This document shows positions 1-49,480 of a DNA stretch of 49,480 bases, piece by piece. The position numbers were made by a program, and so were the translations under genes. Under the pieces are notes generated by a model. It searched no databases. It was not told the DNA's origin and worked only from the letters and a program-made list of their open reading frames with translations. How positions within the stretch are numbered: the first letter of the stretch is position 1; each line of letters begins with the position of its first letter. This DNA is from a virus. Lineage: Duplodnaviria; Caudoviricetes. The stretch lies in IMG/VR virus record IMGVR_UViG_3300030376_002587, positions 1 to 49,480 of that record. One strand, 5' to 3'.

Positions 1-75
1 TTCCCTTATGATAATGAAACTCTTAATCTTGCGTCAACGGCTGTTATTGTTGCAGATGGTAATAGATATGACTGA
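1..75 (+). CDS. 3' end of a tail-tip/receptor-binding gene (FPYDNETLNLASTAVIVADGNRYD*), probably the continuation of the open ORF at 48654-49480
   Basis: Frame 1 is open from base 1 to TGA 73-75 and overlaps the next ATG (68). Composition resembles the terminal ORF. Confidence 0.6.
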   Translation, partial: FPYDNETLNLASTAVIVADGNRYD

Positions 76-277
76 AGTAGTAAAACCTTTTAAAATTCTT
101 AATGTTAGAGAAGAACCAGATGGAAATCAAGGTGTACAATTTGAAGTTTTAAAAGCAACTTATGTAAATGAAGAAGTAACAAAAACATTAAAGATGAATA
201 CTTACGTTTCTGTACCAAAAGATGATGATATTGATACTTTTTTATTTAATTATTTATCCAAAGGAGGTTGGTTTTGA
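68..277 (+). CDS. Hypothetical protein (69 aa)
   Basis: ATG 68 is coupled to the upstream stop. The track's start at 8 overlaps the upstream gene. Confidence 0.6.
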   Translation: MTEVVKPFKILNVREEPDGNQGVQFEVLKATYVNEEVTKTLKMNTYVSVPKDDDIDTFLFNYLSKGGWF

Positions 278-885
278 GTTATCATACTGAAACTTATTTT
301 TCTGGTGAAAACAACAGAAATATGTATGAAGCAAATTCAAAGGAAGCAATAGAGATATTTGACCAAGTTAAAGCTAAATTTGATTGGGCAAAAAAAGATG
401 ATGCGTTTGCTATATCTTCTTCATTAGACCACGAAATTTTAAATGAGCCTGTAATTTCATTTACTTTAACAAGACCAGTTGTAGAAGCATTAGTTGGAAT
501 AGAATATGCTCTAATTACACGCAAATTCTGTATGAATAGTAAAACTTCTTTTATTAAAATTTATCCTATCTGGAAAGAAGATTATCCTAATTTTTTACCA
601 AAAGGATGTACTGTTTTATTTAAAGGAGAAAATCGTGTTGAATTTGGCAGACCAGCACCTAATGGATTAGATGATTGGTATGATTGTTATTTTACTGGTG
701 ACCCAGCAACTATTGAAGCTCATTTTGAGTTATCTGAAAGAAGAGGAAAATATGATACTTTTTATGGAGTTACAGTTAAAGATGGTTTAGTAGTAAGGAA
801 AAAACAATATATTTACGATAGTCCAACCATGTTTACAGATTGGGATGTTGTTCATTTAATACAAAAGAAAAGGCAAGGATTATGA
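274..885 (+). CDS. Hypothetical protein
   Basis: ~203 aa ORF. SD GGAGG 263-267 precedes TTG 274, which overlaps the upstream TGA. Confidence 0.7.
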   Translation: MSYHTETYFSGENNRNMYEANSKEAIEIFDQVKAKFDWAKKDDAFAISSSLDHEILNEPVISFTLTRPVVEALVGIEYALITRKFCMNSKTSFIKIYPIWKEDYPNFLPKGCTVLFKGENRVEFGRPAPNGLDDWYDCYFTGDPATIEAHFELSERRGKYDTFYGVTVKDGLVVRKKQYIYDSPTMFTDWDVVHLIQKKRQGL

Positions 886-1094
886 CAGTTGAACCTGTAT
901 TTTTTTGGAATTTATTATTAACTCTTGTAATTGCACCAGCAGTATTTATCTTTAGGGGATTACAACAAGAAGTAAAAAGGATAGATATTCTTTTAAATAA
1001 AACTAGAGAAGATTATGCCAAGAGGGATGATGTTACTCAAGCAATCAATCGGTTAGAGGAAAAAATTGACCGAATATTGGAGAAATTAAAATGA
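882..1094 (+). CDS. Holin/antiholin-like membrane protein (1 TM plus coiled coil)
   Basis: N-terminal hydrophobic helix FFWNLLLTLVIAPAVFIF, coiled-coil tail, directly upstream of the endolysin. Confidence 0.55.
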   Translation: MTVEPVFFWNLLLTLVIAPAVFIFRGLQQEVKRIDILLNKTREDYAKRDDVTQAINRLEEKIDRILEKLK

Positions 1095-1537
1095 ATTTAT
1101 CAGAATTAAAAGACCAGTTAATAATTGATGAAGGTGTTAAATATGAAACATATTTAGACCATCTTGGTTTAAAAACTTGTGGAATTGGTCATCTTTGCAG
1201 AGAAGATGAGCCAGAATTTGATTTGACTATAGGTACTCAAATATCAGAGGAAAGATGTACAGAATTATTTGAGCAAGATATACAAAGTGTTATCATAGAC
1301 TGTAAAAAAGTTTATGAAAATTGGGATGATTTGCCAGAAGACTGTAAACAAATATGCGCAAACATGATGTTTAATCTTGGATTGCCTCGTTACAGTAAAT
1401 TTCGTAAGCATATTCAAGCAGTTATGGATGGCAACTGGAAGGAAAGTGCAAATCAGATGCGTCAAAGTAAATGGTATCATCAAGTTACAAATCGTGCAGA
1501 AAGATTAGCATTTAGAATGGAAAATATAGTTGATTAA
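1091..1537 (+). CDS. Endolysin, T4-lysozyme-like muramidase (GH24)
   Basis: DEG-x4-YLDHLG-x-TCGIGHL catalytic E/D/T motif, MMFNLG, SKWYHQVTNRAERL. Confidence 0.9.
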   Translation: MNLSELKDQLIIDEGVKYETYLDHLGLKTCGIGHLCREDEPEFDLTIGTQISEERCTELFEQDIQSVIIDCKKVYENWDDLPEDCKQICANMMFNLGLPRYSKFRKHIQAVMDGNWKESANQMRQSKWYHQVTNRAERLAFRMENIVD

Positions 1538-1725
1538 TGACATGGGTTTTATTAGTGTTTTTATCTGGTACTGTACAAGAATCGGTTTATTTCAATGATT
1601 TGGATTCGTGTCTTAGAATTGCATCAAAGATTAGAAACCAAAACTATGACTTGTCCCTCTCTGGAGATAGTAAGATATGGGTCAAAGCTTATTGCGTTCC
1701 TAAATCAGTTCCTAAAAAAGAGTAA
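1537..1725 (+). CDS. Small hypothetical protein (hydrophobic N-terminus, 2 Cys)
   Basis: TAATG coupling to the endolysin gene. Confidence 0.6.
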   Translation: MTWVLLVFLSGTVQESVYFNDLDSCLRIASKIRNQNYDLSLSGDSKIWVKAYCVPKSVPKKE

Positions 1726-1728
1726 GAA

Positions 1729-2124
1729 ATGTATGAATACAAAATAAAAGAAGTTTCTAGGGTTGTTGATGGAGATACAGTTGATTTGATTATTGATTTG
1801 GGTTTTTCCTTAACAAAGAAAGAAAGAGTTAGATTAGCTGGTATCGACACACCAGAGAGCAGAACTAGAGATTTAGAAGAAAAAGAATTAGGAATTGAAG
1901 CAAAAGATTTCTTACACAAAAGATTATCAGAAGGGTCTAATCTAACTGTACAAACAGAAAAAGATGGTAAATATGGAAGAATGTTAGGTTGGATTTACAT
2001 TGGTTCACAGAATGTGAACAAAGAAATGATAGAGAGAGGATATGCTTGGGAATACGACGGAGGCACAAAAGAAAAAGACCTTAATGCTTTAAAAATAAAA
2101 AGGGGATTAATTACTGAAGTATGA
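1729..2124 (+). CDS. Thermonuclease (staphylococcal nuclease family)
   Basis: VVDGDT, RVRLAGIDTPE and DGKYGRMLG motifs. Confidence 0.9.
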   Translation: MYEYKIKEVSRVVDGDTVDLIIDLGFSLTKKERVRLAGIDTPESRTRDLEEKELGIEAKDFLHKRLSEGSNLTVQTEKDGKYGRMLGWIYIGSQNVNKEMIERGYAWEYDGGTKEKDLNALKIKRGLITEV

Positions 2125-2318
2125 AATTAATAGATATAAGTTATAGAACTAATAATGCTGATGCCAAATGTTATGTCAGTAAAAATTTTAAAAATATGGA
2201 TTATACTATTCAAATGGATTGTTTAAGTGATGCAATTAGTGAACTTGAAGATATTGCACAAAATTTAAGAAAAGAATATATGGCAAAGCTAGAAAAGAAT
2301 GATAGAACAAACAGTTAA
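2121..2318 (+). CDS. Hypothetical protein
   Basis: ATGA overlap with the nuclease gene. Confidence 0.55.
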   Translation: MKLIDISYRTNNADAKCYVSKNFKNMDYTIQMDCLSDAISELEDIAQNLRKEYMAKLEKNDRTNS

Positions 2319-2559
2319 TGGAACAGAAGAGCATCTTGAAGATGGTGAAATAATAATTGAAGAAGGGGCATTTACTGGTTTTGAAGGTAAAACAATTAAC
2401 ATAACAGATAGTTCTGGTAATGGAAGTGATGTTGAAGCTGGTATACAATTTATTTATCACATGAGAGAACATATTATAGATATAGGAATAGCAACTGTTT
2501 ATGGATTAGTTGTATATGCTTTATTTTTATGGATAACAAAAACAATAAAGGGGTTTTAA
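2299..2559 (+). CDS. Hypothetical membrane protein (acidic N-terminus, C-terminal TM)
   Basis: IIDIGIATVYGLVVYALFLWI helix. Confidence 0.6.
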   Translation: MIEQTVNGTEEHLEDGEIIIEEGAFTGFEGKTINITDSSGNGSDVEAGIQFIYHMREHIIDIGIATVYGLVVYALFLWITKTIKGF

Positions 2560-2596
2560 GAGGGGGGTCTGCATGCGGGTGCCACCCTCCTCACCA
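2560..2596 (+). ncRNA. Putative tRNA-like minihelix ending in ACCA
   Basis: GAGGGGGGT 2560-68 pairs with ACCCTCCTC 2584-92 (one G:U), plus an inner GCA/TGC stem, followed by ACCA 2593-96. Confidence 0.45.
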
Positions 2597-2601
2597 GTTA
2601 T

Positions 2602-2683
2602 GAGGGGTAATTGTTTAATTTAAACTTAATAAACTTTATTAAATTATTTATTTGCTAATATAATCTGCAATTATCCCTCACCA
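2602..2683 (+). ncRNA. Putative 82-nt tRNA-like RNA ending in ACCA
   Basis: GAGGGGTAATTG 2602-13 pairs with CAATTATCCCTC 2668-79 (12 bp, one G:U), followed by ACCA. Internal AT-rich hairpins; no canonical T-loop. Confidence 0.45.
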
Positions 2684-2699
2684 AACAAAGGAGTAAAAT

Positions 2700-3110
2700 A
2701 TGTTTAGTTCTATCATAGGTCCAATAAGTTCTCTTGCTGGAACATGGTTACAAGGCAAAGTAGACAAAGCTAAAGCAGAAACCGATATAAAGGTAGCTAA
2801 AGCACAAGCAGAAGCAGAAGTATATCGTACCGAAGCAACATCTGAAATGCTTATGGAAAAAGAATTAACTTCACAAATGGGTGATAGTTTAAAGGATGAA
2901 TTTTGGACTTTTGTGTTTGGAGCAATACTTATCTGTTGTTTCTTGCCGTGGACACAGCCTTATGTAAAAGATGGTTTTGTGTTCCTAGACCAGAATTGTC
3001 CATCTTGGTTCTCTAACATGCTTTATATCGTGATTGGGAGTGCATTTGGAATGAGGTTTGGAAAACAAGGTCTGCAAATTTTAAAATCAAGAAATGCCAA
3101 AACTAAGTAA
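2700..3110 (+). CDS. Putative holin (GTA 3TM-holin-like)
   Basis: N-terminal amphipathic helix, coiled coil, S(L/W)KDEFW, two C-terminal TMs ending FGMR. SD AAGGAG. Confidence 0.6.
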   Translation: MFSSIIGPISSLAGTWLQGKVDKAKAETDIKVAKAQAEAEVYRTEATSEMLMEKELTSQMGDSLKDEFWTFVFGAILICCFLPWTQPYVKDGFVFLDQNCPSWFSNMLYIVIGSAFGMRFGKQGLQILKSRNAKTK

Positions 3111-3336
3111 TAAACAAAATTTAAGATTTGGAGGTTTGGTTGCTGTATTAAGTGGCAGAGAGCCTTATGATAGTATTTTTGAAGATTTGAAAGAACAAGG
3201 ATTTGTAGGCAAGAGCCACAATGGTGTTTATCTCACACAAAAAGGAATGAATGAAAAAGACAGATTAGCAACTCTTGCTGGTTTGATGGTAGAAAAAGAT
3301 AGAGCCTATGCCCTTAAATCTAAGAAAGACCAATAA
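3094..3336 (+). CDS. Hypothetical protein (possible winged helix)
   Basis: L-x-EQGFV...VYLTQKG pattern. Confidence 0.5.
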   Translation: MPKLSNKQNLRFGGLVAVLSGREPYDSIFEDLKEQGFVGKSHNGVYLTQKGMNEKDRLATLAGLMVEKDRAYALKSKKDQ

Positions 3337-3502
3337 ATTCAGTTGGAAGTATACAACTGTTTGTATCTGTCCACAAATCTCTATCCCAAGTATTACATCC
3401 AAGCATTAAATTTAACATAATGAATATAAATAAATAAGAAATAAAAATTATTGTCATCATAATTGACAAATTTTTAAGAAATATCTTGGTTCTTAACATC
3501 AT
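3320..3502 (-). CDS. Hypothetical membrane protein
   Basis: SD AAGGAG; TM helix followed by a Cys pair. Confidence 0.6.
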   Translation of the reverse strand: MMLRTKIFLKNLSIMMTIIFISYLFIFIMLNLMLGCNTWDRDLWTDTNSCILPTEFIGLS

Positions 3503-3641
3503 CTAACTCCTTAACAAAAATTTGATAGTAAATAGCATTTATAATTTCTCTAAAACTTTCTTGATTGTAATGTGAAATATCAATTTCCATAACAAGTGTT
3601 TTAAATCTTTCTAAATTTTCAATTGTTAGTTTTTTGTTCAT
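3474..3641 (-). CDS. Small hypothetical protein (55 aa, MNKKLTIENLERFK...)
   Basis: Not in the ORF track; fills the gap in the minus-strand operon. Confidence 0.45.
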   Translation of the reverse strand: MNKKLTIENLERFKTLVMEIDISHYNQESFREIINAIYYQIFVKELDDVKNQDIS

Positions 3642-3813
3642 TCTTTTCTCGCATCATAAAATCACACAACATAGCAACTCGAGGGGATATTTTTTTAGTT
3701 CCCTTCTCAAGTTGACATATCATACTTCTAGTTGCATACCCAAGTCTTTCGGCAAATTGTGCTTGGGTATATCCTAGTTTATTCCGAACTTTTTGAAATT
3801 CATTCGGTTGCAT
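3619..3813 (-). CDS. XRE/Cro-family HTH transcriptional regulator
   Basis: VRNKLGYTQAQFAERLG...ICQLEKG pattern. Confidence 0.85.
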   Translation of the reverse strand: MQPNEFQKVRNKLGYTQAQFAERLGYATRSMICQLEKGTKKISPRVAMLCDFMMREKNEQKTNN

Positions 3814-4072
3814 TGTTTTTTTCCGTAAAATAAGCATCTCCATCTCGTATCTTTGATTGTAGTGGTTCAATGATGGTTGCATTTATATCGTCAAGTTTAT
3901 CTACAATGTCCTCAAGTGTGTCATCATAATAAGCAAGTGCACCTTGATTGATGTATTTAGAAATTTGCATACAACTATCATTAATTTTAGTTTTGATGTC
4001 TAGCATGATATTTTCATCATTCATTACATCGTCTTTGCATCCCTCTAGGATATATTTATTTGTTTCTGGCAT
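3800..4072 (-). CDS. Hypothetical protein
   Basis: SD GGAGG, directly downstream of a promoter. Confidence 0.65.
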   Translation of the reverse strand: MPETNKYILEGCKDDVMNDENIMLDIKTKINDSCMQISKYINQGALAYYDDTLEDIVDKLDDINATIIEPLQSKIRDGDAYFTEKNNATE

Positions 4073-4099
4073 ATCGCCCTCCATGTTGTTTATGAGTAT

Positions 4100-4128
4100 A
4101 TATTAACATAATGTTTACTAATGTCAAC
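4100..4128 (-). promoter_or_regulatory. sigma70-like early promoter (repeat family)
   Basis: gTTGACA tta GTAAAC attatgt TAATAT (16-bp spacer). Confidence 0.6.
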
Positions 4129-4327
4129 TATTATTAACAATTTTTTCTAAAAATAATTTATCAACTGGGAAAATAGTTTTATTAAAGTCCTTTTTTTTCT
4201 CGTTATATCTATGAACATAAACATGAACATTATGTATTTCAGCAATTCTGCATCGTCTACCAGTTTTATTTAAATGTTGTTTTGGTGTAAATGGAATGAT
4301 TACTTCAAGTCCTTTTTGTAGTTTCAT
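4124..4327 (-). CDS. Hypothetical protein
   Basis: ATGA overlap with the upstream gene. Confidence 0.55.
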   Translation of the reverse strand: MKLQKGLEVIIPFTPKQHLNKTGRRCRIAEIHNVHVYVHRYNEKKKDFNKTIFPVDKLFLEKIVNNS

Positions 4328-4767
4328 TTTCTTTTTACCTCATAATCTCTATTATAAAAATCATCATAAAAATACAAACATAGTTTTCTGTGATAATGAT
4401 GTTCAGACTCTGGCAAACAAGTATAATAGTTTCGCATAAAATCTTTAATGCCTCTGTCGTATAATTCGCATAAAACAAAATCTAAATAATCTTTGTTAGT
4501 TTTAGTCATGTGATTATTATTTTTATATTGTCTTAATATTGCTAATAAACATTCTTGCAAAACATCATAGTATTTATATTTTTCATTTGGGTATTCTTTT
4601 ATTTTTTGTTCTATAAAATTACCTAATTCATGAAGTATTTTACTTTCCTTGTTAGCAAAAGTTTTAATCTTCAAACCAACATCTTCTAAAGCATCTTCAC
4701 TACAATGTGGTCTTTCATCTCTGGTAAAATTAAATTCCATCCAATTATAAATTAATTTATTTTTCAT
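4324..4767 (-). CDS. Hypothetical protein
   Basis: TAATG coupling to the hydrolase gene. Confidence 0.65.
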   Translation of the reverse strand: MKNKLIYNWMEFNFTRDERPHCSEDALEDVGLKIKTFANKESKILHELGNFIEQKIKEYPNEKYKYYDVLQECLLAILRQYKNNNHMTKTNKDYLDFVLCELYDRGIKDFMRNYYTCLPESEHHYHRKLCLYFYDDFYNRDYEVKRK

Positions 4768-5204
4768 TACTCCATCTCCCATCTATAAAAACAATGAGCA
4801 TTAATACAAATTGTCGGTGTCATTGTGTTTGCCCATGATGGATAGACATAGTTAGCATGATAATGTGTAGCACCTTCAGAAAGGTCAATATAAAGACTTT
4901 CATGAATAACAGCATAAGAAATAGTTTTCGCCCATTCATATGCTTGAGTATCAGTTATAATTTCATCCTTTCCATCACAGTAAAAACTGAAGGCACATTT
5001 ATGTTTAACCATTATGTCAGTTCCTTTGTATCTCAATCCATCAGTTACGACTTCACATACAGTATTTGGAAATCTCCAATCGTTAACACGATTTCTAATT
5101 ACTTGAGCAACAGCAATTTTTCCAGCATCTGGTTCTCCTCTTGCTTCAAAGTAAATCGCATTGGCCATACAGACCAATGCAGTTGCAGTTTCTAAAAGAG
5201 CCAT
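4767..5204 (-). CDS. Cell wall hydrolase, SleB/Hydrolase_2 family
   Basis: [35 protein letters not shown], [14 protein letters not shown]. Confidence 0.9.
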
Positions 5205-5644
5205 TAGTAATTCTCCTCTTCTTCATCTTTCCAATTATTGTAGAATTTTAATTGACCATTAGCATCCATGTTTTTATCAGTAAATTCTTTGATGTCTTTG
5301 ATAAAATAAACTTCTTCTTCAAGAGTTTCGATTGTTATATCCGTGCCTATTGTTTCTCCTTGTTCATCAGCACAAAGTAACAAAGCCTTACCCCCAAGAG
5401 GTGTTGGATAATGTGGTCCCCAAAAACCTTTTGTATTTCGTAAGGCAAAGAATTTTTGATTTGCTTTGAATACACCTTCGTCATCCACATATAATCCGTC
5501 TTTAGGAAAATTAGTTTTTTCATATCGTGTAACAGTTGCAACATCAAAATGGTCTGCATCAATAAGGTTTAAAATATCTGATGAGTTATTAAAATCAATT
5601 TCTGTAAATGATTTAATATGTGGGTCAATCAATATTGCTCTCAT
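5204..5644 (-). CDS. Hypothetical protein (DUF3846-like)
   Basis: MRAILIDP...LYVDDEG...PLGGKALL pattern. Confidence 0.55.
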
Positions 5645-5847
5645 TTTTTCTCTCCCACAAGTACATATTCAGCAAATGTTTTTTTGTTTTTGGTTACGTA
5701 ATTTGTATTTATTTCATAATCAAATCGCAATCTGTGAATTACAGCAGATAATCTAAAGCATCCAAATAATTCTAATGCTTCTAATGGTGTTATAGTTTGT
5801 CCTTTTTTAAGGTGTTCTAAAATTCTGATGTCTTGAGTTTTTTCCAT
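5641..5847 (-). CDS. Winged-HTH DNA-binding protein
   Basis: ILEHLKKGQTITPLEALELFGCFRLSAVIHRLR; SD GGAGG. Confidence 0.8.
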   Translation of the reverse strand: MEKTQDIRILEHLKKGQTITPLEALELFGCFRLSAVIHRLRFDYEINTNYVTKNKKTFAEYVLVGEKK

Positions 5848-5856
5848 GTTGACCTC

Positions 5857-6036
5857 CTATATGTTAGCAGAATTTTGAGTTTGAAAATTAAGAACAGCAA
5901 TATCTTCTTTGAGTTCTTGTATTACAGATGGTGGAAGTATATGTTTCTTTTCCATCTTTTCTATCTTGTTTTGTAGTTCTACAATTAAGATATTAGCAAT
6001 TTCACATTTATTAATTAATTTTTGATTTCTAGTCAT
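5857..6036 (-). CDS. Small hypothetical protein (59 aa, MTRNQKLINKCEIA...)
   Basis: Directly downstream of the promoter at 6068-6096, with an AACAACAAC leader. Confidence 0.55.
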   Translation of the reverse strand: MTRNQKLINKCEIANILIVELQNKIEKMEKKHILPPSVIQELKEDIAVLNFQTQNSANI

Positions 6037-6067
6037 TTTTTTTCTTTCTTGTTGTTGTTATAATTAT

Positions 6068-6097
6068 AATATAATATATCTGTTCACCTGTGTCAAC
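6068..6097 (-). promoter_or_regulatory. sigma70-like early promoter
   Basis: gTTGACA cag GTGAAC agatatat TATATT (17-bp spacer). Confidence 0.7.
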
Positions 6098-6104
6098 ACA
6101 TAAG

Positions 6105-6227
6105 TTAAATTTTTTTCCAAATACATAAATCTCTTTTAAGATTTCTGAAGTATTTTTTAATTTCCCAAAAAGTACCCCAATAAAATTCTGAATTAATTTC
6201 TAAAATCATTTCATCTAATCTATTCAT
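6105..6227 (-). CDS. Small hypothetical protein (40 aa, MNRLDEMILEINSEFYWGTFW...)
   Basis: GGGAAAAC leader behind the promoter at 6255-6283. Confidence 0.5.
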   Translation of the reverse strand: MNRLDEMILEINSEFYWGTFWEIKKYFRNLKRDLCIWKKI

Positions 6228-6254
6228 TTTGTTTTCCCATGTAGTTGTTAATTA

Positions 6255-6284
6255 ATAGTAACATACTTGTTCACCATTGTAAAC
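6255..6284 (-). promoter_or_regulatory. sigma70-like early promoter
   Basis: gTTTACA atg GTGAAC aagtatgt TACTAT (17-bp spacer). Confidence 0.7.
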
Positions 6285-6345
6285 AATAAAAACAACAAAA
6301 ATGAACTTTTTTTTTAAAAATATTTAAATTAATTTAAAATTAGTT

Positions 6346-6375
6346 GTTGACAATAGTAAACTTATGTGATACTAT
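6346..6375 (+). promoter_or_regulatory. sigma70-like early promoter (divergent pair)
   Basis: gTTGACA ata GTAAAC ttatgtga TACTAT (17-bp spacer). Confidence 0.75.
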
Positions 6376-6411
6376 TAATAATAATAAAAATTTAACAACA
6401 AGGGAAAATCT

Positions 6412-6642
6412 ATGAAATATGATTATCAAAAAAAATATTCAGAATATTCAAATTCTGATTTAATTAGATTTCATAATAATGCAAGAATTACTTATTATGG
6501 ATGTATCGGACATTTTAAATCTCAACAAAATGAGGGCAGAATGTCCATGATTGCAAGAGAACTCAAAAATCGAGGAATTACAGAAATTCCAGAATTAAAA
6601 GAGGAGGGCGAAATTGGATACAATGGAGATGGTGCTTATTAA
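6412..6642 (+). CDS. Hypothetical early protein
   Basis: AACAACAAGGGAAAA leader. Confidence 0.7.
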   Translation: MKYDYQKKYSEYSNSDLIRFHNNARITYYGCIGHFKSQQNEGRMSMIARELKNRGITEIPELKEEGEIGYNGDGAY

Positions 6643-6698
6643 TTATTGATAATAATAACCATTGTGATATGATGCCTTCAACAACACATGGAGGCATT

Positions 6699-7322
6699 AT
6701 GTCATTTACTGCACTTGCATGGGTATCTAACCAATCATGCAAAAACTCAATCAATAAATTAATTCTTTACTTGTTGGCTAATTATGCCAATGAGAAAAAT
6801 GAAACTTATCCATCATACAAACATTTGGCAAAACTAGCAGAATGTTCAGAAAGAACTGCAATGAGGTCTGTTAATGAACTTATTGCATTGGGATTAATCA
6901 CAAAAGAAAAACGATTTACTGATGATGGAAAACAAACAAGTAATAAATTCATTCTAAACATTAGGGGTGTCAAAAACAACACTGAGGGGGTGTCAAAACA
7001 AACACCCAATACTATAAGAGATATACAAAATAATAATAGTAGTATTGTGGATAATGGGGATAATGTTCTATTTGACCAATGGTGGAAAGAATATCCAAGA
7101 AAAGATGGTTCTAAAAAGAATGCTTTACAATCATTTATAAAATTAAAATCAGAAATTAGTTTTAATGATTTAATGATAAAGACTAAAATATTTGCACATC
7201 AACAAAAAAATACTGAAAAAAGATTTATTCCTCATGCAACTACATTTTTAAATCAAAAAAGATTTGAAACTGTTGAAAATGTTGATACTATGAAATCCAA
7301 CAAAAATAACCTTGCTGGGTAA
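6699..7322 (+). CDS. Replication initiator protein (N-terminal HTH_36-like, lambda-O-like organisation)
   Basis: KLILYLLANYAN...YPSYKHLAKLAECSERTAMRSV, QTSNKF, FDQWWKEYPRK, PHATTFLNQKRF; SD GGAGG. Confidence 0.8.
   Translation: MSFTALAWVSNQSCKNSINKLILYLLANYANEKNETYPSYKHLAKLAECSERTAMRSVNELIALGLITKEKRFTDDGKQTSNKFILNIRGVKNNTEGVSKQTPNTIRDIQNNNSSIVDNGDNVLFDQWWKEYPRKDGSKKNALQSFIKLKSEISFNDLMIKTKIFAHQQKNTEKRFIPHATTFLNQKRFETVENVDTMKSNKNNLAG
6964..7006. repeat. Iteron-like direct repeats, probable replication origin
   Basis: GGGGTGTCAAAA at 6964 and 6987 (23-bp period), each an imperfect palindrome, inside the initiator gene and followed by AT-rich DNA. Confidence 0.6.
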
Positions 7323-7326
7323 CAAC

Positions 7327-9087
7327 ATGAAAAATTTATCAGATTATGGTATCAAATTAAGATACAATTCCGTAGGAAATCAAAAATTAACTTGTCCTCA
7401 ATGTTCACATACACGAAAAAATAAACATGACCTTTGTTTATCCGTAACTGTAAATCAAGATGGTTCATCAGTTTGGAAATGTCATAATTGTGAATGGACT
7501 GGTGGAATAAATAATGAAAACAAAAATTATAATAAAAATTTTAAAATTGTTCCAAAACCATTAAAAAAACCAGACAATATGGATAAACCATATAAATTTT
7601 TTCAAGACAGAGGAATAAGCAACAAAACTGTTGATGATTTTAATATATATGAAAAATTGTTTTACTTTGGGGATGGCAATAAAAAATCAATTGTTTTTCC
7701 ATACTATGAAGATGAAATATTAGTTAATAATAAATATAGAAGTTATGATAAAGAATTTCGTCAAGAGAAAGATGCTAAAAGAACTTTATTCAATATTGAT
7801 AGAGTTAAAAAATATTGGTCTGAAAATAACAAGTTTGTCTTATTTGTTGAGGGCGAAATGGATGCCTTATCATTTTATGAATGTGGCATTGAATATGTTA
7901 CATCGTTGCCAGATGGTGCACCTAAAGAAGCAAAATTTGTAAAAGACGATAAAAGATTTCAAGCCTTAAATAATGCACAATGGTTACATCAAGCAGAAAG
8001 AATTATAATTGCTGTTGACTCTGATGATGCTGGTAATGCTTTGCATTTGGAATTAGTTCATAGATTTGGAAAAGATAAATGTTGGGTTATAGATTGGTCA
8101 GATTATTCTGGTTTTCATGATATAGAAATTAAAGATGCCAATGAATATTTGATGGCACATGGAAAAGATGCACTTCTTGAAATCGTAACTAAATATGTAA
8201 AACCATATCCAGTAGATGGAATTTTTACTGCAAAAGATTATACAACAGAAGTAAAGAATATTTATAATGGTAATATATCAAGACCAGTTTCAACAGGGTT
8301 TAAAAATCTTGATGCAATATATAAAGTAATGCCATCCACATTTACATTGGTTACTGGTGTTCCCAATCATGGTAAATCAAATTTTCTTGACCAACTTTTA
8401 ATTAATTTAAGTCAACAACATAAATGGAAATTTTTGATATTTTCACCAGAACATTCAACAGCAAATCATATAAGAAGGTTATCAGAAAAGATAATAAATA
8501 AACCATTTGATATTGGTCCAAATGAAAGAATGAGTAAAGATGATTTGCAAAGAGCAATGGATTTTCTTGATGATAAATTTTATTTTATAGAGAGCAAAGA
8601 AAATATACCAAATATTGAATGGATATTAAACAGGGCAAAACAAGCTTGTTTTAAATATGGAATAAATGGAATTGTTGTTGACCCATATAATGAGATTGAC
8701 TCAACTAGAAATACTAACAAAAGAGAAGATGAGCATATAAGAGATTTAATTGCACATTGTAAAAAATTTGCAAGAACACATGAAGTAGCTTTTTGGATGG
8801 TAGCACACCCATCAAAGATGCAACGAACACAAGAAGGAGTTATCCCAGTTCCAACTCTTTATGATGTTAGTGGTTCTGCACATTGGAATAATATGAGTGA
8901 TGTTGGTCTTGTTGTTCATAGAGATTTTGAAACTAATCAAACTAGGATTATAACTAGAAAAGTAAGAGAACAAGGATTGTATGGACATATAGGTGAATGT
9001 TTTTTTAAATATGATTTATCAACTCATACATATAAGGAAGATAGAACAATAGAGACTTCGCAAGATTATTATTGGCAACAAGATTAA
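7327..9087 (+). CDS. Bifunctional primase-helicase (T7 gp4/Twinkle-like)
   Basis: Zn finger CPQC...CHNC, TOPRIM FVEGEMD/DSDDAG/KDANE, Walker A GVPNHGKS, Walker B IVVD, VAHP, SGSAHW. Confidence 0.92.
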   Translation: MKNLSDYGIKLRYNSVGNQKLTCPQCSHTRKNKHDLCLSVTVNQDGSSVWKCHNCEWTGGINNENKNYNKNFKIVPKPLKKPDNMDKPYKFFQDRGISNKTVDDFNIYEKLFYFGDGNKKSIVFPYYEDEILVNNKYRSYDKEFRQEKDAKRTLFNIDRVKKYWSENNKFVLFVEGEMDALSFYECGIEYVTSLPDGAPKEAKFVKDDKRFQALNNAQWLHQAERIIIAVDSDDAGNALHLELVHRFGKDKCWVIDWSDYSGFHDIEIKDANEYLMAHGKDALLEIVTKYVKPYPVDGIFTAKDYTTEVKNIYNGNISRPVSTGFKNLDAIYKVMPSTFTLVTGVPNHGKSNFLDQLLINLSQQHKWKFLIFSPEHSTANHIRRLSEKIINKPFDIGPNERMSKDDLQRAMDFLDDKFYFIESKENIPNIEWILNRAKQACFKYGINGIVVDPYNEIDSTRNTNKREDEHIRDLIAHCKKFARTHEVAFWMVAHPSKMQRTQEGVIPVPTLYDVSGSAHWNNMSDVGLVVHRDFETNQTRIITRKVREQGLYGHIGECFFKYDLSTHTYKEDRTIETSQDYYWQQD

Positions 9088-9100
9088 AATAATATATAGT
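9072..9100 (+). promoter_or_regulatory. sigma70-like promoter for a small RNA
   Basis: TTGGCA-17-TATAGT; predicted +1 near 9107. Confidence 0.5.
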
Positions 9101-9106
9101 ATATTT

Positions 9107-9182
9107 AACCAAAGTGATTTGGTTTTCATGTTGTTGTTAAAGGGGGGTAACATTTATTTAATTAGGTGTTACCCTTTTTTTT
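9107..9182 (+). ncRNA. Putative antisense sRNA (~76 nt)
   Basis: 5' hairpin AACCAAA-GTGA-TTTGGTT, single-stranded TTCATGTTGTTGTT, then a terminator. Confidence 0.5.
9145..9182 (+). terminator. Rho-independent terminator
   Basis: 12-bp stem GGGTAACATTTA/TAGGTGTTACCC followed by T8. Confidence 0.8.
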
Positions 9183-9257
9183 AGGGGATATAACATACAT
9201 GGAAGTATGTTTTCATGCCTCTAGTGGTCTTTAAAACAAGATTTATTTAGGTATTTT

Positions 9258-9902
9258 ATGTCAAATTACAGTATTGAGCAATTATATGACTTTATAGCAC
9301 CAGAATATGAAAGTCTGCGAAATGAACCAATTAACTATGTAGAAGATGAAATTATATCCAATATGCTTTCAGTTCTAGGTGGTAAGAAAGTTCTTGATGT
9401 TGGATGTGGTACTGGCAATCTAATTACACTTGGTCAATATGAACCAGAACAATATCTTGGTATTGATATAAGTGCAAACATGATTAAAGAAGCAAAAAGA
9501 TTTTATCCAAATTATAATTTTAAAAAACATGATGCTAGAGAAAAGATAAAAGGTAAATATGATTTGATAGTTTCTATATTTGGGCAAATCAATTATTTTG
9601 GTATTGATGAATGGTTAAATATTATAAAAAGAAATCTTAGTAAGAATGGTAATTTTTATTCAATAATGTATAGCAATACATATAAACCAAATTATGTAAA
9701 TGGTCATGCAATACAATATTCCGTTGATGACATAAAGGGAAAACTAGAGCATCTTGGAATATTGCATCGCATTGTTGGTCTGTCTTTCTCGTCTGATAGT
9801 GGGAAAACATTTAGACAAGAGTTACAATTCCAACAGACCATCATGGAACTTAATCAAACAATCGGTTGTCGATATTGGGTAATTTTGGGGAAGAATGTTT
9901 AA
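9258..9902 (+). CDS. Class I SAM-dependent methyltransferase
   Basis: YDFIAPEY, VLDVGCGTG, GIDISANM, YDLIVS. No DPPY/NPPY or PC DNA-MTase motif. Confidence 0.85.
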   Translation: MSNYSIEQLYDFIAPEYESLRNEPINYVEDEIISNMLSVLGGKKVLDVGCGTGNLITLGQYEPEQYLGIDISANMIKEAKRFYPNYNFKKHDAREKIKGKYDLIVSIFGQINYFGIDEWLNIIKRNLSKNGNFYSIMYSNTYKPNYVNGHAIQYSVDDIKGKLEHLGILHRIVGLSFSSDSGKTFRQELQFQQTIMELNQTIGCRYWVILGKNV

Positions 9903-10338
9903 ATCTTTGTGGCACTCTCCCATTTCCAGTATCGTGATTATAAGAATGTTCCAATGCCTCAGTTAGATAATTCATATCTAAACCGAAGTCCTTGTATCCT
10001 TGTTTAATGACATTATAGTACATTTCCATAGGTGGATTTATATTATAACTATTCATTTTATAGGATAGCATTCTTTCATTACTTGGTGTTTTAAAATATA
10101 TCTTTCCATAGAGAGTTGGATAACCCTCGTATCTATCTAATGCTTCTTCACAATCATCAGTTATTTTCCAAATGCCTACAGGCACAGATGAATTAGCATC
10201 TTCTATAATATCAGCAACCCCTTTGAAAACAAGTTTCCATCCTTTTAAATTTAATGTTCCATAAGGTTTTGCTTTTGGACATCTAAGTTGCATTTGTTCA
10301 ATATTGAGATTGCTCCCATATCCTAAATAAAGTTTCAT
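9850..10338 (-). CDS. Gamma-glutamylcyclotransferase (GGCT/AIG2-like)
   Basis: YLGYGSNLN, RCPKA, ALDRYEGYP...Y. Confidence 0.88.
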   Translation of the reverse strand: MKLYLGYGSNLNIEQMQLRCPKAKPYGTLNLKGWKLVFKGVADIIEDANSSVPVGIWKITDDCEEALDRYEGYPTLYGKIYFKTPSNERMLSYKMNSYNINPPMEMYYNVIKQGYKDFGLDMNYLTEALEHSYNHDTGNGRVPQRFKHSSPKLPNIDNRLFD

Positions 10339-11381
10339 ATTGTTGTCCTCCCTTCAAGAGTTGCAAAGTGATTGTGTCTATCTACAAGATAGGTTCTAGT
10401 TGGAGTATCTATCCCTGAGTAAAAATTCTCTGGTTCTTGGTTCTCCAAATTGAAAGTTGAATTATAAAAAAGTACAAAATCAGAATTTAAAACAAATTCT
10501 TCACTCTTTATGTATTGTCCATGAAAATAAAAATTAGTTAATTCTTCAGAAGTTTTTGTAAATTGTAATTCATTATTCTCATTCAAGAAATTCCATTTTT
10601 GTCCGCCAGAGTATTTAACATTCCATCCTTTTTTAGCAAATAACATTTTGATTTCCCCAAAAGAATTAGAAGTATTTTTTCTATGGGTTTTTCTAATGTC
10701 AGAAGTTCTGTCATTGTTAATAGTCTCATTTACAAATCCTACAAGAAATGAAAGCCAATTTAAAATCTTTGTGTGGTCCATTGTACCAGAGTGTTGTCTA
10801 AATTCTAAAGTTCCATATTTTCTCAAACTCTCAAGATTTATTTTCTTATATCTAGTCCTTAACAATGACCACATTCCTCTCAAACTTCCATCATAATTAT
10901 TGACTCTTCTTACATCATTTCTTGAAATTTCAAGGCAATACATATTATTGCTATCTCTTCTTGATATAGGCATAATCAAATCAATATCATTTTTATAGTC
11001 AAAATATCTTTGAAAAATCTTTTTGATTTGTTCTGTAGTCATTCCATCCCATTTAAGATGAATATGAAGTCCACAAGTTCTGTTAACTTCTATATTTTGC
11101 ATTCTGTTAAGTGATTGACAAATTCTAGTAATTTGGTCAAAAACATTTTCTTGATTTAAAATTGGTGATACAAGTTCTGCACCATTTGTTGAACCATCTC
11201 TCACAATTTTCCAATAAGGAGTTGTATTATGAGTATATCCAACATCATTAAATTCAATATCAGTAATTTCATTTCTTAAATGATTAAGAACATTTTGATT
11301 TGACTCTCTGACAGTTTCAATTTCAATTCCAATTGTCATTCCTAAATCTTCAATTATGTTTTTAATATTTAAATTTTCCAT
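10335..11381 (-). CDS. Putative amidoligase (Amidoligase_2, COOH-NH2 ligase)
   Basis: GIEIE, KIVRDGS, ELVSPIL, CGLHIH, RYKKIN, GTLEFRQHSGT. Confidence 0.88.
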   Translation of the reverse strand: MENLNIKNIIEDLGMTIGIEIETVRESNQNVLNHLRNEITDIEFNDVGYTHNTTPYWKIVRDGSTNGAELVSPILNQENVFDQITRICQSLNRMQNIEVNRTCGLHIHLKWDGMTTEQIKKIFQRYFDYKNDIDLIMPISRRDSNNMYCLEISRNDVRRVNNYDGSLRGMWSLLRTRYKKINLESLRKYGTLEFRQHSGTMDHTKILNWLSFLVGFVNETINNDRTSDIRKTHRKNTSNSFGEIKMLFAKKGWNVKYSGGQKWNFLNENNELQFTKTSEELTNFYFHGQYIKSEEFVLNSDFVLFYNSTFNLENQEPENFYSGIDTPTRTYLVDRHNHFATLEGRTTI

Positions 11382-11414
11382 TTTTTTGTTTTCCCTAAAT
11401 CTTTATTATGATTA

Positions 11415-11444
11415 ACAGTAACATAATAATTTACTCTTGTAAAC
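11415..11444 (-). promoter_or_regulatory. sigma70-like early promoter
   Basis: gTTTACA aga GTAAAT tattatgt TACTGT (17-bp spacer); GGGAAAAC leader. Confidence 0.65.
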
Positions 11445-11506
11445 ATCTTTTTTAAAAAAAAACAACTATTTATCTATATTATTGATTTTATTGAAAAAAA
11501 ATATGT

Positions 11507-11536
11507 GTTGACAATGGGAAACATAAGTGATACTAT
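11507..11536 (+). promoter_or_regulatory. sigma70-like early promoter (divergent pair)
   Basis: gTTGACA atg GGAAAC ataagtga TACTAT (17-bp spacer). Confidence 0.75.
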
Positions 11537-11569
11537 AAGAAATAATTAATTTTTTTGGAGAACAACAAC

Positions 11570-12145
11570 ATGGATAAAAAAGAAAAAAAATTAATCAAAA
11601 GAATTGATATGGCACTTCATGTTCAAGAACTTTGTGCTGAACATAAAATTACTGTTGACTATCAATCTTTAGATGAAAATGTACCTAGATACATGGCTAA
11701 TATAAATGCAAAAAGAATTCGCATAAGACCTACAAAAAATACAGGTTATTATGTTTCTGCTCTGCATGAGATTGGTCATGTTGTTTGTCAAAACAGAAGC
11801 AAACTAATCAATGGGTCATATATTTATGATTTGAATAATGACTCAAATGATGAAGATATGACTTTATCATATACAGCAAATGCTAATTCAAGAATAGAAT
11901 GTGAATTACAAGCATGGATTTATGCTTTCTCAAATGCTCTTACATGGACAACAACTGCTGAAAGAATAATGAGAAGAGCAATGGACTCTTATGGATGGAG
12001 ACAACCACATAAAGACTTGTGGAGCCAATTGACAGGCATTCCATTTGAAGAGGGAGAGATTGCAATTGCTGAAGAGGTAAATATTCTTCAACAATCTATA
12101 AGCCATGAAAAAGAAACTTCTAAAAGGATATTGGCTTATGGATAA
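11570..12145 (+). CDS. Putative zincin metallopeptidase (ImmA/IrrE-like HExxH)
   Basis: ALHEIGH plus downstream ExQAW; SD GGAG. Confidence 0.6.
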   Translation: MDKKEKKLIKRIDMALHVQELCAEHKITVDYQSLDENVPRYMANINAKRIRIRPTKNTGYYVSALHEIGHVVCQNRSKLINGSYIYDLNNDSNDEDMTLSYTANANSRIECELQAWIYAFSNALTWTTTAERIMRRAMDSYGWRQPHKDLWSQLTGIPFEEGEIAIAEEVNILQQSISHEKETSKRILAYG

Positions 12146-13391
12146 TATATTATTTGCAAATCAAGTTCTTGCTGGATTATCTAATCCGGCAAGGGGTCTT
12201 GTTGCCTTCTGTACAAAAAGGAGAGCTGGTAATCGAGATAGTAATTCAAATGCAGAAATGTCAAGAAGAAAAAATATGCGAGATATTGCTGATGCTCAAA
12301 AATTTTATGTCGATAGAGAACTTGTAAAAACTGCTGTTCAATTATCATTTTCAAAACCAAAAGAATTTATTGAATTAGTACAAAGAGCAAAACCATGTTT
12401 CAATAATCTCTGGTTAGAATGGGATGAAGAATATAGAGTTGATTGTTTGAAAGAAGAAGTATTGAAAACACTTGACCCAAAATATCATGAAATAATTGAC
12501 CCATCAAATAACAAGATGGAAAAAATTGGTTATCATATTCAACAACTACATGGCAAACCATTCTATACAATGTATGGTGCTGATAGAAAATTTGAACATA
12601 ACAAAATCTATATATCAAGAACTGGATTTTATTTTACCAATGATGAACATTTATTATCAGACGAATTTAAAGAAAGAGTTGATTATGACAGAAATAACCC
12701 ATCTTGGTTAACTGAAGATAGATACAAAATAATTGGTAAGATGATGGGTAAATCCTATGTTGCTCATTATTTTAATTCATTAGGTTTGTTTGAGGAATAT
12801 GTAAGTAGAACCCTTTATGACAAAGTTACTAAAATTCCAAATGAATTACTTACATCAAAAGACAATTTGGATTTGAAAAGGGTCATGGATTTTTGCTTGG
12901 ATAGATTTGAAACTGCTCAATCAATAGGGCAAGAAATGTTTTTGACAGATAAACAATTTGCCACAGGGTATGATTTCCATGAAATGTCAACAATTGTTGA
13001 TGGAGAAACAACTGCAATGGACGGAGATTTGAGATTTCTTGTTTGTGTTTTAGGATTACTAAATTATGACCACATCAAATACAATGATGCCAAGACAAGT
13101 CCAAAGATAAGACATTTAAGATATGGTGTTCAAGCACCTAAACATTCTTACAAACTTATCACAATTGATTTACCTCATAACATCAGAAAAGTTTACAAAG
13201 GAATAACTACAGGTATGGGAAGTCCAAAGGCTGAACACATGAGAAGAGGACATTGGAGATTAACTAAATACAAAGATGGTACGACCAAGAGAATTTGGAT
13301 TAAACCAATGAAGGTTGGGAATAAAGAATTTGGAACTATTGAACACGATTATATTTTAAGAGGTAGAAAAAGAGATAAATTGTTGACATAA
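12138..13391 (+). CDS. Conserved phage protein of unknown function
   Basis: C-terminal H-x-RRGHWR...IWIKP..VG motif typical of phage hypotheticals. Confidence 0.7.
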   Translation: MDNILFANQVLAGLSNPARGLVAFCTKRRAGNRDSNSNAEMSRRKNMRDIADAQKFYVDRELVKTAVQLSFSKPKEFIELVQRAKPCFNNLWLEWDEEYRVDCLKEEVLKTLDPKYHEIIDPSNNKMEKIGYHIQQLHGKPFYTMYGADRKFEHNKIYISRTGFYFTNDEHLLSDEFKERVDYDRNNPSWLTEDRYKIIGKMMGKSYVAHYFNSLGLFEEYVSRTLYDKVTKIPNELLTSKDNLDLKRVMDFCLDRFETAQSIGQEMFLTDKQFATGYDFHEMSTIVDGETTAMDGDLRFLVCVLGLLNYDHIKYNDAKTSPKIRHLRYGVQAPKHSYKLITIDLPHNIRKVYKGITTGMGSPKAEHMRRGHWRLTKYKDGTTKRIWIKPMKVGNKEFGTIEHDYILRGRKRDKLLT

Positions 13392-13411
13392 GTAAACAGA
13401 CATGATACAAA
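13382..13411 (+). promoter_or_regulatory. sigma70-like early promoter
   Basis: gTTGACA taa GTAAAC agacatga TACAAA (17-bp spacer). Confidence 0.6.
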
Positions 13412-13429
13412 TAATAATAAACAACAACT

Positions 13430-13666
13430 ATGAAAGATAAAAAAATGAAACTAAATTATGTAGAAAAATTAGATAAAATTTTGTCAGATTGTGGATATGT
13501 TCACACTTATGCAGAAGTATCTGGTCTTGAAGAAGTATACATTATTCAAAAAGATGGCACTTGTATTTTCAATGATTTTGTTTTGAATAAAGAAGAATAC
13601 AAAAGAGAAAGATTAAAACTTCTTGATATTTACAAATACAAAAAAGAACATACGAGGTATTTGTAA
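13430..13666 (+). CDS. Hypothetical protein
   Basis: AACAACAAC leader. Confidence 0.6.
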   Translation: MKDKKMKLNYVEKLDKILSDCGYVHTYAEVSGLEEVYIIQKDGTCIFNDFVLNKEEYKRERLKLLDIYKYKKEHTRYL

Positions 13667-14178
13667 TGAATAGATTTATCATTGAAAGAAACCCACGATT
13701 AATTGCTAAATCATTATGCGACCAACACATTGTAAAAATGCCAACAGAAGAAGCACAGATGTTGTGTACTACAATCTGGCATTATGCACCAGATTATGCA
13801 GAAGAACACAATCTATATAAACCAGTACATCAAAAACATCCATGTACTTTATGGGCAATGGAAAATGCTTCTAACTTCTATTTTGCTCATCAACTTTATG
13901 TTTGGATGTGTCAAGAGTATACTATTAGATACAATAAAATACATGGTGCAAGTAAACATTATGTTTCATTGTTTAATGCTATGAAATTTTTACCAGAAGG
14001 GGAACAAACTCAACACCCTCAATGTTTTGGCAAATATGAGATATTAAAGACTGAAGAGTTTTATCCTATCAATGCTTACAGAATGTTTTATGTGTATGAC
14101 AAAACATTTGCTAGATACAACAATGGTAGAGATAGACCAGAATGGTTTATTGATTGTTCTTCTTTGACCAAGCACTAG
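13666..14178 (+). CDS. Pyrimidine-dimer DNA glycosylase (DenV/endonuclease V)-like protein
   Basis: MNxF, DQHIVKMPxExAQML, HPCTLW, AYRxFY pattern. Confidence 0.65.
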   Translation: MNRFIIERNPRLIAKSLCDQHIVKMPTEEAQMLCTTIWHYAPDYAEEHNLYKPVHQKHPCTLWAMENASNFYFAHQLYVWMCQEYTIRYNKIHGASKHYVSLFNAMKFLPEGEQTQHPQCFGKYEILKTEEFYPINAYRMFYVYDKTFARYNNGRDRPEWFIDCSSLTKH

Positions 14179-14473
14179 TTGCCATAAATGTTGCAAGTAT
14201 ACCAAGATTTGCAACAACGAAGGTAGATATTAAAGAAGTACATAATTGAACTCTTGTATTTGGTATTATAGGACTTAGAACTAACAATATAACTCCTATA
14301 ACACTAATCATTGAAACCCATGCCATCATTCTGATTTGGTCATCTTTTTTATCATTATTTTCAAGACGAGTTAATCTTTCTGCTAATTCTAATTCATCAT
14401 CATCAACAATGCCATCATTGTTAAGGTCTAAATCATTATACTTTGATTTTGTTTGTAATTTTTTTTGTGTCAT
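14147..14473 (-). CDS. Membrane protein with EF-hand-like loop and 2 TM
   Basis: DLNNDGIVDDDE followed by two hydrophobic helices. Confidence 0.65.
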   Translation of the reverse strand: MTQKKLQTKSKYNDLDLNNDGIVDDDELELAERLTRLENNDKKDDQIRMMAWVSMISVIGVILLVLSPIIPNTRVQLCTSLISTFVVANLGILATFMATSAWSKKNNQ

Positions 14474-14769
14474 TTAAAACTGTCCTTTATACTTCTAATT
14501 ACATTTTTTAATGTAAATGGTTTTTCATTTGGTCTGTATTTACATTTTATTTGTCTTGGACATTCACCAGCACCAATTGGTACATATTCATTCCATTGAG
14601 TATAATTAGCACCAACATAAATACAAACCCTTGTTTTGTTTTCTAGTAATTGTTTAGCTAACCTACAAGTAGTATGCTCTTTATCTCTAGCAAAAGTTAC
14701 AATTGCTAAAAATGATATTACACAAAAGAAAATTAAAAAATAATAAATAATATTATAAAGCATAATCAT
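14470..14769 (-). CDS. Membrane-anchored Cys-containing hypothetical protein
   Basis: N-terminal TM; four downstream Cys. Confidence 0.65.
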   Translation of the reverse strand: MIMLYNIIYYFLIFFCVISFLAIVTFARDKEHTTCRLAKQLLENKTRVCIYVGANYTQWNEYVPIGAGECPRQIKCKYRPNEKPFTLKNVIRSIKDSFK

Positions 14770-15251
14770 TAACTAACACTCATGGTAATTAACCAAATCA
14801 TCCATCCAAGAGCACTTACACCCACAAGACAAGCTAATCCCATAATCGTATAATCTCTAATCATTCGTTTTTGCTCTGCTCTAGCATAAATTGCCTCTTG
14901 TCTTGCTTTTCTTATTCTGCCTTCTTCTCTTAACAAACCTTCCCAACCAGCAAGACCATAATGACCAACAATCCAGTTTTTAAGTTCTTCTCTTTGTTTC
15001 TGAACTTTTATTTTTGCACTATAACTTTTCATAGCAACTTCTTCGACAGAACCATTAAATAATTTGTCAAAGGTTGACGGATTACTAGAACTCTTATTTA
15101 TATTATCAATATCAGAAACAGCACCCATCCATTTACCAATGGTTTCAGACATTTCTTCAATATCTTTTCCATGTTGGATAAGTTTTTTTATTTGTGAATA
15201 TGTTTGACTAGCAACTGTAACAGCAGTGCCTAACGTAATTGGGTCTATCAT
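14769..15251 (-). CDS. Hypothetical membrane protein (C-terminal TM)
   Basis: MIDPIT start, coiled coil, TM; SD GAGG. Confidence 0.7.
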   Translation of the reverse strand: MIDPITLGTAVTVASQTYSQIKKLIQHGKDIEEMSETIGKWMGAVSDIDNINKSSSNPSTFDKLFNGSVEEVAMKSYSAKIKVQKQREELKNWIVGHYGLAGWEGLLREEGRIRKARQEAIYARAEQKRMIRDYTIMGLACLVGVSALGWMIWLITMSVS

Positions 15252-15281
15252 AATCCTCTCTATGACAACCCATCTGGGTTA

Positions 15282-15617
15282 TTAGTATACTTCTGTAATT
15301 ATTAAAGGTGGTTTATAAGTTTCTAAAATTTTCTTTTTTAATTTATAAACTGGTGTCCTTGTTGCTTTTGATTTTACATCTTCCAATATATAGGTATTTG
15401 TAGTTTTATCAAGATATTTAAAGTCGCCAATGTAATGTCCAATTTGTTTTCCATTGACTATTAATGGTATTCTAGGTTGGCATTCAAGTTGGTTTATAAC
15501 TCCGATTTTTTGCATTTGTTGAAGTTCTAAATATCTATTTGCTTCTTTTTTTGAATCAAAAGTTATATTATCTATTTTTGTTTTTACTGCATTGAATTTA
15601 TTATATTTTTTATACAT
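15282..15617 (-). CDS. DUF1064-family PD-(D/E)XK endonuclease
   Basis: FDSKKEANRY, YIGDF, EDVKS, YKLKKK. Confidence 0.85.
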   Translation of the reverse strand: MYKKYNKFNAVKTKIDNITFDSKKEANRYLELQQMQKIGVINQLECQPRIPLIVNGKQIGHYIGDFKYLDKTTNTYILEDVKSKATRTPVYKLKKKILETYKPPLIITEVY

Positions 15618-15625
15618 TTTTTTTA

Positions 15626-15654
15626 TTTACATTTATGAAATTGTATTATATAGT
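15626..15654 (+). promoter_or_regulatory. sigma70-like promoter of the recombination operon
   Basis: TTTACA-17-TATAGT, overlapping a GTAAAC. Confidence 0.55.
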
Positions 15655-15690
15655 AAACACAGAATGAACCTACGAGGTTGGAGATAAATT

Positions 15691-16479
15691 ATGAATACAT
15701 TTGAAAAACACAACATATCCTATTTATCCCCAAGTACCATAAATCTTTTCATATCTCAACCAGCATTATGTATGTTGAAATTTGCTGGTTATACAGATGA
15801 TGAGGTTGGGCCCCCAGCATGGAGGGGAACTGCTGTTGATAAAGCAGTTGGGAAAGGTGTTATTGAGGGATGGGAATTAGAACATTTAACAGAAGATGCA
15901 ACAACTTCTTTTTGGGATGAGTACTCAAAATATCCTCATGTAATTACACCAAAAATTGGAGAGAAAGCAGAAAAAGAAGCTAAATTAATACCACCTATGA
16001 TTAAGAATGCTATGGATTTTTACAAACCATTAGGGAACGTACAATCAATACAAGGCAAGATTAAAATGTTTTTTGATGATATAGAAGTTCCATTTATAGG
16101 ATATTATGATTTAGAATATGAGGACACTATCAGAGATACTAAAACTGTTTCAAGAACAATGTCTGGTATTGCAAATAGTGCTAAGAGACAAGTAGCTATA
16201 TATTCATTTGCCAAAAACAAAGAGGCATGGATTGATTATGTAACTGCAAAAGAGGTTCGGTCATTCAAATTAGAGAATGCTGAATACTGGTTAAAACAAG
16301 TAGAGATAGCATCACATTCAATAAAAAAAATACTGTCATTTTCAGATGACATATTAGAATGTTGTCAACTTGTTTACCCAGATTTAGACCATTGGATGTG
16401 GTCTAAAACCATGACCAACAATGCGAGAACTGTTTGGGATATGGACAATCCAAAATTAAATGCAACAACGGAGAGATAA
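15691..16479 (+). CDS. PD-(D/E)XK (Cas4/RecB-like) exonuclease
   Basis: LSPSTIN, RGTAV, GYYD, IRDTKT, QVAIY. Confidence 0.8.
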   Translation: MNTFEKHNISYLSPSTINLFISQPALCMLKFAGYTDDEVGPPAWRGTAVDKAVGKGVIEGWELEHLTEDATTSFWDEYSKYPHVITPKIGEKAEKEAKLIPPMIKNAMDFYKPLGNVQSIQGKIKMFFDDIEVPFIGYYDLEYEDTIRDTKTVSRTMSGIANSAKRQVAIYSFAKNKEAWIDYVTAKEVRSFKLENAEYWLKQVEIASHSIKKILSFSDDILECCQLVYPDLDHWMWSKTMTNNARTVWDMDNPKLNATTER

Positions 16480-17181
16480 ATGACTATAACTGTATTAAAA
16501 GCTATTGAGAAAGCTAGACCTAATTTTAAGGAACTCAAAAGGAGTGGAGAAAATTCATTCTTTAAATCAAATGGTGTTTCACATAGATATTCAACATTAA
16601 CGGATATTTTTGATGCTTGTTATTCTGCATTGCTAGCAGAAAATCTTACTATTGTTTATCAGATTAAAACTGATGGACATGAAAACAGAACTGATAATAT
16701 TATTGTAACTAAAATTGTTAATCTTGAAACTCAAGAAACATTGCAATCAGAGTCAACACTTGGAACTCACAATGTTAAAACTCAAGAGACAGGTTCTGCT
16801 ATTACATATTTGAGAAGATACCATTTACAATGTTTGCTTAATTTGGAAGCAGACTTTGAAGATGATGGTAATATTGCAAGTAAAAACAATTCAAAAGATA
16901 TTACTAAAATTGTTGATAAAGAAAGTCTTGTTATTGATTATGACTATCTTGGTTCACCATACAGAGTATTTGGAAAAGATGGAAACATGAAACAAACATT
17001 TACTGATGTTAAATCATGGGGATTACTTATCAAAACAATGCCAGAAAGAAATACAGAAGCAAATATAAAAGAAATTGCTAGGATTAAAAATGGTGTTGAG
17101 AATGACACAACAATGTCAGAAAAAGTAAAAGAAAATTTATTAAATTCAATTGGTCAACTAAATGGAGGTAATAATGGCTGA
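16480..17181 (+). CDS. erf: ERF-family ssDNA annealing protein
   Basis: YSTLTDI, GSAITYLRRY, EDDGN. Confidence 0.88.
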   Translation: MTITVLKAIEKARPNFKELKRSGENSFFKSNGVSHRYSTLTDIFDACYSALLAENLTIVYQIKTDGHENRTDNIIVTKIVNLETQETLQSESTLGTHNVKTQETGSAITYLRRYHLQCLLNLEADFEDDGNIASKNNSKDITKIVDKESLVIDYDYLGSPYRVFGKDGNMKQTFTDVKSWGLLIKTMPERNTEANIKEIARIKNGVENDTTMSEKVKENLLNSIGQLNGGNNG

Positions 17182-17515
17182 ATATGATAACACAAATAAA
17201 GGTGCTTTGTTTAATGCACATAATTGTAAAATTAAAGGACAAGGTGCTATACACATTGGTCAATCTCCGTCTGATTATGTCTTGGTAGAAGAACAGACAA
17301 AACATGGTCAAACATTTCTTAATCTTTATGTTAAATCAGCAAAGATTTTCAAAAACGAAAATAAAAGAAATGATGATGATGCTGATATGAGTGGTACAAT
17401 AGAAAGCCATTTAGGAGAGTTTAGGATATGGTTAAGAGAAAAGACAAGTAAGAATGGCAATCAATTTATTTCATGCTCTGTTGCCCCTAAAAAAGAGAAA
17501 GAAGGTGGTTTTTAA
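17174..17515 (+). CDS. Putative ssDNA-binding protein (DUF736-like)
   Basis: YDNTNKGALF...FKNENK...SG...W..TSKNG pattern; follows ERF; C-terminal Phe. Confidence 0.55.
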   Translation: MAEYDNTNKGALFNAHNCKIKGQGAIHIGQSPSDYVLVEEQTKHGQTFLNLYVKSAKIFKNENKRNDDDADMSGTIESHLGEFRIWLREKTSKNGNQFISCSVAPKKEKEGGF

Positions 17516-17829
17516 TGGCACAATATAGGAATAAATCGCATTTAGTTTGGATTTCTCAACAACCATGTGTCTTAAAAAAATTTGGGGGGTGTAAATATGG
17601 TGTTCAAGCACATCATTTGTTAAAACCAATTTATGGTCAGAGAGGTATGGGAATGAAAGCAGATGACAGAAATGCTATACCTCTTTGTTATCAACATCAT
17701 CAAGAATTACATTTGATGGGTAATGAGACAAAATTTTTTGAAAAATATACTGACATCCATCAATTCGGTCAAAAACTTGTTGAGATAATGTGGTATTTAA
17801 GTCCACTCAATAAGGCATTTAAAAAATGA
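17515..17829 (+). CDS. DUF968/Ref-like HNH-type nuclease
   Basis: QPCV...C...AHH...G.G.K.DD..AIPLC..HH.ELH. Confidence 0.75.
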   Translation: MAQYRNKSHLVWISQQPCVLKKFGGCKYGVQAHHLLKPIYGQRGMGMKADDRNAIPLCYQHHQELHLMGNETKFFEKYTDIHQFGQKLVEIMWYLSPLNKAFKK

Positions 17830-18149
17830 TAACTGATGAAGATGTTGAAAAGTCTATTGATTTTTTACAAACAAGCGCTCTAAAAACTGCACAAGCAAAA
17901 GCTAATAGAATATATTTAGATGAATATAGAAAATCTTTGAAGGCAATGATAATGAAAGAACACCAAGAGTTGCCTGTGTCTGCACAAGAAAGAGAAGCCT
18001 ATTCAGATGCTAGATATTTAAATCATTTAAAAGCAATACGACAAGCAGTTCAATTAGATGAGCAATTTAGATTTGAGAGAGTGCACCATGAAGCAAAGAT
18101 AGAAGCATGGAGAAGTCACTCTGCAAATATGAGAGCAATAAAAATATAG
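17826..18149 (+). CDS. Hypothetical helical protein (possibly UvsY-like)
   Basis: QEREAYSD...IEAWRS..AN pattern. Confidence 0.6.
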   Translation: MITDEDVEKSIDFLQTSALKTAQAKANRIYLDEYRKSLKAMIMKEHQELPVSAQEREAYSDARYLNHLKAIRQAVQLDEQFRFERVHHEAKIEAWRSHSANMRAIKI

Positions 18150-18161
18150 GAGAATAACAAC

Positions 18162-18380
18162 ATGAAAAAAATATTTATTGTCTTTTTACTTATAGGATGT
18201 TCAAGCGACCAAATCATTGTTGCTGATTTACGGATGTCAAAAGAAAAAGCACAACTCTTTCAAAGAGACCTACAAGAATGCAAAGAATTATCACAACAGG
18301 CAAAGAGTATATTTAAACCAAATGTTACAATCATGACTGAAAATTGTTTAGAGGGAAGAGGTCATTCTATAATTAAATAA
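18162..18380 (+). CDS. Putative lipoprotein
   Basis: MKKIFIVFLLIG-C lipobox. Confidence 0.7.
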   Translation: MKKIFIVFLLIGCSSDQIIVADLRMSKEKAQLFQRDLQECKELSQQAKSIFKPNVTIMTENCLEGRGHSIIK

Positions 18381-18408
18381 TTGACTAATAAAAATTGTAT
18401 GCTAATCT
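18381..18408 (+). promoter_or_regulatory. sigma70-like promoter for a small RNA
   Basis: TTGACT-16-TAATCT with extended -10 TG. Confidence 0.5.
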
Positions 18409-18414
18409 TATAAA

Positions 18415-18497
18415 ATAAAAACATACTCAAATTTCCTCCCAAGAAATGAGAATTACTTAACCCCCTTGTCTCGCATATGCAAGGGGGTCTTTTTTTT
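18415..18497 (+). ncRNA. Putative sRNA with anti-SD loop
   Basis: CTC-AA-ATTTC[CTCCCAA]GAAAT-GAG hairpin followed by a terminator; no ORF. Confidence 0.45.
18460..18497 (+). terminator. Rho-independent terminator
   Basis: ACCCCCTTG/CAAGGGGGT stem followed by a T-run. Confidence 0.8.
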
Positions 18498-18516
18498 AAA
18501 AAAAATTAAAATAATT

Positions 18517-18545
18517 GTTGACATTTGTTTACTATAGTGTATTAT
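18517..18545 (+). promoter_or_regulatory. sigma70-like early promoter
   Basis: gTTGACA ttt GTTTAC tatagtg TATTAT; GGGAAAACAACATG leader. Confidence 0.65.
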
Positions 18546-18571
18546 ATAATTATAAACAAAGGGAAAACAAC

Positions 18572-18970
18572 ATGGAAAAATTACAAGGACAAAATATAGA
18601 TAAATTACCATTATGTGGAGTTTTATCTGTTTCGATTGCATCAAAAAAATCTTTATCTGAAACTTTTGACACATTTAAAAAATTAAACAAAAAAGCTAAT
18701 AATTGGAAAGGCAGAACAAATCACAAGGAGAGATTAAAAGTCTTAAAACATTATAAAGTAAAATGTAAAGATTTTAGACTTGGAAAAATAACTCTTAAAA
18801 ATTTTACAGACCAACATACTGTAAAGGGAAAAATCTATATGATTACAACAACAGGGCATATTCAAATTGTTCAAGATGGAATGATTACAGACCAAAGAGG
18901 AACAAAACCAATATCAGAATATTGGGGCAAAGATAAAAGATTAAATCATATTCAATTAGAAATAATTTAA
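18572..18970 (+). CDS. Hypothetical early protein (basic; Cys...TTGH, possible papain-like remnant)
   Basis: Promoter and leader support the 18572 start. Confidence 0.65.
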   Translation: MEKLQGQNIDKLPLCGVLSVSIASKKSLSETFDTFKKLNKKANNWKGRTNHKERLKVLKHYKVKCKDFRLGKITLKNFTDQHTVKGKIYMITTTGHIQIVQDGMITDQRGTKPISEYWGKDKRLNHIQLEII

Positions 18971-18971
18971 T

Positions 18972-19232
18972 TTACTCATCATAAACTGCATTTATTCCAT
19001 TATATCTAGGTTCATAGGTTGTCGATTGGCTACTAAAATATCTAGTTCTATATGCATTTGGTTTTCTTGTTTTAATTATGTTTTCTTTAGGTTTTAAAAT
19101 TATTTCTTGAGTATTAAAAATATTACTACATTCTTCACATTTTCTTCGTCTATAAATAGCATCTTTTAATTTAAAATTCCTTGAGTCAATTACTTTGCTT
19201 TTAGGACAATTACAATTTGGGCATGTTACCAT
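18972..19232 (-). CDS. NrdR-N-like Zn-ribbon protein
   Basis: CPNC...KVIDSR...RRRKCEEC...FNTQE; no ATP-cone. Confidence 0.75.
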   Translation of the reverse strand: MVTCPNCNCPKSKVIDSRNFKLKDAIYRRRKCEECSNIFNTQEIILKPKENIIKTRKPNAYRTRYFSSQSTTYEPRYNGINAVYDE

Positions 19233-19306
19233 ATTAAATCCTTGATAAAATAAAATTACTATAGTAAATATATTATAGTTTAAAAAACCAAACAAGGTAT
19301 ATTTAT

Positions 19307-19855
19307 ATGAATATAGAACTCAGAAGAGTTGAAGATTTAAACCCCTATGATAAAAATTCCAGAGTACATTCAGATGAACAGATTGACCAGATTGTAGACA
19401 GCATCAAAACATGGGGTTGGACAATTCCAATACTTATAGATGAAGAAAATACTGTAATTGCTGGTCATGCGAGGCTTTCTGCTGGACAAAAACTAGAATA
19501 TGGAGAAATACCATGCATTGTAGCAAAAGGATGGACTGAACAACAAAAAAAGGCTTATGTGATTGCTGACAATAAATTAGCAGAAAACTCAAATTGGGAT
19601 ATGGGTATATTTTATCAAGAGTTAAAAAGTCTTACAGAAGATGGATTTGATTTAAAACTTGTAGGTATAGATGAAAATTTTCAATTAGATTTTACCAATG
19701 ACTATACTCCATCAATTAATTTTGGAGAGGTTACTGAAGATGACATTTATAAAGCACAAGAAAATCAACAACAATTAGGCAATCAAGAAACTCATACACA
19801 AACTGTTTACTGTCCAAAATGTATGCATGAATTTGAAATATCTGGCAATAATTAA
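19307..19855 (+). CDS. ParB/Srx N-terminal domain protein
   Basis: LNPYDKNSRVH, GWTIPILIDE, IAGHARL, IADNKL; C-terminal CPKC. Confidence 0.9.
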   Translation: MNIELRRVEDLNPYDKNSRVHSDEQIDQIVDSIKTWGWTIPILIDEENTVIAGHARLSAGQKLEYGEIPCIVAKGWTEQQKKAYVIADNKLAENSNWDMGIFYQELKSLTEDGFDLKLVGIDENFQLDFTNDYTPSINFGEVTEDDIYKAQENQQQLGNQETHTQTVYCPKCMHEFEISGNN

Positions 19856-20436
19856 TGAAAATAATAATAGGTACAGTTCCATCAAGAATTGAGTATCATT
19901 CATATTTGAAAAAAAAATTACCAAATGCAATTTGGATTTTTGACCATAATCGTGACGGTGCCATGAGCACATACAAAAAAAAATTGGTAAAATTACAGAA
20001 TGAATGCGGTTTAATTTTAGAAGATGATGTTATATTTGCAGATAATTTTATGACAAAAATAGAGCATGAAATAAGTAAAAGACCAAATGATTTCATTAAT
20101 TTTTTTTCAATGAGAAAAGCAGACTTTGAAATAGGGAGTAGATATTATTCAGATTTTATTGGTAATCTTTGTGTTTATATACCAAAAAATCATTCTAATA
20201 AGATATTAGATTGGCATGAGCAATATTGGGTTCCAGCAAATTATGAAGGTAATATGTCAACATCAGCAACAGATTTGTTTTTAAGAAGTTATTTAAAAGC
20301 AAATAAAATAAAATGTTGGTTAGTTGTTCCAAATTTAGTAAATCATAGAGTTGGTAAGAGTGTTATTGACCCAAGAAGGTCATCAAAAAGATTAAGCAAA
20401 ACATTTATTGGACCAACAGATGAGGAAATAAAATGA
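19855..20436 (+). CDS. Glycosyltransferase-like protein (GT-A fold, GT25-like)
   Basis: LILEDDV, D-LFL, PNLVNHR...S motifs. Confidence 0.65.
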   Translation: MKIIIGTVPSRIEYHSYLKKKLPNAIWIFDHNRDGAMSTYKKKLVKLQNECGLILEDDVIFADNFMTKIEHEISKRPNDFINFFSMRKADFEIGSRYYSDFIGNLCVYIPKNHSNKILDWHEQYWVPANYEGNMSTSATDLFLRSYLKANKIKCWLVVPNLVNHRVGKSVIDPRRSSKRLSKTFIGPTDEEIK

Positions 20437-20960
20437 AATTTCAGAAGACTGATGAATTTAAAGAAAATATGTCAATAAATCCAGTTGTTGACCACAAATT
20501 TTTAGAATTGCCAGATAAATTTTGTAATCCGAGTAATGATGAACTTAATGCAGTAATGAAAAATAGAAACATAAAAACATGGGGCAGAGCAAAAGGACAC
20601 TTTCAAGGATTAGACCCACATTGGATTTGTCTTGCTTTTCATAAAAGAAGAGTTGCTCCATTACATACTGATTTTAATTATCCAAGATACTCACATCATT
20701 TCAAAATCAGAGTTGATGATGGCATTGAATGTGGAGGATTACCAGAAGATTATCCACAATTTCCACAAGGAGAAAAAAGAAAAACTTTAAAAATGAAAAG
20801 AGGATTATGGTATATTTTAGATACTCATTCCCCACATCAAGTATATACTACAAATGATACAGCAATATGGAATTTAGCAATTTCAATTGATAGTCATGAA
20901 CCATTAGAAATGCAAAAATGTTTAGATATGTGTTTTGATTATGCGAGGAAAGGTCTTTGA
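20433..20960 (+). CDS. Cupin/Fe(II)-2OG oxygenase-like protein
   Basis: PLHTD (HxD) and a distal LDTHSPHQV His in beta-rich sequence. Confidence 0.55.
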   Translation: MKFQKTDEFKENMSINPVVDHKFLELPDKFCNPSNDELNAVMKNRNIKTWGRAKGHFQGLDPHWICLAFHKRRVAPLHTDFNYPRYSHHFKIRVDDGIECGGLPEDYPQFPQGEKRKTLKMKRGLWYILDTHSPHQVYTTNDTAIWNLAISIDSHEPLEMQKCLDMCFDYARKGL

Positions 20961-22141
20961 GAATTTATGACGATAAAAATGTTTTTGAAAGTGCATTAGA
21001 TAGAATTAGGTACATATTTGATGAGTTTGAAAACATTATGGTTTGTACATCTGGTGGGAAAGATAGCACAGTTATATTTAATTTATGCAAAATTGTTGCT
21101 AAAGAAAAAAATAGATTGCCCTTAAAATTATTATTTCTTGACCAAGAAGCAGAATGGCAAACTGTCATTGATTATATGAGAATATTAATGAATGACAAAG
21201 ATGTTGAACCTTATTGGGTACAAGCACCAATTCTTCTAAAAAATGCTACATCAATTGGAGAACCTTTTCTCAAATGTTGGGAAGAGGGGAAAGAAGAACA
21301 GTGGTTAAGACCAAAAGAAGATATTGCAATAAAAGAAAATTCATTTGGTACTGAGAGGTTTCATCCATTATGGGCAAATATTTTAAGACATTATTTCCCA
21401 AATCAAAAAGCTTGTTACTTTGTTGGGATGAGAGCAGAGGAAAGTCCAGCAAGATTAACTGGATTAGGTAGTGGTAGAACTTACAAACATATTACATGGG
21501 GTGCAAAAAAACATAAAGACCAATACAATTTTTACCCATTATATGATTGGAGTACTCATGATGTCTGGAAAGCAATACATGAAAATAAATGGCATTATTG
21601 TAAAATATATGATGAATTTTATCGTAAAGGCATTCCATTGAGACAAATGAGAGTTTCAAACTTACACCATGAAACAGCAGTACACGCATTATTTTATTTG
21701 CAAGAGTTAGAAGGCGATACATGGGATAAATTAGTATTAAGACTCAAGGGAATAAATCAAACACGACACTTGTCAAAATCAGATATGTTTCAGATTAAAC
21801 AGTTACCAAAAATGTTCAATGATTGGATTGAGTATAGAAATCATTTAATAGACAATTTAACAGAATATGAAGAACACAAAGAAAAATTTAGAAAATATTT
21901 TGCACGAATGGATAAACAATTTGATGATATGAGACTCAAAGAAGATTTATACAAAAGACAATGCCAAACAGTATTAGCAAATGATATAGATTTTACAAAA
22001 ATTGAGACTTGGACATCAAATCCGTTTGTTATTAGATACATTGAATATAAAAGAGGAAAGAAAAAATATTTAAATCAACCAAGAAGTTTTGGAAAATACA
22101 TACCAGATGAGGCATATTATGGACACCAAGCATCCAATTAG
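20957..22141 (+). CDS. PAPS reductase-family/DUF3440 protein (IbrA/YbdN-like)
   Basis: PP-loop SGGKDS, FLDQEAE, GMRAEESPAR, YPLYDW, QMRVS. Confidence 0.88.
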   Translation: MRIYDDKNVFESALDRIRYIFDEFENIMVCTSGGKDSTVIFNLCKIVAKEKNRLPLKLLFLDQEAEWQTVIDYMRILMNDKDVEPYWVQAPILLKNATSIGEPFLKCWEEGKEEQWLRPKEDIAIKENSFGTERFHPLWANILRHYFPNQKACYFVGMRAEESPARLTGLGSGRTYKHITWGAKKHKDQYNFYPLYDWSTHDVWKAIHENKWHYCKIYDEFYRKGIPLRQMRVSNLHHETAVHALFYLQELEGDTWDKLVLRLKGINQTRHLSKSDMFQIKQLPKMFNDWIEYRNHLIDNLTEYEEHKEKFRKYFARMDKQFDDMRLKEDLYKRQCQTVLANDIDFTKIETWTSNPFVIRYIEYKRGKKKYLNQPRSFGKYIPDEAYYGHQASN

Positions 22142-22679
22142 CAATGTATTGTGGATAGATGTAGATAAGATACAAGCAAACGACTACAATCCAAATAAAG
22201 TTGCATCAACTGAATTAAGATTGCTCTATGTATCTATAAAAGAAGATGGATATACACAACCAATTGTAACTATCTATGATGAAGAAACAGATAAGTATAC
22301 TATCGTTGATGGATTTCACAGATATTTTGTAGGCAAAAATAATAAGGACATATTAGAAACTACAGATGGCAAATTACCTATTGTTGTATTACATAAAACA
22401 ATAAATGAAAGAATGGCATCTACAGTAAGACATAATCGTGCAAGAGGTTCACATAGTATAAAAGGAATGTCAAACATGGTTTTTGAGATGCTAGAAAATG
22501 GATGGGATGATGTTATGATATGCAACCATTTAGGAATGGAAGCAGATGAGATTGTAAGATTAAAACATATTACAGGGTTCTCTAAATTGTTTAAAGATAC
22601 AGAATATAGTAAATCATGGAGAACAAAGAACCAGATTTTATTGGAAAAAGATATGCTAGACAAAAGTGAGACAAATTGA
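22119..22679 (+). CDS. ParB-like protein (IbrB/YbdM-like)
   Basis: ANDYNPN, DGYTQPIV, IVDGFHRY, STVRHNRARG. Confidence 0.9.
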   Translation: MDTKHPISNVLWIDVDKIQANDYNPNKVASTELRLLYVSIKEDGYTQPIVTIYDEETDKYTIVDGFHRYFVGKNNKDILETTDGKLPIVVLHKTINERMASTVRHNRARGSHSIKGMSNMVFEMLENGWDDVMICNHLGMEADEIVRLKHITGFSKLFKDTEYSKSWRTKNQILLEKDMLDKSETN

Positions 22680-22691
22680 TAATGGTCAAGT

Positions 22692-23237
22692 ATGCCTAAG
22701 AAATTTACACAAGAATTAAAAGCAGTTGTAAAAAGAGAGTTCATTGAAGGATATGTAAGCGAAAAAGACATTCGTGTTTATCCATCAATAGAAGCACTTG
22801 GTAAGAAACATGGAATTGCAAGACCAACAATTTATCGTCATTCTAAAAAAGAAGATTGGCAAAAACAAAAAAATCAATTTCAAACAAGATTAGAGAAAAA
22901 AGTAGAGACTTCGAGAATTAATGAGATGGTTGAACAATCTCAAAGATTGGATACGAGAAGTATTGAGATTGCACAAGCATTACTTGTTAAAGTAGGAAGA
23001 AGAATACAAGTATCATTAGATGATGAAAAAAAAGAATTAAAGCCACATGAATTAAGAGAATTATCAACAGTTTCACTTAATGCACAAAGAATAGGCAAAC
23101 TTGCATTAGGAGAAGCACAGGAAATATCAAAGGTTTCAGCAGATGTCAGCACACCAGACTCGTTCAGAGAAATACTTGCAGAACTGGACAAGCTTACAGA
23201 AGAAAAGTCAAAAAGAGCACAGCACACTATACAGTAA
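22692..23237 (+). CDS. Terminase small subunit (putative)
   Basis: N-terminal HTH plus helical body, directly upstream of TerL. Confidence 0.65.
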   Translation: MPKKFTQELKAVVKREFIEGYVSEKDIRVYPSIEALGKKHGIARPTIYRHSKKEDWQKQKNQFQTRLEKKVETSRINEMVEQSQRLDTRSIEIAQALLVKVGRRIQVSLDDEKKELKPHELRELSTVSLNAQRIGKLALGEAQEISKVSADVSTPDSFREILAELDKLTEEKSKRAQHTIQ

Positions 23238-24438
23238 TTGGTATACATTAAGTAGACCAGAACAATGTACTCCTGTTGGTGATTGGAATTTATGGATTAT
23301 TCTTGCTGGAAGAGGTTGGGGTAAAACATTAACTGGAGCATTTGATATGGTTAATTATGCTTTAAAAAATCCAGAAGTTAATTGTGCTGTTGTTGTTCCT
23401 ACATTTGGTGATTTAAGAAGGGTAGCTTTTGGTGGTGTGTCTGGAATAATTAAACTATTACCGCCAGAATGTTTAATGCCTGGTCGAGGTCAAGGAGTTT
23501 CATCTACAACAGCAGAAATAAGATTATATAATGGTTCAAAAATATATGGATTTTCTGCACAAGACCCAGATAGATTGAGAGGACCACAGTTTCACAGGGC
23601 ATGGTGTGATGAGTTAGCTAGTTGGCAATATCCAGAAACATTTGACCAATTGATGTTTGGTTTAAGATTAGGACAAAAGCCCCAATGTGTAATTACAACA
23701 ACTCCAAAACCTACAACATTAATTAAAGATTTAATAAAAAGAAAAAATATAATCATAACAAGAGGAAGTACATTTGAGAACAAAGACAATCTTGCTCCAT
23801 CGGCTCTTGAAATGTTAAAAGAAAAATATGCTGGTACAAGGTTAGGAAGACAAGAATTATTTGCAGAAATACTTGATGATTTAGAAGGTGCTCTATGGAA
23901 TACTAAGATGATAGAGGACACAAGAGTAAATAAAGAAGAGTTACCAGAGATGCAGAGAGTTGTTGTAGCAGTTGACCCAGCAGTTACAAGTAATGACAGT
24001 TCTGATGAGACAGGAATAATTATTGCTGGAAAAGGAGAAGATAATAGGTATTATATACTTGCAGATGAGACAATCAAAGATACACCAGATAGATGGTTAA
24101 GAAGAGCAGTTGATTGTTATTATCTTTATAATGCTGATAGAATTGTTGTAGAAATAAATAATGGTGGCGATTTGGTAGAAAGACTGTTAAGAACAATAGA
24201 TGATAAAGTGCCATACAAGAAAGTTCATGCAACAAGAGGCAAAATAGTTAGAGCAGAACCAATATCTGCTTTATATGAACAGAAGAAAGTATCCCATGTG
24301 GGTGTGCTTGTAAAATTAGAGGAGCAACTTTGCTCATACATAGGAGGTGCGAAATCTCCAGATAGGTTTGATGCATTAGTTTGGGCTTTGACCGAATTAT
24401 CGTCATCAAGTAATAAACCATATTGGAGAATAAACTAA
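23143..24438 (+). CDS. terL: Terminase large subunit
   Basis: GRGWGKT, RLRGPQF, WCDE, TTTP, AVDPA, SPDRFDA. Exact start uncertain. Confidence 0.95.
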   Translation: MSAHQTRSEKYLQNWTSLQKKSQKEHSTLYSNWYTLSRPEQCTPVGDWNLWIILAGRGWGKTLTGAFDMVNYALKNPEVNCAVVVPTFGDLRRVAFGGVSGIIKLLPPECLMPGRGQGVSSTTAEIRLYNGSKIYGFSAQDPDRLRGPQFHRAWCDELASWQYPETFDQLMFGLRLGQKPQCVITTTPKPTTLIKDLIKRKNIIITRGSTFENKDNLAPSALEMLKEKYAGTRLGRQELFAEILDDLEGALWNTKMIEDTRVNKEELPEMQRVVVAVDPAVTSNDSSDETGIIIAGKGEDNRYYILADETIKDTPDRWLRRAVDCYYLYNADRIVVEINNGGDLVERLLRTIDDKVPYKKVHATRGKIVRAEPISALYEQKKVSHVGVLVKLEEQLCSYIGGAKSPDRFDALVWALTELSSSSNKPYWRIN

Positions 24439-26597
24439 TGGGCATATTTGATAGATTAGGAAATTTTTTTAGAAATACAACAGAAACAAAAGAAGCACCA
24501 ACAGTCATGTATAATTCTGTTGGAAGTGGTTATAGCAGAAAAGATAGGTATGATGATTATGCTAGAGAAGGTTATCAACAGAATGCAATTGTATATCGTT
24601 GTGTAAATGAGATAGCACAAGGAGCATCATCAGTTCATTTTAAACTGTTTGATGGGGATATTGAAATAGATAACCATCCAATTATAGAATTATTGAAAAG
24701 GCCATCACCACAATTTGCTGGTGTAGAATTTTTTCATGCAATGTATAGTCATCTATTATTAGCTGGTAATAGTTATATTGTTAAAACAATGGTTAACAGT
24801 AAACCAACAGAGATGCACATATTACGACCAGACAGAATGAAAGTTGTTCCAAGCAAAACACATATACCAGAAGCATACGAGTATATGATTGAGGGAAAGG
24901 TTGCTAACAGATGGGAAGCAGACCCAGATACAGGAACTTCAGAAGTAAAACATTTTAAATTATGGCATCCATTAAATGATTATTATGGATTGAGTCCTTT
25001 ATCAGCTGGGGCAGTTGATGTTGACCAACATAATATGTCAGCAAAACATAATTATAATTTATTAGCAAATGGAGCAAGACCATCTGGTGCTGTAATATTT
25101 AAACCAAAAGATGAAAGTGGTATGTCATTGCAATTGACAGAAGGACAAAGACAACAATTGATGACTGATTTAGATTTAAGATTTGCTGGTAGTAAAAATG
25201 CTGGAAGAACTATGTTATTAGAAGGTGATTTCGATTGGAAAGAAATGGGATTATCGCCAAGAGATATGGATTTCTTACAAATGAAAAACATGACAGCAAG
25301 AGATATTGCTCTTTGTTTTGGTGTTCCCAGTCAATTAGTTGGAGTTCCAGATAGTCAAACTTATAACAATGTTTCAGAAGCAAGACTTGCATTATATGAA
25401 GACACAATCATTCCGTTACTAAGAAGAGTTGAGAGCGATTTAAATGAATGGTTATCGATTGATTTTAATGAAAATATTAAAATTGTTTATGATATTGACA
25501 GCATTCCAGCAATGGCTGAAAGAAGAAAAAGAACTTATGAAAATGTAACTCAAGCAGTTCGAGAAGGTATTATTACAAGAAATGAAGCAAGAGAAAGATT
25601 AGGTTACGAAAAAATAGAAGGTGGAGATGAAGTATATATTCAAGCTACATTGTTTCCATTAGGTGGTGCTGTTGAGTCAGACCAAGAAAAAGAACCAGAA
25701 GAAGTATCAAAAGATATTTATGGAGACAAAGAAGAAATTCGTAAAGATGTTTTTACAACTGTAGCAGAAGCAGAAGAAAGAGCAGAAGAGATTGGTTGTT
25801 TTGGTACACATTTTCATGAAAATGATGATGGTGAAAAAGTTTTTATGCCATGTGCAAGTCATGCTGATTATTTACGTTTGACAGGAGAGGAATTAAAAGA
25901 TGAAAAAGCAATTGCCGATGTCAATACAACTCCTACAGATGCAATGGCAAAGGAGGCAAAACTTGGTCTTGAATGGAGAAGAGAGTTCAAAAGAGGAGGA
26001 ACATCAATTGGAGTTGCAAGAGCAAATCAACTTGTCAGAAAAGAAAGATTATCACCAAGAACAGTAAGAAGGATGTTTTCATTCTTTGCAAGACATGAAG
26101 TCGATAAACAAGCAGAGGGATTTTCCAGAGGAGAAGATGGTTATCCAAGTGCTGGAAGAATTGCTTGGGCTTTATGGGGAGGAGATGCTGGATTTAGTTG
26201 GTCAAGAGCAAAAGCTAGACAATTAGATAATGCAGAGAAATCAGAAGAGTTTCATATTGATTTTGACATAGAGATTGAAGAGAAAGTTGCTGTATCAAAA
26301 GCTGTAGAACAGGGATTAAAAAAGAAAGTTGATGACCATAATGAAAAACATGGGGATAAGAAAGGCAAGAAAGTAACTCTTGGAATGTTAAAAAGAGTTT
26401 TTGTTAGAGGAATAGGTGCTTATCGTACAAATCCACAATCAGTAAGACCAAATGTTAGGTCAGAAGAACAATGGGCTTATGCCAGAGTAAATGCTTTCTT
26501 AGTTGCTGTAAGAACAGGTAAATATAGAAGTGGTAAATTTGATAGGGATTTATTGCCATCTGGTCATCCTTTAAAATCAGACAAAAAAATTGGATAA
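24438..26597 (+). CDS. HK97-family portal protein with ~300-aa C-terminal extension
   Basis: YGLSPL, NGARPSG, DIALCFGVP..LVG, NEARERLG, followed by extra domains. Confidence 0.92.
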   Translation: MGIFDRLGNFFRNTTETKEAPTVMYNSVGSGYSRKDRYDDYAREGYQQNAIVYRCVNEIAQGASSVHFKLFDGDIEIDNHPIIELLKRPSPQFAGVEFFHAMYSHLLLAGNSYIVKTMVNSKPTEMHILRPDRMKVVPSKTHIPEAYEYMIEGKVANRWEADPDTGTSEVKHFKLWHPLNDYYGLSPLSAGAVDVDQHNMSAKHNYNLLANGARPSGAVIFKPKDESGMSLQLTEGQRQQLMTDLDLRFAGSKNAGRTMLLEGDFDWKEMGLSPRDMDFLQMKNMTARDIALCFGVPSQLVGVPDSQTYNNVSEARLALYEDTIIPLLRRVESDLNEWLSIDFNENIKIVYDIDSIPAMAERRKRTYENVTQAVREGIITRNEARERLGYEKIEGGDEVYIQATLFPLGGAVESDQEKEPEEVSKDIYGDKEEIRKDVFTTVAEAEERAEEIGCFGTHFHENDDGEKVFMPCASHADYLRLTGEELKDEKAIADVNTTPTDAMAKEAKLGLEWRREFKRGGTSIGVARANQLVRKERLSPRTVRRMFSFFARHEVDKQAEGFSRGEDGYPSAGRIAWALWGGDAGFSWSRAKARQLDNAEKSEEFHIDFDIEIEEKVAVSKAVEQGLKKKVDDHNEKHGDKKGKKVTLGMLKRVFVRGIGAYRTNPQSVRPNVRSEEQWAYARVNAFLVAVRTGKYRSGKFDRDLLPSGHPLKSDKKIG

Positions 26598-26880
26598 TTT
26601 AGACGATAAATTTGTCAAGATTATATTAGAGAATTGTCAATGGAAGTTTGCAAAGACTATGGCATCCTACAATCCTCATAATTATACTTTAAAATCCAAA
26701 TGGAATGACCCAGTATTATTTGAAAATATTGTCAATTATATACAACAAAATGGAATTAGCGAATTGTTTAAATACAAACATTATACTCAATTATATCTTG
26801 GAGAATTTAAATATTGGACAATGGGAGAACCAGTAAAACAAACAATCCTAATTAATAGAAAACCAAAAAATATTTTATAA
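26590..26880 (+). CDS. Hypothetical protein (WKFAKTM..NPHNY...YWTMG...LINR)
   Basis: 96-aa ORF overlapping the portal end; aromatic-rich motif pattern. Confidence 0.65.
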   Translation: MDNLDDKFVKIILENCQWKFAKTMASYNPHNYTLKSKWNDPVLFENIVNYIQQNGISELFKYKHYTQLYLGEFKYWTMGEPVKQTILINRKPKNIL

Positions 26881-26906
26881 AAAAAGGATTAGAAAATCTA
26901 ACCCTT
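26878..26906 (-). terminator. Putative terminator for the minus-strand moron gene
   Basis: AAGG-A-TTAGA/TCTAA-C-CCTT stem with an A-run on the plus strand. Confidence 0.45.
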
Positions 26907-26920
26907 AATTTTAATTTGTT

Positions 26921-27178
26921 TTATAATTGAAATGTTTCTTTTAAAATTTCATTTCTTTTTTTTTCAATTTCTTCTTTTCTGTCAAAATTCATTACAATTG
27001 ATTGCAAAACATCTTTTAAAAAATTATGACAAAATCTTTCATCTGTTATAATCCCATGTAAAAAATAATCTTTAACTCCATCAATATGTTCTTTTTCATA
27101 AAATGAAACTTTTGTAATTTGTTCTATTGTATTTTCTTGTAAAATTTTTACAAATTTATCTAAATTGGATAATTTCAT
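26921..27178 (-). CDS. Hypothetical early (moron) protein
   Basis: AAGGGAAAAC leader and its own promoter. Confidence 0.7.
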   Translation of the reverse strand: MKLSNLDKFVKILQENTIEQITKVSFYEKEHIDGVKDYFLHGIITDERFCHNFLKDVLQSIVMNFDRKEEIEKKRNEILKETFQL

Positions 27179-27213
27179 ATTGTTTTCCCTTATTAAAATT
27201 AAGTTATAATATT

Positions 27214-27243
27214 ATTGTACATTATGGTAAACATAATGTCAAC
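27214..27243 (-). promoter_or_regulatory. sigma70-like early promoter
   Basis: gTTGACA ttat GTTTAC cataatg TACAAT (17-bp spacer); contains the inverted repeat ACATTATG/CATAATGT. Confidence 0.75.
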
Positions 27244-27285
27244 AACTATTTTATTAATTTATTTCAAAAAAAATTATTTTTTCTA

Positions 27286-27314
27286 TTGACATTGTTCACT
27301 ATAGTAATTATAAT
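27286..27314 (+). promoter_or_regulatory. Consensus sigma70 promoter
   Basis: TTGACA-17-TATAAT with GTTCAC in the spacer. Confidence 0.8.
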
Positions 27315-27342
27315 ATATATATAACAACAAGGGAAAACTAAA

Positions 27343-27468
27343 ATGTCATCATATAAAAGAAAAAAAGATAAAACACATTCTACATCAAGAAATTGGGAAA
27401 AGTCTTATAAGAAACAAGGAAAGGCAAAGGATAGAAGATTTAATAAAAAATTATGTAGGGAGGGTTAA
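27343..27468 (+). CDS. Small basic peptide (41 aa, MSSYKRKKDKTHSTSRNWEK...)
   Basis: AACAACAAGGGAAAAC leader; below the track length cutoff. Confidence 0.55.
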   Translation: MSSYKRKKDKTHSTSRNWEKSYKKQGKAKDRRFNKKLCREG

Positions 27469-27470
27469 TT

Positions 27471-27656
27471 ATGGAAGATAAGGATTTAACAACAACAGAA
27501 TTAAGAAATGCTTTAAATCACATGACAGAAGTGATATATAAAAAAGGGATTGACAATGTTTCTAAAGAAACACAAGAGGCATATCATGTTATGTCGAAAT
27601 TTTTAGAACATACAAATGGAGGTTCACATAGGTTTGCAACAATCTATTATCCCTAA
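27471..27656 (+). CDS. Hypothetical protein
   Basis: SD GGAGG. Confidence 0.6.
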   Translation: MEDKDLTTTELRNALNHMTEVIYKKGIDNVSKETQEAYHVMSKFLEHTNGGSHRFATIYYP

Positions 27657-28437
27657 AATAATTCACAAACAAAGGGGGCGACTAATATCACCCCCTAAAA
27701 TTTTGGGCATTCAACAGCGACTAAGAACAAACTTTGAAAGAAGATTGAGAACAAGACTATTATCAACCTTTAATAAGATTGGTAATTATGTTGGAGAAGA
27801 TATATTAAACGGACAAAGAACCCCAATATCATTAGATGTCAAACTAGAAAGAGATATTGGCAATACTATGATTGAACATTACAGAATAGTAATAGATGCC
27901 TTTTCATCAAGATTTTTAAACTCATTTCAAACAAAAGAAGAGATGAATAGATTTGAAAGAGTTATACAAAGATTTATTTTATTGTTTGGTGCTCAACAAA
28001 TTACAAGAATATCAGAAACCACAAAAAGACAAATATCATCAATAATTACAAATAATGCTGTTGAAGGATTAGGTATTGACATCATTGCAAGAAATATACG
28101 AGAATTTATGCAAGGTAGTTTTACTAAATATAGAGCAACTATGATTGCAAGAACTGAAACACATAATGCGGCATCATACGCAAATCATTCAATTGCGTTA
28201 GATATGAATGTGCCATCAATGAAAAAAAGATGGATTTCTACTTCAGATAATAGAACAAGGTCTTTTCATGCCTCATTAAATGGGGTAACTGTAGATATGG
28301 AAGAAGATTTTGTTGTAAATGTAAATGGAATAGAGTATTATATGAGTTATCCATCTGACCCTAGAGGGGGTGCTGTTAATAATATTAATTGCAGATGTGT
28401 ACTTGCTTATGTTACAGAAGATGATAATATAGTTTGA
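27616..28437 (+). CDS. Minor head morphogenesis protein (MuF/SPP1 gp7)
   Basis: RATMIARTET, W...D.RTR..H, NCRC. Confidence 0.9.
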   Translation: MEVHIGLQQSIIPKIIHKQRGRLISPPKILGIQQRLRTNFERRLRTRLLSTFNKIGNYVGEDILNGQRTPISLDVKLERDIGNTMIEHYRIVIDAFSSRFLNSFQTKEEMNRFERVIQRFILLFGAQQITRISETTKRQISSIITNNAVEGLGIDIIARNIREFMQGSFTKYRATMIARTETHNAASYANHSIALDMNVPSMKKRWISTSDNRTRSFHASLNGVTVDMEEDFVVNVNGIEYYMSYPSDPRGGAVNNINCRCVLAYVTEDDNIV

Positions 28438-28443
28438 GGAATT

Positions 28444-29208
28444 ATGAAAACCACTACAGAAGATGAGTTCACAGAAAGTGAATTAAATGACCAAATGGTT
28501 GCTGATAATCTTGATGAAAATGAAGAGGAGCACAAATTGGAAGAATTTGAAACTGGTCATTTAGAACTTAATGCAGAAATAAAAGCTGTTGAAGAAGATG
28601 AAGCAACCGCCAAAGGAGAATTTGAGGGATATGCTTCAATATTCGGTAATGTAGATTTAGGAAATGACGTTGTAGAAAAAGGAGCATTCATGACCTCTTT
28701 GAGAAAGAAGGGTCCTAAAAAGATTAAAATGCTCTATCAACATGATACAAAACAACCAATCGGTGTTTTTGATAAAATCAAAGAAGATGAAGATGGTCTT
28801 TATGTTAAAGGTCGTTTAGCAATGGGAACTCAAAAGGGAAAAGAAGTTTTTGAACTCATGAAAATGGGAGCATTAGATGGTCTTTCTGTTGGATATAGAG
28901 TTGATGCTAAAGGATATAGCTATGATAAGGACAAAAGGAAAAGAAAATTGACTAAGGTCGATTTGATGGAGATTAGTGCTGTTACATTTCCAATGAACCC
29001 CAAGGCAAATATTATGTCTGTCAAAGGAGAACGCACTATAAGAGAATGGGAAACACACTTGCGAGAGGCTTGTGGATTATCTCGTTCAGAAAGTAAAATG
29101 GGAGCAAATGCTCTTACAAAGGCTTTAAACCAGCGAGAGGTTGGCGATAGTCAGAATAATGAAATCGTTGCCGAATTGCGCAACTTAACCCAAATCATCA
29201 AGAAATAA
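28444..29208 (+). CDS. HK97-family prohead protease
   Basis: FEGYASIF, LYQHD, GLSVGY, EISAVTFPMN. Confidence 0.95.
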   Translation: MKTTTEDEFTESELNDQMVADNLDENEEEHKLEEFETGHLELNAEIKAVEEDEATAKGEFEGYASIFGNVDLGNDVVEKGAFMTSLRKKGPKKIKMLYQHDTKQPIGVFDKIKEDEDGLYVKGRLAMGTQKGKEVFELMKMGALDGLSVGYRVDAKGYSYDKDKRKRKLTKVDLMEISAVTFPMNPKANIMSVKGERTIREWETHLREACGLSRSESKMGANALTKALNQREVGDSQNNEIVAELRNLTQIIKK

Positions 29209-29219
29209 GGAGAAAAATT

Positions 29220-30437
29220 ATGTCTGATGAAATCAAAGAGGTAGTTGAGGGTATTGGTAAAGCTTTTGAAGAATTTAAAGCAACCAATGACGAGAGATTA
29301 TCTCAATTAGAAAAAAAGGGAACAACTGATGTTGTAACCGAAGAGAAGCTTGAAAGGATTGAAGCTGATTTAGATAAGTTTGAAGATATTAACCAAAAAC
29401 TTACTGCACAATCCAATGAAGCAAAATCAGTAAACGAGAAATTAGATCGTTTAGAAACAATGGTAAAAAGACCAACTGCATCTACAGTTGAAGAACAGAA
29501 AGACCTTGAAGGAAAAACTTTTGATAAGTGGTTACGAAAAGGTAAAGAAGGACTTGAGCCAGATGAGGTCAAATCTTTAGCAGTATCTGATGATACAAGT
29601 GCTGGATTTCTTGCTCCACCAGAATATGTGAGAGAATTAATTAAGACAGTTACTGAAACATCACCTTTTAGAAGTGTTGCTAGAGTAAGGTCTACAACCC
29701 TTAAATCTGTTCAAATGCCATCAAGAACTGCAACATTTTCAGCAGTTTTCGTAGCAGAACAAGGAACTCGTTCAGAAACAACTGGATATACAACTCAGTT
29801 AGAAGAAATTCCAACACATGAGTTATATGCTCTTGTTGACATTTCTGAGCAACAACTTGAAGATTCAGTTTTCAATGTTGAAGCAGAGATGAACAGCGAA
29901 TTTGCTGAACAATTTGCTAAGGCAGAGGGAACTGCATTTATAAGTGGTTCTGGTGTAGGAAAACCAGAGGGATTGTTGACAAACTCTAATGTTGGAACAA
30001 CTAATTCTGGTTCTGGAACAGCATTGACTGCTGATGGATTATTAACATTAGTTCATTCATTAAAGAGCAATTATGGTCAAAATGGTTCATTCATATTTAA
30101 CAGAACAACTCTTGGAGCAATAAGAAAGCTCAAGGACAGTGCTGGACAATATGTTTTCCAAGCTGGCATGATGTTGACTGCTGGTGTTCCAAATACAATC
30201 TTAGGTTATCCTTATGCAGAAATGCCAGATATGCCAGATGTTGCTGGTTCAGCAAAACCTGTTGCATTCGGTGATTTCTCAAGAGGTTACATGATTGTAG
30301 ACCGTGTTGCTTTATCAGTATTACGTGACCCATTCACACAAGCTACATCTGGCAATGTCAGATATGTTGCAAGACGTAGAGTTGGTGGTCAAGTAATCCT
30401 TGCAGAAGCAATGGCAACCCAAACCATTAGTGCTTAA
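29220..30437 (+). CDS. Major capsid protein (HK97 fold with delta domain)
   Basis: Coiled-coil N-terminus, GFLAPPE, GSGVGKPEG, LKDSAGQY, AFGDF, RVGG. Confidence 0.95.
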   Translation: MSDEIKEVVEGIGKAFEEFKATNDERLSQLEKKGTTDVVTEEKLERIEADLDKFEDINQKLTAQSNEAKSVNEKLDRLETMVKRPTASTVEEQKDLEGKTFDKWLRKGKEGLEPDEVKSLAVSDDTSAGFLAPPEYVRELIKTVTETSPFRSVARVRSTTLKSVQMPSRTATFSAVFVAEQGTRSETTGYTTQLEEIPTHELYALVDISEQQLEDSVFNVEAEMNSEFAEQFAKAEGTAFISGSGVGKPEGLLTNSNVGTTNSGSGTALTADGLLTLVHSLKSNYGQNGSFIFNRTTLGAIRKLKDSAGQYVFQAGMMLTAGVPNTILGYPYAEMPDMPDVAGSAKPVAFGDFSRGYMIVDRVALSVLRDPFTQATSGNVRYVARRRVGGQVILAEAMATQTISA

Positions 30438-30449
30438 AGGAGATAGACT

Positions 30450-30914
30450 ATGAAAGATATGTCAAATAATATAGCAACTGCCGTTTCTTTAGTTTCTGCT
30501 GTTAGAACAGGAGCTGGAAATGGAACAGGTGTTGATTTGCAAGGCTATGAGTCTGCAACATTAATTGCTGATGTTGGTGCTGAAGGTATTGCTTTAAATG
30601 GAACAAACTATTTTGAATTGTCATTAGAACATTCTGACGATAATTCAACTTGGACTGATGTTGCACAAGCCGATATTGTTGATGGAACAATCAGTAGTGG
30701 TGGCATCTGGTTAAAATTAGATGGTTCTGATAATGGTAATCCAGATACTGCTGGTGAAATCTACAGAGTAGGTTATGTTGGTGGTAAGAGATACATCAGA
30801 GGTGTAATAGCAATAGGTGGTTCACATTCTACTGGAACACCGATTGGCATGTTCGTTATTAAGGGGAATGCTAGACATTCTGCTGATAATGCTTTTACAG
30901 CACATGCTAGTTAA
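30450..30914 (+). CDS. Capsid decoration/cement-like protein
   Basis: Follows the major capsid gene; GVDLQGYE...HSDD...GYVGGKRYIR. Confidence 0.6.
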   Translation: MKDMSNNIATAVSLVSAVRTGAGNGTGVDLQGYESATLIADVGAEGIALNGTNYFELSLEHSDDNSTWTDVAQADIVDGTISSGGIWLKLDGSDNGNPDTAGEIYRVGYVGGKRYIRGVIAIGGSHSTGTPIGMFVIKGNARHSADNAFTAHAS

Positions 30915-30921
30915 ATAGAGT

Positions 30922-30987
30922 TTGGTAAGGGGGGTTCGTTTTCCCACGGTAATATTAAAATCTTTTCATATTTACCCCCCTTATCAA
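30922..30987 (+). other. Structured intergenic RNA element (14-bp stem with branched loop)
   Basis: TTGGTAAGGGGGGT/ACCCCCCTTATCAA enclosing CGT[TTTCCC]ACG and AATAT/ATATT hairpins. Confidence 0.55.
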
Positions 30988-31000
30988 TTTAGGAGATATT

Positions 31001-31300
31001 ATGACAATAAAAATGATAAGAATGGCATTAGGAGCAACAGATGAAACTGGTGCAAAAGTTAAGAATTATGTTGTGGGAGAAGTTATTGATACTTCAACTG
31101 CGTTTGGACAAAATCTCGCAAAGACTTTCATTGAGGCTGGATATGCGGAAGAAACAAAAGTTGTGGAGCCAACAGAAGTCAAAAGGGCAAGAAACACCGA
31201 TGGAACTCTTAAATCGGATGATAAGACAACCACAAACTATAATGAAGCATGGGAAGGTGGAAAAGCCCCAGAAAAAAAGAGGTCGACCAAGAAAAAATAA
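31001..31300 (+). CDS. Hypothetical protein (head region)
   Basis: SD GGAG; basic C-terminus. Confidence 0.7.
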   Translation: MTIKMIRMALGATDETGAKVKNYVVGEVIDTSTAFGQNLAKTFIEAGYAEETKVVEPTEVKRARNTDGTLKSDDKTTTNYNEAWEGGKAPEKKRSTKKK

Positions 31301-31654
31301 ATGACTGCTGGAATTTATCACATACACATTGAACAAGGTGCTGATTTAAACCTTACATTTACTGTTAAGGACAGTACAGATACAGCTGTTAATTTCAATG
31401 GATATTCAGCAGTTAGGTCAAAATTCAAAAGAAAATTCACAGACAGTTCTGCTTTAATTGAAGCAAATAACACAAATTCAAGATTAACATTTGGAGGAAC
31501 TCAAGGAACAATCGTTATGGCAATACCAGCTTCTGTTACAAGTGGTTTAAATGTTTCAGAGGGTATTTATGACATTGAAACAGTTGATAGTGGTGGTGGT
31601 GTCAACAGAGTTCTACAGGGTAGTTTCGAAGTTAGTCCAGAGGTTACAGATTAA
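31301..31654 (+). CDS. Structural adaptor protein (Ig-like/BppU-N-like)
   Basis: IEQGAD...YDIE...RVLQG.F.VSPEVT. Confidence 0.6.
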   Translation: MTAGIYHIHIEQGADLNLTFTVKDSTDTAVNFNGYSAVRSKFKRKFTDSSALIEANNTNSRLTFGGTQGTIVMAIPASVTSGLNVSEGIYDIETVDSGGGVNRVLQGSFEVSPEVTD

Positions 31655-31891
31655 ATGACAACAGTTACAATAACAGAACAAAAAACATCAGTTACTGCAA
31701 CAAACACAGGAGCCAATGTTACCCTTGCTGGAATACAAGGACCAGCAGGACCATCAGCAATTGCTGGTAAAAGTATTGCTACAGGAACAGTATCAGCAAA
31801 TGGTTCAATTCTTTTCTATAATAGTTCATCTGATAAATGGGAAACAACACTAACCCCAACAGGATTAACTATTACAGGGGGTAGTTTTTGA
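31655..31891 (+). CDS. Small structural protein with short collagen-like motif
   Basis: GIQGPAGPS; ends ITGGSF. Confidence 0.6.
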   Translation: MTTVTITEQKTSVTATNTGANVTLAGIQGPAGPSAIAGKSIATGTVSANGSILFYNSSSDKWETTLTPTGLTITGGSF

Positions 31892-32154
31892 CAATAATTG
31901 CTGAAAGGAATGAAAAAGATTTATTAGTTGATGGAAATTTTGATAGAAAAGTAATTCTTAATCAGTTAATAAAAGATTATAGATTTGATAAGAAAGATAC
32001 AGAAAAAGAATATGTTTATGAAGTTGTCTATCTTATAAATGTTATCTTACCAAGAATAGGTACGATATTAACAGAAGAGCAGTTGCTTAGTCTAAATGAA
32101 AACCAGAGGGTAAATTTTGAAATTAAGACAAGTAAGTCTACAATAGTGAGGTAA
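31888..32154 (+). CDS. Hypothetical protein
   Basis: TTGA coupling. Confidence 0.6.
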   Translation: MTIIAERNEKDLLVDGNFDRKVILNQLIKDYRFDKKDTEKEYVYEVVYLINVILPRIGTILTEEQLLSLNENQRVNFEIKTSKSTIVR

Positions 32155-32159
32155 ATAGA

Positions 32160-33278
32160 ATGGCAAATACATTACAAATAAAAAGAAGTACAGGCTCTTC
32201 TGCTCCAAGTAGTTTATCGGCTGGAGAATTAGCTTATGCCCAAGGTTCAGATAAATTATTCATTGGACATAGTGATGGTTCAACAATTTTAACAATTGGT
32301 GGAGCTGGTGCATTTTTAAGGTCTGATACAAATGATACTTTCAGTGGTAATTTAACGATAACTGGAACTCTTACAGTTCAAGGAACAACAACCACAATCG
32401 AGTCAAATACATTAACAGTTGGCGATAATATTATTGTTCTTAACAATGATGTTACTGGAGACCCATCTCAAGATGCTGGAATAGAAATTGAAAGAGGAAA
32501 TTCAGACAATGCTCTAATCGGTTGGAAAGAAGATGGAGATATATTTGAATTTAAAGTTGGTTCATCTGCTGGTAGTATAGGAACAGTTGCAAACATAACA
32601 GCAAGTGGCAATCTAAGTGTTGATGGAGTTTCTAATCTTGATAACACAGATGTTGACGGAACATTAGTTGTAGATGGTTCTAATATATCCCTAGACAGTA
32701 CAAGCACATTAAATATTGACAATTCCAATACATCTAATGGAATAACAATAGGAACAGCAACATCTGGTGTTCCAATTTCTATTGGTCATACAACTTCTGA
32801 AACAACAGTTAATGATAATTTAACAGTAACAGGAACAATTACAGCATCTTCTACAATAAGTGTTGCTACTGCCCTTGTTCCAGATGCGTCTGGTGGTGCA
32901 GATTTAGGAACAGCAAGTTTAGAATTTAATGATGCTTTCTTTAATGATGGTGCAGTAATAAATTTTGGAAATGACCAAGATACAACATTAACACATACAG
33001 ATGGAACAGGGTTAACTCTCAATTCAACAAATAAATTATGTTTTAATGACCCATCTCAATTTATACAAGGAATTAGTGCAACAGTTTTAGGATTAGGTGC
33101 TACTGATGAAATTGATTTAACTGCAACTGCAATAGATATAAATGGAACTTGTGATATTTCTGGTAATGCAACATTTGGTGGCAATATGACTATAACAGCA
33201 TCTGGAAAGACATTAAGTGGTTATACAAGTGGAACAAGTACATTGGACAAGTTTGTGATTGATGGTGGTACTTTCTAG
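32160..33278 (+). CDS. Fibre/spike protein
   Basis: Fibre N-terminal IKRS...LSAGELA motif; G/T/S-rich beta repeats; ends IDGGTF. Confidence 0.75.
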   Translation: MANTLQIKRSTGSSAPSSLSAGELAYAQGSDKLFIGHSDGSTILTIGGAGAFLRSDTNDTFSGNLTITGTLTVQGTTTTIESNTLTVGDNIIVLNNDVTGDPSQDAGIEIERGNSDNALIGWKEDGDIFEFKVGSSAGSIGTVANITASGNLSVDGVSNLDNTDVDGTLVVDGSNISLDSTSTLNIDNSNTSNGITIGTATSGVPISIGHTTSETTVNDNLTVTGTITASSTISVATALVPDASGGADLGTASLEFNDAFFNDGAVINFGNDQDTTLTHTDGTGLTLNSTNKLCFNDPSQFIQGISATVLGLGATDEIDLTATAIDINGTCDISGNATFGGNMTITASGKTLSGYTSGTSTLDKFVIDGGTF

Positions 33279-34519
33279 TGGCAAATACAATAACCCACAA
33301 GAGGTCAAGCACCTCTAGTGAAACACCGAGTGCAAGTGATTTATCTGCTGGTGAAATTGCATTAAATACAGCCGATGCAAAACTGTTCATTAAAAAATCT
33401 GATAATAGTATAGCTACATTTGTAAGTAGTGGAATGCCTACTACTGGTGGAACATTTACTGGTGATGTAACATTTACTGGTGATAACTATAATTTAGTAT
33501 GGGATAAGTCTGATAATGCTTTAGAGTTTGCCCAAGATTCTATATTAAAATTTGGAGATGATACTGAAATTGAAAATTTTTCAAATAATAATACAGTAAT
33601 TACTCAGCTTGATGGTCATTTTTCTATAACGAGTAAAGGAAGTCAAAAATCTGTATTTATTTATGGTGAAGATGGTACTTCATCTAATACGGTTGTTGCC
33701 TATCTCAAAGCTAATGGAGCAACTGGAGGAGTTGAGTTATTCAATTATGGCAATGAAAAATTTAGAACACAATCAACTGGAGTAAAAATTACTGGTGAAT
33801 TAGATTTTGGCAATCTTTCAAACAATGACCCTAGTTTAATTCGTCTTGGAAATGACGCAACTTCTTTTGGTTTTAATATTAAATACATGGGAAGTCGTAG
33901 TGGTGTAAACAATTCACTCTCTATTTTTACAGACAATCAACAAGGTGGTGAAGCATCTTTAGAAGCATTTACAATGCGACAAGATGGTCATGTTGGGATA
34001 CTTAACACTGACCCAACTCATGAATTAACTGTAACTGGTGATATTGAAGCTACTGATGACATTGTAGTTGGTGATGATTTATTTTTATTATCAGATGCTA
34101 GTAGAATACTTTTTGGTGTTAATAATGATGTAATTTTAACTCATGTTCATGACACTGGTTTGTTATTAAACAGTACAAGACAATTACAATTTGGTAATAG
34201 TGGCACATATATACATCAATCTGCTGATGGTGTTCTTGATTTAGTATCTGATACAGAAATAGAGATTAATGCTACTACCATAGATATGAACGGAAATCTT
34301 GATGTTTCTGGAACAATAACATCTGGTGGTGTTATAACTGGAACTGGTTTTACAATAGGTAATGCTGTAATTACAGAAGCAGAACTTGAAATTCTTGATG
34401 GTGCTTCACTTACTACGACAGAATTAAATTATGTTGATGGTGTTACATCAGCAATACAAACACAGTTAGATACAAAGGCAACAAAAGGATTTGCTACTGC
34501 TATGGCAATAGCCTTGTGA
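33278..34519 (+). CDS. Fibre/spike protein
   Basis: Paralogous N-terminus (HKRS...LSAGEIALN); ELNYVDGVTSAIQTQLD; ends AMAIAL. Confidence 0.75.
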   Translation: MANTITHKRSSTSSETPSASDLSAGEIALNTADAKLFIKKSDNSIATFVSSGMPTTGGTFTGDVTFTGDNYNLVWDKSDNALEFAQDSILKFGDDTEIENFSNNNTVITQLDGHFSITSKGSQKSVFIYGEDGTSSNTVVAYLKANGATGGVELFNYGNEKFRTQSTGVKITGELDFGNLSNNDPSLIRLGNDATSFGFNIKYMGSRSGVNNSLSIFTDNQQGGEASLEAFTMRQDGHVGILNTDPTHELTVTGDIEATDDIVVGDDLFLLSDASRILFGVNNDVILTHVHDTGLLLNSTRQLQFGNSGTYIHQSADGVLDLVSDTEIEINATTIDMNGNLDVSGTITSGGVITGTGFTIGNAVITEAELEILDGASLTTTELNYVDGVTSAIQTQLDTKATKGFATAMAIAL

Positions 34520-34532
34520 ATAGGAGAGTATT

Positions 34533-34847
34533 ATGGCACAAGATTTTGAAAGGAATGTTGGAACAAGTGCTTCTACTTTAAGAACAGCAAATTCAGATGA
34601 TGCTATTGTAGGAATAAATGTATCAAATACAACAACAAGTCAAATTACAATAGATGTATTTATCAATGATGGTTCAAATGATTTTTACATTGTTAAAGGT
34701 GCACCAATACCATCTGGGGGAGCAATCCAAGTTTTAGATGGTGGCGCTAAAATTGTTATGCAGAATAATGATGTTTTAAAAGTACAAAGTAGTACAAATA
34801 ATAGTGCAGATGTTTGGGTTTCTGTTGTTGACTCTATTAGTACATAG
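34533..34847 (+). CDS. Small beta-sandwich virion protein
   Basis: Typical partner gene following 'AMAIAL' fibres; SD GGAG. Confidence 0.65.
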   Translation: MAQDFERNVGTSASTLRTANSDDAIVGINVSNTTTSQITIDVFINDGSNDFYIVKGAPIPSGGAIQVLDGGAKIVMQNNDVLKVQSSTNNSADVWVSVVDSIST

Positions 34848-34855
34848 GAAAGAAT

Positions 34856-36319
34856 ATGCCGTATTTAGGAAATACACCATCAAGTAATTTTACTTCAGTT
34901 GCTAAAGATACATTTAGTGGAAATGGTAGTGCAACTGGATTTACATTATCTAAACCAGCAACGACAAATGGTGTAGCAGTTTATGTTGAGAACGTAAGAC
35001 AGATACCAACAACAGCATATTCAGTTAGTGGCACAACATTGACGTTTACTGGTACCCCTCCAAGTGGCACAAACAATATTTATGTTATGCACCACAATAC
35101 ACCAGTAAGCACAGCAACACATCCTTCTGCACAAAACCTTTTAGCAGTAGATGGTACATTTAGTGGGGATGTAAGTGTAGGAGATGATTTAACAGTAACA
35201 GACGATATTTTACTTAATTCAGATAGTGCTGTAATTAAATTTGGTGCTGATGCAGATGTAACACTTACTCACATTGCAGACACAGGGTTAAGGATAGCTA
35301 ACCCTACAGGTGCAGATTTAGACTTAACAACTAATTCTCAAGCTGGTTCATCTGGTTCGCCTTTAAATATGGATATAAATTTTAAAGGTTTTCAAAATAA
35401 TACAATGGCTATTATTCGTTCACATGATGAAAGTTCATCAACTGGTCATGGTGAGTTACAATTTCATATTACAAAACATGGCATTGGCACTACTGAAAAG
35501 GTTAAAATAGACCATGACGGCACTTTTTATATGGGCAGTATGAATAATGTTTTACAAGCTACTGGAAGAAATGGCGTAAATTTATTCCAAGATGGTTCAG
35601 TTTCAATGTCATCAACTGCACAACCTTTATATGTCAATAGAGATGGAAGTGATGGTAATTTAGTAAGATTTTTTCAAGATACTAACCTAGAGGGAAATAT
35701 AAATGTAAGTGGTAATACTGTTTTTTATAACGGATTTAGTGGTTCTCACTGGTCAAGACTAGCAGATAATTCAAAACCTACAATTCTAAAAGGCACAGTG
35801 GTTGAAACAATAGATGAAATGTGTGATTGGTATCAAGTTGAATATGAAGTTGGAGGAGAAACACATACAAGTTCAATTTCCTTGCCTAATGGTAAAAAAA
35901 TAGGAGATACTATTTCCTTTACTGTTCCTAATAATCTTGTATTGCATGACCAAGAAACAATAGGCAAAACATTTTCTGGAAAAATTGTAAAAGAAAAAGA
36001 TAATAAACACGTTAAATGTAAAATATCTGATACAACAGATAGCACAAGTGTATATGGTGTTTTTTCAGATTGGGATAATGATGATGACACAGTAAATGAT
36101 ATGTATGTTACTGCTCTTGGAACTCATGTTGTTAGAATACATAAAGACCAAACAGTTTCTAAAGGTGATTTACTATCTTCAAATGGAGATGGAACAGCTA
36201 AAGTACAAGATGATGATATAATTCGTAGTAAAACCATTGGCAAAGTTTTAACAAATATTAAACAAGAAACATATAATGATGGTTCTTATACAGTTCCGTG
36301 TTCATTGTATTGTGGTTAA
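34856..36319 (+). CDS. Fibre protein with probable C-terminal intramolecular chaperone (peptidase G2-like)
   Basis: MPYLGN N-terminus; C-terminal GSHW...VYGVF...GDLLSSNGDG...IGKV. Confidence 0.7.
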   Translation: MPYLGNTPSSNFTSVAKDTFSGNGSATGFTLSKPATTNGVAVYVENVRQIPTTAYSVSGTTLTFTGTPPSGTNNIYVMHHNTPVSTATHPSAQNLLAVDGTFSGDVSVGDDLTVTDDILLNSDSAVIKFGADADVTLTHIADTGLRIANPTGADLDLTTNSQAGSSGSPLNMDINFKGFQNNTMAIIRSHDESSSTGHGELQFHITKHGIGTTEKVKIDHDGTFYMGSMNNVLQATGRNGVNLFQDGSVSMSSTAQPLYVNRDGSDGNLVRFFQDTNLEGNINVSGNTVFYNGFSGSHWSRLADNSKPTILKGTVVETIDEMCDWYQVEYEVGGETHTSSISLPNGKKIGDTISFTVPNNLVLHDQETIGKTFSGKIVKEKDNKHVKCKISDTTDSTSVYGVFSDWDNDDDTVNDMYVTALGTHVVRIHKDQTVSKGDLLSSNGDGTAKVQDDDIIRSKTIGKVLTNIKQETYNDGSYTVPCSLYCG

Positions 36320-36333
36320 GGAGAAATAAATAA

Positions 36334-37482
36334 ATGCCATACATAGGTAAATCACCACATTTTGGAGTAAGAAATAGATTTGTATATCTTGCAAGTGCAG
36401 ATGATTCATCTGTAAGTGGCGCAGATGTCAATGGAGCAACTCTTACATTTACAGATGGTGCATATGTTGATGTATATCTTAATGGTGTTCTTTTAAAACC
36501 AACTACGGATTATAACACAAATACTGCTAATACAATAGCTGGTCTTTCAGCAATGTCAGCAAATGATGAAATAACTGTAATTGTGTTTGATGTGTTTTCA
36601 GTAAGCGATACAGTAAGTGCTACAAGTGGTGGTACGTTTAGTGGTGCTGTAACTGCAAACAGCACATTAGATATGAATGGTACAGAATTAATATTAGATG
36701 CTGATGGAGATACATCTATTACTGCCGACACAGATGACCAAATAGATTTTAAAGTAAATAACATTGATAGTTTTCTTGTAGGTCAAGACTATGTAGAAGT
36801 TAAGGGTGTTCATCCAGACCTTTATATAATTGATACTGATGATGGTTCTAATAATCAAGCTGGATTATTTTATAATAATGGAGTTTTATCTATAAGTGCA
36901 GACCACTCTAATGTTGCAAATAATAGTGCAATGGTATTTTTTACTGATGGTACTGAAAGAGCAAGATTTAATACTGCTGGTAATTTAGCTTTTGCAAATG
37001 GCAAAGGAATAGATTTTAGTGCTACTGCTGATGGTTCTTCAGCAAGTTTTAGTGAACTGTTTGACGATTATGAAGAGGGAGTTTTTGGAACAAGTGTTAC
37101 AACTGAAACAAGTGGAACAATCACACTTAATGGCAGTTATAACAATATGAGATACACAAAGGTTGGTAGATTAGTCACAGTAAATGCTGATATAAGAATA
37201 TCTTCTGTTTCATCTCCAGTTGGTGGATTGAAAATAGCTATACCTTATGCAACTCAAAATACTGGACATTCAAGTTCTGCAAGTGTTGTTGGTTCTTGCA
37301 TAACACATGGTCTTACTAAACAAACTGACCAAGTAGGAAGATTTGTTGTCATTGCTGGAAGCAATCAAACCTTTTTAAATTTTATGTACGAAACAACTAC
37401 AACAAGATTAGGAGCCCAAGCTCAAAATTTAGGTTTAGGTGCAAATGATGAAATTGTTTTTACTATAACATATACAACATAA
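36334..37482 (+). CDS. Fibre protein
   Basis: MPYIGK, DVYLNGVLL, GIDFSA...DDYEEG, YTKVGRLV. Confidence 0.75.
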   Translation: MPYIGKSPHFGVRNRFVYLASADDSSVSGADVNGATLTFTDGAYVDVYLNGVLLKPTTDYNTNTANTIAGLSAMSANDEITVIVFDVFSVSDTVSATSGGTFSGAVTANSTLDMNGTELILDADGDTSITADTDDQIDFKVNNIDSFLVGQDYVEVKGVHPDLYIIDTDDGSNNQAGLFYNNGVLSISADHSNVANNSAMVFFTDGTERARFNTAGNLAFANGKGIDFSATADGSSASFSELFDDYEEGVFGTSVTTETSGTITLNGSYNNMRYTKVGRLVTVNADIRISSVSSPVGGLKIAIPYATQNTGHSSSASVVGSCITHGLTKQTDQVGRFVVIAGSNQTFLNFMYETTTTRLGAQAQNLGLGANDEIVFTITYTT

Positions 37483-37491
37483 GGAAAAGAA

Positions 37492-37809
37492 ATGGCACAA
37501 GGTGATTTAACAAAAGTAAATGAATACGATAAAATAGAAATCGTAAATCAATGGAATGTACAAGCAAGAAAAGTTATAAAAGTAATGGAAGAACAAGCTG
37601 ACGGAAGTAAAAAAGAAATAAGCCGTTCCCATGAAAGATTTTTATATTTACCATTTGTTTCTAAAGTAAGTAATGATGGTAAGACATGGACACATACAGC
37701 AACTGACATGAGTTCAGTAGATGCAAAGGTAAAAGCTATTGCTGAAAGTGCATGGACAGATGATGTAAAAACTGCATACAAAACATTTACAGAAAGTCAG
37801 AGTATATGA
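37492..37809 (+). CDS. Putative fibre-associated protein (paralog of 38838)
   Basis: EYDKIEI...MEEQADGSKKE shared with 38838. Confidence 0.7.
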   Translation: MAQGDLTKVNEYDKIEIVNQWNVQARKVIKVMEEQADGSKKEISRSHERFLYLPFVSKVSNDGKTWTHTATDMSSVDAKVKAIAESAWTDDVKTAYKTFTESQSI

Positions 37810-38315
37810 GTAGAGCAAGAGATTTAGCTGATAGACATACTAGAATGGTTGTTTGTTCTTCTAGTAATGTAGCAAATGGTGGGTTTGCCGCCGCCCAATT
37901 TGAAGCTGTCCCTTTTGCTACGGATGTAATAGATAGTAATAGTGCTTTTGTTGGTGAAGCATCTACCAATACAAACAATGGTGGTATTTTTACAGTTCCT
38001 GTAGATGGAACATACTTCATAGCAGTAAATCAATCAGTTACTTGCACAACTAATAATAGATTAACACAAGCACGATTAAGATTAATGTTAAATACTACAG
38101 GCGATATTCCTAATGATGGTGGTTCTGAAATACAAGGAACAGATGTAGGAACTCTTGTTCCAGACAACAGTTTAGCAACTGAGTTTAATTGTTATACACA
38201 ATGCCTTCAAACTTTTTCTGCTGGAAATAAAATATATGTAGAATGTTTAGGTAATGTTGGTGCAGGCCAAGTAAGAGCTGGTGATGGTAATTTTATAGCT
38301 ATTCAAGTAAATTAG
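37806..38315 (+). CDS. C1q/TNF-like jelly-roll virion protein
   Basis: MSRARD N-terminus; GIFTVPVDGTYF. Confidence 0.65.
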   Translation: MSRARDLADRHTRMVVCSSSNVANGGFAAAQFEAVPFATDVIDSNSAFVGEASTNTNNGGIFTVPVDGTYFIAVNQSVTCTTNNRLTQARLRLMLNTTGDIPNDGGSEIQGTDVGTLVPDNSLATEFNCYTQCLQTFSAGNKIYVECLGNVGAGQVRAGDGNFIAIQVN

Positions 38316-38325
38316 AGGATAAATT

Positions 38326-38826
38326 ATGGCAATATCAAAGATAGGAAGTAATTCTACAGCATTTGCAGATGGATTAACTATATCTGATGGTAATATAACA
38401 ATAGCTAATAGTCATGGAATAGATTTTAGTTCTGCAAGTGGTTCAGCAAGTGGTTCTGTATCTGCATTATTAGATGACTATGAAGAAGGAACTTGGACAG
38501 CATCAACACCAGATTTTAGTGGAAGCATGACTTTTAGTAATGCTGTTTATGTAAAAATCGGACAAATGGTATATTTTACTCTTCACATGACAGGTAAAAG
38601 TAATACATCTGATAGTTCACAAATAGCAATTCATGGATTTCCTTTTCAAGTTTTAGGAGAGCACCCAGCTAGTGTAGGCATGAACGATAATGAATTTGGT
38701 CATGCAATGGTAAATACAGCAGAAATAATGTATTTTTATAATTTAACTGGAGGACCCTTTACTTACGATATGTTCCCACATACAAGTGGATATGCAAGAA
38801 TACAAGGTGCATATAGAATAGCTTAA
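38326..38826 (+). CDS. Short fibre protein (paralog of the 36334 C-terminal half)
   Basis: GIDFS...LDDYEEGTW...YVKIGQMV. Confidence 0.7.
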   Translation: MAISKIGSNSTAFADGLTISDGNITIANSHGIDFSSASGSASGSVSALLDDYEEGTWTASTPDFSGSMTFSNAVYVKIGQMVYFTLHMTGKSNTSDSSQIAIHGFPFQVLGEHPASVGMNDNEFGHAMVNTAEIMYFYNLTGGPFTYDMFPHTSGYARIQGAYRIA

Positions 38827-38837
38827 AGGAGAAAAAT

Positions 38838-39167
38838 ATGGCACAAGGTAATATAATTAAAGAAATAGAATATGATAAAATAGAAATAATTAATACTTGG
38901 GCAATACAAGTTCGTAAAGCAACAAAGATTATGGAAGAACAAGCAGACGGTTCTAAAAAAGAATTAACTCGTACGTTTCATCGTCATGTAGTAACTCCAT
39001 TTAAATCAGTTGCTAATATAGATAGTAATGGAAAAGTTACAGGATGGACACACACAGACACAGATATAAGTGGTGAAGATACGACTGTACAAGCAATAGC
39101 AAATACAATTTGGACTGATGCAATTAAAACTAATTATAAAGCATATAGAGAAAGTCAAAATTCATAG
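38838..39167 (+). CDS. Putative fibre-associated protein (paralog of 37492)
   Basis: Shared motifs with 37492. Confidence 0.7.
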   Translation: MAQGNIIKEIEYDKIEIINTWAIQVRKATKIMEEQADGSKKELTRTFHRHVVTPFKSVANIDSNGKVTGWTHTDTDISGEDTTVQAIANTIWTDAIKTNYKAYRESQNS

Positions 39168-39177
39168 GGAGTAAAAA

Positions 39178-39393
39178 ATGGAAAATCAAAAGATAGACCC
39201 ACAAGTTCATCAAGCAATTGTACAAGAAATAATTGAACAAAGAGATAGAGCCATGCATGATGGAATACAAAAAGGCGCAGATTTAAGACTGGCTTCAGCA
39301 AAAATAAAAGAATTACAAGAAAAACTAGAAAAATTACAAAAAAATGATAATTTTAATGTAGCTGAAATTGGAGATACAAAAAGGAAAAAATAA
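39178..39393 (+). CDS. Coiled-coil hypothetical protein
   Basis: SD GGAG; heptad pattern. Confidence 0.6.
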   Translation: MENQKIDPQVHQAIVQEIIEQRDRAMHDGIQKGADLRLASAKIKELQEKLEKLQKNDNFNVAEIGDTKRKK

Positions 39394-40055
39394 TGGCTGG
39401 TATAAGTGTTGTTACAGAAGCAGTTGATGATGCAGTTTCATTTAGTGAAACAGTAGAATATTTAAGATTAGATGAGCAAGTTGATACAAGAGTAATCAAA
39501 AATCTTATTCTAGCATCAACAAATTTTGTAGAAAACTACACAGGAAGAGCATTAGTTAACAGAACATTGAAATTGTCAATTGATAACATGGATGAGGTCG
39601 ATACACCCCTCTGGGAGGGCACTAGAATAGGACCAGACATGACATTAAGAAAAAATTATATAGAACTACCTAAATCTCCAGTTTCTTCTGTTACAAGTGT
39701 TCAAAGTTTTGATGATAGTGATAATGCTACAACATTTGCAACATCAAAATATTATGTTGATAGTGTAAGAGAACCAGCAAGAATTGTGTTGAGGACAGGA
39801 GAGACATTTCCAAATGCTTTAAGAGTAGCTAATGCAATAGAAATAACTTATGTTGCTGGATATGGAGCAACAGGAGCAAGTGTACCAGAAGCATTACGAT
39901 TAGCTATGTTGCAATATATTACATTTAATTATGAACACAGGGGAGAGTTAGAAAGTGGTAATCCAAGACTTCCTCAATCATTAAAGATGTTGATGAACCC
40001 TTATAGATTAGTTACATTTTCAACATATCCATTTGGTCCTAATACTGGAAGATAA
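39393..40055 (+). CDS. Head-tail connector (gp6/phiE125 gp8-like)
   Basis: YLRLD, ENYTGRAL, ITYVAGYG, VPEALR, YEHR. Confidence 0.88.
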   Translation: MAGISVVTEAVDDAVSFSETVEYLRLDEQVDTRVIKNLILASTNFVENYTGRALVNRTLKLSIDNMDEVDTPLWEGTRIGPDMTLRKNYIELPKSPVSSVTSVQSFDDSDNATTFATSKYYVDSVREPARIVLRTGETFPNALRVANAIEITYVAGYGATGASVPEALRLAMLQYITFNYEHRGELESGNPRLPQSLKMLMNPYRLVTFSTYPFGPNTGR

Positions 40056-40057
40056 CT

Positions 40058-40396
40058 ATGTCAATTGGCAAGATGAATAGAAAATTGCATTTTCAGACAC
40101 AAACAAGGACATCTGATGGTGCTGGGTCATCTGCTGTTAGTTATTCTGATAGTTTTTCTACATTTGGAATGATTACACCAAAAACAGGTCGTGAAAATCT
40201 ATTTGGCGACCAATTAGAAGAAAACATTACACACATAATAAAAATTAGATATAGAACTGATGTAAGCCACAAAAACAGGATACAATTCAGACCAGATAGC
40301 AATACAACAAGGACATTCAACATAAAAAGAGTTTTAAATGTCAATGATAGAAATAGATATTTAGACTTACAATGTGTTGAAGGAGTTGCTACATGA
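40058..40396 (+). CDS. Head closure/head-tail adaptor (SPP1 gp16-like)
   Basis: IGKMNR, DGAG, IRYR, FNI; synteny. Confidence 0.85.
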   Translation: MSIGKMNRKLHFQTQTRTSDGAGSSAVSYSDSFSTFGMITPKTGRENLFGDQLEENITHIIKIRYRTDVSHKNRIQFRPDSNTTRTFNIKRVLNVNDRNRYLDLQCVEGVAT

Positions 40397-40809
40397 CCAA
40401 AATTTCTGCAAAAGTTATAAGAAAAAGACCAAGATATAATGAATATCAAAGAAGAATGACAAAATTTTTAAAAGATAACATTAATACATCTTTAAACATG
40501 GTAAGAAATACAGTTGTTACTGGAATTTCACAAGGACCAGCAACTGGAGCATCAAGAGGAGATGGTTCAAGAGCATCAAAAGAGGGCGAATATCCAATGA
40601 CAGATACTGGATTTCTTGTACAAAATATCAATATAAGTGTTGACAATGATGGATTAGGTGGTTCTGTAGGAAGTAATGCAAATTATTCTGAAGCATTAGA
40701 GTTTGGAACATCAAAAATGGGGGCAAGACCATTTATGCAACCATCATTAGAAGAAAACAGACCGAAGATTAAAAGATTATTTAGGACAGGAAATCGTGGC
40801 ATTACATAG
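40393..40809 (+). CDS. HK97 gp10-like tail completion protein
   Basis: DTG.L, LEFGTSKM.ARPFMQP. Confidence 0.88.
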   Translation: MTKISAKVIRKRPRYNEYQRRMTKFLKDNINTSLNMVRNTVVTGISQGPATGASRGDGSRASKEGEYPMTDTGFLVQNINISVDNDGLGGSVGSNANYSEALEFGTSKMGARPFMQPSLEENRPKIKRLFRTGNRGIT

Positions 40810-41206
40810 TGTAAATTTACAAACTTCAATATTTTCGACCTTAACTGGAGGAACATTAACAGATATTTCTGGCACAAGCATAACAAGTAAAGTTTTTGAT
40901 GATGTACCAGAGGGAACTGCATATCCTTATGTTGTCATAGGAGAAGAAACAGCAATTCCTGTAGGGGCAAAAGATACTGATGGTCATGAACATACATTGA
41001 CATTTCATGTTTGGTCTCAATATAGAGGTAGAAAAGAAATTAAACAAATTATGCAACAAATCTATACATTATTACATAATGTTGCTATAAGTATTACAGG
41101 AGCGACTCTAGTAAATATCAGACATGAGTTTGAGAGAACTTTATTAGAGTCAGATGGAATAACACGACACGGTGTCATAAGATTTCGTGCTGTAGTTTTT
41201 GATTAA
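40796..41206 (+). CDS. Tail terminator (DUF3168)
   Basis: VFDDVP..AYPYV.IG, HVWS, HGVIRFR. Confidence 0.88.
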   Translation: MALHSVNLQTSIFSTLTGGTLTDISGTSITSKVFDDVPEGTAYPYVVIGEETAIPVGAKDTDGHEHTLTFHVWSQYRGRKEIKQIMQQIYTLLHNVAISITGATLVNIRHEFERTLLESDGITRHGVIRFRAVVFD

Positions 41207-41221
41207 CAAAGGAGAGAAAAA

Positions 41222-41626
41222 ATGGCGGCACAAAGAGGTGGAGCTTTATTATTAAAAGTAGATATAAGTGGAACAATGACAACCATTGGTGGTCTTAGGT
41301 CTACATCAATAACATTAAATGACGAAGCAGTAGATATTACTAATAAGGATAATGGTCAAACAAGAACATTATTGCCACAAGGTGGAACTGCATCATTATC
41401 AGTTTCTGGTTCTGGAGTTTTTACAGATAGCACTGCTGAACAAACAATAAGAACAGCTTGGAATGCGTCAACATTTAAAAGCTATAACATTATAATTCCA
41501 GATTTAGGAACTTATTCTGGTTCATTTATGATTGCAAGTCTTGAATATTCTGGTGAATATAATGGAGAAGTTACTTATTCAATAACATTAGAGTCAAGTG
41601 GTAGTATTTCATTTAGCGCTGCTTAA
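41222..41626 (+). CDS. Major tail tube protein (TP901-1/GTA-like)
   Basis: MAAQRG..LLLK, GGLRST, VDITNKD, YSITLESSG. Confidence 0.9.
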   Translation: MAAQRGGALLLKVDISGTMTTIGGLRSTSITLNDEAVDITNKDNGQTRTLLPQGGTASLSVSGSGVFTDSTAEQTIRTAWNASTFKSYNIIIPDLGTYSGSFMIASLEYSGEYNGEVTYSITLESSGSISFSAA

Positions 41627-41645
41627 ATTTTAACTAGGAGATAAT

Positions 41646-41882
41646 ATGGCTTGGAAAGAGACAATCATTGAATTGAAAAGTGGTAAAATAGAGGGAATGA
41701 AAAATAACTCAATCCCTTTATTTAATATGCCAATAAAAACCAAAATTAAATCTGGAGATACATTTTCTTGTGAAAATATATCTTATTCTGTAACTAGCAT
41801 TGAAAATTCCAGAGATGAATTTCTTGAAGTTATGGCAATCGAGAATGATGTTAAAGAGGAGAAACCAAAAGAGGAGGCATAG
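41646..41882 (+). CDS. Hypothetical protein
   Basis: SD GGAG. Confidence 0.6.
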   Translation: MAWKETIIELKSGKIEGMKNNSIPLFNMPIKTKIKSGDTFSCENISYSVTSIENSRDEFLEVMAIENDVKEEKPKEEA

Positions 41883-41884
41883 AT

Positions 41885-42232
41885 ATGTCAGATACAAACC
41901 CCAAAAGGGGTGAAATTTCTATTACATTAGGAGATAAAACATTCAAAGGTCGTGTTACATTGGATGCTATGATGAGAATAGAAACTTCTTTGCAACTAGG
42001 AATTGTAAAAATTGCACAAAGATTATCAGATGGAGACATGACACTTTCAGAATTAGGAAGTGTTTTAACTCCAGTTATCAGAGGTGGTAACAATGATGTA
42101 ACTGAACAAGAAATTATGAAACTTGTTTGGCAATCTGGAATGATGGAAGGCATGAGAATTGTAGGAGAGATAATAGGTTTAGCATTGAACCCAGATAAAG
42201 AAAAAAAGGAACAAGCTCTGGCAGAAAACTAG
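41885..42232 (+). CDS. Tail assembly chaperone (G; GTA-gp10-like)
   Basis: NPKRGE...TLDA...IE; synteny. Confidence 0.8.
   Translation: MSDTNPKRGEISITLGDKTFKGRVTLDAMMRIETSLQLGIVKIAQRLSDGDMTLSELGSVLTPVIRGGNNDVTEQEIMKLVWQSGMMEGMRIVGEIIGLALNPDKEKKEQALAEN
42202..42208 (+). other. Programmed -1 ribosomal frameshift site (A AAA AAG)
   Basis: In-phase slippery heptamer; the -1 frame is open into the next ORF. Confidence 0.75.
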
Positions 42233-42237
42233 AAGGG

Positions 42238-42426
42238 TTGCCTTGGGCAGAGTTTATGAATTTAGGTTTGGGTGCCATGAGAATGACACCAGAAGAATTT
42301 TGGAATTGTAGTTTTGAAGAATTTTATAGTGCAATAGATGGATTTAGAACTTTTAATGGCGCAGATAGAGATAAACCTATGACAAAAGATGAATTAGATG
42401 AATTAATGGAGTTACACCCAGATTAA
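42238..42426 (+). CDS. Tail assembly chaperone T portion (GT fusion)
   Basis: MTPEEFW...E; PMTKDELDELMELHPD. Confidence 0.8.
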   Translation: MPWAEFMNLGLGAMRMTPEEFWNCSFEEFYSAIDGFRTFNGADRDKPMTKDELDELMELHPD

Positions 42427-44429
42427 TGGCTACAACAGTTGACACATTATTAGTTCGTATTCAATCAGATATGTCTGAACTCCGTCGTGATTTGAAAAAA
42501 ATCGAAACTCAGACAAAAACTTCTACAAATAAAGTATCATCATCATTTAAGATGATGGCATTAGCAATAAAAGGAACAATTGCTGCAGTTGGAGTGGCTT
42601 TAATTACCAATCTTGGTAAAAAAATGGTATCTATGGCATCTGATGCCGAAGAGTCAACATCAAAGGCGCGAGTTGTTTTTGGTAAAAATTTTGGTGCTGT
42701 TGAAAAAGAATTAGATGAATTTGGTAATGCTGTAGGTCGTGCAACTATAGATTTGGTTACAATGGCATCATCTGTACAAGATACTTTCGTACCTATGGGT
42801 TTTGCTAGAGAAGATGCTTCCAAATTATCAGTACAATTATCGAAATTAGCCGTTGATGTAGCATCTTTTAACAATGCTTCAGATGCGGATACAATGAGAG
42901 CATTTCAGAGTGCAATTGTTGGAAATCATGAAACTGTCCGTAGATTTGGTGTTGTCATTACAGAAGCAACATTAAAACAAGAATTGATGCGAATGGGCAT
43001 CAACAAAAGTATGAAAGAGGTAACAAATGCTGAGAAAGTTCAAGCAAGATTAAATCTTATTATTGATGGAACATCTGATGCACACGGAGATGCAACCGAA
43101 ACAGCCCATTCATTTGCAAATGAAAGTAAAGCATTGGGTTCTGCATTAAAGGAATTATCAAATGAAATAACAGCAGATTTATTGCCAGCATTAGCCAAAC
43201 TCGTTGGGTTTTTGACTAAAGTAATTGAAAGGCAAAAAGAATTAAGAGCAGAAAACAAAAAAGTGTTTGAAAAAACTCAACTGGAAATACTAGAAGCTTA
43301 TAAAAAACAATTAGATGGTATAAACAAAAGTTTAGAAGATGGTATTTTTATTTTTTCAAGTAAAGAACAGCATTTGGAAACCAAAGCACATTTAGAAAGC
43401 CAAATAAAATTATTTGAAGAAATGCTTGATATAAATAAAAAAATTACTAAAGAAATGCGTGAAAGACATTTAGAAGAGGGGGTTGAAACAAAGAGAAAAT
43501 TAAAATCTTTTCAAGATTTGAGAGTTGGAAATACTACAGCTGGTCAATCAATACATTCACAAGGCAGACCAGATTTTGTTCCTAAACCATCAACAGACCC
43601 ATCTGTTTTAAAAGAATTTAAGAAAAATTTAGAAGCAATTAGAATTGCAAGAATTAGAGGTCAATCAAGTCAAGGTGAAGCATTTGTAGCAATGATTGAG
43701 GAAGCAAAATTTGAAGAAGAATTTTCAAGACAAAGAAAAACAAATCAAGAAGAGTTTTTTGAAGATACAAAAAAATTTACAGATGGTTCAATAAAACTTT
43801 CTCAAGCTAGAGTAAATGCATTAACTGAAGAATTTAAAAATCAAAAAGCAATAAGAGAACAATTAACTGATGTTGCAATCAGAGGATTTGATAAAATGGA
43901 AAATGCTATGTTGGATTTTGCTGATGGAACAACAAAAGGATTTGATGGAATAAGAGACTCAATGAGATTTTTTATAAAGGATTTACAAAGAACAATGTTA
44001 AGAATGTTAGTATTTAATAAGATTAAAAATGCTATATTTGGAACATCATTTGCTACAGCAAATATGGGTGATATTGGTTCTAATATAATGGGAATGTTTG
44101 GTGGTGGAGGAGGAGGTGGTACATTTGGTGCATCTGATAGTTTTGCAAAAGGTGGCACAATGCAGAAAGGTAGGCCTTATCTTGTAGGAGAAAGAGGAGC
44201 AGAATTGTTTGTTCCTAATACTGGTGGCACTCTTATGAACAATATGAATACAAGAAATATGGGTGGAGGAGCAACAATTGTAAATCAAACCATCAATGTA
44301 GAAACAGGAGTTGCCCCTACAGTAAGAGCAGAAATTATGAATTTATTACCATCTATTAAGAGAGATACAATATCATCATTGATAGAAGCAAAAAAGAGGG
44401 GTGGTAATATTGCTACTGCATTTGCATAA
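42426..44429 (+). CDS. Tail tape measure protein
   Basis: Long helical Ala-rich protein; C-terminal FAKGG...YLVGERGAELFVP. Confidence 0.92.
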   Translation: MATTVDTLLVRIQSDMSELRRDLKKIETQTKTSTNKVSSSFKMMALAIKGTIAAVGVALITNLGKKMVSMASDAEESTSKARVVFGKNFGAVEKELDEFGNAVGRATIDLVTMASSVQDTFVPMGFAREDASKLSVQLSKLAVDVASFNNASDADTMRAFQSAIVGNHETVRRFGVVITEATLKQELMRMGINKSMKEVTNAEKVQARLNLIIDGTSDAHGDATETAHSFANESKALGSALKELSNEITADLLPALAKLVGFLTKVIERQKELRAENKKVFEKTQLEILEAYKKQLDGINKSLEDGIFIFSSKEQHLETKAHLESQIKLFEEMLDINKKITKEMRERHLEEGVETKRKLKSFQDLRVGNTTAGQSIHSQGRPDFVPKPSTDPSVLKEFKKNLEAIRIARIRGQSSQGEAFVAMIEEAKFEEEFSRQRKTNQEEFFEDTKKFTDGSIKLSQARVNALTEEFKNQKAIREQLTDVAIRGFDKMENAMLDFADGTTKGFDGIRDSMRFFIKDLQRTMLRMLVFNKIKNAIFGTSFATANMGDIGSNIMGMFGGGGGGGTFGASDSFAKGGTMQKGRPYLVGERGAELFVPNTGGTLMNNMNTRNMGGGATIVNQTINVETGVAPTVRAEIMNLLPSIKRDTISSLIEAKKRGGNIATAFA

Positions 44430-45052
44430 TGTCTAATTATTCTACAAGTTATCCATTAACAATGCCAACAAGTCCAAGCAATTTTAAGACTTCAACATTT
44501 ACATTAGAGAGAAGAAGTGCAATATCAGAAAGCCCATTTACTGGGAAACAACAAGTACAATTGTTTAGTAATTTTAGTTTCTGGAGAGCACAATTGACAT
44601 TGCCTCCAATGAAAAGAACAGATGCTGGAGCTTGGACAGCATTTTTTGCAAAATTAAGAGGAAGAAGTGGTACATTTTTACTTGGAGACCCAGATGGTAG
44701 TCAACAGGGAAGTGGTACAGGAAGTATTACATTAGCATCTGCAACGGCAGTAGGGAATACAAGAATATCAACAACTGGATACAATGAGGGTAATGGAACA
44801 GTTGTTTTAAAGGCTGGGGATTATATTTCTATAAATAATGATTTGCATTTAGTTATAGCAGATGCCACAAAATCTGGCACAAATGTAAATGTAGATATTG
44901 AACCACAAATTCGTGCTGTTCATAATTCATCAACAACAGTTGTTATAAGCAGTGCAAAAGGAGTTTTTAGATTAGATAGCGAAATCATATCTTGGGATGC
45001 AAATGAGTCAAGCATTTATGGTTTTAGTTTTTCTTGTAGCGAGGCAATATGA
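44429..45052 (+). CDS. Distal tail (Dit-like) protein
   Basis: Follows the tape measure; SPFTG.QQ, W...LTLPP, LRGR.G.F. Confidence 0.7.
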   Translation: MSNYSTSYPLTMPTSPSNFKTSTFTLERRSAISESPFTGKQQVQLFSNFSFWRAQLTLPPMKRTDAGAWTAFFAKLRGRSGTFLLGDPDGSQQGSGTGSITLASATAVGNTRISTTGYNEGNGTVVLKAGDYISINNDLHLVIADATKSGTNVNVDIEPQIRAVHNSSTTVVISSAKGVFRLDSEIISWDANESSIYGFSFSCSEAI

Positions 45053-45606
45053 CCAGAACACTCACAACTGCTGTAACAAATCTCTTAGATGATGATTTAG
45101 TAAATCCATTTATAGCAGTAAAAATTCCATTCCCAAGTGGTGCAATGAGAGTATGGACAGGATTAGGAGATATAACTGTTGATAGTGAAACATATTCTGG
45201 TGTTGGAAGTTTTTTAAGTTTGAGTTCAATTACAGAAACTATGGAAATCAAGGCAACTGGAATAACTATTAGTTTATCTGGTGTTCCATCTAATATGATT
45301 GGCTCATTATTAACAGATGAATTTCAAGGAGTAACTTGTGTTGTTCATTTTGGTTTTCTTGGCGATTCAAATGCAGTTACAGGAGTTATAAAAGTATATC
45401 AAGGAATTGCTGACAATTGTGATATTGCAGAAACAGGAAAAACATCAGTTGTTTCTTTTAACATAGAAAGTCGTTTAATATCTTTAGATGATAAAGTTAA
45501 TAGAAGATATACAAATGAAGACCAACAAATTGACCATTCAACAGATACAAGTTTAAGATTTGTTCCAGCATTGCAAGATAAAGAAATAATTTGGGGTAGA
45601 GGATGA
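45049..45606 (+). CDS. Minor tail/hub protein
   Basis: WTGLG...YSGVG...RRYTNEDQ...WG. Confidence 0.7.
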   Translation: MTRTLTTAVTNLLDDDLVNPFIAVKIPFPSGAMRVWTGLGDITVDSETYSGVGSFLSLSSITETMEIKATGITISLSGVPSNMIGSLLTDEFQGVTCVVHFGFLGDSNAVTGVIKVYQGIADNCDIAETGKTSVVSFNIESRLISLDDKVNRRYTNEDQQIDHSTDTSLRFVPALQDKEIIWGRG

Positions 45607-45808
45607 TTGCATTTCTTCCAGCACTGATTGCTGGGGCATTGTCTGCCTCTGTAACAGTTGCCGCTAATTATTTTGCCACAACAGCTCTTATGGCTGGGCA
45701 TCTTTTGCAACATCTGCTGTATTAACCCTTGCAACAAGTTTATTAGCTCCAAAACCAGATTTAGGATTATTACAATCACAAAATGATGCTGTTCAAGATA
45801 GAAAACAG
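45603..45808 (+). pseudogene. Frameshifted N-terminus of the tail-tip protein gene
   Basis: ATG 45603 (MIAFLPALIAG...) stops at ~45723. The -1 frame is open from 45668 (ASFATSAVLTLATSLLAPKP...) into the 45809 ORF. Confidence 0.6.
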
Positions 45809-48379
45809 ATGGTTAGAGCACCATTATCAGCAAGAAGAATTGTTTATGGAAGAAGTAAAGTATCTGGAACAATCGTTTTCATAGAGAGTTCTAATAATAA
45901 TCAAGATTTATATATTATTGTAGCTATTGCTGGACATGAGATAGATGGTGTTGAAAGAATTTATGTTGGAGATACACCAGTTGCTTTTGATGACCATTTA
46001 CCAACAGGCTTTAGAGATACAGTTCAAGCTAGTGAATTTCTTGGAAAATTAAAAATGCAAGTTCTTTTAGGAACAGACACACAAACATTACCATCTGATT
46101 TTACAACTAATACTGAATTAACAACAAATGACCAATTTAAAGGCATTGCTTGTATTTGTGTTAAATTAACATTTGACCAAGATGTTTTTCCTAACGGAAT
46201 ACCAACAATATCTGCAATTATAAGAGGCAAAAAAATCCTTGACCTTGAGAGACAAGCTCTTGGGCTGAGTCCAGATGTTATTTATACTAATAATCCAGCA
46301 TACATTTTTAGAGATTATTTAAAAGATACTCAATATGGTCTTTCTGTTGCTGATAGTGAATTAGATGATGACCAAATAAAAGATGAAGGAGTATTTGCTA
46401 ATGGTAATATTCTTCATGCAGATTTAGGTGATAATAGGCAGTTTCAAGCACAATCAGCAGATACTAATGCGAATACGACTAGTATGTTAGCTCGTATGCA
46501 TTATATCCATGACGGAGCAAATATTACTTTACATGATGGAGATAGAATTAAAACTGTAACTGATGAAGATGGATTTTCTCGATTTTCAATAATGTACGTT
46601 ATTATAAGTGATGGTTTAACAAAACTACATAATACAAATAGAAGAGCGCAATCTTTTAAATTAGCAAGTACTGCTACAAATTGGAAAAGAAGATTTGCTG
46701 ATGTAACAATACAAGCTAGTGCTACAACTCTTTTTACAAGAGTTACAGAAATTAAATATAGTTGTGATGGAACATTATTATCAAGTGCAAGTCATAAAGA
46801 CAATATAACTCAAATATTATCATCATGTGGTGGCTCTATGACATACACAGGAGGTGTTTTTCGTATGGCTGTATCAAGATATGTAGCACCAAGTGTTTCA
46901 TTGTCTGATGATGATTTTGTGGGAGATATAGAATTAAAACCTAAAGTGCCAAGAAGAGATAGATTTAATGGTGTAAAGGGAACATTTATTGGTCCAGAAA
47001 ATGATTGGCAAGGAGCAGATTTTCCAGCATTTCAACAAACAAGTTTTAGTAATGCTGATGGTCAAGTTATTTACAGAGATTTTACACAAAATATGTGTAT
47101 ATCTAATTTTCAAGCACAAAGAGTAGCAAAAACAATATTATTTCAATCAAGGAATGAAATTACTATGTCATGTGTTGTCAATCTTAAAGGATTGCAATTA
47201 TTACCAAATGATAGAGTCAATATTACAAATACAAGATTTGGATTTACAAATCAGATATTCAAAGTTATGGATATGACACTAGGAACAACAGCAGATAATG
47301 GAATTGGAGTTAATCTTGTATTACAAGAGGATACATCACAAGCCTATGATTTTGATTCAAATGCAGAACAAGTTATAGTTGACCCAACACCAGATACAAT
47401 ATTGCCTACATTTAGAACAGTTGCTACACCAACTATTTCTTCTTTTACAAATGTTGGAGATTTAAATAATGATGGAGTTTTACTTTCTTCTGCAAAAGTT
47501 GTATTTGCAGAAAGCACTACTGGTTTTGTTAAAAAGACAGAAGTTGAATTACAAGTTAATTTAAATAATAATTTTTTAACACAAAGCACACAATCTTTAG
47601 CAAGTGGCATTACAGAAACAAGATTTGGTGGTTTAATCGTTGGTAGAACTTATAGAGTTAAAGTTACTTGTCATACAATACATGATGTAAGGAGTGCTAC
47701 AGCAACTTCGAATAATCTAGTAATCACAGCAGATACTACAGCACCTAATATATTTACTGGATTAACTGCTACAGGAATAGGAGGGGGAGTTCTATTGGAG
47801 TTTACAAATCCAAGTGATGCTGATTTTAGGGGTGCAGAATTTGTCATGCAAACAGGAACAGGAAACCCAAATTCTGGTTCTCCAACAATAAATTTCTCTG
47901 TAACAGGAGCACCATCAAAAGCAATGAAAATAACTAGAGATGGTCTTACTGTTGGTACACAACAAAGATTTTGGATTAGGTCAATAGATTTTACTGGAAA
48001 TACAAGTGCATTCTTCCCAGACAATGCAAATGGTATTACTGCAACTCCAATAGCTGGTGGTACTGATGTTAGAAATTCAAGTGGTACAAGTATTGTTTCA
48101 AATGGTGTTGCAACATTAGGTGCTCTCGGAACTGTTGACCAAATAACAAGTGGGAATAGTGGTAGTTTAATTGGAAATGATGCAATAGTAACAGCACATT
48201 TATCTGCTGATTGTGTAACTGCTGATGAAATATTTGTTGGTGATTTATCTTCCGTTTCTGCAACTATTGGAACATTAAGAACAGCAACATCTGGAGCAAG
48301 AATGGAAGTACATTCAGATAAAATTCAAGTTTTTGATAGCAATGGCAATGAAAGAGTTAGATTAGGTAATTTATCGTGA
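45809..48379 (+). CDS. Tail tip/host-specificity protein (lambda J-like central fibre)
   Basis: RRIVYGR, IAGHEI, NNPA, NGVKGTF, FN3-like repeats, C-terminal ERVRLGNL. Confidence 0.85.
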   Translation: MVRAPLSARRIVYGRSKVSGTIVFIESSNNNQDLYIIVAIAGHEIDGVERIYVGDTPVAFDDHLPTGFRDTVQASEFLGKLKMQVLLGTDTQTLPSDFTTNTELTTNDQFKGIACICVKLTFDQDVFPNGIPTISAIIRGKKILDLERQALGLSPDVIYTNNPAYIFRDYLKDTQYGLSVADSELDDDQIKDEGVFANGNILHADLGDNRQFQAQSADTNANTTSMLARMHYIHDGANITLHDGDRIKTVTDEDGFSRFSIMYVIISDGLTKLHNTNRRAQSFKLASTATNWKRRFADVTIQASATTLFTRVTEIKYSCDGTLLSSASHKDNITQILSSCGGSMTYTGGVFRMAVSRYVAPSVSLSDDDFVGDIELKPKVPRRDRFNGVKGTFIGPENDWQGADFPAFQQTSFSNADGQVIYRDFTQNMCISNFQAQRVAKTILFQSRNEITMSCVVNLKGLQLLPNDRVNITNTRFGFTNQIFKVMDMTLGTTADNGIGVNLVLQEDTSQAYDFDSNAEQVIVDPTPDTILPTFRTVATPTISSFTNVGDLNNDGVLLSSAKVVFAESTTGFVKKTEVELQVNLNNNFLTQSTQSLASGITETRFGGLIVGRTYRVKVTCHTIHDVRSATATSNNLVITADTTAPNIFTGLTATGIGGGVLLEFTNPSDADFRGAEFVMQTGTGNPNSGSPTINFSVTGAPSKAMKITRDGLTVGTQQRFWIRSIDFTGNTSAFFPDNANGITATPIAGGTDVRNSSGTSIVSNGVATLGALGTVDQITSGNSGSLIGNDAIVTAHLSADCVTADEIFVGDLSSVSATIGTLRTATSGARMEVHSDKIQVFDSNGNERVRLGNLS

Positions 48380-48657
48380 GTTATGGATTTAAAACTTTAA
48401 AGTCTAATGGTTCAATAGCATTTTCAACTTCAGATGTTACTTGGAATCAAGTTGCTTTTTTTCAAGTTAATGGTGGTTCTAGTGCAAGCAATACTTATTC
48501 TGTATTATCTGGAAAAACAGTATTGACTGTTCAAATGTTTATAGACCCACCCAGTACTTCTGCTAAATCTATTGCACACACAGTTTCTCAAAGTGGGAAT
48601 ACTATTAATGTATCTGGTGGCAATCAAAATACTTTAATCTTGGTATTAATGCAATGA
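48376..48657 (+). CDS. Small tail-tip associated protein
   Basis: MSYG start, immediately after the J-like gene. Confidence 0.65.
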   Translation: MSYGFKTLKSNGSIAFSTSDVTWNQVAFFQVNGGSSASNTYSVLSGKTVLTVQMFIDPPSTSAKSIAHTVSQSGNTINVSGGNQNTLILVLMQ

Positions 48658-49480
48658 GTTATGGATTTTTAGCAACAAATGATAACGGAAAAGTTTTAAT
48701 TTCTAGCGAAACTAGAAATTTGCATTTTCTAGTCAAAAATACAAATCCTACAGTTTCTAATAGTGCTTCGGATTATGGAGGATTTAAAGAATTAACATAT
48801 ACAATTACTTCATCATATACTCCAGTACCATTTTTTACTATTCCTACAAATGATTATTATGGGATAGTAGGAGTTAAAAATACAAGTGGTACTACTTGGA
48901 CAATAAAAATGATTAAATCTGGAACTGGAACTACATATCCAACTCTATATGTTTTTGCAGATGCCAGAGGTGTTAGTTCTACTGAAAGTTATGGTATGAA
49001 AGTTATGTTAAGCGACGGAACTGCATCTTTTGATAGTAGAAAAGAACCTTTAGCTGTTACAGGAGGAACATCAGTTACACATCCAAGTAATCCATTAACT
49101 ACTGCTATTTCTGGTTTAAATGCTTTTCAATGTAGTAGTGGAACGACGCATAGCGAACACACTCCAGATAATGAAAGTTCTGGTCAAAATGTAGGAACAC
49201 TATCTTCAAACCCAATATTTCATTATTCTTCTCTAGCACAAGCAGAAAGAAGAGCAAGTTTTTCTGGAACTACATCAACTTGCATTGGTTTTTCTTATGG
49301 AAGTTGTGTTGGTTTTGAAGAAACAGATGCTTTTATATCTACATATTGGGCATTTTATAGAGGTGGAATTAGATTAAGTGGAACTAATGTTTTTGCTGGG
49401 TGGATTACAGTCTTAGGTGGTTGTTTTTGGAGTACCAATCAATCGAGTGCTATATTAGGAATTGATACGAGTAACGAATC
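48654..49480 (+). CDS. Tail-tip/receptor-binding protein, truncated by the window end
   Basis: MSYGFLATNDNG... is open to the last base; internal SYG repeat; Cys-rich distal part. Not in the track because it has no stop. Confidence 0.7.
   Translation, partial: MSYGFLATNDNGKVLISSETRNLHFLVKNTNPTVSNSASDYGGFKELTYTITSSYTPVPFFTIPTNDYYGIVGVKNTSGTTWTIKMIKSGTGTTYPTLYVFADARGVSSTESYGMKVMLSDGTASFDSRKEPLAVTGGTSVTHPSNPLTTAISGLNAFQCSSGTTHSEHTPDNESSGQNVGTLSSNPIFHYSSLAQAERRASFSGTTSTCIGFSYGSCVGFEETDAFISTYWAFYRGGIRLSGTNVFAGWITVLGGCFWSTNQSSAILGIDTSNE

Follow-up and report, generated by a model that had tools for sequence, protein, structure and literature searches.

Two tandem hairpins, each with the paired ends and 3' NCCA of a tRNA or tmRNA, lie directly upstream of a holin-like gene in a tailed phage in whose whole record ARAGORN finds no tRNA gene. 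What are these elements, and of what use are they to the phage? The initial annotation offered three answers: decoys for defence toxins that attack the CCA end of tRNAs, RNase P processing signals that time holin expression, or decayed tRNAs. In this report, we weigh these and other readings against the structure, relatives and placement of the hairpins.

The two hairpins in their genomic setting

The stretch of DNA analysed here (the window) is the complete, 49.5-kb record of a tailed phage with HK97-type head genes, in which neither a tyrosine nor a serine integrase was found. The hairpins, hereafter the short and the long unit (Table 1), occupy a junction at the end of the late operon, downstream of lysozyme and nuclease genes. 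The product of the 86-aa gene before them has no family match in Pfam/PHROG profile searches; the TAA stop of this gene doubles as the leader of the short unit, placing A at position -1, where the long unit has U. The gene behind them had been called a holin. Its product has no Pfam or PHROG holin match, but its nearest Atlas cluster was automatically named “putative Holin” (0.96), and 19% of the members of another Atlas cluster have GTA_holin_3TM. To judge from these clusters the gene is likely a holin, and we refer to it as holin-like.

Table 1. Features of the junction between the late-operon genes and the holin-like gene (window coordinates)
Feature	Position	Strand	Evidence or remark
86-aa gene, hydrophobic C-terminal stretch	2299..2559	+	stop TAA abuts base 2560
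Short unit, 37 nt	2560..2596	+	fold, covariation, model match
Spacer GTTAT	2597..2601	+	short unit's trailer and long unit's UAU leader
Long unit, 82 nt	2602..2683	+	fold, covariation, consensus fold
Loop motif UUUAAAC	2619..2625	+	common to 11/15 loop families
Shine-Dalgarno-like AGGAG	2689..2693	+	5 nt past the long unit's CCA
136-aa holin-like membrane protein gene	2700..3110	+	phrog_2524, unknown function

Homologues of the holin-like protein are present in SAR116 and Roseobacter phages. On this ground, and because one relative carries an Acetobacter-like tRNA-Glu fragment, our guess is that the host of the window's phage is a marine alphaproteobacterium. The fragment (L021:3985-4042) is the 3' half of a tRNA-Glu, with anticodon and T arm, ~1.1 kb downstream of that locus's units; its best plasmid match is to Acetobacter (97.8%), and it is likely an attP remnant. 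Elsewhere in the window, two ParB-like genes, a PAPS-reductase/DUF3440 gene and a glycosyltransferase-like gene stand directly before the terminase gene (19307-22679), a cluster suggestive of DNA modification, and the minus strand holds an amidoligase and gamma-glutamyl cyclotransferase-like gene pair (9850-11381).

Folding confirmed the two CCA-ended stems that had been read from the letters alone. The short unit is composed of a 9-bp stem (2560-2568/2584-2592), an internal loop and a 4-bp hairpin, followed by ACCA at 2593-2596 (z -2.5); our family model matches it with an E-value of 9e-13, the unit being part of that model's training set. The long unit has a closing stem of 12-13 bp (2602-2613/2668-2679) and ACCA at 2680-2683 (z -3.9), with an AU-rich loop of ~54 nt between the strands. 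Inner GTTT/AAAC and TTAAT/ATTAA arms had been described for this loop and did not hold up: the loop is open in the centroid fold, and the consensus of 12 close relatives contains no inner pair. A possible mini-frame of 7 codons (2600-2623) has its stop within the UUUAAAC motif of the loop. The CCA is unpaired in both units, and the whole ACCA is free in isolated folds.

Such elements are rare in DNA of this composition. Exact matches to CCTCACCA in the window are two only, namely the two units. NCCA-ended stems of at least 9 bp with at least 5 GC number three in the window versus three in total across 30 shuffled windows, none of which (0/30) has a tandem pair. The third stem of the window (30923-30982, minus strand) was rejected as a unit: it is antisense to late genes, starts with A, reaches only E 0.04-0.05 with the model, and pairs better on its plus strand. 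That plus strand (30919-30990) forms a 14-bp hairpin with a large loop (z -3.8) behind the capsid gene's downstream neighbour, and its minus strand chances to end in ACCA.

A family of units that pair as RNA

Relatives were fetched via the holin-like protein alone, with no requirement for CCA. A usable start and enough upstream sequence were present in 174 of the 188 loci, which reduce to 118 distinct regions; at least 41 of the junctions upstream of the holin-like gene have units, and 77 were scored as without. When strong helices were sought in these regions blind to their tails, 45 of 49 proved to end in NCCA (A 35, G 9, C 1), that is, RCCA in 44 and CCCA in one. The remaining four fall in apparent upstream coding DNA, and seven weak helices have other tails. 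The leaders of the 45, to which the search was equally blind, are TAT (35), TAA (6), TAC (2), TTT (1) and CAT (1), with U at -1 in 37. A second scan, in which the stem alone was fixed, returned 26 distinct hairpins of at least 8 bp, with NCCA in the 10 family members and in 0 of the 16 unrelated ones.

Pattern scans that did require CCA were added to these, and the removal of 3 background matches from 80 candidates left 77 distinct units, all from marine phage contigs: 31 short (35-41 nt) and 46 long (57-105 nt). Two exceptions to the CCA, ACTA for ACCA in the short unit of L418 and a long stem in L435 that lacks CCA, have the look of decay. A looser scan for units starting with GG was discarded, its yield being mostly chance matches (0/88 with at least 8 bp). 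The pattern matched five times in 185,579 species genomes (Gemmatimonadota, Actinomycetota), in no case with the family's AT-rich leader, and blastn of two arrays against cultured phages gave AT-rich chance matches only. In HMO-2011 and CRP-901, the holin-like homologue overlaps the upstream gene and thus leaves no room for a unit. Two further kinds of hairpin were seen. L447:12830-12859 and L469 have related CCA-ended hairpins of 30 and 38 nt right after a terminator, which share a stem and differ in loop length; in L032, L076 and L096 (~1501-1545), GC-rich palindromes of 41-49 nt fit the search pattern on both strands and lie outside the family.

Both the ACCA and the pairing are kept in the relatives, with compensatory changes; their loss from homologous loci, which the initial annotation had named as a refutation, was thus not seen. 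Two-sided changes occur at 10 of 12 pairs among 29 long units, with 99% of cells paired (0/500 shuffles; 44-55% in slid controls), and at 8 of 13 pairs among 30 short units; these sets were selected for pairing and their members are interrelated, which makes the changes look more independent than they are. Counted symmetrically, G-U (27) far outnumbers A-C (2), an excess which argues that the sense-strand RNA is the paired form. On the strength of these sequence comparisons, we consider that the family is real and conserved.

What is fixed in the units is an A/U-rich leader mostly ending in UAU, the G1-C72 pair, the helix, a purine and the CCA; pairs 2-12, the base before the CCA and the loop vary. 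The helix comprises 12-13 bp in long units and 13-14 stacked pairs in short ones. G1-C72 is present in 77/77 units, but was demanded by the collecting script. The long loops sort into 15 families, mostly with 60-90% AU, and a UUUAA(A)Y motif lies near the 5' side of the loop in 11 of them, versus 1.7 expected; in the two groups that were folded, the loops have no consensus pairing. Short units have no invariant loop, and acceptor identity varies.

The base composition of the long loops invites the thought that they act as promoters of the gene behind them, with operator-like inverted repeats on either side. TGnTA is mildly enriched near the 3' side (p 0.03), and TTAA-N7-TTAA occurs in ~3 of the 15 loop families (p 0.005). 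However, sigma-70 scores do not exceed those of shuffled loops (14 families, mean p 0.54), the short units have no such loop, and the asymmetry of G-U over A-C is that of RNA pairing; a promoter is thus extremely improbable. RNase E-type motifs likewise show no excess over shuffles in the long loops.

Could the units instead be the remains of tRNA genes, or of attP sites? Besides an acceptor end like that of a tRNA, they show a faint U-rich resemblance to a T loop after pair 12 (4.7/7 matches versus 3.4). But a T loop of the form UUCRANY was not found after the 12-bp stack, C56 being present in 4 of 29 long units, and ARAGORN returned no tRNA or tmRNA from the window and 37 loci. Rfam returned no match on the window's units (E<=5) or in 12 relative loci (E<=1), and neither program gave a tRNA or tmRNA match on any unit. 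The initial description of the long unit as having no canonical T or anticodon loops is therefore sustained, and its suggestion of decayed tRNAs is not: pairing is maintained rather than decaying, the window has no integrase, the units have no T arm, and the genuine tRNA-Glu fragment of L021 stands separately, ~1.1 kb from that locus's units. Descent by decay is barely credible.

A free NCCA on a helix of 12-14 bp, headed by the ubiquitous G1-C72, would also suit minihelices that are aminoacylated and act as amino-acid donors for a non-ribosomal enzyme of phage or host. This, too, is a most improbable role. The base before the CCA toggles between A and G in otherwise identical units, pairs 2-6 vary, and G3-U70, the alanine identity mark, is present in only 2/77 units. 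Neither a single aminoacylation identity nor that of the toxin FaRel2 is kept across the 77.

Placement at gene junctions and the case for RNase P

The first unit of an array lies mostly 0-18 nt past a stop codon or directly after a terminator-like hairpin. A ribosome-binding site and a gene follow within 1-17 nt in 51/77 units, and another unit comes next in 21/77 (15 scored automatically and six more read from “other” rows), with up to three in a row (L373). Junctions were seen to contain no unit, short, long, short+long, long+long or short+long+long. The genes downstream include those for three holin-like families, a YqaJ exonuclease, head-associated proteins and small basic proteins; units are also found after capsid and single-strand-binding-like genes, or at operon ends. 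Those after capsid terminators or a single-strand-binding-like gene look like marks of points at which expression would step down.

When 32 records were searched with our own models of short and long units, most carriers proved to have a single site. The complete phage G009 has three: one behind the capsid terminator, one where the lysis operon ends close to the integrase, and one closing a leftward operon just ahead of a terminator. The lysis operon of G009 ends with a short+long array and a long unit precedes the terminator, neither with a gene directly behind; the array near the integrase has no tRNA match. Between this array and the integrase gene, repeated TTGGAACCAAA / TTTGGTTCCAA boxes (L446:4885-5150) mark a likely attachment region. 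In L355, two group I intron matches (RF00028), at 126-354 (91 bits) and 529-782 (65 bits), immediately precede the C-terminal portion of a major capsid gene.

Units have been gained, lost and swapped among relatives. In several relatives that have no unit (e.g. L147, L166), the stop codon upstream and the start of the holin-like gene overlap or almost meet, and filled junctions differ from empty ones by the unit plus a new ribosome-binding site, with short direct repeats flanking (8 loci, compared by eye). TTAT and TTAC are insertion motifs of IS200/IS605 elements, and such a motif stands immediately before the unit. Together with the presence-absence polymorphism, this could point to small DNA hairpins mobilised by a transposase of the IS200/IS605 (HUH) type, whose insertions fall 3' of TTAT/TTAC. 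The differences between filled and empty junctions are not precise insertions, however, as extra sequence is added; the sequence of the stem drifts while its pairing persists; and units were seen at gene junctions only, in the sense of the neighbouring genes. We therefore regard transposition as very improbable.

The nearness of ribosome-binding sites raises another possibility, namely a translational attenuator or minigene, in which a ribosome on a leader AUG (A-2, U-1, G+1) would open the stem and the freed, pyrimidine-rich 3' strand would cover the downstream ribosome-binding site. All 46 long units have AUG at -2 (some came from a pattern requiring it), and in 28/46 it opens a 7-codon frame, nearly always stopping in the UUUAA motif. 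When the 5' strand is blocked, this site is predicted to become less accessible (openness 0.69 to 0.32 in 10 short units, 0.67 to 0.44 in 39 long ones). Against this, the frame runs to 9-40 codons in 12/46 long units, including close relatives that differ only by a T-run, 11/31 short units have no AUG, a ribosome-binding motif precedes just 7/66 AUGs, and the conserved CCA is left unexplained. An attenuator is improbable.

The CCA and the other fixed features find a ready counterpart in RNase P. A review of RNase P specificity (PMC10731613) gives as determinants of the bacterial enzyme a 12-bp helix, RCCA and U(-1)/G(+1), with which PMC5499578 agrees; the former also describes hairpins without a T loop (4.5S, C4, CI, M3) as RNase P substrates, and pairing between leader and RCCA as an anti-determinant. 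The units present a G+1 paired to C, a helix of ~12 bp, a 3' RCCA and a leader with mostly U-1, as compared with published bacterial RNase P, which may not be of the host's type. U(-1) would be able to pair with the purine before the CCA, a point against cutting. We nevertheless consider it probable that the RNase P of the host cuts directly before G+1 of the units.

Whether cutting is the job for which the units were selected is a separate matter. We lean, with a little under even confidence, to the view that they are RNase P cut marks punctuating the phage's own messages. This reading is preferred because the universal features are those for cutting, the short units carry no fixed payload, and the his operon offers a precedent. 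In the window, the predicted cuts fall at 2559/2560 and 2601/2602; contigs from four RNA runs did not extend over 2555-2725 and so speak neither for nor against them. After the first, the upstream message would end at its own stop codon; the two together would free the 37-nt short unit; and the holin-like message would carry the 82-nt stem-loop at its 5' end, followed by a ribosome-binding site of its own. The stability and translation of this message would thereby be set apart from those of the upstream genes, to which overlapping or adjoining stop and start codons couple it in several unit-less relatives. Of the options first put forward for these stems, an RNase P signal fits best; the timing of the holin is too narrow a purpose, given that capsid and single-strand-binding genes also have units behind them and that some units stand at operon ends.

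Several observations sit uneasily with punctuation. One cut would be enough, yet those 21 units have another unit behind them; the G009 array and long unit lack a gene to set apart directly behind; the conserved UUUAA(A)Y motif is needless for a cut mark; 77 of the 118 related junctions do without any unit; and the CCA is defective in L418 and L435. A second reading, possible if somewhat doubtful, is that the units are released as stable, uncharged, CCA-ended small RNAs that act in trans, possibly as decoys. Their 5' ends would be made by RNase P and their 3' ends by RNase E and 3' exonucleases. The released RNAs could be bait for host enzymes that seize tRNA ends (toxSAS, MenT/AbiEii-type defence toxins), and the long AU-rich loops could bait U/A-specific ribonucleases or RNA-binding proteins. 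In favour of release are the arrays of two to three different units, every unit with its own leader and CCA; the units at operon ends, one standing before a terminator as a tRNA gene would; the diversity of loops, with 15 or more families exchanged on a common scaffold between phages with the same flanking genes; and the sufficiency of two RNase P cuts to free the window's 37-nt unit.

Most last units, however, lie a few bases from a ribosome-binding site, and a catalytic toxin would presumably consume a substrate-like bait. Other toxSAS enzymes differ from FaRel2 in specificity. FaRel2 itself modifies synthetic minihelices, a further point for release, and requires G1-C72, C2-G71, G4-C69 and Pu5-Py68 (PMC11559606). 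G4-C69 is present in 56/77 units and C2-G71 in 0/77, which tells against the toxin decoy first envisaged in so far as FaRel2, the sole published determinant set compared, is concerned. The fullest form of the idea, that marine phages carry exchangeable, anticodon-less “tRNA-top” small RNAs in arrays resembling those of tRNA genes, matured by the tRNA machinery of the host and serving as decoys for defences or stress enzymes directed at tRNA ends, with the interchangeable AU-rich loops as a second bait, seems unlikely to us. Punctuation and small-RNA release are compatible and not mutually exclusive.

Comparison with known systems

To our knowledge, very few RNase P substrates have been described from phages. 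The present family would add RNase P hairpin substrates that are unusual as swappable, arrayed cassettes in phage records in which no tRNA genes were found. It has no Rfam family, and no description of it was met in the literature searched (mostly openly available texts); it may be an unnamed entry among the 10,006 viral candidate RNAs of PMC10690425, the supplements of which were searched in part. The family is at hand as a whole: it comprises arrays, dozens of natural variants, and filled junctions with empty counterparts to match. Released RNAs, if that is what its members are, would constitute a new RNA-based counter-defence.

Among phage RNAs, C4 and CI are the closest in design: an extended stem replaces the T loop, and G+1, U-1 and the 3' RCCA are shared. 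C4 and CI RNAs are ~77-79 nt long, and most long units, at 76-105 nt, are near this size. In contrast to C4 and CI, the units have no Rfam match and occur as swappable arrays at many junctions, in phages with and without an integrase. A search for antisense targets in the phages' own genomes (6 units, 3 genomes) gave no match beyond chance, the longest exact complements of 9-13 nt being equalled by 5-59 of 60 shuffles.

The units also resemble synthetic acceptor/T-stem minihelices, which have a stack of 12-14 bp with NCCA and are substrates of RNase P (PMC5499578) and FaRel2 (PMC11559606). They differ in being natural and genome-encoded, with no T-loop consensus and no fixed amino-acid identity. 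A natural counterpart is the hairpin in hisCD mRNA, where an RNase P cut has been proposed to stabilise part of a polycistronic message (PMC10731613). Both are hairpins inside polycistronic messages with a proposed RNase P cut; the his site fits the consensus partly, whereas the units fit it well, encode CCA, and come and go as cassettes.

Finally, the t-elements of plant mitochondria and the RNase III hairpins of phage T7 are likewise structured marks by which a host enzyme makes mRNA ends. T-elements keep cloverleaf features and are not known to encode CCA, and the junction hairpins of T7 are RNase III sites with no known CCA; the units, in contrast, encode CCA and have no cloverleaf. If the units are indeed cut marks, RNase P would have a role in punctuating the messages of these phages comparable to that of RNase III in T7, and might contribute to setting lysis-gene expression in abundant phages of the ocean.

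Follow-up and report, generated by a model that had tools for sequence, protein, structure and literature searches.

A predicted small RNA behind the primase-helicase gene of a marine phage, complementary to the starts of the phage's own early genes

The c4 RNA of phages P1 and P7 is processed from the operon that it controls, and its seeds and targets form type-specific pairs. In the excerpts of two articles, c4 (RF01695) is an antisense RNA that acts on the phage's own mRNA (PMC8198154, PMC2864571). OOP, sar, aQ, PreS, VpdS, StxS and the sRNA1 and sRNA2 of PAK_P3 are likewise small phage RNAs in developmental control; as given in excerpts of PMC12197685 and PMC4933390, these are cis-antisense to one gene, act on host RNA or with Hfq, or have no target shown, and the same excerpts name no phage sRNA with a tag common to many of the phage's own early genes. 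GcvB silences ACA enhancers, according to an extract of PMC3879156, and its R1 target consensus is CACAACA (PMC4104026, abridged text). The DapZ promoter sits before the dapB stop, while OppZ and CarZ autoregulate their parental operon (both from part of PMC9438474).

The window analysed here is the entire 49,480-base record of a virus (G000; 31.8% G+C), and the small RNA locus lies in it between a primase/helicase gene (7327-9087) and a methyltransferase gene (9258-9902). Like GcvB, as far as the excerpts describe it, the predicted RNA has a GU-rich single-stranded seed that faces CA-rich elements of many mRNAs, located at the Shine-Dalgarno sequence (SD) or upstream of it. In contrast to GcvB, it is encoded by a phage and about 76 nt long, its predicted targets are early genes of that phage itself, the seed of the window lineage contains an anti-AUG, and the seed varies between lineages. 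No Rfam family was reached at gathering by the small RNA; for GcvB this holds for the window and 16 relative loci, and at 8950-9350 there was no GcvB match at E<=10.

The placement resembles that of DapZ, with the promoter just ahead of the upstream stop codon and a common terminator (PMC9438474, PMC7821165, both in part). At the level of sequence, the locus has what marks a promoter-driven (type I) 3'-UTR sRNA, a conserved promoter where the upstream coding sequence ends and a common intrinsic terminator. DapZ (RF02551) gave the best sub-threshold Rfam match (24 bits, E 0.047; gathering 56), but the upstream gene is the primase-helicase instead of dapB, no ABC transporter is among the targets, and the stretch that resembles DapZ belongs to the variable loop. 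As with OppZ and CarZ, the phage RNA is predicted to target its own parental operon. Unlike c4, which controls one operon (icd-ant), it has about twelve scattered starts as targets; there was no Rfam c4 match and no icd or ant, the flanking genes being the primase/helicase and the methyltransferase.

A full-text literature search with few subscription papers returned no published multi-target self-directed phage sRNA. PMC10690425 lists 10,006 phage RNA candidates, and the cassette structure may be among these without a function. The predicted conserved family is apparently undescribed. Early-gene switch-off by phages has mostly been explained via proteins, and one RNA that co-varies with a dozen scattered targets is direct comparative evidence for control of a phage regulon at the RNA level. 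The family names its targets in advance, its natural orthogonal seed-tag pairs are usable for reporter swaps, and through the tags the early regulon of uncultured phages could be read from sequence alone.

The phage record and the small RNA locus

The right side of the record carries the terminase, portal, head and tail genes, and the left side the replication and accessory region. The sequencing runs of the samples themselves are labelled marine metagenome. Among GenBank phages the primase reached about 31% in the best rows and the cassette DNA had no match, and in single-protein scans with the amidoligase and with gene 12105 a 100% copy was the sole match. The amidoligase forms a pair with a gamma-glutamyl cyclotransferase gene at 9850-11381 (-); many relatives keep this pair close to the cassette, and it is usually tagged.

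As shown in Table 1, the predicted RNA is read from the plus strand. The promoter TTGGCA-17-TATAGT, proposed in a sequence-only reading of the window, was found at 9072-9100; by itself it is at chance level, with 119 such sites in the window and 122 in shuffles. The stretch 9107-9182 folds at -25.9 kcal/mol (z -4.74), which was matched by 0/200 shuffles; a 7-bp hairpin comes first, and an unpaired stretch separates it from a long hairpin with a U tail. Positions 9125-9138 of the seed are predicted to be 92% unpaired, as expected for the exposed segment followed by a terminator that had been proposed. The 7-bp hairpin was likewise confirmed, but its GNRA loop is not a feature of the RNA, because the loop differs in the relatives L103 and L104 (GUAA, GUCA).

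The terminator scan had no entry for the terminator at 9142-9182, which is backed by folding and covariation; we infer that it would also close the rep/primase-helicase operon. The idea of a stand-alone unit had to be given up in favour of a DapZ-like placement: the -35 falls in the last primase-helicase codons and the terminator is common to RNA and operon, so that the RNA may also be processed out of the mRNA. The hairpin with its U8 end fits Hfq binding, as judged from the predicted structure. Metatranscriptome contigs (three runs, assembled only) compared with 3000-14600 gave four pieces, all from one run, none of which covers the cassette. The minus strand of the cassette, 9127-9170 (-), aligns in register with the early promoter-leader 6238-6283 (-), except that a C-run replaces the -10; an inverted copy of a leader may have given rise to the RNA gene or remodelled it.

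Table 1. Predicted features of the small RNA locus, candidate target sites and early-type promoters in the window.
Feature	Position	Strand	Remarks
Promoter, predicted sigma70	9072..9100	+	-35 TTGGCA, 17 nt, -10 TATAGT
Small RNA, predicted, ~76 nt, 3'-end-of-operon type	9107..9182	+	Fold, model match
5' hairpin, 7 bp	9107..9124	+	Stem invariant, loop variable
GU-rich seed	9123..9141	+	Complementary to the tag of early leaders and to AUG
Intrinsic terminator hairpin with U-tract	9142..9182	+	Folding, covariation
Gene 4084/4072(-)	4078..4090	-	Sequence match, pairing, cofold
Leader of gene 6036(-)	6044..6060	-	Pairing, cofold; better match in L104
Leader of small ORF starting 6227(-) (alias 6232-)	6236..6251	-	Pairing, cofold, relatives
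Leader of gene 6412, which opens the replication operon	6391..6401	+	Seed pairing, cofold, relatives
Candidate site at or before SD of O-like replication initiator (start 6699)	6680..6694	+	CAUG out of frame
Primase-helicase start (parental operon)	7321..7333	+	L104 keeps the site with a G-U-compatible change
Gamma-glutamyl cyclotransferase-like gene start	10332..10346	-	One U-G pair; kept in L103/L104
Gene 11570 start	11561..11574	+	Sequence match, pairing, cofold, relatives
Gene 13430 start	13420..13436	+	One bulge; pairing, cofold, relatives
Small lipoprotein-like gene 18162 start	18156..18168	+	Sequence match, pairing, cofold
Gene 18572 start	18566..18578	+	Sequence match, pairing, cofold
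Gene 27178(-) start, weaker site	27173..27184	-	-12.9 seed pairing, -11.4 cofold
Leader of 42-codon ORF 27344, early-type promoter, head region	27322..27330	+	Pairing, cofold
Early-type promoters	4127-, 6096-, 6283-, 6347+, 11443-, 11508+, 13383+, 18518+, 27242-, 27286+		Several are divergent pairs

Target sites and early promoters

The segment 9123-9135 is the exact complement of both 7321-7333 and 18156-18168, and 9127-9138 is the exact complement of 11561-11572. All seed-start complementarities named in the sequence-only reading are present, that of gene 13430 with a bulge; its list of targets was right in what it held and incomplete, about twelve being found here. The motif AACAACATG is present eight times, five of them at gene starts, one in the seed itself and two antisense within genes, and the copies include those at 18566 and 4090(-). 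In the starts at 6699 and 6227-, and probably 4072-, it is the CAUG before the SD that the tag supplies, and not the likely start codon.

Start regions were curated by hand (86), and the pairing of each with a seed region of 21 nt was evaluated with a threshold of <= -15 kcal/mol. Twelve of the 86 reached it: eight of ten promoter-first genes, four of 38 others (the primase/helicase, the O-like initiator, the cyclotransferase-like gene and the lipoprotein-like gene) and 0/38 structural or packaging genes. The enrichment over shuffled seeds that the idea calls for was found, the observed pairing being reached by 0/400 plain seed shuffles (83 starts) and by 0/500 shuffles in which the anti-AUG CAT was kept fixed. 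When automatically called starts were used, 9/83 paired here versus 8/340 from 35 other AT-rich phage loci (p 0.002). As a natural control, 1499 CAT-containing 21-mers of the genome were sampled from 2063; the top-10 mean was reached by none of them (nearest -17.5 vs -17.7) and the count of 12 by 1/1499. Counting of exact 8-mers does not set the seed apart in a genome so rich in AT, where 433 of 95,062 windows tie with it, and counting of exact 9-mers leaves 22 windows at five places.

When the whole RNA was cofolded with the starts, 13 non-structural genes stood among the top 14. The cofold adds the Erf gene 16480 and lowers the initiator to -5.5 kcal/mol, against -18.1 for its seed duplex; the site at 6680-6694 is an uncertain target.

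Ten near-consensus promoters with short leaders were found, all ahead of non-structural genes. A GT(A/G)AACA motif lies in or beside nine of the ten, the small RNA promoter being without one; over the whole genome this motif is not enriched (19 vs 20). An HTH repressor-like gene at 3619-3837(-) is a candidate regulator for these promoters with their operator-like motif, and one may speculate that the RNA would stay on under a repressor that binds the motif, which its promoter lacks. An island (26921-27470) is inserted between the portal and head genes; a pair of early-type promoters diverges in it, and of its small ORFs 27178- and the 42-codon 27344+ are both tagged. In the methyltransferase leader at 9183-9257 (+), a hairpin lies close to the start region, and an upstream ORF of 11 codons (9199-9234) is preceded by an SD and by a poor match to the tag; translational coupling, or an additional target, is possible there.

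Conservation and seed-tag co-variation in relatives

When metagenomes were scanned with the C-terminal part of the primase, 80 loci were obtained (the best 80 of 141). L102 is near-identical to the window, and L103 and L104 have 90-91% protein identity and an identity of 0.68 at fourfold sites of the flanking genes. Conservation of the seed in relatives had been set beforehand as a test, and the seed is identical at 19/19 positions in L103/L104; at 0.68 this has P ~7e-4, for one sister lineage and thus a single contrast. The methyltransferase leader 9190-9257 is likewise well conserved in L103/L104, so that the seed does not stand out by conservation alone. The 5' stem is kept around the changed loop. 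In the promoter, the TATA is kept at 17 nt within a diverged spacer, with a weaker -10 (TATACA). Eight of the 14 terminator pairs differ between the window and L103, seven on one side and one on both, and all are paired on the plus strand; read on the minus strand, there are 5 mismatches in the window and 4 in L103. These pairs were assigned by structural register, as MAFFT misaligned the terminator. Orthologous leaders in L103/L104 carry substitutions and still pair at about -15 to -19 kcal/mol.

A cassette of like plan was seen by eye after the primase stop in 42 of the 80 loci, near-duplicate contigs included, and about half of the 80 are without a visible one. The plan consists of a promoter, a variable 5' hairpin, a GU-rich open stretch and a terminator, mostly 66-100 nt in all. 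Among 35 non-duplicate members, the sigma70-type promoter scored >=9 in 31 and >=10 in 23; the -35 lies in the last codons, at the stop codon or in the DNA downstream. A search model built from 19 members, all outside the lineage of the window, matches 34/80 loci at E <= 0.001, of which 19 are the training rows and three lie one gene further on; it misses classes E and G as well as L163, L166 and L173, and it matches 10/71 terminase-related loci. Its top match in the window is 9107-9182 with exact ends, a weak one (E 0.057). The window lineage is linked to the larger family by position, plan and a weak model match (E 0.057-0.34).

In IMG/VR, 22 of 23 matches to the pattern (11 distinct) lay within 1.1 kb behind a primase/helicase. 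Seed-pattern scans of IMG/VR recovered only the identical phage, the plan being absent in 19/20 and 27/28 other matches, and none of 61 matches to an early promoter-plus-tag pattern had the cassette of the window lineage. There was no cassette directly after the gene in the first primase relatives (L003-L009), nor in a seed-fixed screen of 78 loci; an open screen was needed to reveal the family. In L126, L127 and L128 the cassette stands one gene downstream (~7350-7680), following a gene insertion; the inserted gene ends in the codons that carry the -35 in the primase of relatives. L009 has at 5688-5777 a complement of that phage's GAGAAAAUG start motif followed by a G+C hairpin, which may be an analogous unit or merely a short minus-strand leader.

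The seed changes between lineages and the leaders change with it. The window lineage has the seed end CAUGUUGUU with the leader tag AACAACAUG; elsewhere, the seed end UUCGUGGUU goes with AACCACG leaders, UUUGUGGU with the tag ACCACAAA, UUUGUGUUG with CAACACAAA and GUUCGUUGUUG with GACAACGAAC. Co-variation was counted in 34 loci, after removal of eight near-duplicates and with the window restricted to 3000-19300. Perfect 8-nt matches between seed and leader occurred in 740/5366 pairs within a class (13.8%) versus 67/8302 across classes (0.8%). The classes, which were assigned visually, form clusters in a quick tree that needs 13 label changes, and kinship inflates the class B counts, so that the pairs are not independent and the real evidence is about five seed-tag types.

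At the primase leader, the own seed was better than every other-class seed in 28/33 loci, the exceptions being L118, L119, L150, L161 and L163. Class D seeds fail, with 2/126 own-class leaders matched and 4 nt at the primase leader. Among 468 leaders, 61 matches were in the sense orientation and 5 in the antisense. Departures compatible with G-U pairing are in excess (44/91), a figure confounded by transition bias.

A conserved loop, TTTGGTCG, occurs in terminator or inner loops of L105-L115, L121, L141 and L150-L161, and it is complementary to a GACCAA motif just ahead of start codons. Leaders showed 44 sense and 7 antisense matches to the loop word (of 251) where it is present, versus 8 and 8 (of 151) where it is absent. 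The loop of the window lineage is without this word. The word may be a second seed, and the TTTGGTCG loop may account for the failure of class D.

Proposed action and its alternatives

In the DNA and its comparison with relatives we observed the anatomy of the RNA, its complementarity to starts of non-structural genes, selection on the seed and on plus-strand structure, and co-variation of seed and tag. Antisense action in trans against a common early leader, as first suggested, gains support from target enrichment, strand bias, seed selection and co-variation, and pairing of the small RNA with the phage's own mRNAs is very probably functional. Since RNA and tag change together between lineages, the RNA likely turns early genes down by pairing. 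Its transcription would start at the sigma70 promoter that lies within the last part of the primase-helicase gene, with mRNA processing as a possible second source, and its seed would pair in trans with the CA-rich tag where ribosomes load on the mRNAs of about twelve early and replication genes. Pairing that covers the AUG, the SD or an ACA enhancer would repress translation. As the RNA would accumulate alongside the replication operon, itself a target, delayed negative feedback would follow; early protein synthesis would be damped and the head and tail mRNAs spared. This whole reading, of a trans-pairing phage sRNA that blocks translation of early and replication genes as a delayed negative feedback, is probable on the comparisons made here. 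We lean, with less assurance, towards a marine phage clade with a private RNA code, in which each lineage would have its leader tag and one complementary small RNA as a GcvB-like, self-directed master repressor with drifting specificity types.

The main alternative purpose is immunity or dormancy. The RNA and its pairing would be identical; made constitutively, the RNA would hold the early genes silent during a carrier or lysogenic state or act against a superinfecting relative, the seed-tag variants being immunity types like those of c4 in P1 and P7. The lineage-specific seed-tag pairs agree with this, as do the HTH repressor-like gene at 3619-3837 and the RNA promoter without the GT(A/G)AACA motif of most early promoters. 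However, no integrase was found among the 85 proteins scanned, one scan of GTDB genomes gave no prophage copy (its two distant matches giving no host clue), and the RNA promoter is located within the replication operon. We consider this purpose unlikely.

That the tag is a protein site, for a translation enhancer, antitermination or binding to DNA, is quite unlikely. The cassette would then be a terminator with an inverted tag, or would pair only in cis with the 5' end of its own mRNA. ACA motifs alone enhance translation (excerpt of PMC3879156), and the minus strand of the cassette aligns with the early promoter-leader 6283(-) as an inverted copy would. Yet an idle inverted copy would neither stay 19/19 nor follow the changes of the tag across lineages, and a sponge would bear the sense tag; moreover, the targets are on other transcripts and both strands, and a promoter of its own accompanies the RNA family-wide.

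The complementarity of the seed to the GcvB R1 target consensus CACAACA (PMC4104026, in part) and the action of the phage sRNAs PreS and VpdS on host RNAs (PMC12197685, in part) would agree with host mRNAs with CA-rich leaders as the main targets, in a GcvB-like seizure of the transport or metabolism of the host, the phage leaders being a by-product or second role. This is very unlikely, as the seed changes together with the phage's own tags and the starts of other marine phages are unmatched.

Finally, the motif could begin a translated minus-strand ORF of 36 hydrophobic codons (9129-9019) with the tag before its AUG, encoding a membrane protein or a type I toxin with the plus-strand RNA as its cis antitoxin, but this reading, foreseen as a possible refuter, was not upheld and is itself largely refuted and extremely improbable on comparative grounds: a 1-nt insertion in L103/L104 shifts the frame into an unrelated 23-codon ORF, so that the hydrophobic ORF opposite the RNA is not conserved, there is no SD and none of the strong promoter sites listed is on the minus strand here, no Pfam (E<=1) or PHROG match was obtained, and the anti-AUG is absent from most family seeds.

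Some further elements of the record were observed. Strong G+C hairpins in intergenic DNA at 2559-2610 (a double hairpin) and 18460-18497 are likely terminators. ParB-like, glucosyltransferase-like and PAPS-reductase-like genes ahead of the terminase (19307-22679) form a probable DNA modification cluster. A hairpin of the late operon at 30920-30985 (+), after the gene that follows the major head gene, is a weak match to the model (E 1.2). Its loop arm is GTTTTCCC, the complement of the ribosome-site motif GGGAAAAC found at the early genes 6238-, 11395-, 18561, 27189- and 27331, and the hairpin is a possible second antisense element.
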